A program made the translations under genes and the position numbers. Below are positions 1-64,000 of a stretch of 64,000 bases of DNA, one piece after another. The DNA comes from an uncultured Eubacteriales bacterium. Lineage in GTDB: Bacteria; Bacillota; Clostridia; Peptostreptococcales; Anaerovoracaceae. Under the pieces are notes generated by a model. The model saw only the letters and a list, made by a program, of their open reading frames with translations, made no database searches and was not told where the DNA came from. How positions within the stretch are numbered: the first letter of the stretch is position 1; the number at the start of each line of letters is the position of its first letter. Location: the NCBI GenBank assembly GCA_900540145.1, contig UQEW01000001.1, forward strand, positions 176-64,175, written 5' to 3'.

Positions 1-33
1 CTGTTTCTCCTCACGCCTATGACTCAAATCTCT

Positions 34-909
34 TTATTCGGCATTTGGAGTGAACAAAGCCTGTCCGTAGGTATCAACTCCATATTCTCCGATAAGTTTT
101 TGTACTTCATCCGAGCATATCCATTCTATAAAAGCATTAGCTCCCTCAATATTAGTATCCTCATACTTTTCGGGATTTACAGCAATTACGCCATACTGAT
201 TCAGGAGATTCGCATCGCCTTCACAGACTATGTTAAGATCTATAGCAAGATCAGCATCATTTTTGTACTTCAGCCATGTGCCTCTGTCGGTTAAACAATA
301 TCCTTGCATTTCATCAGCCATGGTTATGGTCGCTCCCATCCCCTGACCTGATTCCACATAATTAGGATTGGCTGAAGTATCGATACCGAGGGTAGACCAT
401 ATTTCTTTTTCCTTTTTATCCGTTCCGGAATCATCACCTCTGGATACAAAAGGCAGCTGGCCATCCTGTATAGCATTGAAGCATGCAGATACATCGTCTC
501 CGTATTTTCCCTCTTCGTCCGGTCCTACAACTACAAAATCGTTATACATAACCTGAAATCTTTCTACTCCAAAGCCGTTCTCTACAAACTCTTCTTCGCT
601 GGCTTTAGCATGTACCAAAACTACGTCAACATCGCCGTTTTCGCCCAGCTTAAGGGCTTCTCCCGTTCCTACTGCGGTCCATTCCAAAGTCCATCCCGTA
701 TCTTCCTTAAATATAGGAGCCAGATAGTCCAAAAGGCCTGTATCTTCTGTACTTGTGGTTGTAGCCATCATAACCGTGCCTTTGTCTTCTACAGCCCCAT
801 TACCGTCCGGAATAGCTGTTTCCTCGTCATTTCCGCAGGCCGCTATGCAAAACACCATCATTACAATAAGCAGCACACTAAAAATCTTCTTCATTTTTCT
901 CCTCCTCAA
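34..909 (-). CDS. ABC transporter substrate-binding lipoprotein, tungstate/molybdate (TupA/WtpA-like) type
   Basis: 291 aa ORF. The N-terminus is a lipoprotein signal (hydrophobic stretch then AACGND). The body resembles PBP-fold oxyanion binders (VDVVLVHAKASEEEFVENGF). The partner permease and ATPase would lie beyond the window's left edge. Confidence 0.5.
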   Translation of the reverse strand: MRRRKMKKIFSVLLIVMMVFCIAACGNDEETAIPDGNGAVEDKGTVMMATTTSTEDTGLLDYLAPIFKEDTGWTLEWTAVGTGEALKLGENGDVDVVLVHAKASEEEFVENGFGVERFQVMYNDFVVVGPDEEGKYGDDVSACFNAIQDGQLPFVSRGDDSGTDKKEKEIWSTLGIDTSANPNYVESGQGMGATITMADEMQGYCLTDRGTWLKYKNDADLAIDLNIVCEGDANLLNQYGVIAVNPEKYEDTNIEGANAFIEWICSDEVQKLIGEYGVDTYGQALFTPNAE

Positions 910-1143
910 TAAAAATTGAAAAAGGGCGTTAAAGAAAAAACTCCCGAAAGAGAGCCAACAAAAAACAAGCAGAGCTTATTGATTGAAGGAAATCTTTTCA
1001 AATCCGGAAGGCATCTTCTTTTCAAAAAACACCCATCGGCTTTAGATCATAGCCCTTTCTGCCATATGGGCCTTAGACCGTCAAGCTCGAATTCCTCTAC
1101 TTTATTATAACCCTGCTTGCCCCATCATTCAATATTATATTAA

Positions 1144-1779
1144 TTACCTTACAAAATTGGTAAATATCGGAATTTCCTCTTTTGGCAATTCTATGCCGGT
1201 TTTTTTACCTGCTTCAAAACATTTTAACATATATGCCATGTTTCTTCCCAGAACTCTCATCGTATACAGCCCCTCCTTGTCTTCCAGCACCTCATCGGCA
1301 CAAGTCCCATGAACCATGTTCCAATATCTGGAGGAAACTATCGGCATTTGACTTATGGTAAAATATTTGTTCAATTGATCAAAAGAAGCTGTCGTTCCCG
1401 CTCTCCTGGCGGAAAGGACTGCTGCCGCCGGCTTCATATAAAAGACTTTGCCTCCGTTTCCCTGTCCCTCGGAATAAAAAAGTCTATCCATAAAAGATTT
1501 CATATTACCGGAAATAGACGCATAGTGAACAGGACTGCCGAATACAAATCCATCAGCTTCATAAGCTTTTGCCCGAAAGTCATTGACAGAATCGTTAAAA
1601 ACACATCTGCCCGATTCAGCACATTTGTGGCAGGCGATACAACCACCGGCCATCTTATTTCCTATCCAAAAAATTTCTGTATCTATGTTTTCTTCCTTCA
1701 ACGCTTCAGCCACATGGCAGAGCGCCGTATAAGTACATCCTTCCTTATGAGGACTGCCGTTTACCAATAAGACTTTCAT
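1144..1779 (-). CDS. Iron-sulfur flavoprotein (Isf-like, NADPH-dependent FMN reductase family)
   Basis: 211 aa. The flavodoxin-like N-terminus MKVLLVNGSPHKEGCT is followed by the compact cysteine motif C-x2-C-x2-C-x5-C (CIACHKCAESGRC) that is typical of Isf proteins. Confidence 0.65.
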   Translation of the reverse strand: MKVLLVNGSPHKEGCTYTALCHVAEALKEENIDTEIFWIGNKMAGGCIACHKCAESGRCVFNDSVNDFRAKAYEADGFVFGSPVHYASISGNMKSFMDRLFYSEGQGNGGKVFYMKPAAAVLSARRAGTTASFDQLNKYFTISQMPIVSSRYWNMVHGTCADEVLEDKEGLYTMRVLGRNMAYMLKCFEAGKKTGIELPKEEIPIFTNFVR

Positions 1780-3274
1780 TTGGTATCTCCTTCTTTATAT
1801 GTTTCATTATCAATACATAGCAAACACAATGTGCTGCAAGTGTTATAAACCAAGTCACAGGATATGACAAATATACAACAGTTATAGTATGGAACTGCTC
1901 TATCTGGAAAATCGTAGCCAGCCATAATAATCTGAGTCCGCATGCTCCCACCAGAGACACTATCATTGGGACGATGGAATATCCCAATCCTCTCATTACT
2001 CCAACCATGGTGTCCATCATACCGCATAATGCATAAGTAGTGCATATTATTGCAAGACGTTTCATCCCTTCTTCTATAACATCAGGGCTTCCGGTATAAA
2101 TTCCCAGCAAAGTGTGCCCGAAAAGATACGCCAGATTTCCCAGCACTAAACCTGTTACAGCCGCACATGATACGGATCTTATCATTATAGGTTTTACTCT
2201 GTCATATCGGAAAGCCCCCACATTCTGACTCGTAAAAGATATGGCTGACTGATAGAACGCATTCATCCCGAAGTACACAAAGTTTTCTATGTTGCTGGCT
2301 GCCGCGCTTCCTGCCATGGTTACATCTCCAAAAGAGTTTATAGAAGCCTGCACTACCACGTTAGATATGGCAAAGAGCACGCCTTGGAATCCCGAAGGCA
2401 GACCTACTCGCAGTATGCTTTTGAAGTGCTCCTTATTTACACCCAGTTTTTTTAAGCTCAGCTTGAAGCCTTCCTCTTCTCTGAGCAGACACCTTATTAC
2501 CAATGCCGCAGATAAAGTCTGCGCAATGGCTGTAGCAGCTGCCACGCCGGCTACACTCATGTTAAATGCTATTACAAACACCAAATCCAACACCACATTG
2601 GTAACGCCTGCTGCCAGCAAGAAGAAAAGAGGCCTTTTCGTATCGCCTTTGGCTCTCAAAATAGCGCTTCCGAAATTGTAAAGCATCATGGAAGGCATCC
2701 CCAAGAACAGCACTCTCATATAAAGAGCTGCCAGCCCTACCAGATTATCCGGTGTCTGCATAAGCCTTAAGATAGGTTCTGCCGCTATGAATCCGATTAC
2801 AGCCAACATCAAGCCGCTGGCAAAGCTGATGGTTACCGCTGTATGTATAGCTTCATTGAGTTGCTGCATTTTGCGACCGCCGAAATACCTGCCCACCAGC
2901 ACGTTTGCACCCACTGACAATCCGATAAAAAGATTAGTTAACAGATTGATAAGAGACGATGTTGACCCTACCGCCGCCAGCGAATGGTCACCTACAAATT
3001 GCCCGAGTATTACTATATCAGTAGCGTTAAAAAGCATCTGCATTATACTCGAAAGCATTAGCGGCAAAGCAAAAACAAGCATTTTTTTCAATATGGGACC
3101 ATTTACCATATCTATCTCATGCTTTTTCCTTTTTCCTTTATCTTTCCCTGTATTTCCTCCAGATTCATTGATATTCTCCGAAGTTTTTTCTGAAGTTTCT
3201 TCTACAGTTTCCCCTATATCAGACACTTTTGCCTCCTTGAACATATTTTTTAAACATTTGAAATATTCGATCAT
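1745..3274 (-). CDS. MATE family efflux transporter
   Basis: A long hydrophobic ORF with MATE-like helices (NAFYQSAISFTSQNVGA, GLPSGFQ). The listed ORF begins with TTG at 3286. Candidate ATG starts are at 3274, 3244 and 3109, so the true start is uncertain. The Lys-rich N-terminal extension is unusual. Confidence 0.75.
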   Translation of the reverse strand: MIEYFKCLKNMFKEAKVSDIGETVEETSEKTSENINESGGNTGKDKGKRKKHEIDMVNGPILKKMLVFALPLMLSSIMQMLFNATDIVILGQFVGDHSLAAVGSTSSLINLLTNLFIGLSVGANVLVGRYFGGRKMQQLNEAIHTAVTISFASGLMLAVIGFIAAEPILRLMQTPDNLVGLAALYMRVLFLGMPSMMLYNFGSAILRAKGDTKRPLFFLLAAGVTNVVLDLVFVIAFNMSVAGVAAATAIAQTLSAALVIRCLLREEEGFKLSLKKLGVNKEHFKSILRVGLPSGFQGVLFAISNVVVQASINSFGDVTMAGSAAASNIENFVYFGMNAFYQSAISFTSQNVGAFRYDRVKPIMIRSVSCAAVTGLVLGNLAYLFGHTLLGIYTGSPDVIEEGMKRLAIICTTYALCGMMDTMVGVMRGLGYSIVPMIVSLVGACGLRLLWLATIFQIEQFHTITVVYLSYPVTWFITLAAHCVCYVLIMKHIKKEIPNESLIGKRQSS

Positions 3275-3755
3275 TAAAGCATACAAAAGTCACTTTAATA
3301 TCATAGTCCATATTTTTTTCAATCCAGCCATACACTGCATTCACTGCTATAGGCACGGCTTTTTCTATGGGATATCCGTATACTCCGGTTGAAATAGCCG
3401 GAAAGGCTATAGAATGAATTTCATGCTCTTTAGCCAATTCTAAAGAGTTTATATAGCAATTCTTCAGCATAATTTCGTCTGTATCCTTGCCGCTGTAAAC
3501 GGGACCTACCGTGTGAATTACATATTTTGCTTTTAGATTATATCCTTTTGTCAATTTTGCCTGGCCGGTCTGGCATCCTCCCAGCGTCTTGCATTCTTCC
3601 AGAAGCTGTCTTCCCGCTGCTCTGTGAATGGCACCGTCAACGCCTCCGCCACCCAGCAAACTTTTATTGGCTGCGTTTACTATGGCATCGCAGCTCAACT
3701 CTGTTATATCTCCCGATTCTATATCTATTCTATCACTGAATATTATTTTTTTCAT
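3219..3755 (-). CDS. Macro domain protein (O-acetyl-ADP-ribose deacetylase, YmdB-like)
   Basis: A start at the internal Met (MKKIIFSDRIDIESGDITEL) gives about 179 aa. Macro-domain motifs are present (AIVNAANKSLLGGGGVDGAIHRAAG, HTVGPVY). The chosen start overlaps the 3-prime end of the upstream cyclo-ligase gene by about 23 nt. Confidence 0.8.
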   Translation of the reverse strand: MKKIIFSDRIDIESGDITELSCDAIVNAANKSLLGGGGVDGAIHRAAGRQLLEECKTLGGCQTGQAKLTKGYNLKAKYVIHTVGPVYSGKDTDEIMLKNCYINSLELAKEHEIHSIAFPAISTGVYGYPIEKAVPIAVNAVYGWIEKNMDYDIKVTFVCFNDRIFQMFKKYVQGGKSV

Positions 3756-4323
3756 CAGAATCCTTGCTCCTTTTATAAATATTTTTTTCCGTGAAAACCT
3801 TTTCCATAGGTATATCATGTTCTTCTGCCGGAACTGCAGATACCTTTTGTACCTCAAATGCCACAGCGATCACATGAGCATTAATACATAGCGGCAAGAA
3901 TCTGTCATAATATCCTCCGCCCATGCCCAGTCTGTTACATTTATCATCAAATGCTGCGCATGGGCAAATTATCATATCAATATCTTCAGGCTTTATAAAA
4001 GCAGACATCTCTTCTAAAGGTTCCGGTATTCCATATCTTCCCTTTGTCCAAGCTTCATCACAGTTTGGGCATAAGGCTGTCATTTCATTTCTGCTTACAC
4101 AGAGCGGATATACCAGCATCTTGCCCATTTTCTTCCCCTGCTTTTCCAGAGTTTCTAAATTAACTTCTGCACCTACGGCTTTATACAGCATGATTATTTT
4201 TGACTTTTCGTATTCTTCAGAAGCCACGATAGCGTTTACAATCTTTTCAGAATAAGTCAATCTTTCTTCCGAAGATATTTTTTTTCTGCCCTCAATGGCT
4301 TTTTCGCGAATTTCTTTCTTCAT
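3733..4323 (-). CDS. 5-formyltetrahydrofolate cyclo-ligase
   Basis: 196 aa, with the family motifs EVNLETL, GIPEP and a CNRLGMGGGYYDRFL-type C-terminus. Confidence 0.8.
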   Translation of the reverse strand: MKKEIREKAIEGRKKISSEERLTYSEKIVNAIVASEEYEKSKIIMLYKAVGAEVNLETLEKQGKKMGKMLVYPLCVSRNEMTALCPNCDEAWTKGRYGIPEPLEEMSAFIKPEDIDMIICPCAAFDDKCNRLGMGGGYYDRFLPLCINAHVIAVAFEVQKVSAVPAEEHDIPMEKVFTEKNIYKRSKDSDEKNNIQ

Positions 4324-4350
4324 TTTTTCGCTTCCGCTTTACATTCCTGT

Positions 4351-4653
4351 TTACAATTCAAAAGCTTTTTCATAATATACAGGGTTTTCTTTGAAAAGAT
4401 TCCGTACCGATGGCAAAAAAACTATAATCGACGTGGCGGAAGCGATCAATTCATATATAGGATCAGTAAAAATAACAGGAGGATTAAGTCCTAGAATCAT
4501 ATCTCTTATTACGCCTCCTCCTACAGCTGTAGTTATTCCAAGAATAGCTACTCCGAATATATCCATTTTCTTGGAAATTCCAACCATGGCTCCGGATATT
4601 GAGAAAGCCACCGTACCTATGATTTCAAACATCATCTGTAAAGATTCAGACAT
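4351..4653 (-). CDS. UPF0126 / TRIC-type glycine-rich membrane protein, single-repeat (half-size) form
   Basis: 100 aa with a GGGxxRD motif (AVGGGVIRDMILG) and a GGAGG ribosome-binding site 8 nt upstream of the ATG. Usual family members carry two such repeats and are about 200 aa. Confidence 0.5.
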   Translation of the reverse strand: MSESLQMMFEIIGTVAFSISGAMVGISKKMDIFGVAILGITTAVGGGVIRDMILGLNPPVIFTDPIYELIASATSIIVFLPSVRNLFKENPVYYEKAFEL

Positions 4654-4734
4654 AATAAAAAGCCTCCAAATAAAAGAATAGTGAAAAAACTGTCAGCAAC
4701 CCGCAAATCCTTTATATCTAACTGTAAATATACA

Positions 4735-4860
4735 AAAACCCACGATTTGAACAGTTTTGCTTAAAAACGTGGGGCAAAAACCCACTTTTTTTATATAAAA
4801 AGTTTAAATCGTGGGTTTTTGCCCCACTTTTTTTGATTTTTTTATCTGAATAGTGGGTAT
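4735..4860. repeat. Nested perfect inverted repeats forming hairpins flanked by T7 runs (a bidirectional terminator or REP-like element)
   Basis: GTGGGGCAAAAACCCAC (4769-4785) is the exact reverse complement of GTGGGTTTTTGCCCCAC (4811-4827), and each copy is followed by TTTTTTT. A second inverted pair lies at CCCACGATTTGAAC (4739-4752) and GTTTAAATCGTGGG (4803-4816). Confidence 0.6.
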
Positions 4861-4940
4861 CTCTTGTCAAGGGAAAGAATTAAGCGAGGCCGACGCCCGA
4901 ACATGAGATATCCGTTCTATCTTTCCGTGTGTACCGGTAT

Positions 4941-5043
4941 GCCGCCAGGACCACATCAGACCATGCCGCCAGGACCATATCAGGCCCTGGCGGCAGAGTC
5001 ACATCACGCCGTGGCGGCATCACATCAGGTCGTGCCGCCAGGG
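4941..5043. repeat. Tandem 20-25 nt units built on a GCCGCCAGG core in alternating orientation, each followed by ACCA(C/T)ATCAG
   Basis: GCCGCCAGG occurs at 4941, 4966 and 5034. Its complement CCTGGCGGC occurs at 4986, and TGGCGGCA at 5012. These predict two stem-loops whose loops share a CACATCAG motif. The region lies in the 3-prime UTR of the CofE-like gene. Confidence 0.5.
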
Positions 5044-5113
5044 CGCTTTTCACAATGCTCTTTCGCAACTGACTTTCACACTGCTCAGGCTCGGTTTTCC
5101 TCACTGCCGCAGG

Positions 5114-6304
5114 CTAATCAGTGTAATTATCGAAATATCCTTGGATATATATGAACGGAGTACCCTTGTCACCCGAGCCGGATGTAAGGTCACACAAAGA
5201 ACCTAAGAGATCTGTCAAGCGTCTAGGAGTAGTTCCCTCCGTAACCATCTGCCCTACCAGATTATCGTCCTTTTCGCGAATAGCCGCTTCGATAGCTGCC
5301 TTCAGCTCGTCTCCTCTCAAATTGGCAAAATCGTTATCAGCCAAATATTTAAGTTTAAGCTCGTTAGGCTGTCCCTTAAGACCTGACGTGTATCCCGGAG
5401 AAACTACCGGATCAGCCAGCTCCCAGATCTTTCCTACAGGATCTTTGAAGGCACCGTCTCCGTAAATCATAACCTCAACCGTCTTGCCTGTCCTGTTTTT
5501 GATTTCAGCCTGTACGCTCTCTACGAATTCTTGGCAATTTATCGGGAACAGTTTAATGGTGTCTTCCGTTGCCTTATTTGAGCCTAATATACCATAATCA
5601 GGATTGTATCCTGAACCGTTTACCGGCTGATTTAAAAGCTCATCCATACCTATTACCACGTCGCCTCCGGCATTCTTAATCATGCGTTTTGTTCTTGCTC
5701 TTGTATGAATGTCGGCGCATATGACCTTGTCAGTGTAATCAAGTATCTTTCTAGGATCATTGGCAAAGATTATCTCAGCTTCAGCGCCCTCTTCCTCAAT
5801 GATATCCTTATAGTAATTGACATAGTCCATATCTGTAAAAGTATGGCGAGATTTGCCGAATGCAGACTCAAACTGGGCCTGAGTCAGCACATCGGTGTAA
5901 GGATTTATTCCCTTTGAATCCAGCAAATCTATGTCAAGAAGGTGATTTCCCACCTCATCGCTAGGGTAGCTGAGCATCAAAACGATTTTCTTGCTTCCCC
6001 TGGCTATACCGCGGAGGCAGATGGCGAATCTGTTTCTGCTCAATATAGGGAAAACCACGCCTATAGTCTCTCCGCCCAGCTTATTTTTCACATCTTCTGC
6101 CAGCTGGTCTTTGGTGGCATAGTTAGCTTGAGCACGAGCCAAGATAGATTCGGTTATGGCCAGCACGTCTTTGCTGCCTATCTCAAAATCTCCGTTTTCA
6201 ATGCATGCCATGAGAGTATCTACCACTATCGTTTTAAGATCGTCTCCTTCTTTTATTATCGGTCCTCTCAGGCCTCTGGAAACTGTACCTATTCTTCTCT
6301 CCAT
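5114..6304 (-). CDS. CofE-like protein (F420-0:gamma-glutamyl ligase fold, COG1478-type) with a large insertion
   Basis: 396 aa. N-terminal IIKEGDDL...GSKDVLAITESI and later NPDYGILGSN...VMIYGDGAF match the CofE ligase-fold motifs. The gene lies 15 nt downstream of purL as the last gene of the pur operon. Confidence 0.5.
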   Translation of the reverse strand: MERRIGTVSRGLRGPIIKEGDDLKTIVVDTLMACIENGDFEIGSKDVLAITESILARAQANYATKDQLAEDVKNKLGGETIGVVFPILSRNRFAICLRGIARGSKKIVLMLSYPSDEVGNHLLDIDLLDSKGINPYTDVLTQAQFESAFGKSRHTFTDMDYVNYYKDIIEEEGAEAEIIFANDPRKILDYTDKVICADIHTRARTKRMIKNAGGDVVIGMDELLNQPVNGSGYNPDYGILGSNKATEDTIKLFPINCQEFVESVQAEIKNRTGKTVEVMIYGDGAFKDPVGKIWELADPVVSPGYTSGLKGQPNELKLKYLADNDFANLRGDELKAAIEAAIREKDDNLVGQMVTEGTTPRRLTDLLGSLCDLTSGSGDKGTPFIYIQGYFDNYTD

Positions 6305-6318
6305 ATGTTATTCTCTCC

Positions 6319-9300
6319 TTATTTAAAATACTTTACAGCTGATTCAAACATCTTCATATCAAACTGACCAGGAACGTTTTTATAAAGGCCGTATCCTGTT
6401 CTCTCTGAATGGCCCATCTTGCCCAGCACTCTTCCATCCGGAGAAACGATTCCTTCCACTGCCATATCGGAGCCGTTAGGATTAAACTGAATCTCGTTGG
6501 TAGCATTACCATCCAAATCAACATACTGAGTAATTATCTGCCCGTTTTCCGCCAGCTCGCAAAGCAGTTCTCTGTCAGCAATAAATCTTCCCTCTCCATG
6601 AGAAATAGGAACCGTATATATGTCGCCTACATTGACCTGCGCAAGCCATGGCGAATTGTTGGAAGCTATCCTCGTTCTTACCAGCTTGGACTGGTGGCGT
6701 GAAATTTTATTATAAGTAAGCGTAGGGAAGCTTTCGTCGGTATCCAATATCTGACCAAACGGTACAAGACCCAGTTTGATAAGCGCCTGGAAACCGTTGC
6801 ATATGCCGGCCATAAGACCGTCGCGTTCTTCCAGAAGCTCTGTCACAGCTTCTTTTATCTCTTCATTTCTGAAAAATGCAGTTATCAGCTTGCCTGAACC
6901 GTCAGGCTCGTCGCCTCCGGAAAATCCGCCGGGGATGAATATAATCTGGCTGCTGCGAACTTTTTCAGCAAAGTCAGTAACTGATTTTGCCACATCTGCC
7001 GATGTCAGATTGTTGAGCACAAATATCTCCGGCTCCGCCCCGGCCCTGTCAAAGGCCTTAGCCGTATCATATTCACAGTTGGTTCCCGGAAATACAGGTA
7101 TCAGAACATGAGGTTTTGCAACTTTTATAGATGAAGTGAACTCTTTATTTACTGAGAAATTCAAGTTGGAAGGTTTCTCCCCATCCGTACTGATATTGCA
7201 CGGATAGACTGTTTCCAGCTTGTCTTCATATATCCTGCAGAGTTCTTCAAGGCTCAGCCTGTCTTCACCGCGGCAAATGCAGAAGTCTTCCGTCGTCTCT
7301 CCTATCATTACAACATCTAAGCTGTCTGTTTCTATGCCGATTTCTCCATCAGTCTCCACTATGAAAGAGCCGTAGCTATATCCAAAGATTTCTTCTATGC
7401 TCAACGCGTCATTAAATGAAAATCCGATGCCGTTACCCATGGCCATCTTCAGCACAGCCTCTGCTACTCCGCCAAAGCCGGCAGTATAGCAGGATTTGGC
7501 AACTCTGCTTCTCATAAGCTCAATCACTTTGGAATATACTTCCTTGAGAGATTGCCCGTCCGGCAGGCCTGCGCTGTTCTTTTTAGGACTTAATAAATAT
7601 ACCCGGTGTCCTGCCTCCTTAAACTCAGGAGAGATGATATTATCTATTTCTTCAGTGGTAACTGCGAAAGAAACCAGTGTCGGAGGCACATGAATGTCCT
7701 CAAAAGTGCCGCTCATGGAATCTTTGCCTCCTATGGCAGCCACACCCAGATCCAGCTGAGCTTCCAAAGCTCCCAGCAAAGCAGCCAAAGGCTTGCCCCA
7801 CTTTTCAGGATCTTTATCTAATTTTTCAAAATACTCCTGGAAAGACAGATAAACATCTTCGAATTTTGCGCCTGCGGCTACCAGCTTTGAAACCGATTCC
7901 ACCACTGCCAGATAAGCTCCGTGATAAGGGCTCTTTTCGGTTATATACGGATTATATCCCCATGCCATCAAGCTGCAGGTGCTGGTATCCTCTTTTTCAA
8001 CAGATACCTTGTTTACCATAGCCTGTATAGGCGTTCTCTGATATCTGCCTCCGAAAGGCATCAGCACAGTACCTGCGCCTATGGTAGAGTCGAATCTCTC
8101 TGAAAGTCCTCTTTTGGAGCACACATTCAGATCTCCTGCCATAGCTTTATAGTTTTCTGCGAAGCTGCCGTTTATGGTTTTTTCATAATCTTCTCCGCTG
8201 ACAGCTTGAGCGCTTATATGCTTTTCCGCTCCGTTGGAGTTTAAAAATTCTCTTGAAATATTTACTATTTTTTCACCGTTCCAGCTCATGGACAGTACCG
8301 GCTCTTCCGTGACTTCTGCCACCACTGTAGCCTCAAGATTTTCCTCTCTGGCCAGCCTGCAGAATGTATCAACATCTTTATCCGCCACTACTACAGCCAT
8401 TCTTTCCTGAGATTCGCTGATGGCCAGCTCAGTGCCATCCAGCCCCTCATACTTCTTTGGTACTTTATTCAAGTCGATCTTAAGGCCATCTGCCAATTCT
8501 CCTATGGCTACCGAAACTCCGCCGGCTCCAAAGTCATTGCAGCGCTTTATCAATTTGGAGGCTTGAGGATTTCTGAAGAGTCTCTGAAGCTTCCTCTCTT
8601 CAGGAGCATTTCCCTTTTGAACTTCAGCGCCGCAGCTTTCCAGCGAAGATACGTCGTGCGACTTGGAAGAACCTGTCGCGCCGCCGCAGCCATCTCTCCC
8701 TGTGCGTCCGCCCAGCAAGATGACTTTATCTGTCGGCTCAGGCTTTTTTCTTATGACGTTTTCCGCCGGTGCCGCTGCAATGACTGCTCCGATTTCCATC
8801 CTTTTGGCCACATAACCGGGATGATACAATTCATCCACCTGGCCGGTAGCCAGTCCTATCTGGTTACCGTAAGAGCTGTACCCGGCTGCGGCTGTAGTTA
8901 CCAGCTTGCGCTGAGGCAGCTTGCCGGCAATGGTCTGTGAAACAGGAACCAGCGGGTCTCCTGCTCCTGTGACGCGCATGGCTGAGTACACATAGCTTCT
9001 GCCTGACAACGGATCTCTTATGGCTCCGCCTACACAGGTGGCTGCACCGCCGAAAGGCTCGATTTCAGTCGGATGGTTGTGAGTCTCGTTTTTGAACAGC
9101 AACAGCCAGTCTTCTGCTTTGCCGTCTATGTTAACCTTTATCTTAACGGTGCAAGCGTTGATCTCCTCTGATTCATCCAGCTTGTCCAGCTTTCCGTCTT
9201 TTTTCAGCTGCTTGGCAGCTATAGTTCCGATGTCCATCAACGTCACAGGCTTGGTTCTGCCCAAAGATTTTCTTACATCTATATATCTGTCATATGCTTT

Positions 9301-10023
9301 CTGCAGCACTTCATCTTCGAATTTAACGCTGTCTATGATCGTATTGAAGGTGGTGTGGCGGCAGTGGTCAGACCAATATGTGTCTATCATCTTGATTTCG
9401 GTGATAGTAGGCTCTCTATCCTCGCCCTTGAAATACTGCTGGCACAACTTTATGTCGGCTAAATCCATGGCAAGGCCTCTGTCAGAAATAAAGTCTGCCA
9501 ATTCCTCTTCATTGAAAGAGCAAAAGCCGTTTAGAACTTCCACCGGCGCCGGCATCTCATATTCGGTCATCAGAGTTTTAGGCAGAGACATATCAGCTTC
9601 TCTGGCTTCAACGCTGTTGATAACATATTTTTTAACAGCTTCCACGTCTTCCTTGCTCAAGCCGCCGTAAAGAGCATATACCTTGGCAGTCTTCACGGTA
9701 GGCCTGTCTCCCTTGGATATTATCTGTATGCACTCAGCGGCAGAAGCAGCTCTCTGATCAAACTGTCCCGGAAGATATTCTACTGCGAATAAATAGTCAG
9801 CTTCCGGAAGTTTTTCAGTTACATTATCCAATTGAGGTTCTGAAAACACCGTATTAACAGCATATCGGAACAGCTCTTTGTCGATGTCATCCACGTCATA
9901 TCTGTTAAACAGACGCACTTGTTCGATGCCCTCTATCTGCAGCAGTTCCTTTATGTCGTTTTTTAAACTTTGAGCTTCATTATCAAGCCCCGGTTTTTTC
10001 TCTACGAAAATCCTAAAAACCAT
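6319..10023 (-). CDS. purL: Phosphoribosylformylglycinamidine synthase (large single-chain FGAM synthase)
   Basis: 1234 aa, with PurL AIR-synthase-related domains and a C-terminal glutamine amidotransferase domain (GICNGFQ). Confidence 0.95.
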   Translation of the reverse strand: MVFRIFVEKKPGLDNEAQSLKNDIKELLQIEGIEQVRLFNRYDVDDIDKELFRYAVNTVFSEPQLDNVTEKLPEADYLFAVEYLPGQFDQRAASAAECIQIISKGDRPTVKTAKVYALYGGLSKEDVEAVKKYVINSVEAREADMSLPKTLMTEYEMPAPVEVLNGFCSFNEEELADFISDRGLAMDLADIKLCQQYFKGEDREPTITEIKMIDTYWSDHCRHTTFNTIIDSVKFEDEVLQKAYDRYIDVRKSLGRTKPVTLMDIGTIAAKQLKKDGKLDKLDESEEINACTVKIKVNIDGKAEDWLLLFKNETHNHPTEIEPFGGAATCVGGAIRDPLSGRSYVYSAMRVTGAGDPLVPVSQTIAGKLPQRKLVTTAAAGYSSYGNQIGLATGQVDELYHPGYVAKRMEIGAVIAAAPAENVIRKKPEPTDKVILLGGRTGRDGCGGATGSSKSHDVSSLESCGAEVQKGNAPEERKLQRLFRNPQASKLIKRCNDFGAGGVSVAIGELADGLKIDLNKVPKKYEGLDGTELAISESQERMAVVVADKDVDTFCRLAREENLEATVVAEVTEEPVLSMSWNGEKIVNISREFLNSNGAEKHISAQAVSGEDYEKTINGSFAENYKAMAGDLNVCSKRGLSERFDSTIGAGTVLMPFGGRYQRTPIQAMVNKVSVEKEDTSTCSLMAWGYNPYITEKSPYHGAYLAVVESVSKLVAAGAKFEDVYLSFQEYFEKLDKDPEKWGKPLAALLGALEAQLDLGVAAIGGKDSMSGTFEDIHVPPTLVSFAVTTEEIDNIISPEFKEAGHRVYLLSPKKNSAGLPDGQSLKEVYSKVIELMRSRVAKSCYTAGFGGVAEAVLKMAMGNGIGFSFNDALSIEEIFGYSYGSFIVETDGEIGIETDSLDVVMIGETTEDFCICRGEDRLSLEELCRIYEDKLETVYPCNISTDGEKPSNLNFSVNKEFTSSIKVAKPHVLIPVFPGTNCEYDTAKAFDRAGAEPEIFVLNNLTSADVAKSVTDFAEKVRSSQIIFIPGGFSGGDEPDGSGKLITAFFRNEEIKEAVTELLEERDGLMAGICNGFQALIKLGLVPFGQILDTDESFPTLTYNKISRHQSKLVRTRIASNNSPWLAQVNVGDIYTVPISHGEGRFIADRELLCELAENGQIITQYVDLDGNATNEIQFNPNGSDMAVEGIVSPDGRVLGKMGHSERTGYGLYKNVPGQFDMKMFESAVKYFK

Positions 10024-10026
10024 ATG

Positions 10027-11289
10027 TCAATTCCTTTCTGCCATAAGGGCGCGCCTGCCTATATCCTTTCTGTAATAGGCGTTGGCAAAATCTATCGTAT
10101 CGACAACAGCATAAGCTTTATCGATGGCTTCCCCAAAAGTAGGAGCTGTTTCCGTCACTCCCAGGACTCTTCCTCCGGAGGTCTCCAGCTTGCCGCCGTT
10201 AAGTTTGGCTCCGGCCACATATATGTTCTTATCCTTCGGCATTGTAATTTCAAAACCTGTTTCATATTTTTTAGGATAACCGTTTGATGCCATGACCACA
10301 CATGCAGCGCATTGATCTTTGAATTTAACTTCTGCATCGGAAAGCTTTCCATCGTATATTTTAAGCATGATGTCCAGAAGGTCGCTTTCCAGAAGAGGCA
10401 GTACCACCTGAGTTTCCGGATCACCAAACCTGCAGTTATACTCTATAACCTTAGGGCCGTCTGCCGTCAGCATCAAGCCGAAATACAGGCATCCTGAAAA
10501 AGGTCTGCCTTCTTTGTTCAAAGCTTCTATGGTAGGCTTGAAGATGGTTTCCATGCAGATTTTCGCTATATCTTCAGTATAGTAAGGATTAGGCGCTATA
10601 GTACCCATGCCGCCGGTGTTGGGACCTTTGTCTCCATCTAAAGCACGCTTGTGGTCCATAGATGATACCATCGGAACAACGGTCTTTCCATCGGTAAAGG
10701 ATAAGACAGAGACTTCCGGACCTGTAAGAAATTCTTCTATCACGATCTTATCGCCGCTGGCTCCGAATACCTTGTCCTCCATAGCTGCTCTGACAGCATC
10801 TATAGCAACTTCTCTTGTCTCTGCTATGGTAACGCCCTTGCCCAAAGCCAATCCGTCGGCCTTTACAACTATAGGGAGAGGGCATGTCTTAATATATCCC
10901 AAAGCTTTTTCCATATCATCAAAGGTCTCATAAGCTGCTGTAGGAATGTTATATTTCTTCATCAATTCTTTTGAGAAAGCTTTGCTGCCTTCTATGATGG
11001 CTGCCTTCTTGTCAGGGCCGAAGGTCTTGATACCCTTTGCTCTCAATGCATCCACCGCGCCCAATACGAGGGGATCATCCGGAGCCACAATGGCAAAATC
11101 TATGCTGTTTTTTACAGCAAAATCCACCATGCCGTCTATATCCTTAGCCCCTATATCCACACATACAGCGTCTGCCGCTATGCCTCCGTTGCCGGGAAGG
11201 GCATATATGGTTTCTACAATGGGATTTTCTTTAATTTTCTTTATGATGGCGTGTTCTCTGCCACCGCCGCCTACTACCATTACTTTCAT
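10027..11289 (-). CDS. purD: Phosphoribosylamine-glycine ligase
   Basis: 420 aa, with an ATP-grasp fold and a typical PurD N-terminus (MKVMVVGGGGREHAI). Confidence 0.95.
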   Translation of the reverse strand: MKVMVVGGGGREHAIIKKIKENPIVETIYALPGNGGIAADAVCVDIGAKDIDGMVDFAVKNSIDFAIVAPDDPLVLGAVDALRAKGIKTFGPDKKAAIIEGSKAFSKELMKKYNIPTAAYETFDDMEKALGYIKTCPLPIVVKADGLALGKGVTIAETREVAIDAVRAAMEDKVFGASGDKIVIEEFLTGPEVSVLSFTDGKTVVPMVSSMDHKRALDGDKGPNTGGMGTIAPNPYYTEDIAKICMETIFKPTIEALNKEGRPFSGCLYFGLMLTADGPKVIEYNCRFGDPETQVVLPLLESDLLDIMLKIYDGKLSDAEVKFKDQCAACVVMASNGYPKKYETGFEITMPKDKNIYVAGAKLNGGKLETSGGRVLGVTETAPTFGEAIDKAYAVVDTIDFANAYYRKDIGRRALMAERN

Positions 11290-11316
11290 ATTGTTTCATA
11301 TACCTCCGCCAAGCGA

Positions 11317-12501
11317 TTAATGATGGAACAATCTCATGCCGGTCATGGCCATCACCATGCCGAATCTGTCGCAAGTTTCGATTACGTTGTCATCTCTGAT
11401 GGAGCCTCCCGGCTGAGCCACATAAGTAACTCCGCTTTTGGCGGCCCTTTCTATATTGTCTCCGAACGGGAAGAACGCGTCTGAAGCCAGGCAAACGCCC
11501 TTCAGAGACGCTAAATATTCTCTTTGCTCTTTTCTTGAGAAGATTTCAGGCTTCTCAGTAAATAACTGCTGCCATTTGCCTTCTCCTATGACGTCTTCGT
11601 AATCTTCCGACAGATAAACATCTATGGCATTATCTCTGTCAGGTCTTTTTATCTCTTCCTTAAAAGGAAGGCTCAGAACCTTATCATGCTGGCGCAGATG
11701 CCATTTGTCGGCCTTTTCCCCTGCCAATCTGGTGCAGTGTATTCTGGACTGCTGGCCGGCGCCTACACCTATAACTTGTCCGCCTTCAGCAAAACATACG
11801 GAATTGGACTGAGTATATTTTAAAGTTATGAGCGCTATTACTAAATTTATTTTAGCCTCTTCAGTCATATCCTTATTGTCAGTCACTATGTTCTCCAAAA
11901 GGCTTTTATCTATCTTAAAGTCATTGCGTTTCTGCTGGAAAGTGATACCGTATACCTGCTTCTGTTCGATTGGGTCAGGTACGTATGACTGGTCTATCTT
12001 TATTATCGTATAGTTTCCTTTTCTCTTTCCTTTTAAAATCTCCAGGGCGTCATCATCGTAATCCGGCGCTATGATACCATCTGAAACTTCTCTCGCAATA
12101 AGTCTGGCGCATACTGCATCACACTTGTCGGAAAGGGCTATCCAATCTCCGAAAGAGCTCATTCTGTCAGTACCTCTTGCTCTTGCATAGGCCGTAGCTA
12201 TGGGAGACTCGTCCAGTCCTTCTATATCATCTACAAAGAAAGCCTTTTTCATCTTTTCATTCATAGGTATGCCCACTGCTGCCGAAGTAGGGCTGACATG
12301 CTTGAAGGAAGTAGCTGCGCACATGCCCAGAGCTTCTTTTATCTCTTTTACCAGCTGCCAGCTGTTCATGGCGTCCAGCAGATTTATGTATCCGGCTTTA
12401 CCGTTGAGTATTTCTATGGGTAGCTCTGAGCCATCGTTCATAAAAATCTTTGCCGGCTTTTGATTAGGGTTGCAACCGTATTTTAATTCGTAATCTTTCA
12501 T
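11317..12501 (-). CDS. purH: AICAR formyltransferase, stand-alone AICARFT domain of PurH
   Basis: 394 aa, starting MKDYELKYGCNPNQ. It has no MGS-like IMP cyclohydrolase domain. Confidence 0.85.
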   Translation of the reverse strand: MKDYELKYGCNPNQKPAKIFMNDGSELPIEILNGKAGYINLLDAMNSWQLVKEIKEALGMCAATSFKHVSPTSAAVGIPMNEKMKKAFFVDDIEGLDESPIATAYARARGTDRMSSFGDWIALSDKCDAVCARLIAREVSDGIIAPDYDDDALEILKGKRKGNYTIIKIDQSYVPDPIEQKQVYGITFQQKRNDFKIDKSLLENIVTDNKDMTEEAKINLVIALITLKYTQSNSVCFAEGGQVIGVGAGQQSRIHCTRLAGEKADKWHLRQHDKVLSLPFKEEIKRPDRDNAIDVYLSEDYEDVIGEGKWQQLFTEKPEIFSRKEQREYLASLKGVCLASDAFFPFGDNIERAAKSGVTYVAQPGGSIRDDNVIETCDRFGMVMAMTGMRLFHH

Positions 12502-12521
12502 AATTTTAACCGCCCCCTTGA

Positions 12522-13241
12522 TTACTTGTTCTTATTTATAAGCTTGTTTTCTGCTTTGCCTGTCTCCAAATCTATATATCTGACATACAGGGAAATTTTC
12601 TTTTCTTCATTAAGGTTATCCCATATGTCACTGGTAAATTCTTCGATATCGTCAGGAATAATAATTCGCCTTGGCTCCCCTTGGAACGTCGGAAGCGGCT
12701 GGCCGTCATGTTCATATGTATGAATAAAGTGGCCCAGTCCTGAAACGGCCGGATAAGAATAGGTATATCTGGCACATGCACTGCCCTCTTCATCCACACT
12801 CTTTAAAATGCTCATTTCATAGGAAAAGTCTCCGTCCGCAAAAGTGAGCATAGCGCTGATTCTCGGCGTCCAGTTGGGGCCATCCGGTTCAAACTCTCTG
12901 GTAGCAAGGGCCTCTTTGAAGGACTTTCCTTCTTTGACAAAGTCATATATGGTATCTGTCTGGTCTCCGTTGGTCACTATGACCTTGTCATCTAATTTTT
13001 TAACAGGCGAATAAATTATAAGAGACGGGTCTTCCACTTTAGACTCATCGAAAGGATAGATGACCACGTCGTCACCTTCTTCCTTGAAAACCCTGTTTTT
13101 CGAGTTTTCACTTCTACCCATGATAAAATACCCTATTGCAGCCTTTTTTCCGTCTGCAGTTTTGCCGACTGCTATGCCTCTGCCTACATACGAGTTATCT
13201 CGTATGGTATCTCCCATGGACTTTGACGTATATACGCTCAT
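12522..13241 (-). CDS. purO: IMP cyclohydrolase, archaeal PurO type
   Basis: A start at the internal ATG ([11 protein letters not shown]...) gives about 239 aa. That ATG overlaps the purN stop as ATGA and is preceded by AAGGAGG. The PurO-like N-terminus reads YVGRGIAVGKTADGK. Confidence 0.7.
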   Translation of the reverse strand: MSVYTSKSMGDTIRDNSYVGRGIAVGKTADGKKAAIGYFIMGRSENSKNRVFKEEGDDVVIYPFDESKVEDPSLIIYSPVKKLDDKVIVTNGDQTDTIYDFVKEGKSFKEALATREFEPDGPNWTPRISAMLTFADGDFSYEMSILKSVDEEGSACARYTYSYPAVSGLGHFIHTYEHDGQPLPTFQGEPRRIIIPDDIEEFTSDIWDNLNEEKKISLYVRYIDLETGKAENKLINKNK

Positions 13242-13852
13242 TTTATCCGCCTCCTTACAATTTCTTCGCAAATCATCTGCGTAGCCTCAGGCAGAAGTTT
13301 CCATTCAGCCTCTTCCATCACTCTTCGCTGCAGAGTTTGGGGAGTATCGTCAGGCTTTACCTCCACGGCTTTCTGCAATATTATTCTGCCTCCGTCTGTT
13401 ATCTCATTGACATAATGAACTGTAGCCCCGGTTACTTTTACACCGTAATCGAGGGCTGCCTGATGGACTTTAATCCCATAGTAACCTTTCCCGCAGAAGG
13501 ATGGGATGAGAGAAGGATGAACGTTTATTATCCTTCCTGCATATCTGCTGGTAAAATCTCCGCTGAGTATGCTCATAAAGCCTGCCATCACTATGAGGTC
13601 CGTCTGATTTTTGTCTATCAGCTGAGACATCTTTTCTTCGTATTCTTTCTGGGAATCAAAATCTTTACGGCATACCACTGCTTGATCTATTCCGTTGGCC
13701 TCGGCCCTCTTGAGAGCATAGGCATCCTTTTTGCTGGAAATGACCAACGTTATCTGTCCGTCTTCAATTGCTCCGCTTTTTTGTGCGTCTATCAATGCCT
13801 GCAGGTTGGTTCCTCCGCCTGACACCAGCACTGTTATTCTAGCTTTCAGCAT
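13238..13852 (-). CDS. purN: Phosphoribosylglycinamide formyltransferase
   Basis: 204 aa, with the PurN motifs ([22 protein letters not shown]). Confidence 0.9.
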
Positions 13853-14889
13853 ATTTCCACCTTTTCATCAGACTTGGTTATATTACCTATGATATAAGCG
13901 TCCTCTCCGGCTGCTTTAAGTATATCGACAGCTTTCTGACTGTCTTCTTGAGATACTACTACGCTCATTCCTACACCCATATTAAATGTATTGAACATAT
14001 CATGTTCAGGGATGTTTCCGGTCTTGGCGATCAGATGGAAGATAGGCAATATCTTAAGAGCAGCCTTATCTATTTTAGCGCAGAAGCCGTCCGGTATGCT
14101 TCTCGGAATGTTTTCATAAAAACCTCCGCCTGTTATGTGGGATACAGCCTTAACCTCAATTTGCTTGAAAAGCTCCAGCATTGGCTTAACATATATCTTC
14201 GTAGGGGTGAGCAAAGTCTCGCCTAAAGAAGCTCCTCCCAGTTCTTCAACAGGAGCTTTTAAATCTATCTTCTCAACATCAAATATCTTTCTCACCAAAG
14301 AAAAGCCGTTGGAGTGGACTCCGCTGGAAGGAAGGGCGATTATCACATCGCCTTCTTTAACCTTGGTTTTATCCAGCACTTTGGACTTGTCCACAGCTCC
14401 CACAGAAAATCCTGCCAAGTCGTATTCATCCTCGCTGTAAAATCCCGGCATTTCCGCTGTCTCTCCGCCTATAAGTTCGCATCCTGCTTGTACGCATCCT
14501 TCAGCGATGCCGGAAACTATCTGCGCTATCTTTTCAGGATAATTTTTTCCGCATGCTATATAATCCAGGAAAAACAATGGTTTTGCTCCGCAGCAGATGA
14601 TGTCGTTGACGCACATAGCTACACAGTCTATTCCTACTGTATCATGCTTGTCCATGAGAAAAGCCATCTTAAGCTTGGTTCCTACTCCATCAGTGCCGCT
14701 GACCAGTACCGGCTTCTTCATATCGGTGATATCCAGCTCAAACAAGCCGCCAAAGCCTCCTATATCATCGCTCTTACCGTTTATCATGGTTCTTGCGATA
14801 TGTTTCTTCATCAGTTCTACAGCTTTATAGCCTGCGGTTATATCCACGCCTGCAGCCGCGTAGCTGTCCGATTTTGATTTGGTATTCAT
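13846..14889 (-). CDS. purM: Phosphoribosylformylglycinamidine cyclo-ligase (AIR synthetase)
   Basis: 347 aa, with PurM motifs. It overlaps the purN start by 7 nt. Confidence 0.95.
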
Positions 14890-14963
14890 AACCTGTTTTC
14901 CTTTCTATGCCTATTGTTTTTCATTTTCCGTAGCGTCTTGATTGCTCTTTACCTATTCTTTGC

Positions 14964-16388
14964 CTACTCTTTGCCGCTCCAGCAATAAGTACAGAGCTTG
15001 CACGGCTCGAGACCGATAGCTTCTATTACTCCCTCCAGCGATTGAAATTCCAGGGAAGCAAAATTGAATTTCTCACATATGGCCCTTCTTAAAGCTTGAC
15101 CTCTTTCTGTATCGGAATTGCTGTACTCTTCTATGTGTTTCTGACCTTCATCGCCTTCCAGCTCTTGAATTATTCTTCTGGCCAGAAGTTCCATATCTCC
15201 TCTTCCTCTGGAGAAGTTTAAAAATTTGCATCCGTACATTATAGGCGGGCATGCTGAACGCATATGGACAGCTTTTGCGCCGTTATCATATAGAAAATCC
15301 ACAGTTTCCTTAAGCTGAGTTCCTCTTACTATGGAATCGTCTACAAACAGCAGATTCTTATCTTGAATAAGCTCATGAACCGGTATCTGCTTCATCTTGG
15401 CTACCTTGTCACGTTCTTTCTGGTTGGTCGGCATGAAGCTTCTGGGCCAAGTAGGCGTATATTTTATAAACGGTCTGGCAAAAGGCACATCGCTTTTGTT
15501 GGCATATCCTATGGCATGAGGAGTTCCCGAGTCAGGCACACCGCCTACATAGTCCAAGTCCTGAACCAGGCCTTTCTTCATGTCTCTTTCAGCCATTATC
15601 TCGCCATTCCTGTATCGCATGGCCTCTACGTTGATTCCTTCGTAGTTGGATGTTGGATAACCGTAATATGACCATAAGAAAGCGCATATTTTCATTTCTT
15701 TGCCTGCCGGCGCCAGCTGAGTCATGCTTTCGGCCGTAAGTTCGACTATTTCTCCCGGTCCAAGCTCACAAACATCTTCATATCCCAGCTTGGTGTATGC
15801 GAAGGACTCAAATGACACACAATAGCCCAGCTCGTCTTTGCCTATATGAACAGGTATCCTTCCGAACCTGTCTCTGGCGGCTATTATATGTCCTTCGTCT
15901 GTAAGAATTAAAATAGATGCAGTTCCTTTAATGGATTCCTGCGCATATTTGATTCCTTCCACAAAATCCCTTTTCTGACTTATAAGAGCTGCCACAAGTT
16001 CGGTATTGTTAACTTCTCCTCCCGTCATAGAATCAAAATGTCCGCCTCCCAGAGTCAAATAATCGTCTATGAGCTCTTTGGCATTGTTTATTATGCCGAT
16101 TATGCATATGGCATAAGTACCGAGATGAGAACGGATGAGAAGCGGTTGGGGGTCCGAATCGCTTATACAGCCGATAGCCGACCTTCCCTTCATCTCATCG
16201 AATATATTCTCAAATTTTGTTCTGAACGGTGAGTTCTCTATATTATGAATTTCCCTCTGAAGCCCGATCTTTTCATCGTAAGCAGCAAGGCCTCCTCTTC
16301 TGGTTCCAAGGTGCGAATGATAATCCACGCCAAAGAACACATCTACCATGCAATCTTCCTTCGAGGCAACTCCAAAAAATCCACCCAT
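14964..16388 (-). CDS. purF: Amidophosphoribosyltransferase
   Basis: 474 aa, with an N-terminal Ntn-type glutamine amidotransferase domain, a PRPP-binding motif (LLFVDDSIVRGTQ) and C-terminal cysteines (CKLCTYCWSG) of the kind that ligate an Fe-S cluster. Confidence 0.9.
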   Translation of the reverse strand: MGGFFGVASKEDCMVDVFFGVDYHSHLGTRRGGLAAYDEKIGLQREIHNIENSPFRTKFENIFDEMKGRSAIGCISDSDPQPLLIRSHLGTYAICIIGIINNAKELIDDYLTLGGGHFDSMTGGEVNNTELVAALISQKRDFVEGIKYAQESIKGTASILILTDEGHIIAARDRFGRIPVHIGKDELGYCVSFESFAYTKLGYEDVCELGPGEIVELTAESMTQLAPAGKEMKICAFLWSYYGYPTSNYEGINVEAMRYRNGEIMAERDMKKGLVQDLDYVGGVPDSGTPHAIGYANKSDVPFARPFIKYTPTWPRSFMPTNQKERDKVAKMKQIPVHELIQDKNLLFVDDSIVRGTQLKETVDFLYDNGAKAVHMRSACPPIMYGCKFLNFSRGRGDMELLARRIIQELEGDEGQKHIEEYSNSDTERGQALRRAICEKFNFASLEFQSLEGVIEAIGLEPCKLCTYCWSGKE

Positions 16389-16457
16389 TATATTTTACAT
16401 CCTCCTGTCACCTAAGCTGTCCCTTGCCTATCTTGTCTCTCGTTCTTTAACCTGAAA

Positions 16458-17144
16458 TTACGCGAAAAACAGTTCTGAAAGTGTCATAGGATCAATATAT
16501 TTTCCGTCTTTGTACACTCTCATATTACCTGAGGCAATCTCATCAATAAGCATTACGTTTCCATCTTTATCATATCCGAATTCGAACTTGATATCGTACA
16601 GAACCAGTCCTTTTTCTTTTAAATCGTCAGCCACAATCTGAGTTATGCGCTGAGTCATGGATTTTATATCTTCATACTGGCTGTCTGTCATCACGCCGAG
16701 AACCACAAGAGCATCCTTTGTTACCAGCGGATCGCCTTTTTCGTCATTCTTAAAAGTTGTTTCAACATAAGCAGGCAAATCTGCGCCTTCTTCTATGTAT
16801 TCCCCATAGCGGCGGATAAAGCTGCCTACTGCCTTATGACGGCATATTACTTCAAGACCGTGGCCGAATACCTTGGCCGGCAAAACTTCCATGGTGGTGT
16901 TTTCCAAATCAGCACTTACGTAATGAGTCTTTATTCCTGCCTGATTGATTTTCTCGAAGAAATATATTGACATGCGCAGGTTAACGTCGCCTACTCCATC
17001 GATGGTAAGTCCTATGGAATTTTCGCCCGGGTCGAAAACTCCGTCTTTTCCTGTGCAGTCATCTTTAAACTTTAAAAGATAGTTTCCGTTGTCCAGCTCG
17101 AATACATTTTTTGTCTTTCCTGTGTAAACCAATTTGTTTTCCAT
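16458..17144 (-). CDS. purC: SAICAR synthase
   Basis: The start is placed at the internal ATG 17144 ([17 protein letters not shown]), which is preceded by AGGAGAAAAG. The longer listed ORF would overlap purE. Confidence 0.9.
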
Positions 17145-17208
17145 AATCTTTTCTCCTTGTCGCAAATAAATATTATATAAAATTTTTGATATGTCGCCTT
17201 TAATCTGA

Positions 17209-17697
17209 CTAAAACCTTGCAGAAATATCTGCATCCTTTTCCAGAACCTTTTTAGCGTCGGCATCTCTCTTGGCCTGAAGTCTTGCTGCCAGTTCTTCAT
17301 CTTCTATAGCCAGCATCTGGCATGAAAGCAAAGCGGCATTGACTGCTCCGTCTATGGCAACTGTAGCTACAGGAATTCCCGAAGGCATCTGAACAGTTGA
17401 AAGCAATGCGTCAATGCCGTCTAAAGTCGAAGATTTTACAGGTACGCCTATTACGGGAAGGCATGTGCCTGCTGCAAGAGAGCCTGCCAGATGAGCAGCT
17501 TTTCCGGCAAAAGCTATGATCGCGCCAAACCCTTTTTCTCTGGCGGTGCGAGCAAATTCAGCAGCCTCCTTAGGAGTTCTGTGTGCAGAATAAACATGTA
17601 CTTCAAAAGGTACTCCCAGTTCTTTCAATGTATCCGCCGCTTTTTCAGCAACAGCCAGGTCACTGTCAGAACCCATTACGATTCCAATCTTTTTCAT
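17209..17697 (-). CDS. purE: N5-carboxyaminoimidazole ribonucleotide mutase
   Basis: 162 aa, with the PurE motifs ([15 protein letters not shown]). Confidence 0.9.
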
Positions 17698-17756
17698 CTT
17701 TTATCCTCCAAGAATGTCAGTAGAATATATCTTTATATATTAGGCCTTGGGCCATT

Positions 17757-17786
17757 CAACAAAAAAAGGGTATATTCGTCCCTCTT
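17757..17786 (-). terminator. Intrinsic terminator acting as the expression platform of the leader upstream of purE
   Basis: The minus-strand RNA reads AAGAGGGACGAAUAUACCCUUUUUUUG, a 7-bp stem with one G-U pair followed by a U7 run. It sits between the riboswitch-like element and the purE ribosome-binding site. Confidence 0.5.
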
Positions 17787-17802
17787 TTGCAAGGAACAAA
17801 TA

Positions 17803-17876
17803 CACCCAGACGGTCGGCTATCTAAGCTTTCTGCTTCCTTGCGGTTATCCGCGTCTTCCGTCAGTCACAAAAAGCT
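17803..17876 (-). ncRNA. Probable ZTP (pfl motif) riboswitch in the purE leader
   Basis: Minus-strand RNA GCUUUUUGUGACUGACGGAAGACGCGGAUAACCGCAAGGAAGCAGAAAGC...AGCCGACCGUCUGGGUG. It matches the pfl consensus blocks UGACUGGCG, a GNRA-capped P2 hairpin and CCGGACCGCCUGGGCA. The pseudoknot shows covariation (GACGG with CCGUC). Confidence 0.6.
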
Positions 17877-17889
17877 GCCTTGTGATTTC

Positions 17890-17919
17890 ATTATACCAAC
17901 ATAACAAAAACATTGTCAA
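17890..17919 (-). promoter_or_regulatory. Consensus sigma-A promoter for the pur operon (TTGACA-18-TATAAT on the minus strand)
   Basis: The -35 TTGACA is at 17914-17919 and the -10 TATAAT at 17890-17895, both read on the minus strand. This predicts a leader of about 185 nt before the purE ATG. Confidence 0.55.
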
Positions 17920-18013
17920 GAAAAACAGCAGCTCTCCCCTTGTAATTTCTCTCGGGGAAAGCCGCCGTTCATATTCAAAGTCTTGTATTGTATCTTCCGC
18001 TTAATTGAAATTC

Positions 18014-19270
18014 TTACTCTTGAACCTTCTGTCCTTTCTGTCTTCCGGCGCCTATATCAGCTGCCGCCGTAAATAACACGTCTGTAGAAGAGTTAAGCGC
18101 TGTCTCGCATGAATCCTGAATAACTCCAATTATGAATCCCACGCCTACAACTTGCATAGCGATATCGTTAGGAATTCCAAACAGAGAACATGCCAGCGGT
18201 ATCAACAGCAGCGAACCTCCGGCAACTCCTGACGCACCGCAGGCTCCTATGGCAGAAACCACGCATAGCAGTATCGCCATACCAAGATCTACAGAAATAC
18301 CCAGGGTGTTAGCAGCTGCCAAAGTAAGCACGGAGATGGTCACCGCAGCGCCTTCCATGTTAATGGTAGCGCCGAGAGGAATTGATATAGAATAAGTATC
18401 CTTATCTAATTTCAGTTCTTCGCATAGTTTCATATTAACCGGAATGTTGGCTGCAGAACTTCTGGTGAAGAAGGCGGTTATGCCACTGTCCTTCAGGCAC
18501 TTGAAAACGAGCGGATAAGGATTCCTTCGAATCTTAATAAACACCAGCAGTGGATTGACTATAAGCGCATCAAACAGCATCGTGCATACTAAAAGTAAAA
18601 TAATCATTCCGTATCCCAATAAAGTTGAAAGTCCGCTGGTTGCTATGGAATTAAATACAAGTCCCATAACGCCCAGAGGCGCCAATTTTATTACCCATCT
18701 TACAGCTTTAGATACGGCTTCAGCTATGTCAGCTAAAACGTTTTTAGTAGCATCAGAAGCATGTCTCAAAGCTATTCCAAGAACTATGGCCCAAGCCAAT
18801 ATTCCTATGTAGTTGGCGTTGAGTATGGCATCTACAGGATTGGATACTATGCTGAATATCAAATTTCCAAGGACTTCTCCGATTCCTCCCGGAGGCGCCA
18901 CATCTTCAGAGCCGGTAGGAAGAGTGAGTTCCATCTTAAATATGAAACTGGCTATAACAGCTATCGTACCTGCTAAAAACGTTCCCAAAAGATATAAAAC
19001 TATAATCGCTTTCATATTGGTCTTTTGTCCGGCCCTATGCTGAGATATGGCAGACATAACCAAAAATAACACCAATACCGGCGCGATGGCTTTTAACGCT
19101 CCTACAAACAAGTCACCTAAGACCGTTATGCCTGACAGCTGTTTTGGAAACGCCAACGCCAGTATTATTCCTACTATAAGACCTATAATAATTTGTTTTA
19201 CAAGGCTTATCTTGTTCCAACGAATAAGTAAATTTTTCAGCATTATTTTTCTCCTCTTCTCATTTTGCAT
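18014..19270 (-). CDS. sstT: Serine/threonine:Na+ symporter (DAACS family)
   Basis: 418 aa, with strong SstT motifs ([44 protein letters not shown]). Confidence 0.85.
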
Positions 19271-19279
19271 TTTAATTTA

Positions 19280-20311
19280 CTAAGAATTAACATCAATCTC
19301 GCCGGTCAATATCCTCTTGTAGTCTTCATAATTTCTTTTCAGCAAGTCAGGCACCTTAAGCTCATAAGGGCATTTTTGCATGCACTGACCGCATTCAACA
19401 CACCTTTCGATTTTTTTCATTTCCTCCTTCCAAGTTTCACTCAGGTATGCTGATGATGGCGCACGGCGCAGCATCAACGACATCCTGGCGCATTGATTTA
19501 TGATTATGCCTTGAGGGCACGGCATGCAATAACCGCATCCGCGGCAAAAATCACCATCCAGTTCCTTTTTATCTGCTTCAATTATGCTTATTATCTCATC
19601 GTTCATCACCGGCGTATCTTCCATGCATGAAAGCCACTCCGAAATTTCCTTTTCTCTCTGCACGCCCCATATCGGCAACACGTTATCGAACTGAGAAATG
19701 AAAGCATAAGCGGCCTTATAATTATCTATCAGACCTCCTGCCAGCGCTTTCATGGCTATAAAGCCCATTTCCTTCTCCTTGCACATCTCCACCAGGTTCT
19801 TTTCGCGTTCTCCGGAAAGATAACTGAAAGGAAACTGCATGGTGGCATACAGTCCTGATTTTATGCACTCTTCCGCTACGCCTACCTTGTGGCACGTGAT
19901 TCCTATATTCCTTATCATTCCCTGCCGTTTAAAGTCTTCCATAAGCTCATACATGCCGCTTCCGTCTCCGGGCGCTATGCATCTGCCGGCCAGGTGAAAT
20001 TGGTATAAATCCACATAATCTGTCTTAAGATTTTTAAGAGACGTCTCCAGCTGGATTTTCATATCTTCTGTGTTGCCAGCCATAGTCTTAGTGGCAATAA
20101 ATATGCGATTTCTCACATCTGAAAGCGCCATTCCTATCTTCTTTTCACTGTCTGTATAAGCTCTAGCAGTATCAAAGAAAGTTATGCCTCCTTCGTAAGC
20201 CCGGCGAAGAATCTTTATGGCAGTTTCATCATCGCATCTCTGAATAGGCAAAGCTCCGAATCCGTTCTGCGGAGTAACTATGCCCGTTTTTCCCAATGTT
20301 ACCATTCTCAT
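19280..20311 (-). CDS. Aldo/keto reductase with a C-terminal 4Fe-4S ferredoxin-type domain
   Basis: 343 aa, with an AKR-fold N-terminus and C-terminal CRGCGYCMPCP and CVECGQCMQKCP motifs. Confidence 0.75.
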   Translation of the reverse strand: MRMVTLGKTGIVTPQNGFGALPIQRCDDETAIKILRRAYEGGITFFDTARAYTDSEKKIGMALSDVRNRIFIATKTMAGNTEDMKIQLETSLKNLKTDYVDLYQFHLAGRCIAPGDGSGMYELMEDFKRQGMIRNIGITCHKVGVAEECIKSGLYATMQFPFSYLSGEREKNLVEMCKEKEMGFIAMKALAGGLIDNYKAAYAFISQFDNVLPIWGVQREKEISEWLSCMEDTPVMNDEIISIIEADKKELDGDFCRGCGYCMPCPQGIIINQCARMSLMLRRAPSSAYLSETWKEEMKKIERCVECGQCMQKCPYELKVPDLLKRNYEDYKRILTGEIDVNS

Positions 20312-20351
20312 TTTTTGTACCTCCGGTCATCTTGATGATGATAGATAACAA

Positions 20352-21383
20352 TTACCATATGCCCATGAAATGCTGCACAGCCAGACTGGTGAAAGTTATC
20401 CCAAGCCAGCAGCAAGCTCCCATGAAAAGCGGTTTGCCGCCTGTTTTAATAAGCTTTACTATATCCGTATTGAGGCCTATGGCCGCCATAGCCATGACTA
20501 TAAAAAACTTGCTCAAGTCTTTTAAAGGCGAAAATACCGATGAATCTACGCCTGCTGCAGTTGCAATTGTGGTAATCAGCGACGCAGCTATAAAATATAA
20601 TATAAAGAAAGGAAAGATCTTCTTCAAGCTTACTTTCTTATTTTCTTCGTTTTTATTCTTTCTGGTCGTCATAAACGCTAAAACCAAAGTTATAGGTATT
20701 ATGGCCAGAGTCCTGGTCAGCTTGACGGTTACAGCTTTATCCAGCGTGGCGCTTCCCAAATTCCACATGCTGTCCCACGTGGAAGCCGCAGCAGTAACCG
20801 AAGACGTATCGTTGACCGCTGTGCCGGCAAAGATTCCGAAGGCCTCGCCGGAAGTGGTATCAAACCCTATGAAACTGCCCATAGTGGGGAATATCACTGC
20901 TGCCAGAACATTAAAGAAAAAGATAACGGAAATAGCCTGCGCCACCTCCTCATCATCGGCATTTATAACCGGAGCGGTAGCAGCTATGGCCGATCCTCCG
21001 CATATGGAAGACCCTACTCCCACCAATGTGGATATGTTGGAAGGTATCTTCATCCACTTATGTAACAGAAAAGCTATTATGAGAGAAACAGCTATCGTGC
21101 AAATTATTATTGGCAATGATTGTTTGCCGGTCTCCAGAACTACATTTAAGTCAAGCCCGAAACCTAAAAGAATGACTGCCCATTGAAGAATTTTTTTCGA
21201 AGTAAACTTTATTCCTGTGTCAAAGGCTCCCTTTTCTTTGAAAAATACTGTTATTACCATTCCCAGCAAAATGGCGATAACAGGTCCTCCTACCACGGGA
21301 GCCAGCTTTCCCAGAAGCCAAGCCGGGACAGCTATGGCGAGGCAAAGTATTATGCCCTTTAAATTCTTATTGACAAAATCCAT
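20352..21383 (-). CDS. YeiH/UPF0324 family membrane protein (putative sulfate exporter family)
   Basis: 343 aa polytopic membrane protein with a YeiH-like N-terminus. Confidence 0.65.
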
Positions 21384-21534
21384 ATAACTCCTTATCTTTT
21401 GTCTTTTTTATCCCTCTAAAGAGGCTTCGTCTGATAACCAGGCGAAGCCTCTCCATTCGATGACAAGATTTTATTTTTTGTTTTTTAATATTATACTCAA
21501 TATCGGGCAGATTTTCAATCTCAATTAATATTCA

Positions 21535-22152
21535 TTATATGAGATCTTCCATTACCTTTAAATACTCAACGATAATTTTGGCACATTGGTCTATGGTCAT
21601 GAGACTGGTATTTAAACACAAATCGTAATTCCTGGCGTCGTTCCATTCTCTTCCGGTATAATATCTGTTATACTGTGCCCTTTCCTTGTCAGTTTTCTCA
21701 ATCATGCGCCGTGCTTCATCTTCATCTACGCCATCCTTTTCTTTTACTCTTTCTATGCATTGAGCCATATCGGCATAGACAAATACCTTTATCACATTCC
21801 GCTCATCTTTAAGCACATGATGGGCGCATCTTCCTACGATTATGCAAGGTTCGCCCTTCTCATGCAGTTGCTTTATTATCTTTGCCTGCATATTGAACAA
21901 ATTTTCTCTGGAAAGAAATTCGCTGCTGTCCGGCGAGGCAATCTCGCGAGAAGTGTATTTTTTAAATCCCAAGCCTCTTGGCTTCTCATCGGCCAGATTG
22001 AACAAAGCTTCATTAATACCTGTGTCCTCTGAAGCCTTACGTATGAGGTCTCTATCATAATATTTTATACCCAGCTGCTTAGCAAGCGTTTTGGCAACCG
22101 TCTTGCCGCCGCTGCCATACCCTCTTGATATGGTAATCACGAAACTTTTCAT
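21535..22152 (-). CDS. Cytidylate kinase-like family protein
   Basis: 205 aa with a P-loop (SRGYGSGGKTVAKTLA). Confidence 0.6.
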   Translation of the reverse strand: MKSFVITISRGYGSGGKTVAKTLAKQLGIKYYDRDLIRKASEDTGINEALFNLADEKPRGLGFKKYTSREIASPDSSEFLSRENLFNMQAKIIKQLHEKGEPCIIVGRCAHHVLKDERNVIKVFVYADMAQCIERVKEKDGVDEDEARRMIEKTDKERAQYNRYYTGREWNDARNYDLCLNTSLMTIDQCAKIIVEYLKVMEDLI

Positions 22153-22199
22153 AACATATCTCCTATTTTAGCTCATTTTTCTAAGGTCCTTTTTTTAAA

Positions 22200-22931
22200 T
22201 TATTCCCCCAGGTAAGCTTTTTTGACAGACTCATCATTCATAAGTTCCTTAGCATCGCCGCTTAAAACGATTTTCCCTGTTTCAAGCACGTAAGCCCTGT
22301 CAGCGATGGCAAGAGCCTTTTTGGCATTCTGCTCTACCAAAAGTACTGTAGTGCCGCTGGCCTTAATTTCTTCTATTATTTTAAATACTTCTGTCACAAA
22401 CAATGGTGACAGTCCCATAGAAGGTTCATCCATCAGAATTATTTTAGGGTTAGACATAAGAGCTCTGCCCATGGCCAGCATTTGTTGTTCACCGCCAGAT
22501 AATGTTCCTGCTATCTGTTTTTTTCGTTCTTCAAGCCTTGGGAATTTTTCGTATACCTTATTAAGACTTTCTTCTACGGCTTTCTTGTCTTTCCTTGTAA
22601 ATGCACCAAGGGTTAAATTCTTATATACCGTCAGCTGTTGGAAAATCCTTCTTCCTTCCGGAACATGAGCCATGCCCATTTCTACAATTTTGTGAGGAGC
22701 TAATTTGAGTATGTCTGTTCCTTCAAACATCACGCTCCCCGATTTTGCCTTGAGTAATCCCGTAATAGTTTGAAGTGTGGTTGTTTTACCGGCTCCATTG
22801 GCCCCTATCAAAGCTATAACTTCTCCCTGGTTTACGTCAAAAGAAATCTTTTTTATAGCGTTGATAGCGCCGTAATTGACCTCTAGGTCTCTTATTTCAA
22901 GCATTGCCATCTTCAATCGATCTCCTTTCAC
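22200..22931 (-). CDS. livF: Branched-chain amino acid ABC transporter ATP-binding protein
   Basis: 243 aa with Walker A GANGAGKTT, the signature LSGGEQQ, and a LivF-type ending. Confidence 0.85.
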   Translation of the reverse strand: MKGDRLKMAMLEIRDLEVNYGAINAIKKISFDVNQGEVIALIGANGAGKTTTLQTITGLLKAKSGSVMFEGTDILKLAPHKIVEMGMAHVPEGRRIFQQLTVYKNLTLGAFTRKDKKAVEESLNKVYEKFPRLEERKKQIAGTLSGGEQQMLAMGRALMSNPKIILMDEPSMGLSPLFVTEVFKIIEEIKASGTTVLLVEQNAKKALAIADRAYVLETGKIVLSGDAKELMNDESVKKAYLGE

Positions 22932-23692
22932 TATTCTCCCAGATATGCTTTGATAACTTCTGGATCTTTAAGTACTTGGCTGGTCTTTCCCTGAGCTAAA
23001 ACAGTACCAAAATTAAGCACGGTTAATTCTTCACAAATACCGGATACGAGTCTCATATCATGCTCGATGAGCAATATGGTCATATCAAAATTATCTCTTA
23101 CAAATTTTATAGTATCCATGAGCTCTTGAGTTTCATTAGGATTCATTCCTGCCGCCGGCTCATCCAAAAGCAAAAGTTTAGGCGACGTAGCCAATGCTCT
23201 GGCTATCTCCAGTTTTCTCTGTTTTCCATACGGCAAATTGGAAGACAGCCGGTCTTTTTCTTCTGACAGACCGAATACTTCCAGCAATTCCAACGCCTTT
23301 TCATCCATCTGCTTTTCTGTCTTAAAAAAGGAAGGCAATCTGAAAATTCCGGAAGCGGTTGAATATTTATAATCGTTATGAAGTCCTACTTTGACATTAT
23401 CCAATACGCTCATCTGCTTAAACAACCTTATATTCTGGAAAGTTCTTGCTATTCCCTTTTTATTTATTTCTATTGTGCTGTGTCCTGTGAGTTTTTCACC
23501 GTCAAGGAAAAAATTCCCGCTGGTAGGTTTATATACTCCCGTCAACAAATTGAACACGGTTGTCTTGCCGGCTCCGTTGGGGCCTATCATTCCATAAAGC
23601 TGTCCTTTATTTATCTTAAGGTCAAGCCCATCGACAGCTTTTAATCCTCCAAAGGAGATACCTAAATTTTTTGTTTCAAGCATCACTGTCAT
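22931..23692 (-). CDS. livG: Branched-chain amino acid ABC transporter ATP-binding protein
   Basis: 253 aa with GPNGAGKTT and the LivG-type C-terminus. Confidence 0.85.
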   Translation of the reverse strand: MTVMLETKNLGISFGGLKAVDGLDLKINKGQLYGMIGPNGAGKTTVFNLLTGVYKPTSGNFFLDGEKLTGHSTIEINKKGIARTFQNIRLFKQMSVLDNVKVGLHNDYKYSTASGIFRLPSFFKTEKQMDEKALELLEVFGLSEEKDRLSSNLPYGKQRKLEIARALATSPKLLLLDEPAAGMNPNETQELMDTIKFVRDNFDMTILLIEHDMRLVSGICEELTVLNFGTVLAQGKTSQVLKDPEVIKAYLGE

Positions 23693-23693
23693 A

Positions 23694-24788
23694 TCAGCTC
23701 ACCCCTTTACTTTCTTTTCTTTTGCTGCCGGTAACTTTATCCCTTATTCCACCGAAGAGTTTTTCTTTGTAATAACTTAATTTTTCGTTATTGTTGACCA
23801 GCATCATCACTATAAGGATGATAGCGTATATGAGCATTCTGTAATCGTTGAGTCCTCTCAAAAGTTCAGGAAGCGCAGTTAATATAACAGCAGCAATCAC
23901 CGAACCTCTCATGCTTCCGATGCCGCCCAATACTACAAATACAAGGATTAATATGGAGTAATTATAATCAAATTTCGTAGCAACGAGAGAAGATAAGTTG
24001 TGTGAATAAAGTACTCCGGCAACTCCTGCAAAAAATGCAGATAAGGCAAATGCTATAAGCTTGTACTTTGTTATATTTATTCCTGTAGCTTCCGCTGCTA
24101 TTCTATTATCTCTTATAGCCATTATGGCTCTCCCCGACCTGGAATTTACCAGATTCAGGATGACTATTAACGTTATAAAAATCAGTACAAACCCTATTAC
24201 ATAAGTAGAATCTTTAGGCGTTCCCGTTATGCCCATAGCGCCGTTAACTATGACATTTGCACTGGAGGCATCTAAATCCATAGAGTTATATCCATCTACA
24301 CCAAGGGCAAAATGCAATCCCTTAGAATCTGTAACTATGTACAAATTATTAACTATGTTTTTTATTATCTCGCCAAATGCTAAAGTTACTATCGCAAGAT
24401 AGTCACCTCTGAGTCGTAAAACAGGTATTCCTACCAGTATTCCTATAACTGCTGCAGCCAACCCACCAAGCAGCAGAGCGATAGGAAATCTTATGAGCGC
24501 TGATTCTATAGACGCTGAAGCTGCTACGGAAAATATGCTGCCCACAAAAGCCCCGACACACATGAAACCTGCATGCCCTAAACTTAATTCACCTAAAATA
24601 CCGACAGTCAAATTAAGGGATATCGCAAGTATCACATTGACACATATAGGGACCAGTATCCCCTGAAACAGATTAGACGCAAGTCCTGTTTCTGTGTACA
24701 CTACACAGAACAAAAACATCAAGGCAACTATTATGTAGGTAACCATACTGTTCTTTGTATTTTTGTTCATATCGCTTAAACGTTTCAA
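23694..24788 (-). CDS. livM: Branched-chain amino acid ABC transporter permease
   Basis: 364 aa polytopic permease. Confidence 0.8.
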   Translation of the reverse strand: MKRLSDMNKNTKNSMVTYIIVALMFLFCVVYTETGLASNLFQGILVPICVNVILAISLNLTVGILGELSLGHAGFMCVGAFVGSIFSVAASASIESALIRFPIALLLGGLAAAVIGILVGIPVLRLRGDYLAIVTLAFGEIIKNIVNNLYIVTDSKGLHFALGVDGYNSMDLDASSANVIVNGAMGITGTPKDSTYVIGFVLIFITLIVILNLVNSRSGRAIMAIRDNRIAAEATGINITKYKLIAFALSAFFAGVAGVLYSHNLSSLVATKFDYNYSILILVFVVLGGIGSMRGSVIAAVILTALPELLRGLNDYRMLIYAIILIVMMLVNNNEKLSYYKEKLFGGIRDKVTGSKRKESKGVS

Positions 24789-24798
24789 ACCATGTCAC

Positions 24799-25677
24799 CT
24801 ACACTTTCTCGTTCATCTTCTTGCCCATTATACCTGTCGGTCTGATTATAAGCACGACGATGAGCACACCAAATACTATAGCGTCAGACAGCTGTGAGGA
24901 TATATATGCCTTGCTCAGATTTTCTATTATGCCAAGCAATATTCCTCCTATCATCGCTCCCGGTATAGAACCTATGCCTCCGAAAACAGCAGCGACGAAA
25001 GCCTTGATTCCCGGCATTGCGCCTGTATAAGGACTTATCTGCGGGTATGCAGAGCACAAAAGCAGGCTAGCTACCGCAGCCAAAGCCGAACCTATAGCGA
25101 AAGTAAGAGAAATAGTGCTGTTCACATTGACTCCCATCAACTGAGCTGCACCTCTGTCTTCTGATACTGCCTGCATGGCGGCACCAGGTTTTGTATATTT
25201 CATAAACAGCATAAGACCTGTCATTATGACAACAGTTACACATATAGTTACTACCGTAACTCCTGAAACCGTAAGTCCTTCTGCAATTTTCAAATCAGGT
25301 ACATCTATAAGAACAGGGAAATTTTTTGCTGCTGAGCCAAATATTAAAAGCGCCGCATTCTGCAGCAAATAGCTGACACCTATGGCAGTAATAAGCACTG
25401 CAAGCGGCGTAGCATTTCTCAAAGGTTTATACGCCACCTTTTCAATGACTACTCCAAGTACAGTACATACGATTATCCCGCAAATTATAGCTACAACAGG
25501 AGATGTTCCTGCAGAGCTTATGGCGGTAAACATTACAAAACCGCCTATCATTATAACATCACCGTGGGCAAAGTTAAGCATTTTTGCAATTCCATAAACC
25601 ATTGTATATCCCAAAGCGATCAATGCATAAACACTACCTAAACTTATCCCACTTATCAAATAAGATAAAAAATTCAT
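24799..25677 (-). CDS. livH: Branched-chain amino acid ABC transporter permease
   Basis: 292 aa polytopic permease. Confidence 0.8.
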   Translation of the reverse strand: MNFLSYLISGISLGSVYALIALGYTMVYGIAKMLNFAHGDVIMIGGFVMFTAISSAGTSPVVAIICGIIVCTVLGVVIEKVAYKPLRNATPLAVLITAIGVSYLLQNAALLIFGSAAKNFPVLIDVPDLKIAEGLTVSGVTVVTICVTVVIMTGLMLFMKYTKPGAAMQAVSEDRGAAQLMGVNVNSTISLTFAIGSALAAVASLLLCSAYPQISPYTGAMPGIKAFVAAVFGGIGSIPGAMIGGILLGIIENLSKAYISSQLSDAIVFGVLIVVLIIRPTGIMGKKMNEKV

Positions 25678-25813
25678 TTTGATACCTCATCAAACACTTC
25701 AAGAGGGCGCCGCACAAGATATGCGATACCTGCAGAGCTTTCGCCCATCAGTGCGCACCGTCAAATGGCGCCCTCTTTCGGAGTTCTAATAGTAAGACTC
25801 TGTCTTTTTTATA

Positions 25814-26986
25814 TTAAACTGCTGAGTAAGCGCCATCCTTTATAACCATTGCCTTAGGCTCCTTGGTAGGTTCGCCTGAAGCGTCCCAAGTCATGGTCCC
25901 TGTTACGCCTTCAACGGTTATCTCTGTCATAGCAACTTTCAGAGCTTCACACAAATCGCTTACACTCATGTCAGGCGTAGCCTCAGCTTGTTCGATAGCT
26001 GCTTTTATAATGTAAATTGCATCATAAGCATCTGCTGCAAACTGATTAGGTGTGGCACCGTCATATGCTTCCTGGTATGCAGCTGTAAAAGTTTGTGTCT
26101 TTTCGTCTTTCGCATCTGCTGCAAAAGGAGTAAGAAGCATTACACCTTCTGCCAGCTCAGCATTATCGCCCAACTGGCCTATAACTCCGTCAAGTCCATC
26201 GCATCCAAAGAAGGTTACATCAAGTCCCGCCTGGTCTGCCTGAGTAAGAATAAGAGCAGCTTCTTCATAATATATAGGAAGGAATACCAGATCCGCTCCG
26301 CTTTCTTTTATTTTTTGCAGCTGAACTGAAAAATCAGTCTTAGCGTCCTTTGTGAAAGCTTCAGTATCTACTATATCAACACCTTTTGTATCTGCTTCTG
26401 CAGCAAACTTTTCATAAATGCCGGAGGAATATACATCTGATGAATTGTATATTACAGCAACTTTGCTGTCGGCAAAATTTTCAGCAATATAATCTGCTGC
26501 GCCAATTCCCTGGTTAGGGTCACTGAAACATACTCTGAAAGCATTGTCTCCTGCGATAGATTCAACTGCTGAACCGGAAGGTGTCAGCTGGAACATGTTA
26601 TCACTGCTGGTCTCTGCTACTACTGCCGCACAAGGCTGACTTGTAACTGTTCCCATCAGAATCTGTATTCCCTTATCTTTCAGCGAGTTATATGCGTTTA
26701 CAGACTTCTCTGCGTCGTTTTCATCGTCCTGCCATTCGAATCTGATAGGAACACCATTGATTCCACCTGCTTCGTTTATTTCTTTAACCGCCAGCTCCGC
26801 TCCGTTTTTAACATTCTCGCCATAAGTAGCTGCTGAGCCTGTTGTAGGTCCTATGCCGCCGATTACGAATTCTTCTCCGCTGCTGCTCTCATTGCTGTCT
26901 CCGCCGCATCCTGTCAGCAGAGTTGCTGCCATGAGCACTGCCATAGCTGATACTGCAAATTTCTTTGCAAAACTTTTCTTTTTCAT
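25814..26986 (-). CDS. livK: Branched-chain amino acid ABC transporter substrate-binding lipoprotein
   Basis: 390 aa with a lipobox (LLTGCGGDS) and a type I periplasmic-binding-protein fold. The ribosome-binding site GAGGAGGAG lies directly upstream. Confidence 0.8.
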   Translation of the reverse strand: MKKKSFAKKFAVSAMAVLMAATLLTGCGGDSNESSSGEEFVIGGIGPTTGSAATYGENVKNGAELAVKEINEAGGINGVPIRFEWQDDENDAEKSVNAYNSLKDKGIQILMGTVTSQPCAAVVAETSSDNMFQLTPSGSAVESIAGDNAFRVCFSDPNQGIGAADYIAENFADSKVAVIYNSSDVYSSGIYEKFAAEADTKGVDIVDTEAFTKDAKTDFSVQLQKIKESGADLVFLPIYYEEAALILTQADQAGLDVTFFGCDGLDGVIGQLGDNAELAEGVMLLTPFAADAKDEKTQTFTAAYQEAYDGATPNQFAADAYDAIYIIKAAIEQAEATPDMSVSDLCEALKVAMTEITVEGVTGTMTWDASGEPTKEPKAMVIKDGAYSAV

Positions 26987-27000
26987 TTTTACTCCTCCTC

Positions 27001-27032
27001 ATAATAAAAGCCTGCGAAAGGGTCGCAGGCTT
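27001..27032 (-). terminator. Intrinsic terminator directly abutting the livK ribosome-binding site
   Basis: Minus-strand RNA AAGCCUGCGACCCUUUCGCAGGCUUUUAUUAUG. A 7-8 bp GC stem is followed by a U-rich tract, with GAGGAGGAG and the livK ATG immediately downstream. There is no room for a separate promoter between them. Confidence 0.5.
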
Positions 27033-27084
27033 ATCTTTTAGGCATATTGCCAGCTATTAGTCAGACTGGCAACTTTCCGGAAGG

Positions 27085-27210
27085 TCATATGAGTCTCTTT
27101 TGATTACCTGCAGCCAAATAAACATTATTTTGTCCGATGCCGACCACGATGATGACGGCTAGAATAATGCTTGTAATGACTATTAGGCTGACAGTTAAAG
27201 TAAAACTCAT
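27085..27210 (-). CDS. Small ORF (41 aa) MSFTLTVSLIVITSIILAVIIVVGIGQNNVYLAAGNQKRLI: a candidate Ile/Val/Leu-rich leader peptide, or a one-helix membrane peptide
   Basis: Not in the ORF track because it is under 60 aa. ATG 27210 is preceded by AGGAAGG. 19 of the 41 residues are I, V or L. It lies between a consensus promoter and the terminator in front of livK. Confidence 0.3.
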   Translation of the reverse strand: MSFTLTVSLIVITSIILAVIIVVGIGQNNVYLAAGNQKRLI

Positions 27211-27243
27211 AACCTATAATTCCTTCCTAAAGTGATACGTTGA

Positions 27244-27272
27244 TATTATCACATATTGACGCTTTGTGTCAA
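27244..27272 (-). promoter_or_regulatory. Near-consensus sigma-A promoter (TTGACA-17-TAATAT on the minus strand) driving the small ORF and the liv operon
   Basis: Minus-strand reading TTGACACAAAGCGTCAATATGTGATAATAT. The -35 is at plus 27267-27272 and the -10 at plus 27244-27249. It overlaps a short ATTGAC/GTCAAT inverted repeat. Confidence 0.45.
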
Positions 27273-27424
27273 TATGTCTTTCTGTTTTTCTCAAATTTTT
27301 TTATATTTTTTTGTTTTTTTGCACAAAATTCTCAGCATGGACGCGAACGGCAGGTGTCAAAACTGAAAATTATACAACATTCGTTCTTTGCCGATCCGGT
27401 CTAAACCGTGATTTTAGCTAAAAT

Positions 27425-27462
27425 GTTGTAATATTTTTGAAAAAATCAAAATATTACAACAT
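27425..27462. promoter_or_regulatory. Perfect 14-bp inverted repeat TGTTGTAATATTTT-N10-AAAATATTACAACA. Its core ATTTTTGAAAAAAT resembles a CodY-type box.
   Basis: Seen directly in the sequence. It lies between the ilvE terminator and the liv promoter, and the stem is too AU-rich to be a terminator. Confidence 0.35.
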
Positions 27463-27475
27463 ACTCAGATGCCGC

Positions 27476-27514
27476 ATAAATATAATAGCCCCGAGGCAAA
27501 CCCACGCCCGGGGC
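27476..27514 (-). terminator. Intrinsic terminator of the ilv-leu operon, downstream of ilvE
   Basis: Minus-strand RNA AGCCCCGGGCGUGGGUUUGCCUCGGGGCU followed by AUUAUAUUUAU. Confidence 0.55.
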
Positions 27515-27569
27515 TATCTTAATATTCGAAGTCGTTTAATTCCTATACTATACCTCACTATACCTCTGA

Positions 27570-28640
27570 TTATTCTACCGGCACTATCCAGCCGCGCTTA
27601 TCTTCTATCTTGCCGGTCTGGATGCCGTACAACTCATCGTACAGACGCTGGGACAACTCACCGATTTTACCGTTGTTTATGATGAGATCCTTACCATCCC
27701 AGTTGAGTTCTCCGACAGGCGAGATAACCGCAGCAGTTCCTGTGGCAAAGACCTCTTCAAGTCTGCCCTCTTCACCTGCTTTAAAAATTTCATCGATGGT
27801 GAATCTTGTCTCATTAACCTTGTATCCCCAGTCTCTCATAACCTCGATCATCGAAGCCCTGGTGATACCCGGCAGAATTGTTCCTATCAGCGAGGAAGTG
27901 TAAATTTCGCCGTCTATTTTAAAGAAAGCGTTGGAAGTACCTATCTCTTCCACATACTTCTTTTCCTTAGCGTCCAACCAAAGTACCTGGTCAAAACCCA
28001 TCTTGTGAGCTTTCTGCTCAGCAATCATAGCAGCGCCGTAGTTGCCTCCTATTTTAGCGAAACCGGTTCCGCCCATGGCAGACCTGATGTATTCATTTTC
28101 AACATATATTCTCGTAGGCGCAAGACCGTTTTCGTAGTAAGGTCCTACAGGGCTCAGTATTATTATAAATTTGTAAGTCTTTGAAACATCTACCCCCAGA
28201 AAAGCATCTGTCGCTATCATGAAAGGTCTGATGTAGAGAGCAGTGTCCTCCTTTTCAGGTATCCAGTCCTTGTCAACGCTTACGATGGCTTTGACCGCAT
28301 CCACGAACAGTTCCTCATCCATAGCAGGCATGCACATTCTCTCGTTGGTGTTGTTAGCTCTTTTGGCGTTCATATCAGGTCTGAATAGCTGAACTTTGCC
28401 TTCTGCTGTCTTATAAGCTTTAAGCCCCTCAAACATTTCCTGACCATAGTGGAAAACAGTGCTGGCAGGATCCAGTTCAAGAGGACCGTAAGGCACTATT
28501 CTTCCGTCATGCCAGCCTTTTTCTATGTCATAATCCATGATGAACATGTGATCTGTAAATATCTTTCCAAAAGGCAGATGTTCAGGATCAGGTTTGGCCT
28601 TAGGCGAAGTTGTAAGTGTTACGCTGAATTTATTGTCCAT
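27570..28640 (-). CDS. ilvE: Branched-chain amino acid aminotransferase
   Basis: The start is placed at the internal ATG 28640 (MDNKFSVTL...), giving about 356 aa. It is a class IV aminotransferase. Confidence 0.9.
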   Translation of the reverse strand: MDNKFSVTLTTSPKAKPDPEHLPFGKIFTDHMFIMDYDIEKGWHDGRIVPYGPLELDPASTVFHYGQEMFEGLKAYKTAEGKVQLFRPDMNAKRANNTNERMCMPAMDEELFVDAVKAIVSVDKDWIPEKEDTALYIRPFMIATDAFLGVDVSKTYKFIIILSPVGPYYENGLAPTRIYVENEYIRSAMGGTGFAKIGGNYGAAMIAEQKAHKMGFDQVLWLDAKEKKYVEEIGTSNAFFKIDGEIYTSSLIGTILPGITRASMIEVMRDWGYKVNETRFTIDEIFKAGEEGRLEEVFATGTAAVISPVGELNWDGKDLIINNGKIGELSQRLYDELYGIQTGKIEDKRGWIVPVE

Positions 28641-28729
28641 TTTTTCTTCCTTTCCGATATATCGGCGCCCGTCCCCGCCTTGACCTCCGGTAAGCCGGAC
28701 CCGGGCGCCCTGTCTTATCACAAACAGTT

Positions 28730-30397
28730 CTATTTTAAAACAGCTCCTGTGTTGGCCGAAGATACCAATCTTGAATATCTCTCCAACCAACCGCTCTTTA
28801 CCTTCTTCTCAGGCTTTACATACTCCTTGCGCCGCTTGTCGAATTCTTCATCCGAAACTCTGGCGCTGATGGAATACTCAGGAATGTTTATATCTATGAT
28901 ATCTCCCTCACGTAGCAGGCCTATCTCTCCTCCGTCAGCAGCTTCAGGGCTTACATGCCCTATAGATGCTCCGCGGCTTGCTCCGCTGAAACGTCCGTCG
29001 GTAATCAGAGCTACCGTCTTATCAAGACCCATTCCGGCAAGGGCGCTGGTAGGGTTGAGCATTTCTCTCATTCCCGGACCGCCTTTCGGTCCTTCATATC
29101 TTATAACTACTACCTGTCCGTCCTTTATCTCGCCTGCATATATGGCAGCTATGGCTTCTTCCTCACCGTCAAATACTCTGGCAGGACCGGAATGAACCAG
29201 CATTTCAGGAGCTACAGCGCTTCTCTTAACTACGCATCCGTCTTTTGCGATATTACCCCAAAGTATGGCGATACCGCCGGTTTGGCTATACGGGTCATCT
29301 ACAGGTCTTATGGCATCTGTATTTTTTATGATGCGGCCGTTGATGTTCTCTCCCACGCTCTTGCCGGATACCGTAGGTAAAGTAGTATCGATCAAACCCT
29401 TAGATGCCAGCTGAGCAAGCACTGCAGGTACTCCTCCTGCGTTATCAAGATCGTGCATATGGGTGCCGCCGGCAGGAGCCAAATGGCATAGGTTAGGCGT
29501 AACCTGGCTTATTTCATTAAACAAGTTCAAGTCCACTGACACACCTGCTTCGTGAGCTATGGCCAGAAGATGAAGCACGCTGTTAGATGAACATCCGAGG
29601 GCCATGTCACATGCTATGGCGTTCTTTATGGATTTTTCGTTTATTATGTCTCTCGCCTTAACGTCTTTTTCTACCAAATCCATTATTGCCATGCCTGCGT
29701 GTTTTGCCAGCATTATTCTCCTGCTGGAAACTGCAGGTACAGTTCCGTTGCCCGGAAGAGCTATGCCTATGGCCTCGCATAAACAGTTCATGCTGTTGGC
29801 GGTATACATGCCGGAACATGAGCCGCAGCCTGGGCAGACGTTCTGTTCATATTCGAGAAGACCTTCGTCATCGATGATTCCGGCTTTTCTTGCGCCAACA
29901 GCTTCAAACATCTTGGAAAGGCTGGTTTCTACGCCTCCAACCAGTCCGGACATCATAGGTCCGCCGGAACATACGATAGACGGTATGTTCATTCTTACAG
30001 CCGCCATGACCATTCCGGGAACGATTTTATCGCAGTTAGGTACTAAAACGACTCCGTCAAAGGCATGGGCAGTTACCATTGTCTCTACGCTGTCAGCTAT
30101 GAGTTCGCGGCTTGGCAGCGAATATTTCATTCCTATATGTCCCATGGCTATGCCATCGCATACTCCTATGGCAGGCACCATGATAGGTGTTCCGCCTGCC
30201 ATCCTTACGCCTGCTTTCACAGCTTCCGTTATCTTATCCAGATGCATATGACCCGGGACTATTTCGCTGTGAGCAGATACTACTGCTATGAGTGGTTTGG
30301 ACAACTCCTCTTCAGTGTATCCCATAGCATAGAAGAGGCTTCGCATAGGAGCCTTTTCTACGCCTTCGGTAACAAGTTTGCTTCTTGTCTTATTCAT
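28730..30397 (-). CDS. ilvD: Dihydroxy-acid dehydratase
   Basis: 555 aa with IlvD motifs (CDKIVPG, SGGPM). Confidence 0.95.
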
Positions 30398-30409
30398 ACT
30401 TATCGCCTC

Positions 30410-31438
<1,029 letters not shown>

Positions 31439-31471
31439 TTAATATATTTTTGAGTGAAAAATCAATTGTCA

Positions 31472-31945
31472 TCATTTCTCAATACCGGTAACTCCGGTCC
31501 TGCATATATCTACTATTTCATAATCCTCGATAAGGTCGAGAAATGCGTCCAGTTTTTCCGGCGCTCCTGTCAGTTCCAGAACCATCTCCTCTTTTGTGAG
31601 ATTGATTATCTTGGCTCTGAAAATATCCACGATTTCTTTTATCTCTCTCCTTTTGGACTGGTCTGCTTTGACCTTTATCATCAACAGTTCTCTGAAAAAG
31701 CTTTTGCTTCCGTCAAGAGTCTTTATGCTTCTTACAACTTCCAGCTTTTCCGTCTGAGCTACTATCTGGTGGAGAGTAAGATTATCTCCTTCAAATACTA
31801 TGGTTATCCTTGAAATTCCCGGGTCGTTTGTAGCAGATACAGTGAGAGAATCGATGTTGAAGCCTCTTCTTCCGTAAAGGCTTACCACTCTGGACAGCAC
31901 ATTCGCCTTATTGTCTACATATACGCTGACTACTTCTTTTTTCAT
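31472..31945 (-). CDS. ilvN: Acetolactate synthase small (regulatory) subunit
   Basis: 157 aa with an ACT domain. Confidence 0.9.
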   Translation of the reverse strand: MKKEVVSVYVDNKANVLSRVVSLYGRRGFNIDSLTVSATNDPGISRITIVFEGDNLTLHQIVAQTEKLEVVRSIKTLDGSKSFFRELLMIKVKADQSKRREIKEIVDIFRAKIINLTKEEMVLELTGAPEKLDAFLDLIEDYEIVDICRTGVTGIEK

Positions 31946-31960
31946 GAGTTCTCTCCTTCC

Positions 31961-33628
31961 CTACTTATATATGATCTCATCTACCGTCTGCCCGTTTTGA
32001 ATCATAGGTAATACCAGATCCTCAGCAGCAATATCGCAATCTATCCATGAAGGTCCGTCGCATTTCAGCGCCTGGCTGAAGGCATCTTTAAGCTCCTCCA
32101 TATTTTCTGCTCTGAAGCCATTGCCGCCGAAAGCTTCTATTAATTTGACAAAATCAGTTTTCCTGTTCGGAGTAGTCTGGGAATAACGTCTGTCATATAT
32201 CAAAGTCTGCCACTGATAAACCATTCCCAATACTCTGTTATTAAAGATTACGGTTATTATCGGCAGCTTATTGGAAACTGCAGTACACGCTTCATTCAAG
32301 TTCATATGAAGTGAACCATCACCTGTCAAATGTACAACCCTCTTATCCGGATTGGCAAGTTGTGCACCGATAGCTGCTCCGTAGCCAAATCCCATGGTGC
32401 CAAGACCTCCGCTGGAGAGGAAATCTCTAGGCTTAGTCTGCTGTACATACTGGGCTGCCCACATCTGATGTTGTCCTACATCGGTAACATATATGGTTTC
32501 CTTATCAACATTAGAACATATGTATCTGATTATTTCTTCCGGATTCATTCTGGAGTTGCATTCCTTGACTTTTGTAGGCTTTTCTCTGTCCCAGGCTGCT
32601 ATCTTTTCTATCCACTCTTTATGAGAATTTTCCGAAATCTGCGGAAGCAGCTTTTCCAGCACTTCTTTGCAGTCGCCGATAACGCTCTCTGTAGTCATAA
32701 CGTTTTTATTTACTTCGCTTCTGTCAAGGTCTATCTGCAGTACCTTGGCCTTTTTGGCAAATTTTTTCGGGTTAAGAGCAACTCTGTCGCTGAACCTTGT
32801 TCCCACAGCCAAAAGCAAGTCGGCCTCTGCCACGCACCTGTTGGCTGCATATGAACCGTGCATGCCGAGCATGCCGAAGAAACGTTCTTCTGAACTTGGG
32901 ACAGTGCCAAGGCCCATCAAAGTATTTACTACAGGTATATCGGCTTTCTTCATAAGCTGCTGTACCTCTTCAGCCGCTTCTGCCGCTATAGCTCCTCCTC
33001 CTACAAGCATGACAGGACGTTCAGCACTGTTTATATATTCGGCAATACGAGCCAGCTTAGTTTCCTCATGCGGATCCTGTTTTTTCTTCAACGGATAATT
33101 CGGCGCCGGCTCATAATCTACCAGAGCATCTGTAACATCTTTTGTCATATCCACCAGCACAGGTCCCTTTCGGCCTTCGTTGGCAATTCTGAAGGCGTCT
33201 CTCATGGCATCTACCAAATCTTCCTTCTTGTTGACAAAAAAGCTGTGTTTTGTTATAGGGAAAGTTACTCCCGTTATGCATACCTCTTGAAACGCATCTC
33301 TGCCGATCAGAGTATTTCCTACGTTGGCCGTAATAAATACTGTAGGTATGCTGTCCATATATGCTGTAGCTATGCCTGTAACCAGGTTTGTGGCTCCGGG
33401 ACCGCTGGTAGCTATAGCAACTCCTGTTTTCCCTGTGGACCTGGCATATCCGTCAGCGGCATGAGCCGCGCCCTGTTCATGAGCTGTCAGAACATGCTTT
33501 ATTTTATCGCTGTATTTATACAGTTCATCATACAAAATGATGGCGGTGCCGCCGGGATATCCGAAAACTGTATCTACGCCGTGTTCCAGAAGCACCTTTA
33601 TAACTGCTTCAGCGCCTGTGATCTTCAT
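31961..33628 (-). CDS. ilvB: Acetolactate synthase large subunit
   Basis: The start is placed at ATG 33628 (MKITGAEAVIKVL...), which overlaps the stop of the upstream DUF815 gene as ATGA. It is a ThDP-dependent enzyme. Confidence 0.9.
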   Translation of the reverse strand: MKITGAEAVIKVLLEHGVDTVFGYPGGTAIILYDELYKYSDKIKHVLTAHEQGAAHAADGYARSTGKTGVAIATSGPGATNLVTGIATAYMDSIPTVFITANVGNTLIGRDAFQEVCITGVTFPITKHSFFVNKKEDLVDAMRDAFRIANEGRKGPVLVDMTKDVTDALVDYEPAPNYPLKKKQDPHEETKLARIAEYINSAERPVMLVGGGAIAAEAAEEVQQLMKKADIPVVNTLMGLGTVPSSEERFFGMLGMHGSYAANRCVAEADLLLAVGTRFSDRVALNPKKFAKKAKVLQIDLDRSEVNKNVMTTESVIGDCKEVLEKLLPQISENSHKEWIEKIAAWDREKPTKVKECNSRMNPEEIIRYICSNVDKETIYVTDVGQHQMWAAQYVQQTKPRDFLSSGGLGTMGFGYGAAIGAQLANPDKRVVHLTGDGSLHMNLNEACTAVSNKLPIITVIFNNRVLGMVYQWQTLIYDRRYSQTTPNRKTDFVKLIEAFGGNGFRAENMEELKDAFSQALKCDGPSWIDCDIAAEDLVLPMIQNGQTVDEIIYK

Positions 33629-34974
33629 ACTGTTCCTTCCTCCATTCCTTTCAAATAATCTATAAACTGTCTGGCGCTTCTGCCTGAAACGCCGCCTCTG
33701 CGTATCTCCCATTTATTTGCTTCTTTATGAAGAGTATCCTTATCTATATTAAGGCACTCTCGCTGTGCCATCGTTTCCACCATCTGATGAAATTCATCTT
33801 TTGTAGGTTTGCCGTAATATATCTGTACGCCAAATCTTTCTGCCAAGCTGAGCTTTTCCTCCATGGAATCGCTTCTGTGTATATCTCCGTCATAGTCCAC
33901 ATCATTTCTGTCTTTCCATGTTTCTTTTATTAGATGTCTGCGATTGGATGTAGCATATATTAGGATGTTTTCCGGTCTGGGTTCAAGCCCGCCTTCGATA
34001 ACTGCCTTGAGATATTTGTATTCTGTTTCAAAGTCTTCAAAGGAAAGGTCGTCCATATATATAATAAACCTGTAATTTCTGTTTTTTATTTGATTTATTA
34101 TCTGCGCCAGGTATTTCATCTGATGTCTGTATACCTGAATTATTCTAAGGCCCTTGCCCCAGTATTGGTTTATTATAGCCCTTATGCTGGTGGACTTTCC
34201 CGTACCGCCGTCTCCATAAAGGAGCACGTTATTGGCCGGTTTTTTTTCAATAAATGCTACGGTATTGGCTGTCAGCCTTTGCTTTTGCAGCTCGTATCCT
34301 ATTAAATCGGAAAGCTTTATATCTTCCGTCTTTACAACCGGTCTCAGCGATGCCTTACCTTTTTCATCAACTTTTACAGTAAAAGCTCTGTTGATTCCTA
34401 TAAGACCTGTCCCATATTTTTGATAAAAGCCGGCGACCGCTTGGAAAAACTCATCGTCGTCTTTTGCTGCTTCAAGGGAATCTTTAAGTTCAGAGACTGC
34501 CTTTCCCGCATCAGACATAACCGGAGCTGAAGCTGACGGATACATGTAATCAGCTATCGTCTCAGTCAAAAGTCTCTCCATATTGCTGTCCGGATAAGTG
34601 CAATCCATATTGAATATTTTTCTTAAAGTTATACAATCATCTGCGGCTGCCTTTAAAACCGCAGGCGGTACTTCACTGCTTCTCTCTTGATATAAAGAGA
34701 AAGGGTTCTCATCGGTTGCTATATAATAGGCCATGTAATTATGCCAAAGATTTCCGTCAAATCCATAATTATAAGCCAATTCCATCAGTTGTTTTATCAG
34801 TCTTCTGCACGATGCTTTTTTGTCTTCCTCAAGTCTTGTCAAGTTTTCTGCTGTATTTTCATCTATGTTCTCAGACAATACAGCTATTCCGTCTCTCAGT
34901 ATCTGATGACCTTCCACTGAATATAGTATTAAATCATCCAGTAATCTTTGCATATTACATGTCCTTCTCTGCAT
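33625..34974 (-). CDS. DUF815-type AAA-superfamily ATPase of unknown function
   Basis: 449 aa with Walker A GDGGTGKST and Walker B IIYMDD. It sits between leuB (3 nt spacer) and ilvB (ATGA overlap) inside the operon. Confidence 0.6.
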   Translation of the reverse strand: MQRRTCNMQRLLDDLILYSVEGHQILRDGIAVLSENIDENTAENLTRLEEDKKASCRRLIKQLMELAYNYGFDGNLWHNYMAYYIATDENPFSLYQERSSEVPPAVLKAAADDCITLRKIFNMDCTYPDSNMERLLTETIADYMYPSASAPVMSDAGKAVSELKDSLEAAKDDDEFFQAVAGFYQKYGTGLIGINRAFTVKVDEKGKASLRPVVKTEDIKLSDLIGYELQKQRLTANTVAFIEKKPANNVLLYGDGGTGKSTSIRAIINQYWGKGLRIIQVYRHQMKYLAQIINQIKNRNYRFIIYMDDLSFEDFETEYKYLKAVIEGGLEPRPENILIYATSNRRHLIKETWKDRNDVDYDGDIHRSDSMEEKLSLAERFGVQIYYGKPTKDEFHQMVETMAQRECLNIDKDTLHKEANKWEIRRGGVSGRSARQFIDYLKGMEEGTV

Positions 34975-34977
34975 ATT

Positions 34978-36072
<1,095 letters not shown>

Positions 36073-36097
36073 TTATGCAAAGCTGCAACACAACGGC

Positions 36098-37309
36098 TTA
36101 CATAAGCACGCTTATCTGTTTAGGATTATATCCTTCTTCTTCCAAAGCTCTGCAAATAGAATGTTTATGTGCTGTTCCAAACGCTTCTATGGTTATCTTA
36201 AGTTCAACTGCAGCAGTACGATTGGTAGATACAAACTGATTGTGCTCCAGTTTGACCACATTGCCCTGGTTCTGTGCTATAACAGAAGCAACTCTTACCA
36301 GCTCACCCGGCTTATCAGGCAGCATAACTGAAACGGTGAAGATCCTGTCTCTCTTGATTAGACCAAGCTGAACTACCGATGACATGGTAATTATGTCCAT
36401 ATTGCCTCCGCTTAAAATAGAAACTATCTTCTTACCTTTTACGTTTAAATGTTTCAGAGCCGCTACCGTAAGCAGTCCGGAATTTTCTACTACCAACTTA
36501 TGATTTTCAACCATATCTAAAAAGGCTACTATCAGCTCATCGTCTTCCACTGTGATTATATCATCAAGGTTTTTCTTTAAGTAAGGGAAAATATTGCTTC
36601 CCGGCGTTTTAACAGCAGTGCCGTCGGCTATAGTTGAAACCTTATCTATGGTGGTAACCTTGCCGTTTCTGAAAGATTCCTGGAGGCAATTGGCTCCGGC
36701 AGGCTCCACACCTATAACTTTTATCTTTGGATTAAGATATTTAGCCAGCGTTGAAACTCCCGTAGCCAAACCGCCGCCGCCTACCGGTACCAATATGTAA
36801 TCTACCAAAGGTAATTCCTTAATTATTTCCATGGCAATAGTGCCCTGTCCTGTAGCTACTGCCGGGTCGTCGAAAGGATGTATAAAAGTATATCCTTTTT
36901 CTTTTGCCAGATCCTGAGCATACTCAGCAGCTTCATCGTAAACATCTCCATAAAGCACCACTTCTGCTCCGTAACTTTTGGTTCTGTCCACTTTCATTAA
37001 CGGAGTAGTCGTCGGCATAACAATGGTAGCCTTACAACCGTAAGCTTTGGCTGCGTAAGCGACTCCCTGGGCATGATTTCCGGCAGATGCGGTTACCAAT
37101 CCTTTTTCCCTTTCTTCATCTGTAAGCGTACTTATTTTATAGTAAGCTCCCCTAAGCTTATATGCTCCCGTTTTTTGCAGGTTTTCAGGCTTAAGATAAA
37201 CTTTATTGCCTGTCTGTTCGCTGAAAAAATCACTGTATATTAGTTTTGTTTCTATGGCAACTTTTTGGACGACTTCTGCTGCCTCTTCAAACGCCTTTAG
37301 TGTAAGCAT
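36098..37309 (-). CDS. ilvA: Threonine ammonia-lyase (biosynthetic threonine dehydratase) with a C-terminal ACT domain
   Basis: 403 aa with PLP-fold motifs (ASAGNHAQGVA, GGGGL). Confidence 0.9.
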   Translation of the reverse strand: MLTLKAFEEAAEVVQKVAIETKLIYSDFFSEQTGNKVYLKPENLQKTGAYKLRGAYYKISTLTDEEREKGLVTASAGNHAQGVAYAAKAYGCKATIVMPTTTPLMKVDRTKSYGAEVVLYGDVYDEAAEYAQDLAKEKGYTFIHPFDDPAVATGQGTIAMEIIKELPLVDYILVPVGGGGLATGVSTLAKYLNPKIKVIGVEPAGANCLQESFRNGKVTTIDKVSTIADGTAVKTPGSNIFPYLKKNLDDIITVEDDELIVAFLDMVENHKLVVENSGLLTVAALKHLNVKGKKIVSILSGGNMDIITMSSVVQLGLIKRDRIFTVSVMLPDKPGELVRVASVIAQNQGNVVKLEHNQFVSTNRTAAVELKITIEAFGTAHKHSICRALEEEGYNPKQISVLM

Positions 37310-37334
37310 CGTAGTTCCTTTCTTTGTCTTTCAT

Positions 37335-37820
37335 TTATTCTTGTCTTATAGAATTGAGGAGGCCTCCCTTTTTAATTATATTATCAATAAACTCAGGGAA
37401 AGGCATTGCCTTATATTCTTGTTTTTTTGTAATGTTAGTTATTATTCCTGTTTCAAAGTTCACAGAAACTTCATCACCGTTGTCTATACCATCTGCTGCT
37501 TCAGGACATTCCATTATTGCTAATCCTATATTGATAGCATTTCTGTAGAATATCCTGGCAAAGGACTTAGCTATCACACATGAGATACCGCAGGCTTTGA
37601 TAGCAATAGGCGCGTGTTCTCTGGAGGAACCGCATCCAAAATTGAAACCGCCTACCATTATATCACCATTCTTAACATTTTTAAAGAAGTCTTCATCAAT
37701 AGGTTCCATGCAATGGGATGCCAGCTCTTTGCTGTCTGTGGTGTTCAAATACCTGGCAGGTATGATAATATCGGTATCTATGTTATCTCCATATTTATGT
37801 ACTGTTCCTTGCGCTTTCAT
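37335..37820 (-). CDS. leuD: 3-isopropylmalate dehydratase small subunit
   Basis: 161 aa. Confidence 0.9.
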
Positions 37821-39083
37821 CTACATTACCTCCTTTGGGTCAGTAATCTTTCCTGTCACGGCAGAAGCTGCAGCGACAGCAGGATTGGCCAGATAAACTT
37901 CCGACAGCTTATGTCCCATTCTTCCTATAAAGTTCCTGTTGGTGGTAGCTATACATCTTTCATTTTCTGCCAGTATTCCCATATAGCCTCCCAGACAAGG
38001 TCCGCATGTAGGCGTTGAAACGGCGCAGCCGGCATCTATGAATATATCAATATATCCTTCCTTAATGCATTCTTTGTAAATCTTCTGGGTAGCAGGTATG
38101 ACTATGCATCTCACGTCTCTGGCAACTTTCTTGCCTTTGAGGATTTCAGCTGCGGCTTTCATGTCCTCCAAACGTCCGTTGGTACAAGAGCCTATCACTA
38201 CTTGATCTATCTTCACATCTCCCACCTGATCTATTGTCCTCGTGTTTTCCGGCAGATGCGGAAAGGCCACTGTAGGCTTCAAAGTTGACAAATCTATAGT
38301 AATGGTCTGATCATATTGGGCATCCGCGTCAGGTTCGAAAATCTTGTATTCCCTGTCGACTCTGTCTTTCATATATTCTTTAGTTATGTCATCTACCATA
38401 AAGATGCCGTTTTTTGCTCCGGCTTCTATGGCCATGTTGGAAATGCAAAGCCTATCGTCCATAGAGAGGGATGAAAGTCCTTCTCCCATGAATTCCAGAG
38501 ATTTATAAAGCGCTCCGTCGACTCCTATGGTACCTATCAAGTGAAGAATAACATCCTTTCCGGAAACGTACTCATTAAGTTTTCCCTTAAGTTCTACTTT
38601 GATAGCTGACGGAACCTTGAACCAAGCTTTGCCGGTAGCCATTCCTGCAGCCATATCGGTGCTTCCTACGCCTGTTGAAAAAGCTCCGAGGGCTCCGTAT
38701 GTGCATGTATGAGAATCTGCTCCTATTATACATTCTCCGGCCGCCACAAGCCCCATCTCAGGCAACAGCGCATGTTCTATTCCTACATTGCCCACGTCAA
38801 AGAAATTATCTATGTCGAATCTCCTTGCGAAAGTTCTTGTCTGTTTGCACTGCTGTGCTGCTTTTATGTCCTTGTTAGGAGTAAAATGGTCCATAACCAA
38901 AGCTATCTTCGATTTATCAAAAACGCTGTCAAAACCTGATTTTTCAAATTCATTTATAGCCACCGGAGAGGTGATGTCATTACCCAGCACCATGTCCAGT
39001 TTTGCCTCTATAAGCTGGCCTGCTTTGACTTCCGCAAGTCCCGCATGGTCGGCCAGAATCTTCTGTGTCATCGTCATGCTCAT
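37821..39083 (-). CDS. leuC: 3-isopropylmalate dehydratase large subunit
   Basis: 420 aa, aconitase family, with the cysteine ligands. Confidence 0.95.
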
Positions 39084-39088
39084 ATATG

Positions 39089-40831
39089 TTACCTCCTTTT
39101 TGCTTCATTTTCTGCCAGAGCTCTGTTTATAGCCGACAGCAAAGCATTAATTGAAGCATAGATTATGTCGTTATGGACTCCAACACCCCAATGCATTCCG
39201 CCTTTTTTATCTTTGAGAGCTACGTATGCTGCCGCTCTGGAGTTGGACTCAGATTCCAAAGCATGTTCTTCATAAGTGATAAAATCGCAGTCTATGTTGT
39301 AAGGTCCTTTTCTCAGGGCATTCATTATGGCGTCCAGACGGCCGTTTCCTACGCCTGAAAGTTCATAAATCTTTCCGCCGGCTTCAGCTACTATATCAGC
39401 TTCTATGCCGTTATCTCCAAGGCTTTCAGTTTGAGGCAGCCTCTTAAATGTGGCATCTTTAAGCGTAATCTTGTCTTTTCTGTTGATATATTCTTTTTGA
39501 AAAATATCATGAATCTTATCAGCTGTCAGTTCTTTATGATTTACGTCGGAGACATGTTTCATAAGATATCCTATTTCTTCTCTCATAGCCTTAGGTATAT
39601 TGTAACCGTAATTGGTCTCAAGAACATATGCCACTCCGCCTTTTCCTGACTGACTGTTGATTCTTATAACATCAGCTTCGTATTCTCTGTTGATATCATG
39701 CGGGTCGATAGGAATATAAGGCACATTCCATTTGTCCAAATTGAATTCCTCTCTATAATGCATGCCCTTGGCGATAGCATCCTGATGAGAACCTGAAAAA
39801 GCAGCGAATACCAGCTTGCCGCCATATGGCTGCCTTGGAGGTACTTTCATATCCGTAAACTTTTCGTACATTTGAACTATATACGGCATATTGCTGAAGT
39901 CCAGTTTCGGATCCACTCCATGAGAGAACAAATTCATAGCTACAGTTACTATATCGACATTACCTGTACGTTCTCCGTTGCCGAAGAGGGTCCCCTCTAC
40001 TCTCTGCCCTCCTGCTAAAAGCCCCAGTTCGCAATCTGCCACAGCAGTTCCTCTGTCGTTATGAGGATGCAGAGATACTATTACGTTTTCTCTATCATGA
40101 AGATTATCGGACATGTATTCTATTTGTGAAGCATAAACATGAGGCATCGACATGGACACAGTTGCCGGTAAATTGATTATGACCTGGCGTTTTGGAGTAG
40201 GTTTCCATATGTCTATTACCGCGTTGCATATATCCAAAGCAAATTCCATCTCAGTTCCGGTAAAACTTTCCGGAGAATACTCGAACATGAATTCAGTTTC
40301 AGGCATCTTTTCTGCATATTCATTCAAAAGTTTTGCACCGAAAACAGCTATATCCTTGATTTCCTCTTTAGATTTTCTAAATACCTGCTCTCTCTGGGCA
40401 ACGGAAGTGGAATTGTAAAGGTGCACCACTGCTTTTTTTACGCCTTTGAGGGAATCAAAAGTTTTTTCTATTATATGTTGTCTTGATTGGGTCAGCACTT
40501 GAATGGTCACATCTTCCGGAATCAGGTCTTTTTCTATCAGAGTTCTTAAAAATTCGTATTCCGTTTCTGAAGCTGCAGGAAATCCTACTTCTATCTCTTT
40601 AAAGCCAATGTCGCACAGTAGTTTAAAGAATTCCAGCTTCTCCTCTAGGCTCATGGGTACAACCAGCGCCTGATTGCCGTCTCTTAGGTCTACGCTGCAC
40701 CACATCGGAGCTTTATCCAGATGGTCTTTCTCCACCCATCTGTGGGAAACTACAGGAGGCATAAAATAGCCTACGCTGTATTTGGTATGGTTCTTCATAC
40801 CTTTAGCTTTTTCTTTAATGTCTGTCGTCAT
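39089..40831 (-). CDS. leuA: 2-isopropylmalate synthase (long form)
   Basis: The start is placed at ATG 40831 ([11 protein letters not shown]...). The listed ORF start at 40879 lies inside the upstream terminator hairpin. The LeuA N-terminus reads [13 protein letters not shown]. Confidence 0.9.
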
Positions 40832-40857
40832 TTCTCTTAAATTCCTTTCTTTATTAT

Positions 40858-40897
40858 AAAAAAGCCTTGCTTCTACCACCAGAATAGAAACAAGGCT
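40858..40897 (-). terminator. Strong intrinsic terminator in the leuA leader (attenuator)
   Basis: Minus-strand RNA AGCCUUGUUUCUAUUCUGGUGGUAGAAGCAAGGCU followed by UUUUUU. The stem is 13 bp with one G-U pair, and it sits about 25 nt upstream of the leuA ATG. Confidence 0.6.
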
Positions 40898-40940
40898 AAA
40901 ATCAGCATTATTTTTTTGTTTACTCGGTTCGGGCAGAATA

Positions 40941-41000
40941 TCAATGCATATTATTTTTTAGGTTTTCTAGCTGTAGACCGAGTAAAATAATGTATGACAT
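40941..41000 (-). CDS. Candidate leader peptide (19 aa) MSYIILLGLQLENLKNNMH
   Basis: Not in the ORF track. ATG 41000 is preceded by GGGAGAAG. It has 5 Leu and 2 Ile in 19 codons. The coding region overlaps the 5-prime arm of an 8-9 bp hairpin (UACUCGGUC...GAACCGAGUA) that lies upstream of the terminator. Confidence 0.35.
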   Translation of the reverse strand: MSYIILLGLQLENLKNNMH

Positions 41001-41032
41001 TAATATTCTTCTCCCTTCTCAAATATAGTGCT

Positions 41033-41061
41033 ATACTACGCTCTTTTTATAAAAAAGTCAA
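41033..41061 (-). promoter_or_regulatory. Candidate promoter of the ilv-leu operon (TTGACT-17-TAGTAT on the minus strand)
   Basis: The -35 is at plus 41056-41061 and the -10 at plus 41033-41038, both read on the minus strand. This places the transcription start just upstream of the leader-peptide ribosome-binding site. Confidence 0.35.
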
Positions 41062-41255
41062 TATGTTTTTTGTAGTTTTTTACAAATATTTTTCTGAATT
41101 TTATGTATTTTTTACAATACATTCAGATTCTGCATATTTTTTCAAAACTCCTTGCTTAACGCCTTTTAAACATGTTATATTATTAACATACAGTATAATA
41201 TTTATATAGCAACCATTCAAGCGATATTTTAATTTTTAAGAGAGGGGGTTTCGGT

Positions 41256-42785
41256 TTGCTGTTTAAGTACAAACTAGCTCAGAAATTTCGCGAGTCGGCT
41301 GCTTCTGTTTTACCTGTGGCATTGATAGTCGCCATTTTATGCTTTTCTATCGCTCCAACGCCTACAGACTTGATGTTGTCCTTTGTAATAGGCACTGTTT
41401 TATTAATCTTAGGTCTTGGTCTGTTTACTTTCGGAGTAGAAAAATCTATGACTCTCATAGGCACTTATACCGGTGCCAAGCTTACAAAATTCAGAAATTT
41501 AGGCATTCTTCTCGTAATAAGTTTCATCTTGGGCGTTATAATTACCATTGCAGAACCTGATCTGCAAGTTTTGGCGGATAACACGCCTCACATCAATACA
41601 GTAATTCTCATTATTACCGTTTCGGTAGGAGTAGGATTATTCCTCATGCTATGTATGCTGCGCATAATTTTGGGTATACAGCTGCGTTATATATTGTTGT
41701 TTTTCTATATAGTTGTCTTTGTTCTGGCTATGTTTTCAGATCCCAACTATATAAGTGTGGCTTTTGACTCCGGTGGGGTTACGACAGGACCCATGACCGT
41801 GCCGTTCATCATGGCTATGGGTGTTGGTGTAGCTTCCATACGAAGCGATAAAAATGCTGAAGCTGATAGTTTCGGTTTGGTAGCTCTATGCTCAATCGGA
41901 CCTATTCTTGCAGTTTTGCTTCTTGGATTTTTTTATGAAGGCGGAGAAGATGCAGTAACCACTTCTATAACAGAATCTTTTCAGGATACAGTTAATTTGA
42001 GCTTGGGATATATACATGCTATTCCTGAATATATGTTTGAAGTAGCTATTGCTCTGTCCCCTATAATTATTTTCTTTCTTATATTTCAGTTGGTAGCTTT
42101 AAAATTGCGTAAGCTTCCTTTTCTCAGAATAGTTTTAGGTATAGCGTTTACTTACGCAGGCCTGGTTTGCTTTCTTGTAGGTGTAAATGTTGGCTTTCTG
42201 CCTCTGGGCACCACGCTGGGCAGCGAATTGGGGACAGGTTGGACCGCATATCTCCTGATTCCTATCGCCGGAATAATCGGTTGGTTCATAGTTTCTGCTG
42301 AACCGGCTGTTCATGTGCTCACAAAACAAGTCGAGGAAATCAGTTCAGGCGCCGTTTCGGAAAAAGCCATAAGAATCAGTCTTTCTATTGCCATATCATT
42401 GGCTATGATGATAGCAATGTTCCGTGTAATCACAGGTATAAGTATCTTCTATTTTATAATACCGGGATACGCTGTCTCTCTGGCTCTCAGCTTTTTTGTT
42501 CCGCAAATGTTTACTGCTATAGCTTTCGACTCCGGCGGAGTTGCATCTGGACCTATGACGGCTACTTTTATGCTTCCTTTCGCTATGGGTGCATGTCAAG
42601 CTCTTGATGGCAATATGCTCACTGACGCTTTTGGGCTTGTTGCCATGGTCGCTATGATGCCGCTTATTACAATTCAGATCATGGGAGCAATATACGTATT
42701 CAAAAGCCGCAAGCAAGAAGAAATGCAAACTCAGCTTAATGTATTTGACGATACAGAAATCATAGAGCTTTGGGAGGTGAAATAA
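41256..42785 (+). CDS. Membrane protein made of two fused DUF1538 repeats
   Basis: 509 aa. TTG start with the ribosome-binding site GAGGGGG. The block AFDSGGV(T/A)(T/S)GPMT occurs twice (about residues 168 and 423), each inside a unit of roughly 250 aa with 6-7 transmembrane helices. Confidence 0.7.
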   Translation: MLFKYKLAQKFRESAASVLPVALIVAILCFSIAPTPTDLMLSFVIGTVLLILGLGLFTFGVEKSMTLIGTYTGAKLTKFRNLGILLVISFILGVIITIAEPDLQVLADNTPHINTVILIITVSVGVGLFLMLCMLRIILGIQLRYILLFFYIVVFVLAMFSDPNYISVAFDSGGVTTGPMTVPFIMAMGVGVASIRSDKNAEADSFGLVALCSIGPILAVLLLGFFYEGGEDAVTTSITESFQDTVNLSLGYIHAIPEYMFEVAIALSPIIIFFLIFQLVALKLRKLPFLRIVLGIAFTYAGLVCFLVGVNVGFLPLGTTLGSELGTGWTAYLLIPIAGIIGWFIVSAEPAVHVLTKQVEEISSGAVSEKAIRISLSIAISLAMMIAMFRVITGISIFYFIIPGYAVSLALSFFVPQMFTAIAFDSGGVASGPMTATFMLPFAMGACQALDGNMLTDAFGLVAMVAMMPLITIQIMGAIYVFKSRKQEEMQTQLNVFDDTEIIELWEVK

Positions 42786-43457
42786 TTGCATTTAAACTGT
42801 GTATTTACGATCATTGACAGAAACGAAGCAGAAATTGCCACTTCCGTATATGAAGATACAGATGTTCCTATGATACTGACTTTGTTAGGTAATGACCCCA
42901 ATGCTGAAGAGCAAATGGACAAATACGGATTTCAATCTGAAGAAAAGGCTGTCATCATTGCTATTGCTAATGATGACAAAACGGCTCAGCTGATAAAAAA
43001 CGCTAAAAGAAAGCTTTTTATCGGGGCGCCCGGTTATGGTATGGTAATGGCAGTACCGATAAAAAGTGTAGGAGGAGGAAAGACATTGGCATATCTTACA
43101 AATAATTCATCATCTGATAAAAAAACACCAAAATTTAAATTCGAATATGAACTTATATTGGTAGTTCTAAATCAAAGTTATATGGACGACGTAATGCAAG
43201 TAGCAAGAGCTGCAGGCGCTTCCGGCGGTACTGTACTTCATGCTAAGGGTACAAGCAAAGAGGCTCAAAAGTTTTTCGGCGTATCTTTAGCCAATGAAAA
43301 AGAAGTAATAATGATAGTCGCCAAAGCCTCCGAAAAGGCTGGTATTATGAAAGCTATTTTAGAGCATACCGGCCCTGAAACTCCTGCCGGAGCCATTACG
43401 TTCTCACTGCCTATATCGGCAGCGGCAGGCATCAACGACGCTGTAGCGGATGCTTGA
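42786..43457 (+). CDS. Tandem PII-like (GlnB-fold) protein
   Basis: 223 aa. TTG start immediately after the upstream stop, with GGGAGGTG 7 nt upstream. It has two PII-like halves of about 100 aa each. The second half reads ...LILVVLNQSYMDDVMQVARAAGASGGTVLHAKGTS... with a Gly-rich T-loop-like segment. Confidence 0.6.
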   Translation: MHLNCVFTIIDRNEAEIATSVYEDTDVPMILTLLGNDPNAEEQMDKYGFQSEEKAVIIAIANDDKTAQLIKNAKRKLFIGAPGYGMVMAVPIKSVGGGKTLAYLTNNSSSDKKTPKFKFEYELILVVLNQSYMDDVMQVARAAGASGGTVLHAKGTSKEAQKFFGVSLANEKEVIMIVAKASEKAGIMKAILEHTGPETPAGAITFSLPISAAAGINDAVADA

Positions 43458-43599
43458 TATAAATTCAGCGTGAATCGTACCGCTCGTTTTATCGTTTTAT
43501 TGTCCTATCGTTTTATTGCCCTATCCATAAGCCCGGCTTGCCTTTAGACACAACGTTGTAAAATTTAAAAAAATTTAAAATGACGCATGGACATCAATG

Positions 43600-43641
43600 C
43601 CGCGCGAGCCTTCAATCCATGGGACAGACCGGCTCGCGCGA
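43600..43641 (-). terminator. Terminator hairpin downstream of panD
   Basis: A 10-bp inverted repeat CGCGCGAGCC...GGCTCGCGCG with a 20-nt loop, followed on the minus strand by a U-rich tract (CAUUUUAAAUUUUUUUAAAUUUU). Confidence 0.45.
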
Positions 43642-43651
43642 CGCACGCTCA

Positions 43652-44038
43652 TCAGACGCCAAGTTGTCCGTGCTTCTCGTAGCTGGAAACACGGTTTACT
43701 TTATTGTTATCATCCACGAATACCACTTTGGGCGGATTTTCTTTTATTTCTTCTCCGGACATCAAAGCGTAGCACATTATTATTATCTTATCTCCCTTTT
43801 GAACACATCTGGCAGCAGCGCCGTTGAGGCAAATCATTCCGCTGCCTCGCTGACCTGCAATGGTATAAGTTTCAAAACGCTGTCCATTGTTGATGTCTAC
43901 AATCTGTACCTTCTCATATTCCAATATTCCTGCTGCCTCAAGCAGCTCTTCATCTATTGTAATGCTTCCCACATAGTCCAGCTCTGCCTGAACCACAGTC
44001 GCTCTGTGGATTTTTCCTTTAAGCATTTGCAAATACAT
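43652..44038 (-). CDS. panD: Aspartate 1-decarboxylase
   Basis: 128 aa pyruvoyl-dependent PanD with the self-cleavage region DYVGSITID. Confidence 0.9.
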
Positions 44039-44039
44039 G

Positions 44040-44915
44040 TTATTTTTCTTCCCCCTTAAAAATAAAGTTGTCTATCAATCGGGTTTTTCCTATGTATACA
44101 GCCATTGCGACAAGTACATCGCCTTTCATCTCCGATACCGGCTCTATGCTGTTGGCGTCTACTGCCTTAACATAATCTATTTGAGCCAGTGGCTCTTTCG
44201 CTATGTGCTCTTTCATAGCAGAGACTATTTTATCAGCATCCGTTTCACCTTCTTCAGCCATCTTAAGTCCCATAGAGACAGCCTGGCTCAGAACTAAAGC
44301 TGCTTTCCTCTCATCTGTGCTGAGATAAGTGTTTCGTGAGCTTTTAGCTAATCCGTCTTCTTCACGAATGATTGGGCAGCCTACTATTTCTATGTCAAAG
44401 TTTAAGTCTCTTACCATTCTTTTTATAACTGCCAGCTGTTGTGCGTCCTTCTGTCCGAAATAGGCTCTGTCGGGTCTTACTATGTTGAACAGCTTCGATA
44501 CTACCGTACACACGCCTCTGAAATGAGTAGGCCTGGTTTTTCCGCAAAGTTCTTCAGTTATGGGGCCTCTCATGTCAACAACGGTTCCTGCATCTTCTTC
44601 ATACATTTCTTCTACTGACGGATGGAAAATCAGATGAGCGCCTGCCGCTTGGCATAAGGCTGCATCTCTTTCCAGGTCTCTCGGATAGCTTTCCAGGTCT
44701 TCTCCCACTCCGAATTGAGTTGGGTTTACGAAATCGCTGACTACTACACGGTCATTTTCCAGGACAGCTCTGTCTATCAGGCTTTTGTGTCCTTCATGCA
44801 AAAATCCCATCGTGGGTACAAGGCCTACGGTCAAGCCTTCCTTTCTCCATTCTTTAATCTGCGCTCTCGTTTCTTCTATGGTGGTTGCTATCTTCATGGT
44901 ATCTGCAATCTTCAT
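44040..44915 (-). CDS. panC: Pantoate-beta-alanine ligase
   Basis: 291 aa with the motifs [10 protein letters not shown] and FGQKDAQQ. Confidence 0.95.
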
Positions 44916-44928
44916 TAAAGCGTTCCTC

Positions 44929-45756
44929 CTAATAAAGTTTTTCTATGATTTGATCGTCTATCTTGAAAGTGTGTTCTTCCGCCGGGAAAGTTCCAGCCTT
45001 TACTTCTTCTATATAAGCCTTGAAGCCTTCTCTCATTACGCTTCCCACATCGGCAAAATGTTTAACAAATTTCGGTTTGAAGTCTGAAAACAGCGCGAGC
45101 ATATCCTGGTACACCAGAACTTGTCCATCGCAGCCGGCTCCTGCGCCGATACCTATAGTAGGGATATTGACAGTTTTTGTTATGAGCTCAGCCAGTTTTG
45201 CCGGAACGCATTCAAGGACAACGGCAAAAGCCCCGGCTTCTTCTACGGCTTTAGCCTCATCTAAAATTCTTCTGGCAGCTTCCTCAGATTTTCCTTGCAC
45301 TTTGAAGCCGCCAAAAGCATTGACTGACTGAGGTGTCAAGCCTATATGGGCCATCACAGGTATGGAAGCTTCTGTTATAGCTTTAATCTGAGGACAAACT
45401 GCTGCTCCTCCTTCCAGCTTAACTGCATTGCATCTGCCTTCCTTCATCAGCCTCCCTGCATTGACTACAGCATCATACACTGAAGCCTGATAACTCATGA
45501 AAGGCATGTCGCCTACTACCAATGCGTTTTTTGCCCCTCTGGCCACCGCTGCTGTATGATGAATCATATCTTCCATAGTTACAGATAGCGTATCTTCGTA
45601 TCCCAGCATTACCATGCCGAGAGAGTCTCCCACCAGCAGCATGTTTATGCCTGCTTCGTCCATCAGTTTTGCCGTCGAGTAGTCATATGCCGTAAGCATA
45701 GTTATTTTATCACCGTCTTTTTTCTGTTGTCTGGCTGTAGCTACAGTATTTTTCAT
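44929..45756 (-). CDS. panB: 3-methyl-2-oxobutanoate hydroxymethyltransferase
   Basis: 275 aa, with the PanB TIM-barrel fold. Confidence 0.95.
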
Positions 45757-45811
45757 CTTGTTGTCCTCCCGTTTTTAATATTCTATATAGTTCCGATAAT
45801 AGTTTCGACAA

Positions 45812-46666
45812 TTATACAATTCGGATAATTTTCTCAAGTGGTTCGTAATCTCTATCAGGATGTTTTTTATGGGCTATTTCTATCAGTCTGTCCGAAAGAA
45901 GCCTGTAAATCAGCTCTTGTTTTTCTCCCACATCTTTCAGCGCTCGCAAATGTCCCTCTACCGTAAGCGTATCTCCTCTCTCTACAGGTCCGGTCAAGGC
46001 CTTTTCAGGCCCCAGCATTGCCACGCTTCTGGCATTGCCCTCCAAAAGAGGTGCCAAAGCCTCCTTTGCCTCTTCTCTTTGAAATCCACATTCTATAAGC
46101 ATCGATATCCCCAGATCCGCCAAAGCTGCTATATGATTGCTCACAGTGACGGCGGCGCAGTGATACAGGCTTTTTTTGTCTTTTGATATAACTATCACCT
46201 TATTGCCGAAAGATTGAAAAAGTTTTTTCATTTGTTTCAAGTGGTTATCACTGCCTTCCATGGAAAAATAAGCCTTTTCCAGTTCTTTATACGACTTTTT
46301 CTTATCGTTTATGGCATATATAGGGTGTATCGAATACGCTGACGCGCCTTTTTCTTCTGCATCAAAAAAAACGGTCGATGAAATCGAACCGCTGCAATGA
46401 CATATATTCTTATCTTTTATTGGCAGATTACGCAATTCCTCCCACACTGTCCCTATAGCCCCGTCGGGTACGGTTATGAAAAGTGTGTCGCTGTCGTTAA
46501 CTATATCAGCTAAGTTTTCGTAACTTTTGGTATCTGTAAATTCTGCCGCTTCTATGGCGGAACGGTTACTCCTGCTGTAATATCCCGTAAGTTCCGTCCC
46601 TCTCTCTTTCAGATACTTTCCCAATGAAAAGCCGACTTTGCCGGCTCCTATAAATCCTGCCTTCAT
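45812..46666 (-). CDS. panG: Rossmann-fold DUF2520 protein, likely PanG-type ketopantoate reductase
   Basis: The start is placed at ATG 46666 (MKAGFIGAGKVGFSLG), with the ribosome-binding site AGAGGTG 6 nt upstream. It is the first gene of the pan operon, and no panE is recognisable in the window. Confidence 0.5.
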   Translation of the reverse strand: MKAGFIGAGKVGFSLGKYLKERGTELTGYYSRSNRSAIEAAEFTDTKSYENLADIVNDSDTLFITVPDGAIGTVWEELRNLPIKDKNICHCSGSISSTVFFDAEEKGASAYSIHPIYAINDKKKSYKELEKAYFSMEGSDNHLKQMKKLFQSFGNKVIVISKDKKSLYHCAAVTVSNHIAALADLGISMLIECGFQREEAKEALAPLLEGNARSVAMLGPEKALTGPVERGDTLTVEGHLRALKDVGEKQELIYRLLSDRLIEIAHKKHPDRDYEPLEKIIRIV

Positions 46667-47015
46667 ACTCATCACCTCTTTCTTGAGCGCTCTCCTTGAG
46701 CCAAACCGTTTCTCAAGCAATACACAGCATGACGGTATAAAGCGTATCTCTGTGCCAGTGCCACTCCTAAGCGCGGATGCAGCCTCGCGATTTCCAATAA
46801 AAAATATACAAATTATGTGGTACAGCTTGTTCAAAATGCCATCCACCAATTAATATAGCATTTTAGCAGAGATTTGTACAGGGAAATTTTATACTCACCT
46901 TCCGGCTTACTATTTAAAAAGCACTTGTTAATATTAAATGCATTTCACTTATATTTTCCGCATATCTTTATTGAAGACTTATTTATATCATACTTACACC
47001 CCGGGAGCCCCCTTA

Positions 47016-47593
47016 TGAAAAAAATCAAAAAACTATCGATACTTTTTCTTGTCGTCTTCATTCTCTCATCTTCAATCTCCGTATTCGCCATAACAAGACC
47101 GTCATCTCTTGGCGGTTACGACGGAAACGCGCTGCGAGCTGTAGCTCTGTCTCAGGTAGGCAATTCAGGAGGCGAAAAATACTGGAAATGGTGCGGTTTT
47201 GAAACACGCGTAGACTGGTGCGCCTGTTTTGTTTCTTGGTGCCTTGCAAACTGCTATGGCAAGGACTCTGTCTCGCCTGCCTCTTTACAGCTCGAATCTC
47301 CGTCGCCTGCTTATCCCGCTTTTTCCTCTTGTGCTGAATTCATCAGCTGGTTTAAAAGCAACCGTCTCTGGTATGGAACTTCTGTAGAGCCGTTGCCCGG
47401 AATGATAATTTTTTTCGACTGGGAAGGTGACGGTACTGCCGACCATATGGGTATTGTAAACAAAATCGAAGACCGGCAGATATACGTTATAGAAGGCAAC
47501 AGCGGCAATCAATGCGCAATAAACAACTATGACATTGATTCCCCGGTCATATTCGGGTACGGAGCGGCTTGGCAGGATATCATAGGCAAATAG
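47016..47593 (+). CDS. Secreted CHAP-domain peptidoglycan hydrolase
   Basis: The start is placed at the internal Met (MKKIKKLSILFLVVFIL), which opens a signal peptide. The CHAP catalytic Cys (WCACFVSWC) and His (GDGTADHMGIV) are present. Confidence 0.7.
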
Positions 47594-47625
47594 CCATGCA
47601 GCGATTATGCTGTTGTCTGCAAAGC

Positions 47626-47976
47626 TCAGTCCTGCACCAGGCCGAGCTTTACGGAAATGATATTGGAAATTTTAATATCCGTATCTTCTACTCGGATGAT
47701 GCGGGAAATCTTGTCTAACTTTTTCACTCTGCCTAAAACGGTTACGTATTCTCCGAAATGATAATATTCCACCTCTACCATAGAACCCACTTCTATATCC
47801 GCAATCCGTCTGTTCAGTTCTTCTACCTCATCATCCAAAAGCTCTTTTGGAGCACATAATACTTTTTCTGCCTTTTCCAGCTCTTCTGCCAATCCTTTGA
47901 GCGCTGAAAAAGGCATGAATTGCTTAGCTCTTTCGGAACGTCTCATGGCGACATTTCTTTGTTGTTGCCGGCTCAC
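47626..47976 (-). CDS. YolD-like protein, accessory to the Y-family polymerase
   Basis: 116 aa. Its start overlaps the stop of the upstream polymerase gene by 4 nt. Confidence 0.55.
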   Translation of the reverse strand: MSRQQQRNVAMRRSERAKQFMPFSALKGLAEELEKAEKVLCAPKELLDDEVEELNRRIADIEVGSMVEVEYYHFGEYVTVLGRVKKLDKISRIIRVEDTDIKISNIISVKLGLVQD

Positions 47977-49289
47977 GCTTTATGACCTCCTATCTGTTGA
48001 TTTCTTTGGATAGCTGTGGCGCCCTCTTCCAAACTCATAGCTCTGAATAAAGCATTCTTTCCAAATTTGTGTTTTATATTTGATATGCTTTTGGACAGCT
48101 CCTTATCCTTTTCCAGTTCTGCGGCATCGTGCAAAAAGTTCAATTGAACGCTGCTATCACATATCAGGCCGTTAAAAGAAATATTTATGCGCTTTACAAA
48201 GCAGGTATCATCTATTATTTTTTCATAGAGTTCAACTGCGCTTTTTATGATTACGCTGTACGAACCGGTATGAAAAGGCAGCGATATGCTTCCGTTAGCT
48301 GAAGAACTGGACGTACGAAAGTTTTGTCGCTCCGCAACCATTCCTGAAAGCTCATCCTTCTTTGAATACCCTATCCATATGCTGATAGAATCGGTTAAAA
48401 CTTCTTTTTCTGAAAGCTCTGCACACAAGCTTTCTACCATTTCTTTCAATATAAGGCGTGCTTTGCAACAGTCGTAAGGCTTTGAAAGGACCTGCCCTGA
48501 CGTAATACTCCTGACCTTTGGCACATAAGTTTTTATATCTTCCATGGTAACAGTCTCCCTCCCCCACGCGTGGTCTATCAAAAGCTCCGCGTCTATGCCG
48601 AAATTTCGATATATCAACTTTTCATCAGCCTGAGCCAACTGCCCCATGGTGCTGATTCCATATTTGGCAAGTCTTTCTGCAGTGCCCCTTCCTATACGCC
48701 AAAAATCCGTTATCGGTTTATGATCCCATAAAATCTCCCTATAAGTTTTCTCATTGAGCACAGCTATGCCGTCTTTTGACTTTTTTGCTTCTATGTCAAG
48801 AGCAATCTTGGCCAGATACAAGTTGGTTCCTATTCCACACGCCGCAGTAATCCCTGTAGATTCAAAAATATCTTTAAGGATTGCCTTTACCATAGCTTCT
48901 GCATCTCGGCCGTACATCCCCAGATAACGGCTGGCATCTATAAACACTTCGTCTATGGAATATACGTGTATGTCATCTTTGCTGAAATATTTAAGATATA
49001 TCTTGTATATTCTGGCCGAGTATTTGATATAGAGTTTCATCCTGGGTACAGCTTTTATATATTCAATAGTCGGCGGAATCTGAAAAATACGGCACCTGTT
49101 TTTTACGCCCATTTTTTTCAAAGTCGGGGTTACAGCCAAACATATCGTGTTATCTCCCCTTTCCGGATCAGCTACTACCAGTTTCGCCTTAAGAGGATCA
49201 AGGCCCCGCTCCACGCATTCTACAGAAGCATAGAATGATTTCAAGTCTATACACAAATAGCAACTTTCGTTCACCGCCGTCATCTCCAA
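47973..49289 (-). CDS. Y-family DNA polymerase (UmuC / YqjW-like translesion polymerase)
   Basis: 438 aa. The N-terminus YLCIDLKSFYASVE and the palm and finger motifs of the UmuC/DinB family are present. Confidence 0.85.
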   Translation of the reverse strand: MEMTAVNESCYLCIDLKSFYASVECVERGLDPLKAKLVVADPERGDNTICLAVTPTLKKMGVKNRCRIFQIPPTIEYIKAVPRMKLYIKYSARIYKIYLKYFSKDDIHVYSIDEVFIDASRYLGMYGRDAEAMVKAILKDIFESTGITAACGIGTNLYLAKIALDIEAKKSKDGIAVLNEKTYREILWDHKPITDFWRIGRGTAERLAKYGISTMGQLAQADEKLIYRNFGIDAELLIDHAWGRETVTMEDIKTYVPKVRSITSGQVLSKPYDCCKARLILKEMVESLCAELSEKEVLTDSISIWIGYSKKDELSGMVAERQNFRTSSSSANGSISLPFHTGSYSVIIKSAVELYEKIIDDTCFVKRINISFNGLICDSSVQLNFLHDAAELEKDKELSKSISNIKHKFGKNALFRAMSLEEGATAIQRNQQIGGHKA

Positions 49290-49322
49290 TCTGTTTTTTG
49301 TAAGTATAAGTTAATTATATAA

Positions 49323-49334
49323 GAACATACGTTC
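49323..49334. promoter_or_regulatory. Firmicute LexA (Cheo) box GAACATACGTTC
   Basis: Exact GAAC-N4-GTTC, lying 34-45 nt upstream of the Y-family polymerase start codon. Confidence 0.6.
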
Positions 49335-49449
49335 TTTTTCAACAGGAAAAATTTTTCCCTTTTGCTAATTTTTTGTTAATTTTTTAATTTCTAAGCTTGA
49401 ATAAAAATTTAAAGAGTATATAATAGTCTGAATAAAGGAGGTATTGATT

Positions 49450-50823
49450 ATGGCAAAAAGTTTAGCACATATCGCAGAAAGAAAAGCTTTCGGAATGGCT
49501 TTAAATTCACTGATCGACAAGGGACGAAAGGGTACTTTTTCTGATGAGGCTTTAGCTTTAATTGACCGTATAGAAAAGATCCTAGGGGACTCCTGGCAAA
49601 GCTCTTCCTATGAAATGCTGAGAAATATCGCAAAGTCTCCCGATAGTAAATGGGCGCACTTTGCAGATAGAATCGTCAGAGAGGTGGATCCTCATATTCT
49701 TAAAACATTTCTGCTGAATGCCGGATTTGAAGCCGGTTTCCGCGGTTTTAAGACTTCTACAGCCATGAAGAAAAAATATGACTGTAATATTCCATGGATA
49801 ATACTTATGGACCCCACGACAGCGTGTAACATGCACTGTACAGGCTGCTGGGCTGCCGAATACGGCAACAAGCTGAATCTTTCCTATGAAGTTATGGATA
49901 AGATAATAACAGAGGGGAAAGAGCTTGGTATATATGCTTATCTTTTCACCGGCGGAGAACCTTTAATCCGCAAAGATGATATAATCAAGCTATGTGAAAA
50001 GCACAACGATGTAGCTTTCCACGCTTTTACCAACGGAACTCTCATCGACCAAAAATTCTGTGACGATTTGCTCAGAGTTGGTAATTTCTTCGTATCGGTA
50101 AGTATCGAGGGTTTCGAAGAAAGCAATGACGGCAGACGCGGTCAGGGGCATTATCATAAAGCGCTTGAAGCAATGGATCTTATGCACAAGAACCACATTC
50201 CTTTCGGCGTATCCATCTGCTATACAAGCAAGAACTATCTGACGGTCACCAGTGACGAATTCTTAGATATGCTTATAGATAAAGGCTGCGTATTCGCCTG
50301 GTATTTCCATTACATGCCTGTAGGTGTCAACGCCAGCACTGAGCTGTTGCTCACTCCTGAGCAAAGAACATACATGTATCACAAAATTCGTGAAATCCGC
50401 GGTCTTGAAGGTGGAAAAGAATTGTTCGCTATAGATTTCCAAAACGATGGAGAGTTTGTTCACGGTTGTATAGCCGGTGGAGAAAGATATTGCCATATAA
50501 ACGCCAATGGTGATGTAGAACCTTGCGTTTTCATTCATTATTCAGGAGCCAACATCAAAGAGCAATCTCTTCTCGATTGTCTCAGACAACCTCTGTTTCT
50601 GGCTTACAAGGAGGGACAACCGTTCAACGACAATATGCTCAGACCTTGTCCTATGTTGGAGAATCCTGAAAAACTCCAGGAACTTGTTAAAGCTACAGGA
50701 GCAAAATCCACAGATTTGGAAGCTCCTGAATCTTGTGAACACCTCTGCGGTAAATGCGTTCAATATGCAAAAGATTGGGCGCCTGTAGCTGATAAGCTTT
50801 GGAAAGAAAGCCACGGAGAATAA
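49450..50823 (+). CDS. Radical SAM enzyme with a C-terminal SPASM/twitch-like auxiliary Fe-S domain and an N-terminal extension of about 120 aa
   Basis: ATG 49450 is preceded by AAGGAGG. It has CNMHCTGC (C-x3-C-x2-C) at about residue 128, the motif GGEPL, and C-terminal cysteines CxxxxxC...C and CEHLCGKC. Confidence 0.65.
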   Translation: MAKSLAHIAERKAFGMALNSLIDKGRKGTFSDEALALIDRIEKILGDSWQSSSYEMLRNIAKSPDSKWAHFADRIVREVDPHILKTFLLNAGFEAGFRGFKTSTAMKKKYDCNIPWIILMDPTTACNMHCTGCWAAEYGNKLNLSYEVMDKIITEGKELGIYAYLFTGGEPLIRKDDIIKLCEKHNDVAFHAFTNGTLIDQKFCDDLLRVGNFFVSVSIEGFEESNDGRRGQGHYHKALEAMDLMHKNHIPFGVSICYTSKNYLTVTSDEFLDMLIDKGCVFAWYFHYMPVGVNASTELLLTPEQRTYMYHKIREIRGLEGGKELFAIDFQNDGEFVHGCIAGGERYCHINANGDVEPCVFIHYSGANIKEQSLLDCLRQPLFLAYKEGQPFNDNMLRPCPMLENPEKLQELVKATGAKSTDLEAPESCEHLCGKCVQYAKDWAPVADKLWKESHGE

Positions 50824-50825
50824 TA

Positions 50826-50875
50826 AAAAAATGTCCTTAACATGGTTGTTAAATCATGTCAGGGACATTTTTTAT
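50826..50875. terminator. Bidirectional terminator between the convergent radical-SAM and ybaN genes
   Basis: An A-run, then the inverted repeat ATGTCC...GGACAT, then a T-run. Confidence 0.5.
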
Positions 50876-50890
50876 ATATTAAATTTTTTA

Positions 50891-51301
50891 TCAATTATCA
50901 GACATTGCTGTCAAAGCGGAGTCTCTTTTTATGGTTTTAACGCCAAACACAAAATAAACGATGTGGCATATCCATATAAAAGCCAATATGATACTCGGGA
51001 TCAGAATATTTGCCCTCATCATCATGAAAAATCCAAGCCCCATAAGTAATGTAACAGGTATGATAATACTTACTTTGGTCTGCACAGTCATGCCTTTTTT
51101 CTTGACAAACGAATCCAAGTGTTTTTTATAAAGTTTAGTATTAATAAACCAGTTATGAAGCCGTTGGGATGACTTAGCAAAGCAAAACACTGTAACTAAA
51201 AAAAATGGTACTGTGGGTAAAATGGGAAGAACAACTCCCACACATCCCAACGCCATGAAGATAAACCCTAAAACCAAAAAAACAATCCGTTTTAATTTCA
51301 T
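50891..51301 (-). CDS. YbaN/DUF454 family small inner-membrane protein
   Basis: 136 aa, about 4 transmembrane helices, last gene of the minus-strand operon. Confidence 0.65.
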   Translation of the reverse strand: MKLKRIVFLVLGFIFMALGCVGVVLPILPTVPFFLVTVFCFAKSSQRLHNWFINTKLYKKHLDSFVKKKGMTVQTKVSIIIPVTLLMGLGFFMMMRANILIPSIILAFIWICHIVYFVFGVKTIKRDSALTAMSDN

Positions 51302-51325
51302 CTTTTACCTCCTAATTTTCTGTCT

Positions 51326-53017
51326 TCAGCTCATGCGCCCATGTTCTACAGAATACACTTTATCTGCAATTTTCATGGTAGATTGTCTATGCGACACAAG
51401 CACCACCGTTTTTCCATCACGTTCTTTGTCAAGAGATTTTAATATCACAGCTTCATTAAGGCTGTCTAAATTACTGGTCGGCTCATCAAGCAGTATAAAC
51501 TTGGCTCCATGCAGAAAAGCCCTTGCTAGTCCAATACGTTGTCGTTCCCCGCCTGAAAGAGATTCGCCCAATTCTCCTACTGGCGTATCATATCCTTCAG
51601 GCAATGTTATTATAAAATCGTGAATTGACGCTTTTCTGCAGGCATCCATAATCTCTTCCTCTGTGGCAGTCAATTTGGCTATACGTATGTTATTCTTTAT
51701 ACTGTCATGAAAAAGATGTGTATCTTGAGTAACAAAGCTTTCCATATCTCTAAGATTATCAGTATTAATATCATTAACTTCGTTTCCTGATATTTTAATG
51801 CTGCCCTGTTGAATATCCCAAAATCTCATAAAAAGTTTAAGCAATGTAGACTTTCCACTGCCACTCTTGCCTATCAACCCCACAATAGAGTTCGGCGGAA
51901 AATAAACAGAAACATCTGAAAGAACCGGCGCCTCATTTTCATCATAAGAAAAAGTTACATTAGCAGCTTCCGCATCTAAAAATTCCACTTTCGGCTTTCC
52001 CACAACTTCACTTACTACAGGCGTGTCATCCAAAATATCCAAAACTCTATTGCCGGCAGCAAAAGTATTTTGAAGAGTACTTCCCAAATTGGCCAAAGCA
52101 ATCACAGGTCCAAAAGATGAAAATAAAGTCAGCACAGATATAAGCATACCATCAAATTCTATCGAGCCCATTTGAAAGAGCACAGCAGACAGGAACAGCA
52201 TGGCAGCATCAAAAATCAATACTGTAACATTAGTAACAGCTCCGTTCCGTCCTGCTATATATTTGATTTTTTCTTCATCATTTTCCAGTTGACCCATTCT
52301 ACTCTTCATTTCATTCAACCTGTTTTCTCCTTGATCGTACTGGAGTATCTCAGCTAATCCTCTCAGGCTGTCCAGTACAAAAGCTGACAGTTCGCCTGAT
52401 TTGTTTCTAAAGGTCAATCCTATATCGCCACTTAATTTAGAAGTGGCCATCGGAATCGCTATGCCGACTGTAATATAGGATGCCAAAGCAAGAAGTCCAA
52501 GTATCCAATGGTAAGACCATATGATAAAACTCATAACCCCAGTGAACAAAAATGCTATTGCAGCCGGTGATACGGTATGAGCATAGAAAACTTCCAATAG
52601 CTCAATATCTGAAGTTATAACAGAAATCAAATCACCCTTGTCCCTAACTTCCAGCTTGGCCGGGCATAGTCTACGCAGTGCGCCGAACACCTTATCCCTG
52701 ATAAGAGCCAAGAGTTTAAATGCAATAAAATGATTGCATGCTTGCTCAGCGTATCTTAAAATCCCTCGCATGACAGCACACAATGCTATCAATCCAAACA
52801 GACATCTAAGGCTCAATATGTCATAAATATGCAAGGCTTCCAGCACTGCATATCCACCGAGTACAGTTATAAAAGTAGCGCACAGATGACCTAAAAATCC
52901 CATGACGACGGCCAGCATCATGAAACCAGCAAGAGGCTTTACAAGTCCTATAAGCCTAAACATCACCATAAATCCGCTTCTACTGTGAGTATCTGTCCTG
53001 AAATCACTCTTTTTCAT
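51326..53017 (-). CDS. cydC: ABC exporter subunit (fused transmembrane and nucleotide-binding domains), CydC-like
   Basis: 563 aa with a six-helix exporter transmembrane domain followed by a nucleotide-binding domain (GKSGSGKST, LSGGERQR). Its start overlaps the upstream gene by 14 nt. Confidence 0.7.
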   Translation of the reverse strand: MKKSDFRTDTHSRSGFMVMFRLIGLVKPLAGFMMLAVVMGFLGHLCATFITVLGGYAVLEALHIYDILSLRCLFGLIALCAVMRGILRYAEQACNHFIAFKLLALIRDKVFGALRRLCPAKLEVRDKGDLISVITSDIELLEVFYAHTVSPAAIAFLFTGVMSFIIWSYHWILGLLALASYITVGIAIPMATSKLSGDIGLTFRNKSGELSAFVLDSLRGLAEILQYDQGENRLNEMKSRMGQLENDEEKIKYIAGRNGAVTNVTVLIFDAAMLFLSAVLFQMGSIEFDGMLISVLTLFSSFGPVIALANLGSTLQNTFAAGNRVLDILDDTPVVSEVVGKPKVEFLDAEAANVTFSYDENEAPVLSDVSVYFPPNSIVGLIGKSGSGKSTLLKLFMRFWDIQQGSIKISGNEVNDINTDNLRDMESFVTQDTHLFHDSIKNNIRIAKLTATEEEIMDACRKASIHDFIITLPEGYDTPVGELGESLSGGERQRIGLARAFLHGAKFILLDEPTSNLDSLNEAVILKSLDKERDGKTVVLVSHRQSTMKIADKVYSVEHGRMS

Positions 53018-54758
53018 GATGAATCACCTCTATTTTTTCATAAGCCTCTAATTCTTGTTGAAAATCCCACATTTTTTTATACAAACCCGATTCATTGAGC
53101 AGATCGTCATGATTGCCCGATTCGGCCACAATACCGTCATTTAACACATAAATATTGTCTGCCTTTGATACATTGGCCAACCTATGTGAAATCAATATGA
53201 CAGTCTTGGTGGCAGCAAGGCTATGTATCTGTTCCATTATGTCATTTTCACTTTCAACATCTATATTGGAAGTCGCCTCATCAAAGATATACACGGGGCT
53301 ATCGTGCAAAAGCGCGCGGGCAAGCGCTAAACGCTGACGTTGACCTCCCGATAAATTAGCAGCTTTTTCCTCCACAAAAGTCTCAAGACCTTGCTCAGCT
53401 CTTAAAAAATCAGCCAATTTGACTTGTTCTAACGCTCTCCACATGTCCTTATCAGAAGCATATTGATCGCCTATAAGTAAGTTCTCCTTTACGGTCCCTT
53501 TAAAGATATAGCTTTGATGACTTACATAAGTTATATTTTCAAGCAGTGATCTTTCATCTATATCTCTTAAATTTGTATCCCCTATGGTTACCGTCCCCTT
53601 GTAGCCTTTGTTCTCATTCATCAAAATAGAGGCAACAGTTGACTTCCCGCAGCCGCTTTCGCCTACTATACAAGTAAATTCCCCCTGCTTAAAACTGATA
53701 TCGATGCCTTGCAAAACCTGGCGAGAAGGTTCATAACCGAACCAAATATCTGACAAATTGATATCGTACGTTAAAGGAAAAGTTTTAAAAGCGCTTTTCT
53801 TTTCTTCCGGTATGTCCAAAAGGTTAAAAATCTTGTCACTGGCAGCCATTCCATTCATGGCTATATGGAAAAAGCTCCCCAACTGCCGCATAGGCAAGAA
53901 GAAATCTGCAGCCAATAAAATGATAAGCAGACCTCCTGAAAGAGATATATCGCCTGCTTTATATTGAATCACCGATAAGATGATTCCAAGAGCAGCGCCT
54001 CCATAAGCGATTAAATCCATAATTGCTATGGAATTAAGCTGCATTACAAGTACTTTCATGGTAATCTTGCGGAATTTCTCCGCCTCTTGATTCATCTCAT
54101 CATTTTTAAAGCTATCTGCTTTGTATATCTTTAAAGTCGTAAGTCCCTGCAAATTTTCAAGGAATGTATCTCCTAAGACAGTATACTGACCCCAATATTT
54201 GCTTAACAGCTTTTTAGCCCATGTCTGAACTGCGGCTATAGCAACAGGTATTAATGGTACACATATTAACAAACAAATGGCTATGAGAATGTTAACGAAG
54301 CACAAGGCAGAAAATAAAGTAATTGGTGCAAGCATAGAATAGAAAAACTGCGGAAGGTATGAGCCAAAATAAATTTCAAGCTGCTCGACTCCTTCTACTG
54401 CCACCTGAACTACTTCGCTGGTCTTTACGTGTTCATTATATGAATGTCCAAGGCTAAGCAATTTCTTGTATATACATTCTCTCAATTTCTCCTTTACCAT
54501 TTTAGACGACAGATAGCTCATTTTAGCGGAGCTGACAGTACATACAAATCGAATAACCAAAGCTGCAACTACTATTGCTATAGTTTTCCATAACTCATCA
54601 GGCTCAATACTTCTTAACAGCAAAGCTTCTATCATACCAGTTATGCTCATCATCATGGCAATGTTAGCCAAAAGCCCGCACCATTGCAATATAACGTTTC
54701 CGGCAATATATTTTTTGCTTCCTGCGACTGTAGTTATAAGTCTTTTATTTATCATCAT
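53004..54758 (-). CDS. cydD: ABC exporter subunit (fused transmembrane and nucleotide-binding domains), CydD-like
   Basis: 584 aa. Transmembrane-domain motifs resemble E. coli CydD (e.g. ADFFLPMRQLGSFFH against PEFFQPLRDLGTFYH). The nucleotide-binding domain has GESGCGKST and LSGGQRQR. Confidence 0.7.
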   Translation of the reverse strand: MMINKRLITTVAGSKKYIAGNVILQWCGLLANIAMMMSITGMIEALLLRSIEPDELWKTIAIVVAALVIRFVCTVSSAKMSYLSSKMVKEKLRECIYKKLLSLGHSYNEHVKTSEVVQVAVEGVEQLEIYFGSYLPQFFYSMLAPITLFSALCFVNILIAICLLICVPLIPVAIAAVQTWAKKLLSKYWGQYTVLGDTFLENLQGLTTLKIYKADSFKNDEMNQEAEKFRKITMKVLVMQLNSIAIMDLIAYGGAALGIILSVIQYKAGDISLSGGLLIILLAADFFLPMRQLGSFFHIAMNGMAASDKIFNLLDIPEEKKSAFKTFPLTYDINLSDIWFGYEPSRQVLQGIDISFKQGEFTCIVGESGCGKSTVASILMNENKGYKGTVTIGDTNLRDIDERSLLENITYVSHQSYIFKGTVKENLLIGDQYASDKDMWRALEQVKLADFLRAEQGLETFVEEKAANLSGGQRQRLALARALLHDSPVYIFDEATSNIDVESENDIMEQIHSLAATKTVILISHRLANVSKADNIYVLNDGIVAESGNHDDLLNESGLYKKMWDFQQELEAYEKIEVIHHEKE

Positions 54759-54847
54759 TATTTAATCCGCCTTTTACTGATTTTATTATCATCATCCTTT
54801 ATCTGCTTCTTTTGAATTTTCACATAAATATTTTTCGTCATATGCTG

Positions 54848-55624
54848 CTACACCGGAATCACGAAGGGTCTTTCGTCTATCTTTCTAATATCAAGTTCAA
54901 CGTCATATACTTGGCGTACCAGTTCTGTCGTTATAATTTCTTCAGGTAATCCCTGGGCAAGCATCCTGCCATCTTTCATAGCAACTATTTCGTCACTGTA
55001 ATATAAGGATTGATTTATATCATGAAGTACCATAACTATAGTTAGGCCATATTGATGATTCAGCTGTCTAATTAGCTTTAAAATTTGTAATTGATAACGA
55101 ATATCCAAATATGTAGTCGGTTCATCGAGAAACAGCACTTTGGTATCTTGTGCTAAAGCCATAGCTATCCAAACTCTTTGCATTTGTCCACCGGAAAGTT
55201 CTGAAACAGGTTTGTCCTTATGCTTGAAAGTATTAGTCACTTCTAAAGCCCATCGCACTTTTTCTTCATCTTCATCAGCATTGTTGGCAATTCCCATAGT
55301 GTGATAAGGACTCCGCCCATAGCTGACTAGCTTTTCAACTGACAAATCTGCGGGAGCCGTATTATATTGGTGAACGATGGAAACTTCTTTTGCAAACTCT
55401 TTAAGTTTTATATGGAAAATATCTTTTCCTTGCAAAAGCACCTCTCCGCTGTCAGGCCGCAAATTCTTAGTCATCAATCCGAAAAGTGTCGATTTGCCGC
55501 AGCCATTGGCTCCGATAAGCGTAGTAATGGCGCCATGCTTAATTTTCAAGTCGAAGTCTTTCAGTATTTTTTGATTGCCATAAGAAAAGGAAAGATTTTT
55601 GACAGTGAATATACTATTGTCCAT
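54848..55624 (-). CDS. Iron-complex/heme ABC importer ATP-binding protein (FecE/HmuV type)
   Basis: 258 aa with GANGCGKST and LSGGQMQRV. Confidence 0.85.
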   Translation of the reverse strand: MDNSIFTVKNLSFSYGNQKILKDFDLKIKHGAITTLIGANGCGKSTLFGLMTKNLRPDSGEVLLQGKDIFHIKLKEFAKEVSIVHQYNTAPADLSVEKLVSYGRSPYHTMGIANNADEDEEKVRWALEVTNTFKHKDKPVSELSGGQMQRVWIAMALAQDTKVLFLDEPTTYLDIRYQLQILKLIRQLNHQYGLTIVMVLHDINQSLYYSDEIVAMKDGRMLAQGLPEEIITTELVRQVYDVELDIRKIDERPFVIPV

Positions 55625-56606
55625 AGCTTTGTCTTGACCTCCTTAGCAGCAGAATGAAGAACGGTCCTCCGATCACCGACATGATTACAGAAGCGCTTAT
55701 CTCGTAAGGCGCCGCTATGGTACGTCCGGCCGTATCTGCCAGTAACAACACAAAAGCGCCTAAAACCATGGTATACGGTACCAATACTTTATGATTGCTC
55801 CCCACCAATAGCCTGGCTATGTGAGGTACTATGAGACCCAAAAAACTTATAGGCCCTATGATCGCAGTGGCTATGCTTGCCAGCAACACGCCGATAGTCG
55901 AAATTATTACACGGCTTCTGGTTACATTTACTCCTAAGGATCTGGCAGTCTTATCTTCCAAAGCTAAAAGATTGCATTGGCCAAGAACAAAAACAGAGGT
56001 GCAAAGGCCGATAAGGACATAGATCAAAAGAGTCTGAAAATCATCCCAAGTTTTCATAGTTATATTAGCGTTAACAATGCTGGCAACGCCGGAGTAATTG
56101 CTGCCCGTACCTGAGTTAAAAGCGCTCATCAATCCTGTGAACATGGCATTAACTGCTACTCCAACCAGAATAATACGCATTGGGCTCAAGCCACCTTTCC
56201 ATGACAAAGAATACACCAGTACAAAGGCTATCATTCCGCCAGCAAATGCAAACAACGGCGTAAAAAAATATAGAGTAGGGAAAAATGCTGTAATAAGTAC
56301 AGCTGTTAAGCTTGCGCCTGAGCTTATTCCAATAATCCCCGGATCGGCCAGAGGATTTTTCATCACAGCTTGCAAAAGTACACCTGAAACAGCAATGGCA
56401 GCGCCTCCGAAGACAGCGATAAAAATCCTAGGAAAACGCAAGTCATAAATTGTAGCTACGTCCTCATTGTATTTAATAAACAATCCTTTTAACAGCTCCA
56501 TAGGTGTCACCTTTAAACTACCTGTATTAACAGCCAGCAAAAATAACATAATAAGTCCTAGAGCAGTGATTACAAAGGAAAGTATCTTTTTTCTCTTGCT
56601 TACCAA
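55614..56606 (-). CDS. FecCD-family iron-complex/heme ABC importer permease
   Basis: 330 aa, with about 9-10 transmembrane helices and the FecCD signature region. Confidence 0.85.
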   Translation of the reverse strand: MVSKRKKILSFVITALGLIMLFLLAVNTGSLKVTPMELLKGLFIKYNEDVATIYDLRFPRIFIAVFGGAAIAVSGVLLQAVMKNPLADPGIIGISSGASLTAVLITAFFPTLYFFTPLFAFAGGMIAFVLVYSLSWKGGLSPMRIILVGVAVNAMFTGLMSAFNSGTGSNYSGVASIVNANITMKTWDDFQTLLIYVLIGLCTSVFVLGQCNLLALEDKTARSLGVNVTRSRVIISTIGVLLASIATAIIGPISFLGLIVPHIARLLVGSNHKVLVPYTMVLGAFVLLLADTAGRTIAAPYEISASVIMSVIGGPFFILLLRRSRQSYGQ

Positions 56607-56629
56607 TGGCTACCTCCTTAAAACGACTT

Positions 56630-57532
56630 TTATTCATCACCATAAAGCATAGGCTGCAGCTGTTCTAATGCTTGTGCGTAATTAAAATTAGCGCTCATAT
56701 TGAAAAGCGATGAATCTAGATCATACACTCTTCCTTCCTGCACTGCTTCGAAATGCTTCCATATATCGTTGGTTTCAAATTCCTTAGCAAACATTTCTCT
56801 TGCCATATCTGGCAGTCCATGCGCAGCCCTCAAAATGACATCCGGCTCTTTAGTCTTAATATCCTCGGTATTGGCAAATAAGAATTCTTCTCCTTCACCA
56901 TCTCCGTAAACATTAGTTCCTCCGGCCAATTTTACAAGGCTGCCTACATAGCTGTTATCAGTAGCCACTATATAAGATCCCGGCAATCCCATCAGAACCA
57001 AAACCTTGGGAGATTCCTTGCCTTCATTCTTGCTTCTATATTCGTCCATAAAAGCGTTATACTCATCCACAAGAGCTTGTGCTTCTTCTTCACGTCCGAA
57101 CTTTTCTCCCAAATCGGAAATTGAAGCATACATGCCCTCTACGCTTCTCAAATTTAAAAACAAAGAATTGATTCCTATGGAGCCATATTTAGGCTGGAGA
57201 TCACTCTGCAAAGTATTAGGCGATAATACATAATCCGGATCTAATGATTTAATTATCTCCAAATCCGGATTCATAGCCATGCCCACAGTTAAAATGCCTT
57301 CATACCTTGCCGGTATGGAACTATTAGTCTCACATACGCCTACAAGATCAAGATTTAATTTATCACATATGTTTGCAACAGCAGGAGAAGTTGCAATAAG
57401 CCGCACATTCTCCGACGATGAAACCTGCGCATCAACTTCTGCATTTTCCTCTGGATGTTGATTAACACAGCTCGTCATGGAGAACATTAAAAGTAACATG
57501 AAAACAAATAATAAAACCGTTTTAAGCTTCAT
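56630..57532 (-). CDS. Class III periplasmic-binding-protein lipoprotein (HmuT/FecB type)
   Basis: The start is placed at ATG 57532 (MKLKTVLLFVFMLLLMFSMTSC), a lipoprotein signal, with the ribosome-binding site AAGGAGG. Confidence 0.8.
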   Translation of the reverse strand: MKLKTVLLFVFMLLLMFSMTSCVNQHPEENAEVDAQVSSSENVRLIATSPAVANICDKLNLDLVGVCETNSSIPARYEGILTVGMAMNPDLEIIKSLDPDYVLSPNTLQSDLQPKYGSIGINSLFLNLRSVEGMYASISDLGEKFGREEEAQALVDEYNAFMDEYRSKNEGKESPKVLVLMGLPGSYIVATDNSYVGSLVKLAGGTNVYGDGEGEEFLFANTEDIKTKEPDVILRAAHGLPDMAREMFAKEFETNDIWKHFEAVQEGRVYDLDSSLFNMSANFNYAQALEQLQPMLYGDE

Positions 57533-57548
57533 ACTTGCTCCTCCTTGC

Positions 57549-58421
57549 TTAGTTTCTTTTCTTAAAGACAAAATACCATATGCATGCTCCGGCAACGGCT
57601 AAAATAACTGCACCGCCTAATATCCACCATAGAATTGTGCTGTTGCTGTTTGAACTGTGGTCATTTTCTTCATTGGTCTCAGTTGCATCCACTTTGTTCC
57701 CTGATTCATCAAACTCCTCAAGACCTTCCGTGCTTTCATTGCTATCTTCATCGTTTAAAGCTTCTCCGCTGTCAACATTTTGTTCATTTGCGTTTAAATC
57801 GTCAGTATTATTATCTTCGGAAGTGGATGCTGCCGGCTGCTCTGCTTGCGACGGAGCATCAGATAAAACTTCTGTTTGTTCTGCTTTAACACTGGCAACA
57901 AAGTCGCCTGAGCCTGATTTTAAATTATCTACAGTTATATAGAAGACTACTTCTCTGCCCATAGGTATGACATACATATTGCAACGAATAACACAATTCT
58001 CATTTGGTACTTTCATACGAAAATCAGTAGTGTTGGCAGTAAAATCCTCCTGCATTATATCTGCAGAAACAGACGAAAACTTCCCATTTCTTGAACTATC
58101 TACCTGAAACTTAGGGCTCTCAATATTATCCATTAAGTTGAGTCGTATTGTTACCCATGTATTGCCTGAAGAGTCTATCTCTACAAGAGCACTTTTATTT
58201 AAAGCGCTTTCTGTCATAGATTGACCAAGGACATAAGAACCTTCCCCTCCCGAATCCTCAATCACACCAGTAGATGGATGCCTATAATGAGAAGTGGCTG
58301 TAGCAGTATATACGCCGCTGGAAGCGGCTTGAACCGGTATAGCAGCAATACCCGCCAAAATGGCGAGTATTACTACCATACTGCACACTATTCGTTTGAT
58401 GAATTTTGCAGCATGTATCAT
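57549..58421 (-). CDS. Secreted, C-terminally membrane-anchored protein with one NEAT-like domain and an acidic linker
   Basis: 290 aa with a signal peptide. It has an SMTESAL lip-like motif followed by ALVEIDSSGNTWVTIRL. The C-terminal transmembrane helix plus KKRN carries no sorting motif. Confidence 0.45.
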   Translation of the reverse strand: MIHAAKFIKRIVCSMVVILAILAGIAAIPVQAASSGVYTATATSHYRHPSTGVIEDSGGEGSYVLGQSMTESALNKSALVEIDSSGNTWVTIRLNLMDNIESPKFQVDSSRNGKFSSVSADIMQEDFTANTTDFRMKVPNENCVIRCNMYVIPMGREVVFYITVDNLKSGSGDFVASVKAEQTEVLSDAPSQAEQPAASTSEDNNTDDLNANEQNVDSGEALNDEDSNESTEGLEEFDESGNKVDATETNEENDHSSNSNSTILWWILGGAVILAVAGACIWYFVFKKRN

Positions 58422-58441
58422 CTTTTTATTTCTCCTTTCCG

Positions 58442-60850
58442 CTAAACTTGTGCATTTTTAGTTTTTCTAACTGCAATAGTTACTCCAGTCATTGCAGCAG
58501 CCGCTAATGCAAGAATTAACAGCGGTATAAAGTCTGTCACATCTCCTGTCTTAGGGATATCTGCTGAATTTTCAGCATCAGTTATCGTGCTGCCTTTTTC
58601 TACCATAGAATAGATCCCTGACGTTCTGGTAATAACCGTGTAATAGTTGTCCTCCACGTCGCCTCTCATAAGGATCTTGTTGCCATCGTCCATACGATAA
58701 ACTGCCAAGCTGTCAGCATCATACCCTGCAGTTATAGGGAATTTTATAGTGACCACTCCATTGGCATCCACTTTATTTCCATCGGCATCAAGAAATTCTA
58801 TATTATAAAGTTTGAATTTTTTTCCTACCTCATTCAAAGAAGATGCCGCTTGGTCGTAATCAGCTCCGGAAGTTATTTCATTAATAACAATCTGAACGCC
58901 CTCTTCAAACACGCCTTTATCCGCAGATACCCTTACTCCTGTTTCTGGGTCAGCGTAATTTACTGCCGGAGACTGTTCAACAGGTTCATCGTTATCAAAC
59001 GCCGGATCATCTTCTGTAGTCTCTTTTAACGTAGACCAATCAAGCTGAAGCAGTACATCCTGATCTCCGGTGCCGTCTGAAATATCCTCCATTACCGGTA
59101 CGAATACATGCAATGGCACATATCCGTTCTCATCATTTAAAGCATCTTGTACCAATGGAAATTTTATCTGGTCAGGGTAAAGCTTCCCTTCGTAAATTCC
59201 CCCTTGTTGATTAAATTCATCTTTTACATCACTGCCATCAGCATTTTTTTGTGTAGAAAGCACTTGAGCTGCTTTCGTGACCCCTTCAATAGAGCCATAT
59301 TGTCCATACTTATAGCCAGCATCATAATATGAAAGTTCTGCCAGATATCCGAATTTGTTCAAATAAGCCAGCCCGTGGAAGTCCATGGTAAGATAGTATT
59401 TGCCATCTTCTACTGTCAATTTGACAGTATGGTTTATTGCGTCGTTAGCCATAGATTTTTCTTGGCGATTAGTCTTTATCATTTCGCCGTATATGGAATA
59501 TACACCGTCAGCCAACGAAAATCTGTCTAATACTTGTTCATCGCTTTCTGACGGATCTTCAGACGGCTCTGTAGTTTCGGTGCGTTCTACCAAAGCATCC
59601 ATAGCCTTCTGCAGCTCATTGATTGCCTCAGTCACATCAGCAACTCCTGCATCATCATCAGCCATAACTTCCTTTGCCACAGCTAATTTTTCTTCAAAAT
59701 CTTTCCAGCTGGCATCTGTGTAGTCAGACGCTTTTTTAATTTCTGCTTCAGAAATCAAGGTCTCAAGCGATGATTTGTCTCCTTTCTCTTCCAAAGAGTT
59801 CATAGCGTCAACAAGTTCTTCTGCCATCTGCTTATTTTCATCGTCGTTAAACTGTTTAAGATTCAGCACCGGCACTGGATTAAAACCCGTCGGAACTTCT
59901 ATTTGCTGCGATGGCCATACATTAGACAGTGTCTTTTCAATTTCGGCTATCACAGATTGCAAAGCATTGTATGACTCATCAGTATAATTTCCCTTTTCTA
60001 TCTGAGTGGCTAAGTACAGCTGATATTGAACATTCTCCTCAGGGTTTTCCACTTTTTCAAGGGAGGTCCAATCCACTTGCAATCTTGCATATTGTTCGCC
60101 AGTATATGTAGCAATGCTAAACATTACCGGCACGAAAACAGAGACATAAGCTGCATGTTCCCATGTATATTCTGCAGCCGTAACAGGCTCATCGCCTTCC
60201 CCAATCATTATCGGCGTGGCATCAGCTGTCAATATGTGAGGATATGCTTTGTTAGTGACATCTACCAGGTACGCTTCATGGCCATAACCGTCTGGCCTCA
60301 TGTGAGCGATAGGATCGGTGCCATCTATGGCAAACTCCGAATCAGGGTCGTTAAACTGGTCAAATACCACCTTTCCGTCTTGTGTCCTATGTTCCGCCAA
60401 AACTGTAGCTTGAGTATAAGTGCTGCTCTCCTCCACAGGAGCCAGATTAAACAAAGTGGTATTTATGGAATTAAGCTCTAATAGAAATCCATAATACATA
60501 AGGTATCCCATAGGCATATACTCTAATATCGCTGTCGCTTTTCCGTCTTTCACCACTATAAGCGGTTTAAAACCAACATCGCCGGTCTGTTTAGCTTCAT
60601 AGCTACTACTACCTCTTAATGCAGTATTCCCCATGGAGACTGTATCTCTTGTAGCATTCATTAATTCAATATCTGCATAATAAACACCATCTTCTGCCGG
60701 TACAGAAAGTTGTTTTACCGGAACTCCTGACGCTTTTACACTTGCCCTTGCCTTCAATGTAAAACCATTTGACAAGCTCAGACCGACTAACAAGGTAAAA
60801 ATCATCAATACTGCAAAGCTTCGTTTGATAAGCGCATGCTTTGTTTTCAT
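58442..60850 (-). CDS. Large cell-surface protein with two NEAT-like domains and a C-terminal sortase-type (IPKTG) sorting signal
   Basis: 802 aa with a signal peptide. Two internal repeats (about residues 55-130 and 470-545) show DGVY...SM(G/A)N..., K..V.DGK.Y and Y..Y motifs. IsdC-like SIANDY is replaced here by SMANDAI and SMGNTAL. The C-terminus is IPKTGD plus a hydrophobic helix plus RKTKNAQV. Confidence 0.5.
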   Translation of the reverse strand: MKTKHALIKRSFAVLMIFTLLVGLSLSNGFTLKARASVKASGVPVKQLSVPAEDGVYYADIELMNATRDTVSMGNTALRGSSSYEAKQTGDVGFKPLIVVKDGKATAILEYMPMGYLMYYGFLLELNSINTTLFNLAPVEESSTYTQATVLAEHRTQDGKVVFDQFNDPDSEFAIDGTDPIAHMRPDGYGHEAYLVDVTNKAYPHILTADATPIMIGEGDEPVTAAEYTWEHAAYVSVFVPVMFSIATYTGEQYARLQVDWTSLEKVENPEENVQYQLYLATQIEKGNYTDESYNALQSVIAEIEKTLSNVWPSQQIEVPTGFNPVPVLNLKQFNDDENKQMAEELVDAMNSLEEKGDKSSLETLISEAEIKKASDYTDASWKDFEEKLAVAKEVMADDDAGVADVTEAINELQKAMDALVERTETTEPSEDPSESDEQVLDRFSLADGVYSIYGEMIKTNRQEKSMANDAINHTVKLTVEDGKYYLTMDFHGLAYLNKFGYLAELSYYDAGYKYGQYGSIEGVTKAAQVLSTQKNADGSDVKDEFNQQGGIYEGKLYPDQIKFPLVQDALNDENGYVPLHVFVPVMEDISDGTGDQDVLLQLDWSTLKETTEDDPAFDNDEPVEQSPAVNYADPETGVRVSADKGVFEEGVQIVINEITSGADYDQAASSLNEVGKKFKLYNIEFLDADGNKVDANGVVTIKFPITAGYDADSLAVYRMDDGNKILMRGDVEDNYYTVITRTSGIYSMVEKGSTITDAENSADIPKTGDVTDFIPLLILALAAAAMTGVTIAVRKTKNAQV

Positions 60851-60897
60851 TTTTTAACCCTCCGTTTCTCTTTTCATTACCACGAAATAAAGACATC

Positions 60898-60934
60898 TTT
60901 AGTTAGTTAAGTTAGTTATAACTAACCATTTTAG
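60898..60934. promoter_or_regulatory. Operator-like repeat: GTTAGTTA three times, including the perfect palindrome GTTAGTTATAACTAAC
   Basis: It lies 50-85 nt upstream of the ATG of the first operon gene. It resembles DtxR/IdeR-type iron boxes (TTAGGTTAGCCTAACCTAA). Confidence 0.5.
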
Positions 60935-61248
60935 ACAACTTTGTTTCAATTATGGCATTACGGTGCTCTGCTTACATTGACCATTGATTCCTCCTTTTTA
61001 CATAAACTCTTTATTGGCCAGAAGACCAAACTTTTCGTTCACTCTTCTGATGTAATGTTGTAATATTGAGTTAGTTTAATCTAACATAGCAGTTTATTTT
61101 TCTTCAGTCAATACAAATTTTGAACCAAAGCAGGTACAGCCAGTTATTTCTATCATCAAAGATCACAATATATTTCTCTATTTTTAATGATTGCATGTTT
61201 TGTACCATCATTGGTTCAAAAAATTTTATGAATTTTTGTTTTCTAAAC

Positions 61249-62088
61249 CTAGTAAACAAAGATAGTAAAGACAGCTGTACTTTCAGGCATATGCATATCA
61301 CCCACACTGCACTGCATACGTAAGCATACACTGCCATGAAGTAAAGTGTCCCGGCCTCTGCCCATAGAAATAAAAGTCAATGAATTTATCGGGAAATATA
61401 CATATCTTCCTTCGATACCTGCATTATTAAATTGACCATTTTCCCAATACTGCATCTTATGAACACGACCTTCCATCCTTCGTCCATCAGATGCAGACTG
61501 TGCCGATACAGTTTTTATCATAAGGTATATCATACCTTCTTGGTCTTTGACTATCAGTTGACAGGGATGCTCAAAACCGATATTCCCCATAGAAATATTA
61601 TTTTGATTTTTTATCTGATTTCGATATATAGTAAATGGGAAAAAATAACTTCCGTCTCTTAACGACGTGCACAATTCACCGCCATTAAAATTTTGCCGCC
61701 CTGAAAAAAGTTCCTTGAGTCTCATCCTATATTCTTGTTCCTCTAATCTATGCATAAACTCATCTGAAAGTCCTGCGCTAATAATTGCCATAGAATCTTT
61801 TTTTGCTTGGACAGGAGAAATGTCTAAATATTGTAGATATTGCTCCATTATCCTACGCTGATACTGAAATTTTTTAGCAACTTTTATTCCCGCTGATGTA
61901 AGTATAGATTTTCTTCCTGCTATTCTCTTCATCAACGCCATTTTATCAAGACTATCCAAAATGTGAGTCATGCTAGATTTAGGTCTATTCATATATCGTG
62001 CAGCATCAGAAATAGTTTTTTTATTTGGCTCCGCTTCCAAATAGTATAACAAAAGCTGTATTTGGCTAGCTGAAAGCATTTCAGACAT
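61249..62088 (-). CDS. DtxR/MntR-family transcriptional regulator with an unrecognised C-terminal domain of about 190 aa
   Basis: The start is placed at ATG 62088 (MSEMLSASQ...), with the ribosome-binding site GAGGAGG. The N-terminal half has a DtxR-like winged-helix and dimerisation helix (ALMKRIAGRKSILTSAGIKVAKKFQYQRRIMEQYLQYLDI). The C-terminal part is Cys/His/Met-rich and unlike SH3 or FeoA domains. Confidence 0.55.
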   Translation of the reverse strand: MSEMLSASQIQLLLYYLEAEPNKKTISDAARYMNRPKSSMTHILDSLDKMALMKRIAGRKSILTSAGIKVAKKFQYQRRIMEQYLQYLDISPVQAKKDSMAIISAGLSDEFMHRLEEQEYRMRLKELFSGRQNFNGGELCTSLRDGSYFFPFTIYRNQIKNQNNISMGNIGFEHPCQLIVKDQEGMIYLMIKTVSAQSASDGRRMEGRVHKMQYWENGQFNNAGIEGRYVYFPINSLTFISMGRGRDTLLHGSVCLRMQCSVGDMHMPESTAVFTIFVY

Positions 62089-62142
62089 AGAAAAATCCTC
62101 CTCGTTTAGCTTCAATGAAATTAATTATAAAGGAATATATGC

Positions 62143-62165
62143 GTTTAGTTAGTTAACACTAACCC
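62143..62165. promoter_or_regulatory. Second operator-like box GTTTAGTTAGTTAACACTAACC in the regulator's own promoter region
   Basis: Imperfect palindrome sharing the TTAGTTAGTTA...CTAAC core with the box at 60898-60934. Confidence 0.45.
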
Positions 62166-62208
62166 CATCAGAAATATTACCCAAAAGACTTCCACTTGTC
62201 AAGCAAAT

Positions 62209-62775
62209 TTATCTATGCTTATTTGATACTTGCTTCAATGTTACTACTCCATAGACAAGTGCTCCTATATTGCCTGCAATCATATCAGTAACCGTATCAA
62301 CCATGCCTCTTTGCATTCCGCCGCCTGCAATTTTATCAGCCAGGAACTCAAAAATCTCCCATAGCCCGGCTCCCCCGCTGGAAAACATACACGCTGTAAA
62401 AATCATGGGAATAACAAAAGGTTTCAAGTCTTCCACCTTAGAAGTCCGCTTTAACAGCTTTTCTATTATAAACATGCCAAATGCAGCCAACAAAAATCCG
62501 CTTATAAAATGAACAATTTTATCATAAGGGCCTACGAATCTATATAAATCGATTATAGAGCCAAGAGGCGACGCCATAAAGATAAATACCAATCCGCTGT
62601 AAAACAAAGTGTCGTCTACTTTTATTATTTTCGTTACGATTACCATAATCACTATTGAAACAAAAGCCCCTGCTACATTAGCAGCAGGAGGATTTATCCC
62701 AATCGCATATGCTATTACAACTGCTGGCGCTGTAGCAGCTGTCAATATTATTATTCCGGTTGTTCTGCCTTTCAT
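62209..62775 (-). CDS. Small polytopic membrane protein of unknown function
   Basis: 188 aa, about 5 transmembrane helices, immediately upstream of the regulator on the same strand. Confidence 0.4.
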   Translation of the reverse strand: MKGRTTGIIILTAATAPAVVIAYAIGINPPAANVAGAFVSIVIMVIVTKIIKVDDTLFYSGLVFIFMASPLGSIIDLYRFVGPYDKIVHFISGFLLAAFGMFIIEKLLKRTSKVEDLKPFVIPMIFTACMFSSGGAGLWEIFEFLADKIAGGGMQRGMVDTVTDMIAGNIGALVYGVVTLKQVSNKHR

Positions 62776-62809
62776 ATAATAACCATACCTAAGTCGTCAA
62801 AATTTAAAA

Positions 62810-63607
62810 TCAGTCACACAAAAAAACGGTGCCTTCTGCTTTTCCATCCATCGTAAGAGTAATAATGTCTTTTTTCTTGCCGTTAAGCAATATGGTAGAT
62901 ACACCAGCCTGGCAGGCTCTTCTAGCTGCTTCTATCTTAGTATTTATCCCGCCTGTGCCAAAAGAACTTTTTCCCTTAGTATCTATTTTTGCCATAAGCT
63001 TATCTATGTTGTCTATCTCATGCAGCAGCTTGGCGTCTTGATTTATTTTAGGATTTTTATCGAACACACCGTCTATGTCGCTGAGAATGATAAGTGTATC
63101 AGCTGCCCACAAGGATGCAGTCAACGCACTTAGTTTATCGTTATCTCCAATCTGAAATTCTTCAGTACTCACAGTATCGTTTTCATTCACTATAGGAACC
63201 ACGCCCTCATCTATAAGAGTAAACATGGTGTTTCTTATATGCAGCCGTCTCTGAGAATTTTCAAAATCCGAGTTGGTCAAAAGCATCTGTCCGACATGCA
63301 AATCCCTCTCTGCAAAAAACTCTTTATACGCCATCATAAGTTCCACCTGTCCTATGGCACACAAGGCTTGTTTATAGTTCATGTCTTCTACCTTGTGCCA
63401 TTTATTTATGGCTCCTACCCCGCAGATTTTTGCACCGCTGGACACTATAACAATGCGTTTACCATCATCTATAAGAGCGATAAGTTGCTCTACTATGTTC
63501 TTAATGGCTTCTCTGTTGGGTACTCCGTCTTCTGTTGAAAGCACATTACTTCCGAGTTTTATTACAATCTTCTTGCTGTCTTCCAATATCTTTTGTATCG
63601 TTGTCAT
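62810..63607 (-). CDS. proB: Glutamate 5-kinase (short form without a PUA domain)
   Basis: 265 aa with the amino-acid-kinase fold (IVIKLGSNVL). Confidence 0.9.
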   Translation of the reverse strand: MTTIQKILEDSKKIVIKLGSNVLSTEDGVPNREAIKNIVEQLIALIDDGKRIVIVSSGAKICGVGAINKWHKVEDMNYKQALCAIGQVELMMAYKEFFAERDLHVGQMLLTNSDFENSQRRLHIRNTMFTLIDEGVVPIVNENDTVSTEEFQIGDNDKLSALTASLWAADTLIILSDIDGVFDKNPKINQDAKLLHEIDNIDKLMAKIDTKGKSSFGTGGINTKIEAARRACQAGVSTILLNGKKKDIITLTMDGKAEGTVFLCD

Positions 63608-63717
63608 ATCTTTTCAATGTCCTTCTCAATTTAGCTTAATAAAATTTATTACAATTATACCATTTCTATGATAAAATTAAAATAACAAATACGTCATGTA
63701 TCGAAAGGATTTGCAAT

Positions 63718-64000
63718 ATGAATTATGTCGAAACCGCCAAGCGTGCCAAGAAAGACAGCTTTCTCTTGTCTTCCATATCTGAAGGAATAAGAAACAGCGC
63801 TTTGTCCCTTATCTGCGAAAAACTGAGAGAAAATCAGGATTACATTTTCGCTGCCAATCAAAAGGATCTTCAGGCGGCCGAAGAAAATGCTCTGCCGTCG
63901 CCACTGTTATCCAGGCTTAAATTTGACAGCAAAAAGCTTTCAACATGTATAGACGGTATGCACGATCTGATAGGGATGGATGATCCTCTCAACCGGGTAC
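63718..64000 (+). CDS. proA: Gamma-glutamyl phosphate reductase (5-prime part only, runs off the window)
   Basis: N-terminus MNYVETAKRAKKDSFLLSS...AANQKDLQAAEENALPSPLLSRLKF is ProA-like. It is divergent from proB. Confidence 0.8.
   Translation, partial: MNYVETAKRAKKDSFLLSSISEGIRNSALSLICEKLRENQDYIFAANQKDLQAAEENALPSPLLSRLKFDSKKLSTCIDGMHDLIGMDDPLNRV

What the first reader, a model, noticed from the sequence alone, without database searches (positions are those of the whole stretch)
50891..60850. Eight-gene operon linking NEAT-like surface proteins, a heme/iron-complex ABC importer, a CydDC-like exporter pair and YbaN
All eight genes lie on the minus strand with gaps or overlaps of no more than 25 nt, apart from 89 nt between cydD and the ATPase.
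- The first two encode surface proteins with NEAT-like domains.
- The next three are an HmuT-type binding lipoprotein, a FecCD permease and a FecE-type ATPase.
- The last three are CydD and CydC homologues and a YbaN/DUF454 protein.
- No cydAB (cytochrome bd) genes are in the window, so the CydDC pair is unlikely to be serving oxidase assembly.
- The co-operonic arrangement with heme-binding-type proteins and a heme-type importer argues for a dedicated heme or tetrapyrrole trafficking role. It could alternatively be a siderophore system in which the exporter-fold pair acts like IrtAB or YbtPQ.
Basis: partly seen in the sequence, partly recalled or inferred. Interest (0 to 1): 0.7.

Follow-up and report, generated by a model that had tools for sequence, protein, structure and literature searches.

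The report
Gut clostridial Shr/Shp-type heme uptake operon
This is a complete heme-capture and import operon from an uncultured gut Clostridia bacterium, built like the sia operon of Streptococcus pyogenes; its extra parts (a CydDC-like transporter pair that keeps the heme-binding histidines, a YbaN/DUF454 membrane protein, and a neighbouring regulator with a heme-binding-type domain) point to untested steps of bacterial heme handling.

Summary
Eight co-directional ORFs lie at 50891-60850 with the stated spacing, between an operator-bearing promoter region and a terminator hairpin.

The operon is not a new kind of system. It is a clostridial counterpart of the streptococcal shr-shp-siaABC-siaDE operon:
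- Gene 1 is a sortase-anchored protein with two Shr-type NEAT domains.
- Gene 2 is an Shp homologue.
- Gene 3 is an IsdE/SiaA-type heme lipoprotein rather than HmuT.
- Genes 4 and 5 are a FecCD permease and its ATPase.
- Genes 6 and 7 are closest to streptococcal SiaD/SiaE, then to CydD/CydC. They score below the CydD/CydC curated cut-offs but keep both axial heme histidines of E. coli CydDC.

No cydAB was found in the window or in 83 related loci.

Of 49 Shp loci in other species with enough downstream DNA, 38 carry the CydD-like gene, the CydC-like gene and DUF454 together.

Just outside the finding lies a 279-aa regulator that fuses a DtxR/MntR fold to a NEAT fold. Conserved GTTAG-N6-CTAAC operators sit before the operon, before the regulator gene, and before detached CydDC-like genes.

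A heme role is well supported. The transport direction of the pair and the role of DUF454 remain inferred. Verdict: new variant of a known kind.

The parts
58442..60850 (-). Gene 1, 802 aa. A cell-wall heme receptor with a signal peptide, an N-terminal Shr-type NEAT-like domain (about residues 50-270, Met73/Met243), a helical FIVAR linker, a second NEAT domain (441-608, Met467/Met587), a C-terminal domain, and an IPKTG sorting signal followed by a TM segment and a basic tail.
   Evidence: Pfam finds NEAT and FIVAR. Residues 441-608 match the whole S. pyogenes Shr NEAT2 chain 9w5y at E=3.6e-28, with both axial Met positions conserved (ligands Met997/Met1107 from PMC12796733). The internal repeat aligns at E=3e-10 with the SMxN and FVPVM motifs in register. 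The sorting signal was read from the translation.
57549..58421 (-). Gene 2, 290 aa. An Shp-type heme-binding protein with a signal peptide, an Shp domain (35-178, Met69/Met154), an acidic low-complexity linker and a C-terminal TM anchor.
   Evidence: PF11545 at E=2.4e-56. S. pyogenes Shp 2q7a at E=2.9e-25, with both Met-bearing motifs invariant.
56630..57532 (-). Gene 3, 300 aa from the ATG. An IsdE/SiaA(HtsA)-type heme-binding lipoprotein (lipobox Cys22, Met87/His238).
   Evidence: TIGR03659 IsdE scores 395.5 bits against a cut-off of 298.65. Listeria Lmo2184 (5joq) matches at E=5e-74 and S. aureus IsdE (2q8p) at E=7e-64. The IsdE ligand positions (chain M49/H200, which are Met78/His229 from my own knowledge) are conserved. 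The start codon follows the gene calls.
55614..56606 (-). Gene 4, 330 aa. FecCD-family permease of the type II ABC importer.
   Evidence: PF01032 at E=1e-84, full length.
54848..55624 (-). Gene 5, 258 aa. ATPase of the importer.
   Evidence: PF00005. The best NCBIfam matches are FecE-like and heme ABC ATPase models, all below their cut-offs.
53004..54758 (-). Gene 6, 584 aa. SiaD-type, CydD-like half ABC transporter (TMD plus NBD). It carries His298 (= E. coli CydD H312), Phe297 (= Y311) and Trp189 (= F195). Its NBD motifs are canonical.
   Evidence: TIGR02857 scores 401 bits, below the 435 cut-off, but about 100 bits above the best model outside CydD (MsbA, 297.5 bits). In a TMD-only PDB search CydD is best at 82.5 bits against 45 for the next family. 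The TMD profile scores SiaD at 169-174, E. coli CydD at 128 and MsbA at 47. Ligand columns are; NBD motifs.
51326..53017 (-). Gene 7, 563 aa. SiaE-type, CydC-like half ABC transporter. It carries His96 (= E. coli CydC H85), Arg88 (= R77), Gln92 (= R81) and His147 (= R136). Its NBD is canonical.
   Evidence: TIGR02868 scores 312 bits, below the 329 cut-off, but is the best model. The TMD profile scores SiaE at 189-194, E. coli CydC at 67 and MsbA at 45. A single-sequence TMD search of the PDB does not discriminate.
50891..51301 (-). Gene 8, 136 aa. DUF454/YbaN-family small membrane protein. Its conserved motif is LPxLPTxPF...FCFAxSSxxLHxW (Cys40, His49), and the subfamily also keeps a Cys-His pair (His113) in the last TM helix.
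   Evidence: PF04304 scores 120 bits. It is 34% identical to E. coli YbaN, E=2e-21. It sits in 44 of 49 adequately covered Shp loci. The AF2 single-sequence model was unusable (pLDDT 66).
60851..61248 (-). Operon control region. It holds a promoter-like site (TTGACT, 17-nt spacer, TATGTT; 61111-61083) and two operators of the form GTTAG-N6-CTAAC, at 61070-61085 and 60911-60926. The first overlaps the -10 hexamer. The second lies about 60-75 nt before the start codon.
   Evidence: Sequence; promoter scan. Two TTAG-N6-CTAA boxes occur at matching positions in 9 of 11 related loci. The flanking G and C are 93% conserved although they were not part of the search pattern. The window has 6 hits against 1.5 expected, and 3 of them lie in this 1.3-kb region.
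50825..50867 (-). Terminator-like hairpin (ATGTCC..ACATG / CATGT..GGACAT) followed by a T run. It lies between the operon and the convergent radical SAM gene.
   Evidence: Read from the sequence. The simple terminator scan did not list it, because the stem is imperfect.
61249..62088 (-). Adjacent regulator, 279 aa, outside the finding's coordinates. Its N-terminal part is a DtxR/MntR-fold DNA-binding and dimerisation domain. Its C-terminal part is a NEAT-fold domain with the SMxN (Met167) and HMPES (Met267) motifs. It has no signal peptide.
62148..62163 (-). Third GTTAG-N6-CTAAC operator. It lies 12 nt downstream of a promoter-like -10 (62202-62174) and about 60 nt upstream of the regulator's start, which suggests autoregulation.
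   Evidence: A box lies upstream of the regulator gene at 16 sites in related loci.

Best explanation
The locus is a heme acquisition operon of the streptococcal Shr/Shp/Hts(Sia) type, from an uncultured gut Clostridia (Oscillospirales-like) bacterium.

Shown by homology:
- A sortase-anchored receptor with two bis-methionine NEAT domains captures heme at the wall.
- It passes heme to the membrane-anchored Shp-like protein, then to the IsdE/SiaA-type lipoprotein.
- The FecCD permease and its ATPase import it.
- Genes 6 and 7 form a heterodimeric ABC transporter of the SiaD/SiaE branch of the CydDC family. It keeps the bis-histidine heme site of E. coli CydDC, so heme is its most likely ligand.

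Inferred:
- The pair works on heme that has partitioned into the membrane, as part of acquisition and homeostasis.
- I lean towards extraction of membrane heme for the cell, as genetic data suggest for group B Streptococcus CydDC. The alternative is outward flipping, as in E. coli. The split is roughly 55:45.
- DUF454 is a membrane partner in this step.
- The whole set, including CydDC-like genes that sit apart from the importer in some species, forms one regulon. It is controlled through GTTAG-N6-CTAAC operators by the adjacent DtxR-fold regulator, whose NEAT domain would sense cytoplasmic heme.
For: Gene identities and ligand residues:
-.

Precedent:
- A streptococcal sia locus (L088) has the order shr, shp, siaA, siaB, siaC, then a CydD-like protein of 587 aa and a CydC-like protein of 556 aa.
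- These are 29-31% identical to genes 6 and 7 over the full length.
- They are the top scorers for TMD-only profiles built from the clostridial proteins: 169-194 bits, against 128 and 67 for E. coli CydD and CydC, and 45-47 for MsbA.

Heme site of the pair:
- H85(C) and H312(D) are conserved in the window pair, in SiaD/SiaE and in 46 of 47 operonic homologues. They are absent from MsbA, MdlA and MdlB (ligand roles from PMC10374445).

Linkage:
- 38 of 49 Shp loci with at least 4.5 kb after the ATPase gene carry the CydD-like gene, the CydC-like gene and DUF454.
- Operator boxes precede CydD-like genes in L015, and in L080 and L085 where the pair is detached from the importer.

Expression precedent:
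- siaD and siaE are derepressed together with shr, shp and siaABC in vivo (PMC6593403). This fits an acquisition role better than a heme-induced efflux role.

Direction precedent:
- Deleting cydDC in GBS lowers intracellular heme and raises membrane heme (preprint PMC13192879).

Regulator:
-.
Against: - Genes 6 and 7 fall below the curated CydD and CydC cut-offs. R81(C) and R136(C), which bind the heme propionates in E. coli, are replaced by Gln and His.
- The CydC-like TMD alone is not distinguishable from MsbA or YbtPQ by single-sequence search.
- The structural and biochemical work on E. coli CydDC supports export, not import (PMC10374445). The GBS import claim is a preprint based on genetics only.
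- Nine of the 49 loci lack an adjacent pair, so it is not required for import.
- No transcript data exist. Co-transcription across the 89-nt gap is assumed.
- In several relatives a classic short MntR-like gene sits inside the operon. That protein, or a distant DtxR homologue, could be the one that binds the operators.
- There is no experimental evidence for any function of DUF454.
Confidence: 0.72

Rival explanations
1. The CydDC-like pair is an outward heme flippase, as in E. coli. It would take heme from the cytoplasmic leaflet and expel it. That would make it either a safety valve against overload during uptake, with the heme recaptured by Shp and the lipoprotein, or a supplier of heme to an extracytoplasmic or membrane hemoprotein encoded elsewhere (cytochrome bd or another).
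For: - The pair has the type IV exporter fold and belongs to the CydDC family.
- The bis-His site is conserved.
- The export mechanism has been shown structurally and biochemically for E. coli CydDC (PMC10374445).
- Both NBDs are canonical.
Against: - The pair is co-regulated with uptake genes, and siaD and siaE are induced under iron and heme hunger (PMC6593403). Known heme efflux systems such as HrtAB and PefCD are heme-induced (as described in PMC13192879).
- No cydAB occurs in the window or in 83 related loci.
- S. pyogenes, which has SiaDE, is not known to respire (my own knowledge).
Confidence: 0.33
2. The pair exports a low-molecular-weight thiol (cysteine or glutathione), which is the older functional assignment of CydDC. 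This would keep captured heme iron ferrous, the state that bis-methionine sites accept. Heme would then be only a bound modulator.
For: - The TIGRFAM models that match best are named 'thiol reductant ABC exporter'.
- Bis-Met NEAT and Shp sites can hold ferrous heme (PMC12796733).
Against: - Current structural work assigns heme as the CydDC substrate (PMC10374445, PMC10691846).
- In a strictly anoxic gut habitat there is little need for an exported reductant (inference).
- Conservation of the heme ligands is equally expected if heme is the substrate.
Confidence: 0.07
3. This is a siderophore or other metal-chelate system in which the exporter-fold pair imports a non-heme ligand, like IrtAB or YbtPQ.
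For: - Exporter-fold importers exist. YbtPQ (6p6i) scores as well as CydC in a single-sequence search with the CydC-like TMD (33 against 31 bits).
- The importer ATPase scores best against FecE-type models.
Against: - The binding protein passes the IsdE equivalog cut-off and keeps the Met/His heme ligand positions.
- Both surface proteins are Shr/Shp-type heme binders.
- The profile comparison places the pair with SiaDE and CydDC.
- No siderophore-interacting (FAD-binding) domain and no siderophore biosynthesis genes were seen in the locus.
Confidence: 0.04
4. The operators are bound by a conventional metal-sensing DtxR/MntR/MtsR-type repressor, encoded inside the operon in relatives and elsewhere in this genome. 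The operon would then be iron- or manganese-regulated as in S. pyogenes. The NEAT-fused protein would be a heme-binding or storage protein, or a regulator of other targets.
For: - Relatives L009, L011, L012, L014, L020 and L021 carry a classic MntR-like gene of 122-141 aa between the ATPase gene and the CydD-like gene.
- The S. pyogenes sia operon is controlled by the DtxR-family protein MtsR (PMC6593403, PMC6698748).
Against: - The window has no such gene (89-nt gap), yet it keeps three operators, one of them in front of the NEAT-fused regulator gene.
- The boxes co-occur with the NEAT-fused regulator across loci.
- The MntR metal ligand H77 is not conserved in the fused regulator.
Confidence: 0.3

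Closest known systems
Streptococcus pyogenes sia (shr-shp-siaABCDEFGH, also called hts) heme acquisition operon
   Same: - Same gene order and families: a NEAT receptor with bis-Met ligands, Shp, the IsdE/SiaA lipoprotein, a FecCD permease, an ATPase, then a CydD-like and a CydC-like half transporter.
- A DtxR-family regulator controls it (MtsR in GAS; PMC6593403).
   Different: - The receptor lacks Shr's hemoglobin-interacting (HID) and LRR domains. It has a FIVAR linker and an LPXTG-like IPKTG signal instead.
- There is no SiaFGH ECF module. A DUF454 gene is present instead.
- The regulator is adjacent and carries a NEAT domain.
- The host is a gut anaerobe, not a pathogen.
- The pair is only 29-31% identical to SiaD/SiaE.
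E. coli / mycobacterial CydDC heme ABC transporter (TIGR02857/TIGR02868)
   Same: - A heterodimer of two half transporters encoded in the order D then C.
- CydD and CydC are the best-scoring HMMs.
- The CydD-like TMD is specifically CydD-like.
- The axial ligands H85(C) and H312(D), and the aromatic residues at F195 and Y311, are conserved.
   Different: - Both proteins score below the curated cut-offs.
- R81(C) is replaced by Gln and R136(C) by His.
- No cydAB is linked.
- The genes are embedded in an uptake operon.
- Both NBDs look catalytically competent, whereas one site of E. coli CydDC is reported to be degenerate (PMC10374445).
Group B Streptococcus CydDC as extractor/importer of membrane heme (preprint PMC13192879)
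   Same: A Gram-positive CydDC-family pair implicated in bringing environmental heme into use.
   Different: - The GBS pair is encoded in cydABCD together with cytochrome bd, and GBS lacks surface heme receptors.
- Here the pair accompanies a full surface relay and a canonical importer.
- Sequence relatedness to the GBS proteins was not tested.
Isd / Hbp (Staphylococcus, Bacillus, Listeria) NEAT-based heme relay with IsdE-IsdF
   Same: - NEAT-domain relay to an IsdE-type lipoprotein and a FecCD permease.
- The lipoprotein is closest to Listeria Lmo2184 and S. aureus IsdE.
   Different: - Isd NEAT domains ligate heme through tyrosine; these use the Shr/Shp methionine pair (PMC12796733).
- No IsdG-type heme oxygenase, sortase B or CydDC-like pair was seen in this locus.
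DtxR / MntR / IdeR metalloregulators
   Same: - A palindromic operator with GTTAG/CTAAC half sites. These resemble the TTAGG..CCTAA arms of the DtxR/IdeR box (my own recollection, not tested).
   Different: - The C-terminal SH3-like domain of DtxR/IdeR is replaced by a NEAT fold.
- The MntR ligand H77 is not conserved.
- No paper in the searchable library describes such a fusion.

Membership tests
Streptococcal sia/hts-type heme acquisition operon | Surface receptor with Shr-type (bis-Met) NEAT domains | tested here: met
   Gene 1 residues 441-608 match Shr NEAT2 (9w5y) at E=3.6e-28 over the whole chain, and both Met positions are kept (PMC12796733). The second, N-terminal copy aligns at E=3e-10.
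Streptococcal sia/hts-type heme acquisition operon | Shr N-terminal hemoglobin-interacting domains (PF07550) and an LRR between the NEAT domains | tested here: not met
   Pfam finds only NEAT and FIVAR in gene 1. Streptococcal Shr shows Shr-like_HID and LRR.
Streptococcal sia/hts-type heme acquisition operon | Shp protein (PF11545) with Met66/Met153 ligands | tested here: met
   PF11545 scores 190 bits. 2q7a matches at E=2.9e-25. GQxM and PMGREVVFY are invariant.
Streptococcal sia/hts-type heme acquisition operon | SiaA/HtsA (IsdE-type) lipoprotein, FecCD permease and ATPase | tested here: met
   TIGR03659 scores 395 bits against a cut-off of 299. Streptococcal SiaA scores 407 on the same model. 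PF01032 and PF00005 are present.
Streptococcal sia/hts-type heme acquisition operon | SiaD/SiaE ABC half-transporter pair downstream of the importer | tested here: met
   Same order and sizes. TMD profiles score SiaD at 169-174 bits and SiaE at 189-194 bits, the best of all references. Identity is 29-31%.
Streptococcal sia/hts-type heme acquisition operon | SiaFGH ECF transporter module at the 3' end | tested here: not met
   The operon ends with DUF454 and a hairpin. L088 and L090 show Trep_Strep, CbiQ and a double ATPase.
CydDC (TIGR02857 CydD / TIGR02868 CydC equivalogs) | Score at or above the curated equivalog cut-off | tested here: not met
   401.3 against 435 for CydD, and 312 against 329.05 for CydC. 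Both are nevertheless the best-scoring models.
CydDC (TIGR02857 CydD / TIGR02868 CydC equivalogs) | Axial heme ligands H85 (CydC) and H312 (CydD) | tested here: met
   His96 and His298 align to them. They are conserved in 46 of 47 operonic homologues and in SiaD/SiaE.
CydDC (TIGR02857 CydD / TIGR02868 CydC equivalogs) | Propionate-binding arginines R77, R81 and R136 of CydC | tested here: inconclusive
   R77 is kept in the window protein (Arg88), though it is Arg in only 17 of 47 operonic homologues and His in 29. R81 becomes Gln and R136 becomes His, and both replacements are conserved within the subfamily.
CydDC (TIGR02857 CydD / TIGR02868 CydC equivalogs) | Functional or genomic association with cytochrome bd (cydAB) | tested here: not met
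   tblastn with E. coli CydA and CydB gives no hit in the window or in loci L001-L090. Pfam lists show none. The rest of the genome could not be examined.
NEAT domain (PF05031) | Pfam gathering score, and NEAT fold | tested here: met
   [not shown]
DUF454 / YbaN | Pfam PF04304 gathering score; E. coli YbaN equivalog (NF007818) | tested here: met
   PF04304 scores 120 bits against 35.1, so this is met. The YbaN equivalog model scores 70.7 bits against 163, so this is not met. The protein is therefore a family member but not a YbaN equivalog. It is 34% identical to YbaN.
IrtAB / YbtPQ-type exporter-fold siderophore importers | Siderophore-linked context (siderophore-interacting domain, siderophore biosynthesis or receptor genes, no heme-specific partners) | tested here: not met
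   No such domain is found in genes 6 or 7. All partners are heme-specific. A direct profile comparison with IrtAB or YbtPQ sequences was not possible.
DtxR/MntR family regulators | Winged-helix plus dimerisation-helix fold | tested here: met
   [not shown]
DtxR/MntR family regulators | Conserved metal-binding residues (for example MntR H77) | tested here: not met
   MntR H77 aligns to Arg78, in a variable column. The other ligand positions were not mapped.

The most novel reading that the evidence does not exclude
Three linked readings are not excluded by the evidence.

1. The adjacent 279-aa protein founds a family of cytoplasmic transcription factors that sense heme through a NEAT domain. 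About 500 clusters at 50% identity exist, and all are unannotated. NEAT is a fold so far known only from extracellular heme relay. The regulator would control a heme regulon through GTTAG-N6-CTAAC operators.

2. The SiaDE-type CydDC-like pair, together with DUF454, forms a conserved module that handles membrane-phase heme and is used for acquisition in gut Clostridia. That would give a first function to streptococcal SiaDE and to DUF454/YbaN.

3. Shr/Shp-type bis-methionine heme capture is a common trait of commensal gut anaerobes rather than a peculiarity of S. pyogenes.
Probability: 0.4. Interest if true: 0.75.

Novelty: new variant of a known kind. Interest (0 to 1): 0.55.

Why it matters
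- **Heme in the gut.** Heme from diet, shed cells and bleeding is a major iron and cofactor source in the gut. How the dominant Firmicutes commensals take it up is poorly described.
- **Spread of the Shr/Shp relay.** The locus shows that the relay is widespread in Oscillospiraceae and Lachnospiraceae. A 2025 structural paper treats its bis-Met ligation as characteristic of S. pyogenes proteins (PMC12796733).
- **A hypothesis for siaD and siaE.** These genes have been annotated only as 'putative ABC transporter' (PMC6593403). They can now be tested as CydDC-type heme translocases with a conserved bis-His site.
- **The direction debate.** The operon offers a natural system for the current dispute over which way CydDC moves heme: export in E. 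coli, import in GBS.
- **DUF454/YbaN.** This family of unknown function is tied here to heme handling. Independent hints point the same way: induction under iron restriction in Avibacterium (PMC7970244), and co-occurrence with hemophore and heme-oxygenase loci (bioRxiv 10.1101/2024.09.26.615229).
- **The DtxR-NEAT regulator.** It would be a new sensor architecture and a ready-made heme-responsive switch.

Tried and rejected
- **Full-length phmmer of genes 6 and 7 against the PDB.** The conserved NBDs and two-domain ABCB1 proteins dominated the results. This was uninformative, so I replaced it with TMD-only searches and TMD-only profiles.
- **Neighbour-joining tree of ABC half transporters.** The first run timed out. 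In the second, distances saturated and gave NaN values and a meaningless ladder. I discarded the tree in favour of profile scores.
- **Genome scan with a two-sequence Shp alignment.** Of 97 confirmed loci only the best 80 were returned, ranked by similarity to the window, so the streptococcal loci fell outside the list. I recovered a streptococcal sia locus through the PDB-derived Shp sequence, then search for homologous proteins, then look-up of encoding contigs. L088 is a close relative (79% Shp identity) but was not proven to be S. pyogenes itself.
- **AF2 on DUF454 without an alignment.** pLDDT was 66 and pTM 0.36. I did not use the model for fold search.
- **Riboswitch in the long 5' leader.** Rfam finds none in the region.
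- **Radical SAM/SPASM neighbour (49444-50823) as an anaerobic heme-modifying partner.** Its best models are NirJ2 and AhbD, but far below their cut-offs. The gene is absent from the operon's neighbourhood in all other species. I rejected it as part of the system.
- **DUF2238 gene (62209-62775).** It is not conserved near the operon, so I rejected it too.
- **Literature.** Bates et al. 2003 (PMC148835) is not held. One broad literature query was wasted. No paper describing a DtxR-NEAT fusion was found.
- **Organism name.** None could be obtained.

Full report

Yes. The ORF list shows eight minus-strand ORFs exactly at 50891-60850. The junctions are a 20-nt gap, a 16-nt gap, a 23-nt gap, an 11-nt overlap, an 89-nt gap, a 14-nt overlap and a 24-nt gap. 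The second figure holds if the binding-protein gene starts at the ATG at 57532, which is the start chosen by gene callers on identical metagenome contigs.

Upstream lies a 398-nt non-coding region with a promoter-like site. Downstream lies an imperfect hairpin followed by a T run, shared with a convergent radical SAM gene.

The same DNA occurs on many human and animal gut metagenome contigs. The nearest genomes are uncultured Ruminococcaceae/Oscillospiraceae MAGs, with Shp identity of at most 82-83%.

**2. What the genes are**

- **Gene 1 (802 aa)** has a Pfam NEAT hit and a FIVAR hit.
  - Residues 441-608 match the entire crystallised NEAT2 domain of S. pyogenes Shr (9w5y) at E=3.6e-28.
  - The two methionines that ligate heme iron in that structure, Met997 and Met1107 (PMC12796733), align with Met467 and Met587.
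  - An N-terminal copy, which Pfam missed, aligns with the C-terminal one at E=3e-10. The same SMxN and FVPVM motifs are in register, giving Met73 and Met243.
  - The C-terminus reads IPKTG, then a hydrophobic stretch, then a basic tail. That is a sortase sorting signal (read).
- **Gene 2** is an Shp protein. PF11545 matches at E=2e-56 and 2q7a at E=3e-25, and both Met-bearing motifs are invariant. It has a C-terminal membrane anchor.
- **Gene 3** passes the curated cut-off of the IsdE equivalog model, with 395 bits against 299. It aligns end to end with Listeria Lmo2184 and S. aureus IsdE and keeps the Met and His ligand positions.
- **Genes 4 and 5** are a FecCD permease and its ATPase.
- **Gene 8** is a DUF454 protein, 34% identical to E. 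coli YbaN.

**3. The known precedent**

The S. pyogenes sia operon is shr-shp-siaABC-siaDE-siaFGH. There siaD and siaE are listed only as 'putative ABC transporter', and the whole operon is MtsR-controlled (PMC6593403).

I retrieved a streptococcal sia locus, L088. It has the order Shr (1274 aa with HID, NEAT and LRR), Shp, SiaA, SiaB, SiaC, a 587-aa and a 556-aa ABC half transporter, and then an ECF module.

Those two half transporters also score best against the CydD and CydC models, at 292 and 243 bits, both below the cut-offs. They align over their full length with genes 6 and 7 at 29% and 31% identity.

**4. How CydDC-like is the pair?**

- Whole-protein HMMs put CydD and CydC first, about 100 and 40 bits above the best model outside CydD/CydC, but below the equivalog cut-offs.
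- NBDs dominate such scores, so I repeated the comparison with the transmembrane domains alone.
  - The gene 6 TMD finds E. coli and mycobacterial CydD in the PDB at 82 and 66 bits. The next family scores 45.
  - The gene 7 TMD is not discriminated by a single-sequence search.
- I then built profiles from the TMDs of 47 operon-linked clostridial homologues.
  - The D profile scores SiaD at 169-174 bits, E. coli CydD at 128 and MsbA at 47.
  - The C profile scores SiaE at 189-194 bits, E. coli CydC at 67 and MsbA at 45.
  - The pair therefore belongs to a SiaDE branch of the CydDC family.
- In E. coli CydDC, heme iron is ligated by H85 of CydC and H312 of CydD. R77, R81 and R136 of CydC bind the propionates, and F195 and Y311 of CydD stack on the ring (PMC10374445).
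- In a joint alignment the outcome is as follows.
  - Both histidines are present in the window proteins (His96 and His298), in SiaD/SiaE and in 46 of 47 operonic homologues. They are absent from MsbA, MdlA and MdlB.
  - The aromatic positions stay aromatic in the window and clostridial proteins (Trp189, Phe297); in SiaD the Y311 position is Met.
  - R77 is kept in the window protein but is His in 29 of the 47 homologues. R81 and R136 are replaced by conserved Gln and His.
- Both NBDs have canonical motifs.
- Heme is thus the most economical ligand assignment.

**5. Conservation of the arrangement**

A scan of one genome per species found 97 Shp loci, of which 80 were fetched. Most come from Oscillospiraceae/Ruminococcaceae and Lachnospiraceae (Blautia, Mediterraneibacter, Coprococcus, Anaerostipes and others). 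A few come from Eggerthellaceae. Some record titles are implausible and are probably mis-binned contigs.

Of the 49 loci with at least 4.5 kb after the importer ATPase gene:

| Content after the ATPase gene | Loci |
|---|---|
| CydD-like, CydC-like and DUF454 | 38 |
| Incomplete sets | 2 |
| DUF454 only | 5 |
| None of these | 4 |

- In two of the DUF454-only loci, L080 and L085, the pair sits a few kb upstream instead.
- DUF454 precedes the pair in 31 loci and follows it in 8.
- In one locus, L033, the D and C halves are fused into a single ORF.
- No cydAB was found in any locus.
- DUF454 is therefore at least as tightly linked to this importer as the pair is.
- Two papers hint independently at a link between DUF454 and iron or heme in Proteobacteria (PMC7970244; bioRxiv 10.1101/2024.09.26.615229).

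**6. The regulator next door (outside the finding)**

- The gene at 61249-62088 encodes a 279-aa protein. All its homologues are annotated as hypothetical.
- Sequence searches gave weak MntR hits for the N-terminal part and a sub-threshold NEAT hit for the C-terminal part.
- An AlphaFold model built on 28 homologues has pLDDT 86.
  - The top Foldseek hit is the heme-bound IsdX2 NEAT5 domain (E=6e-6).
- A profile comparison of the C-domain with Shr-type NEAT domains gives 97.6% probability and E=4e-12, with the SMxN motif in register.
- Thirty-two of 33 homologues from the fetched loci keep both SM(A/G)x-GF and (H)MPES. These correspond to the two methionine-bearing elements of Shr and Shp.
- The MntR metal ligand H77 is not conserved.
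- A search of 1.8 billion cluster representatives finds 532 members at E<=1e-3 and 310 at E<=1e-10. Most are 265-290 aa long and are matched end to end.

**7. Operators**

- The region between the regulator gene and gene 1 holds two TTAG-N6-CTAA palindromes. Two such boxes occur at similar distances from the first operon gene in 9 of 11 related loci, and one in the other two.
- The window has six matches against 1.5 expected. Three of them lie within 1.3 kb around the regulator gene.
- Across the fetched loci the boxes lie upstream of the first NEAT gene (22), the regulator gene (16), shp when it comes first (7), and CydD-like genes (3). The last group includes L080 and L085, where the pair is detached from the importer.
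- The bases flanking the searched pattern are G and C in 93% of 54 sites. The real site is therefore GTTAG-YTWWAR-CTAAC, and the motif is not an artefact of the search pattern.
- In the window, one box overlaps the -10 hexamer of the operon's promoter-like site. Another lies just downstream of the promoter-like site of the regulator gene. Both positions are typical of repression and autoregulation.
- Caveat: in several relatives a classic MntR-like gene of 122-141 aa sits between the ATPase gene and the CydD-like gene. The window lacks it. Which protein binds the boxes is therefore inferred, not shown.

**8. Mechanism**

Shown by homology:
- a wall-to-membrane heme relay through bis-Met sites;
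- an IsdE-type lipoprotein;
- a type II ABC importer.

Strongly suggested:
- genes 6 and 7 bind heme at a CydDC-type bis-His site in the membrane domain;
- they belong to the same regulon as the importer.

Inferred:
- **Direction of transport.** E. coli work supports movement from the inner leaflet to the outside (PMC10374445). A 2026 preprint on group B Streptococcus reports that deleting cydDC lowers cytoplasmic heme, raises membrane heme and relieves heme toxicity, and it proposes extraction of membrane heme for import (PMC13192879). SiaDE-type genes are co-regulated with uptake genes, and in S. pyogenes they are derepressed under iron and heme hunger (PMC6593403). I therefore slightly favour an acquisition-side role: clearing heme from the bilayer into the cell. 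The outward 'valve or delivery' role remains nearly as likely.
- **DUF454.** Its role as a membrane partner rests only on synteny and on conserved Cys and His residues.

**9. Novelty and limits**

- The core finding is a new member or variant of a known system.
- The variant features are:
  - the DUF454 linkage;
  - the absence of the ECF module and of the hemoglobin-binding domains;
  - the gut-commensal host range;
  - the NEAT-fused regulator with its operator.
- None of this has experimental support.
- The rest of the genome could not be inspected for cytochrome bd, heme synthesis or heme degradation.
- No formal phylogeny was obtained.
- L088 is a close relative of S. pyogenes rather than a verified S. 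pyogenes record.

Noticed in passing
window 61249-62088 (-): A 279-aa protein that fuses a DtxR/MntR-fold DNA-binding domain to a NEAT-fold domain with conserved SMxN and HMPES motifs. It has no signal peptide. All homologues are annotated as hypothetical, and the family holds about 500 clusters at 50% identity. It is a possible cytoplasmic heme-sensing regulator.
   Followed up: yes
window 60911-60926, 61070-61085, 62148-62163; also L009-L026, L015, L080, L085: A conserved 16-bp palindromic operator, GTTAG-N6-CTAAC. It lies upstream of the operon (two copies, one overlapping the -10), of the regulator gene, and of detached CydD-like genes in other species.
   Followed up: yes
L009 13601-13981, L011 13587-14012, L012 13574-13954, L014 5986-6378, L020 11335-11706, L021 8506-8874: In close relatives a classic short DtxR/MntR-type repressor gene (122-141 aa) sits between the importer ATPase gene and the CydD-like gene. 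The window has only an 89-nt gap there.
   Followed up: partly
L033 14637-18092: The CydD-like and CydC-like halves are fused in frame into a single ORF of about 1151 aa. This is consistent with the two acting as one transporter.
   Followed up: partly
window 50891-51301 (-) and DUF454 homologues in L009-L087: The operon-linked DUF454 proteins share the general YbaN motif (LPxLPTxPF..FCFAxSS..H.W). They also share a conserved Cys-His pair in the last TM helix (WICH, His113) that E. coli YbaN lacks.
   Followed up: partly
window 49444-50823 (+): A radical SAM/SPASM protein (459 aa) convergent with the operon. Its best models are the NirJ2/AhbD tetrapyrrole-modifying enzymes, but far below their cut-offs. 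It is not found next to the operon in other species.
   Followed up: partly
window 60958-60984 (-): A tiny ORF (MVNVSRAP) with a strong AAAGGAGG ribosome-binding site. It lies in the 5' leader between the two operators.
   Followed up: no
L003 4430-6838: On one metagenome contig of the same species, gene 1 is called as two ORFs (282 aa and 506 aa) instead of one 802-aa protein. This could be a frameshift, strain variation or an assembly error.
   Followed up: no
window 975-1104 (-) and 17797-17878 (-): A Moco/tungsten riboswitch lies upstream of a PBP_like_2 binding-protein gene (34-909). A ZMP/ZTP riboswitch lies at 17797-17878 (-), between a short unscanned ORF (17209-17697, -) that precedes the purine biosynthesis cluster at 6319-17300 and an SDF symporter gene (18014-19270, -).
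   Followed up: no
L047, L062, L078, L086 (record titles): Some Shp loci carry record titles from unrelated phyla (Bifidobacterium, Tidjanibacter, Odoribacter, Bacteroidaceae), yet their gene content is Lachnospiraceae-like. They are probably mis-binned MAG contigs rather than horizontal transfer.
   Followed up: no
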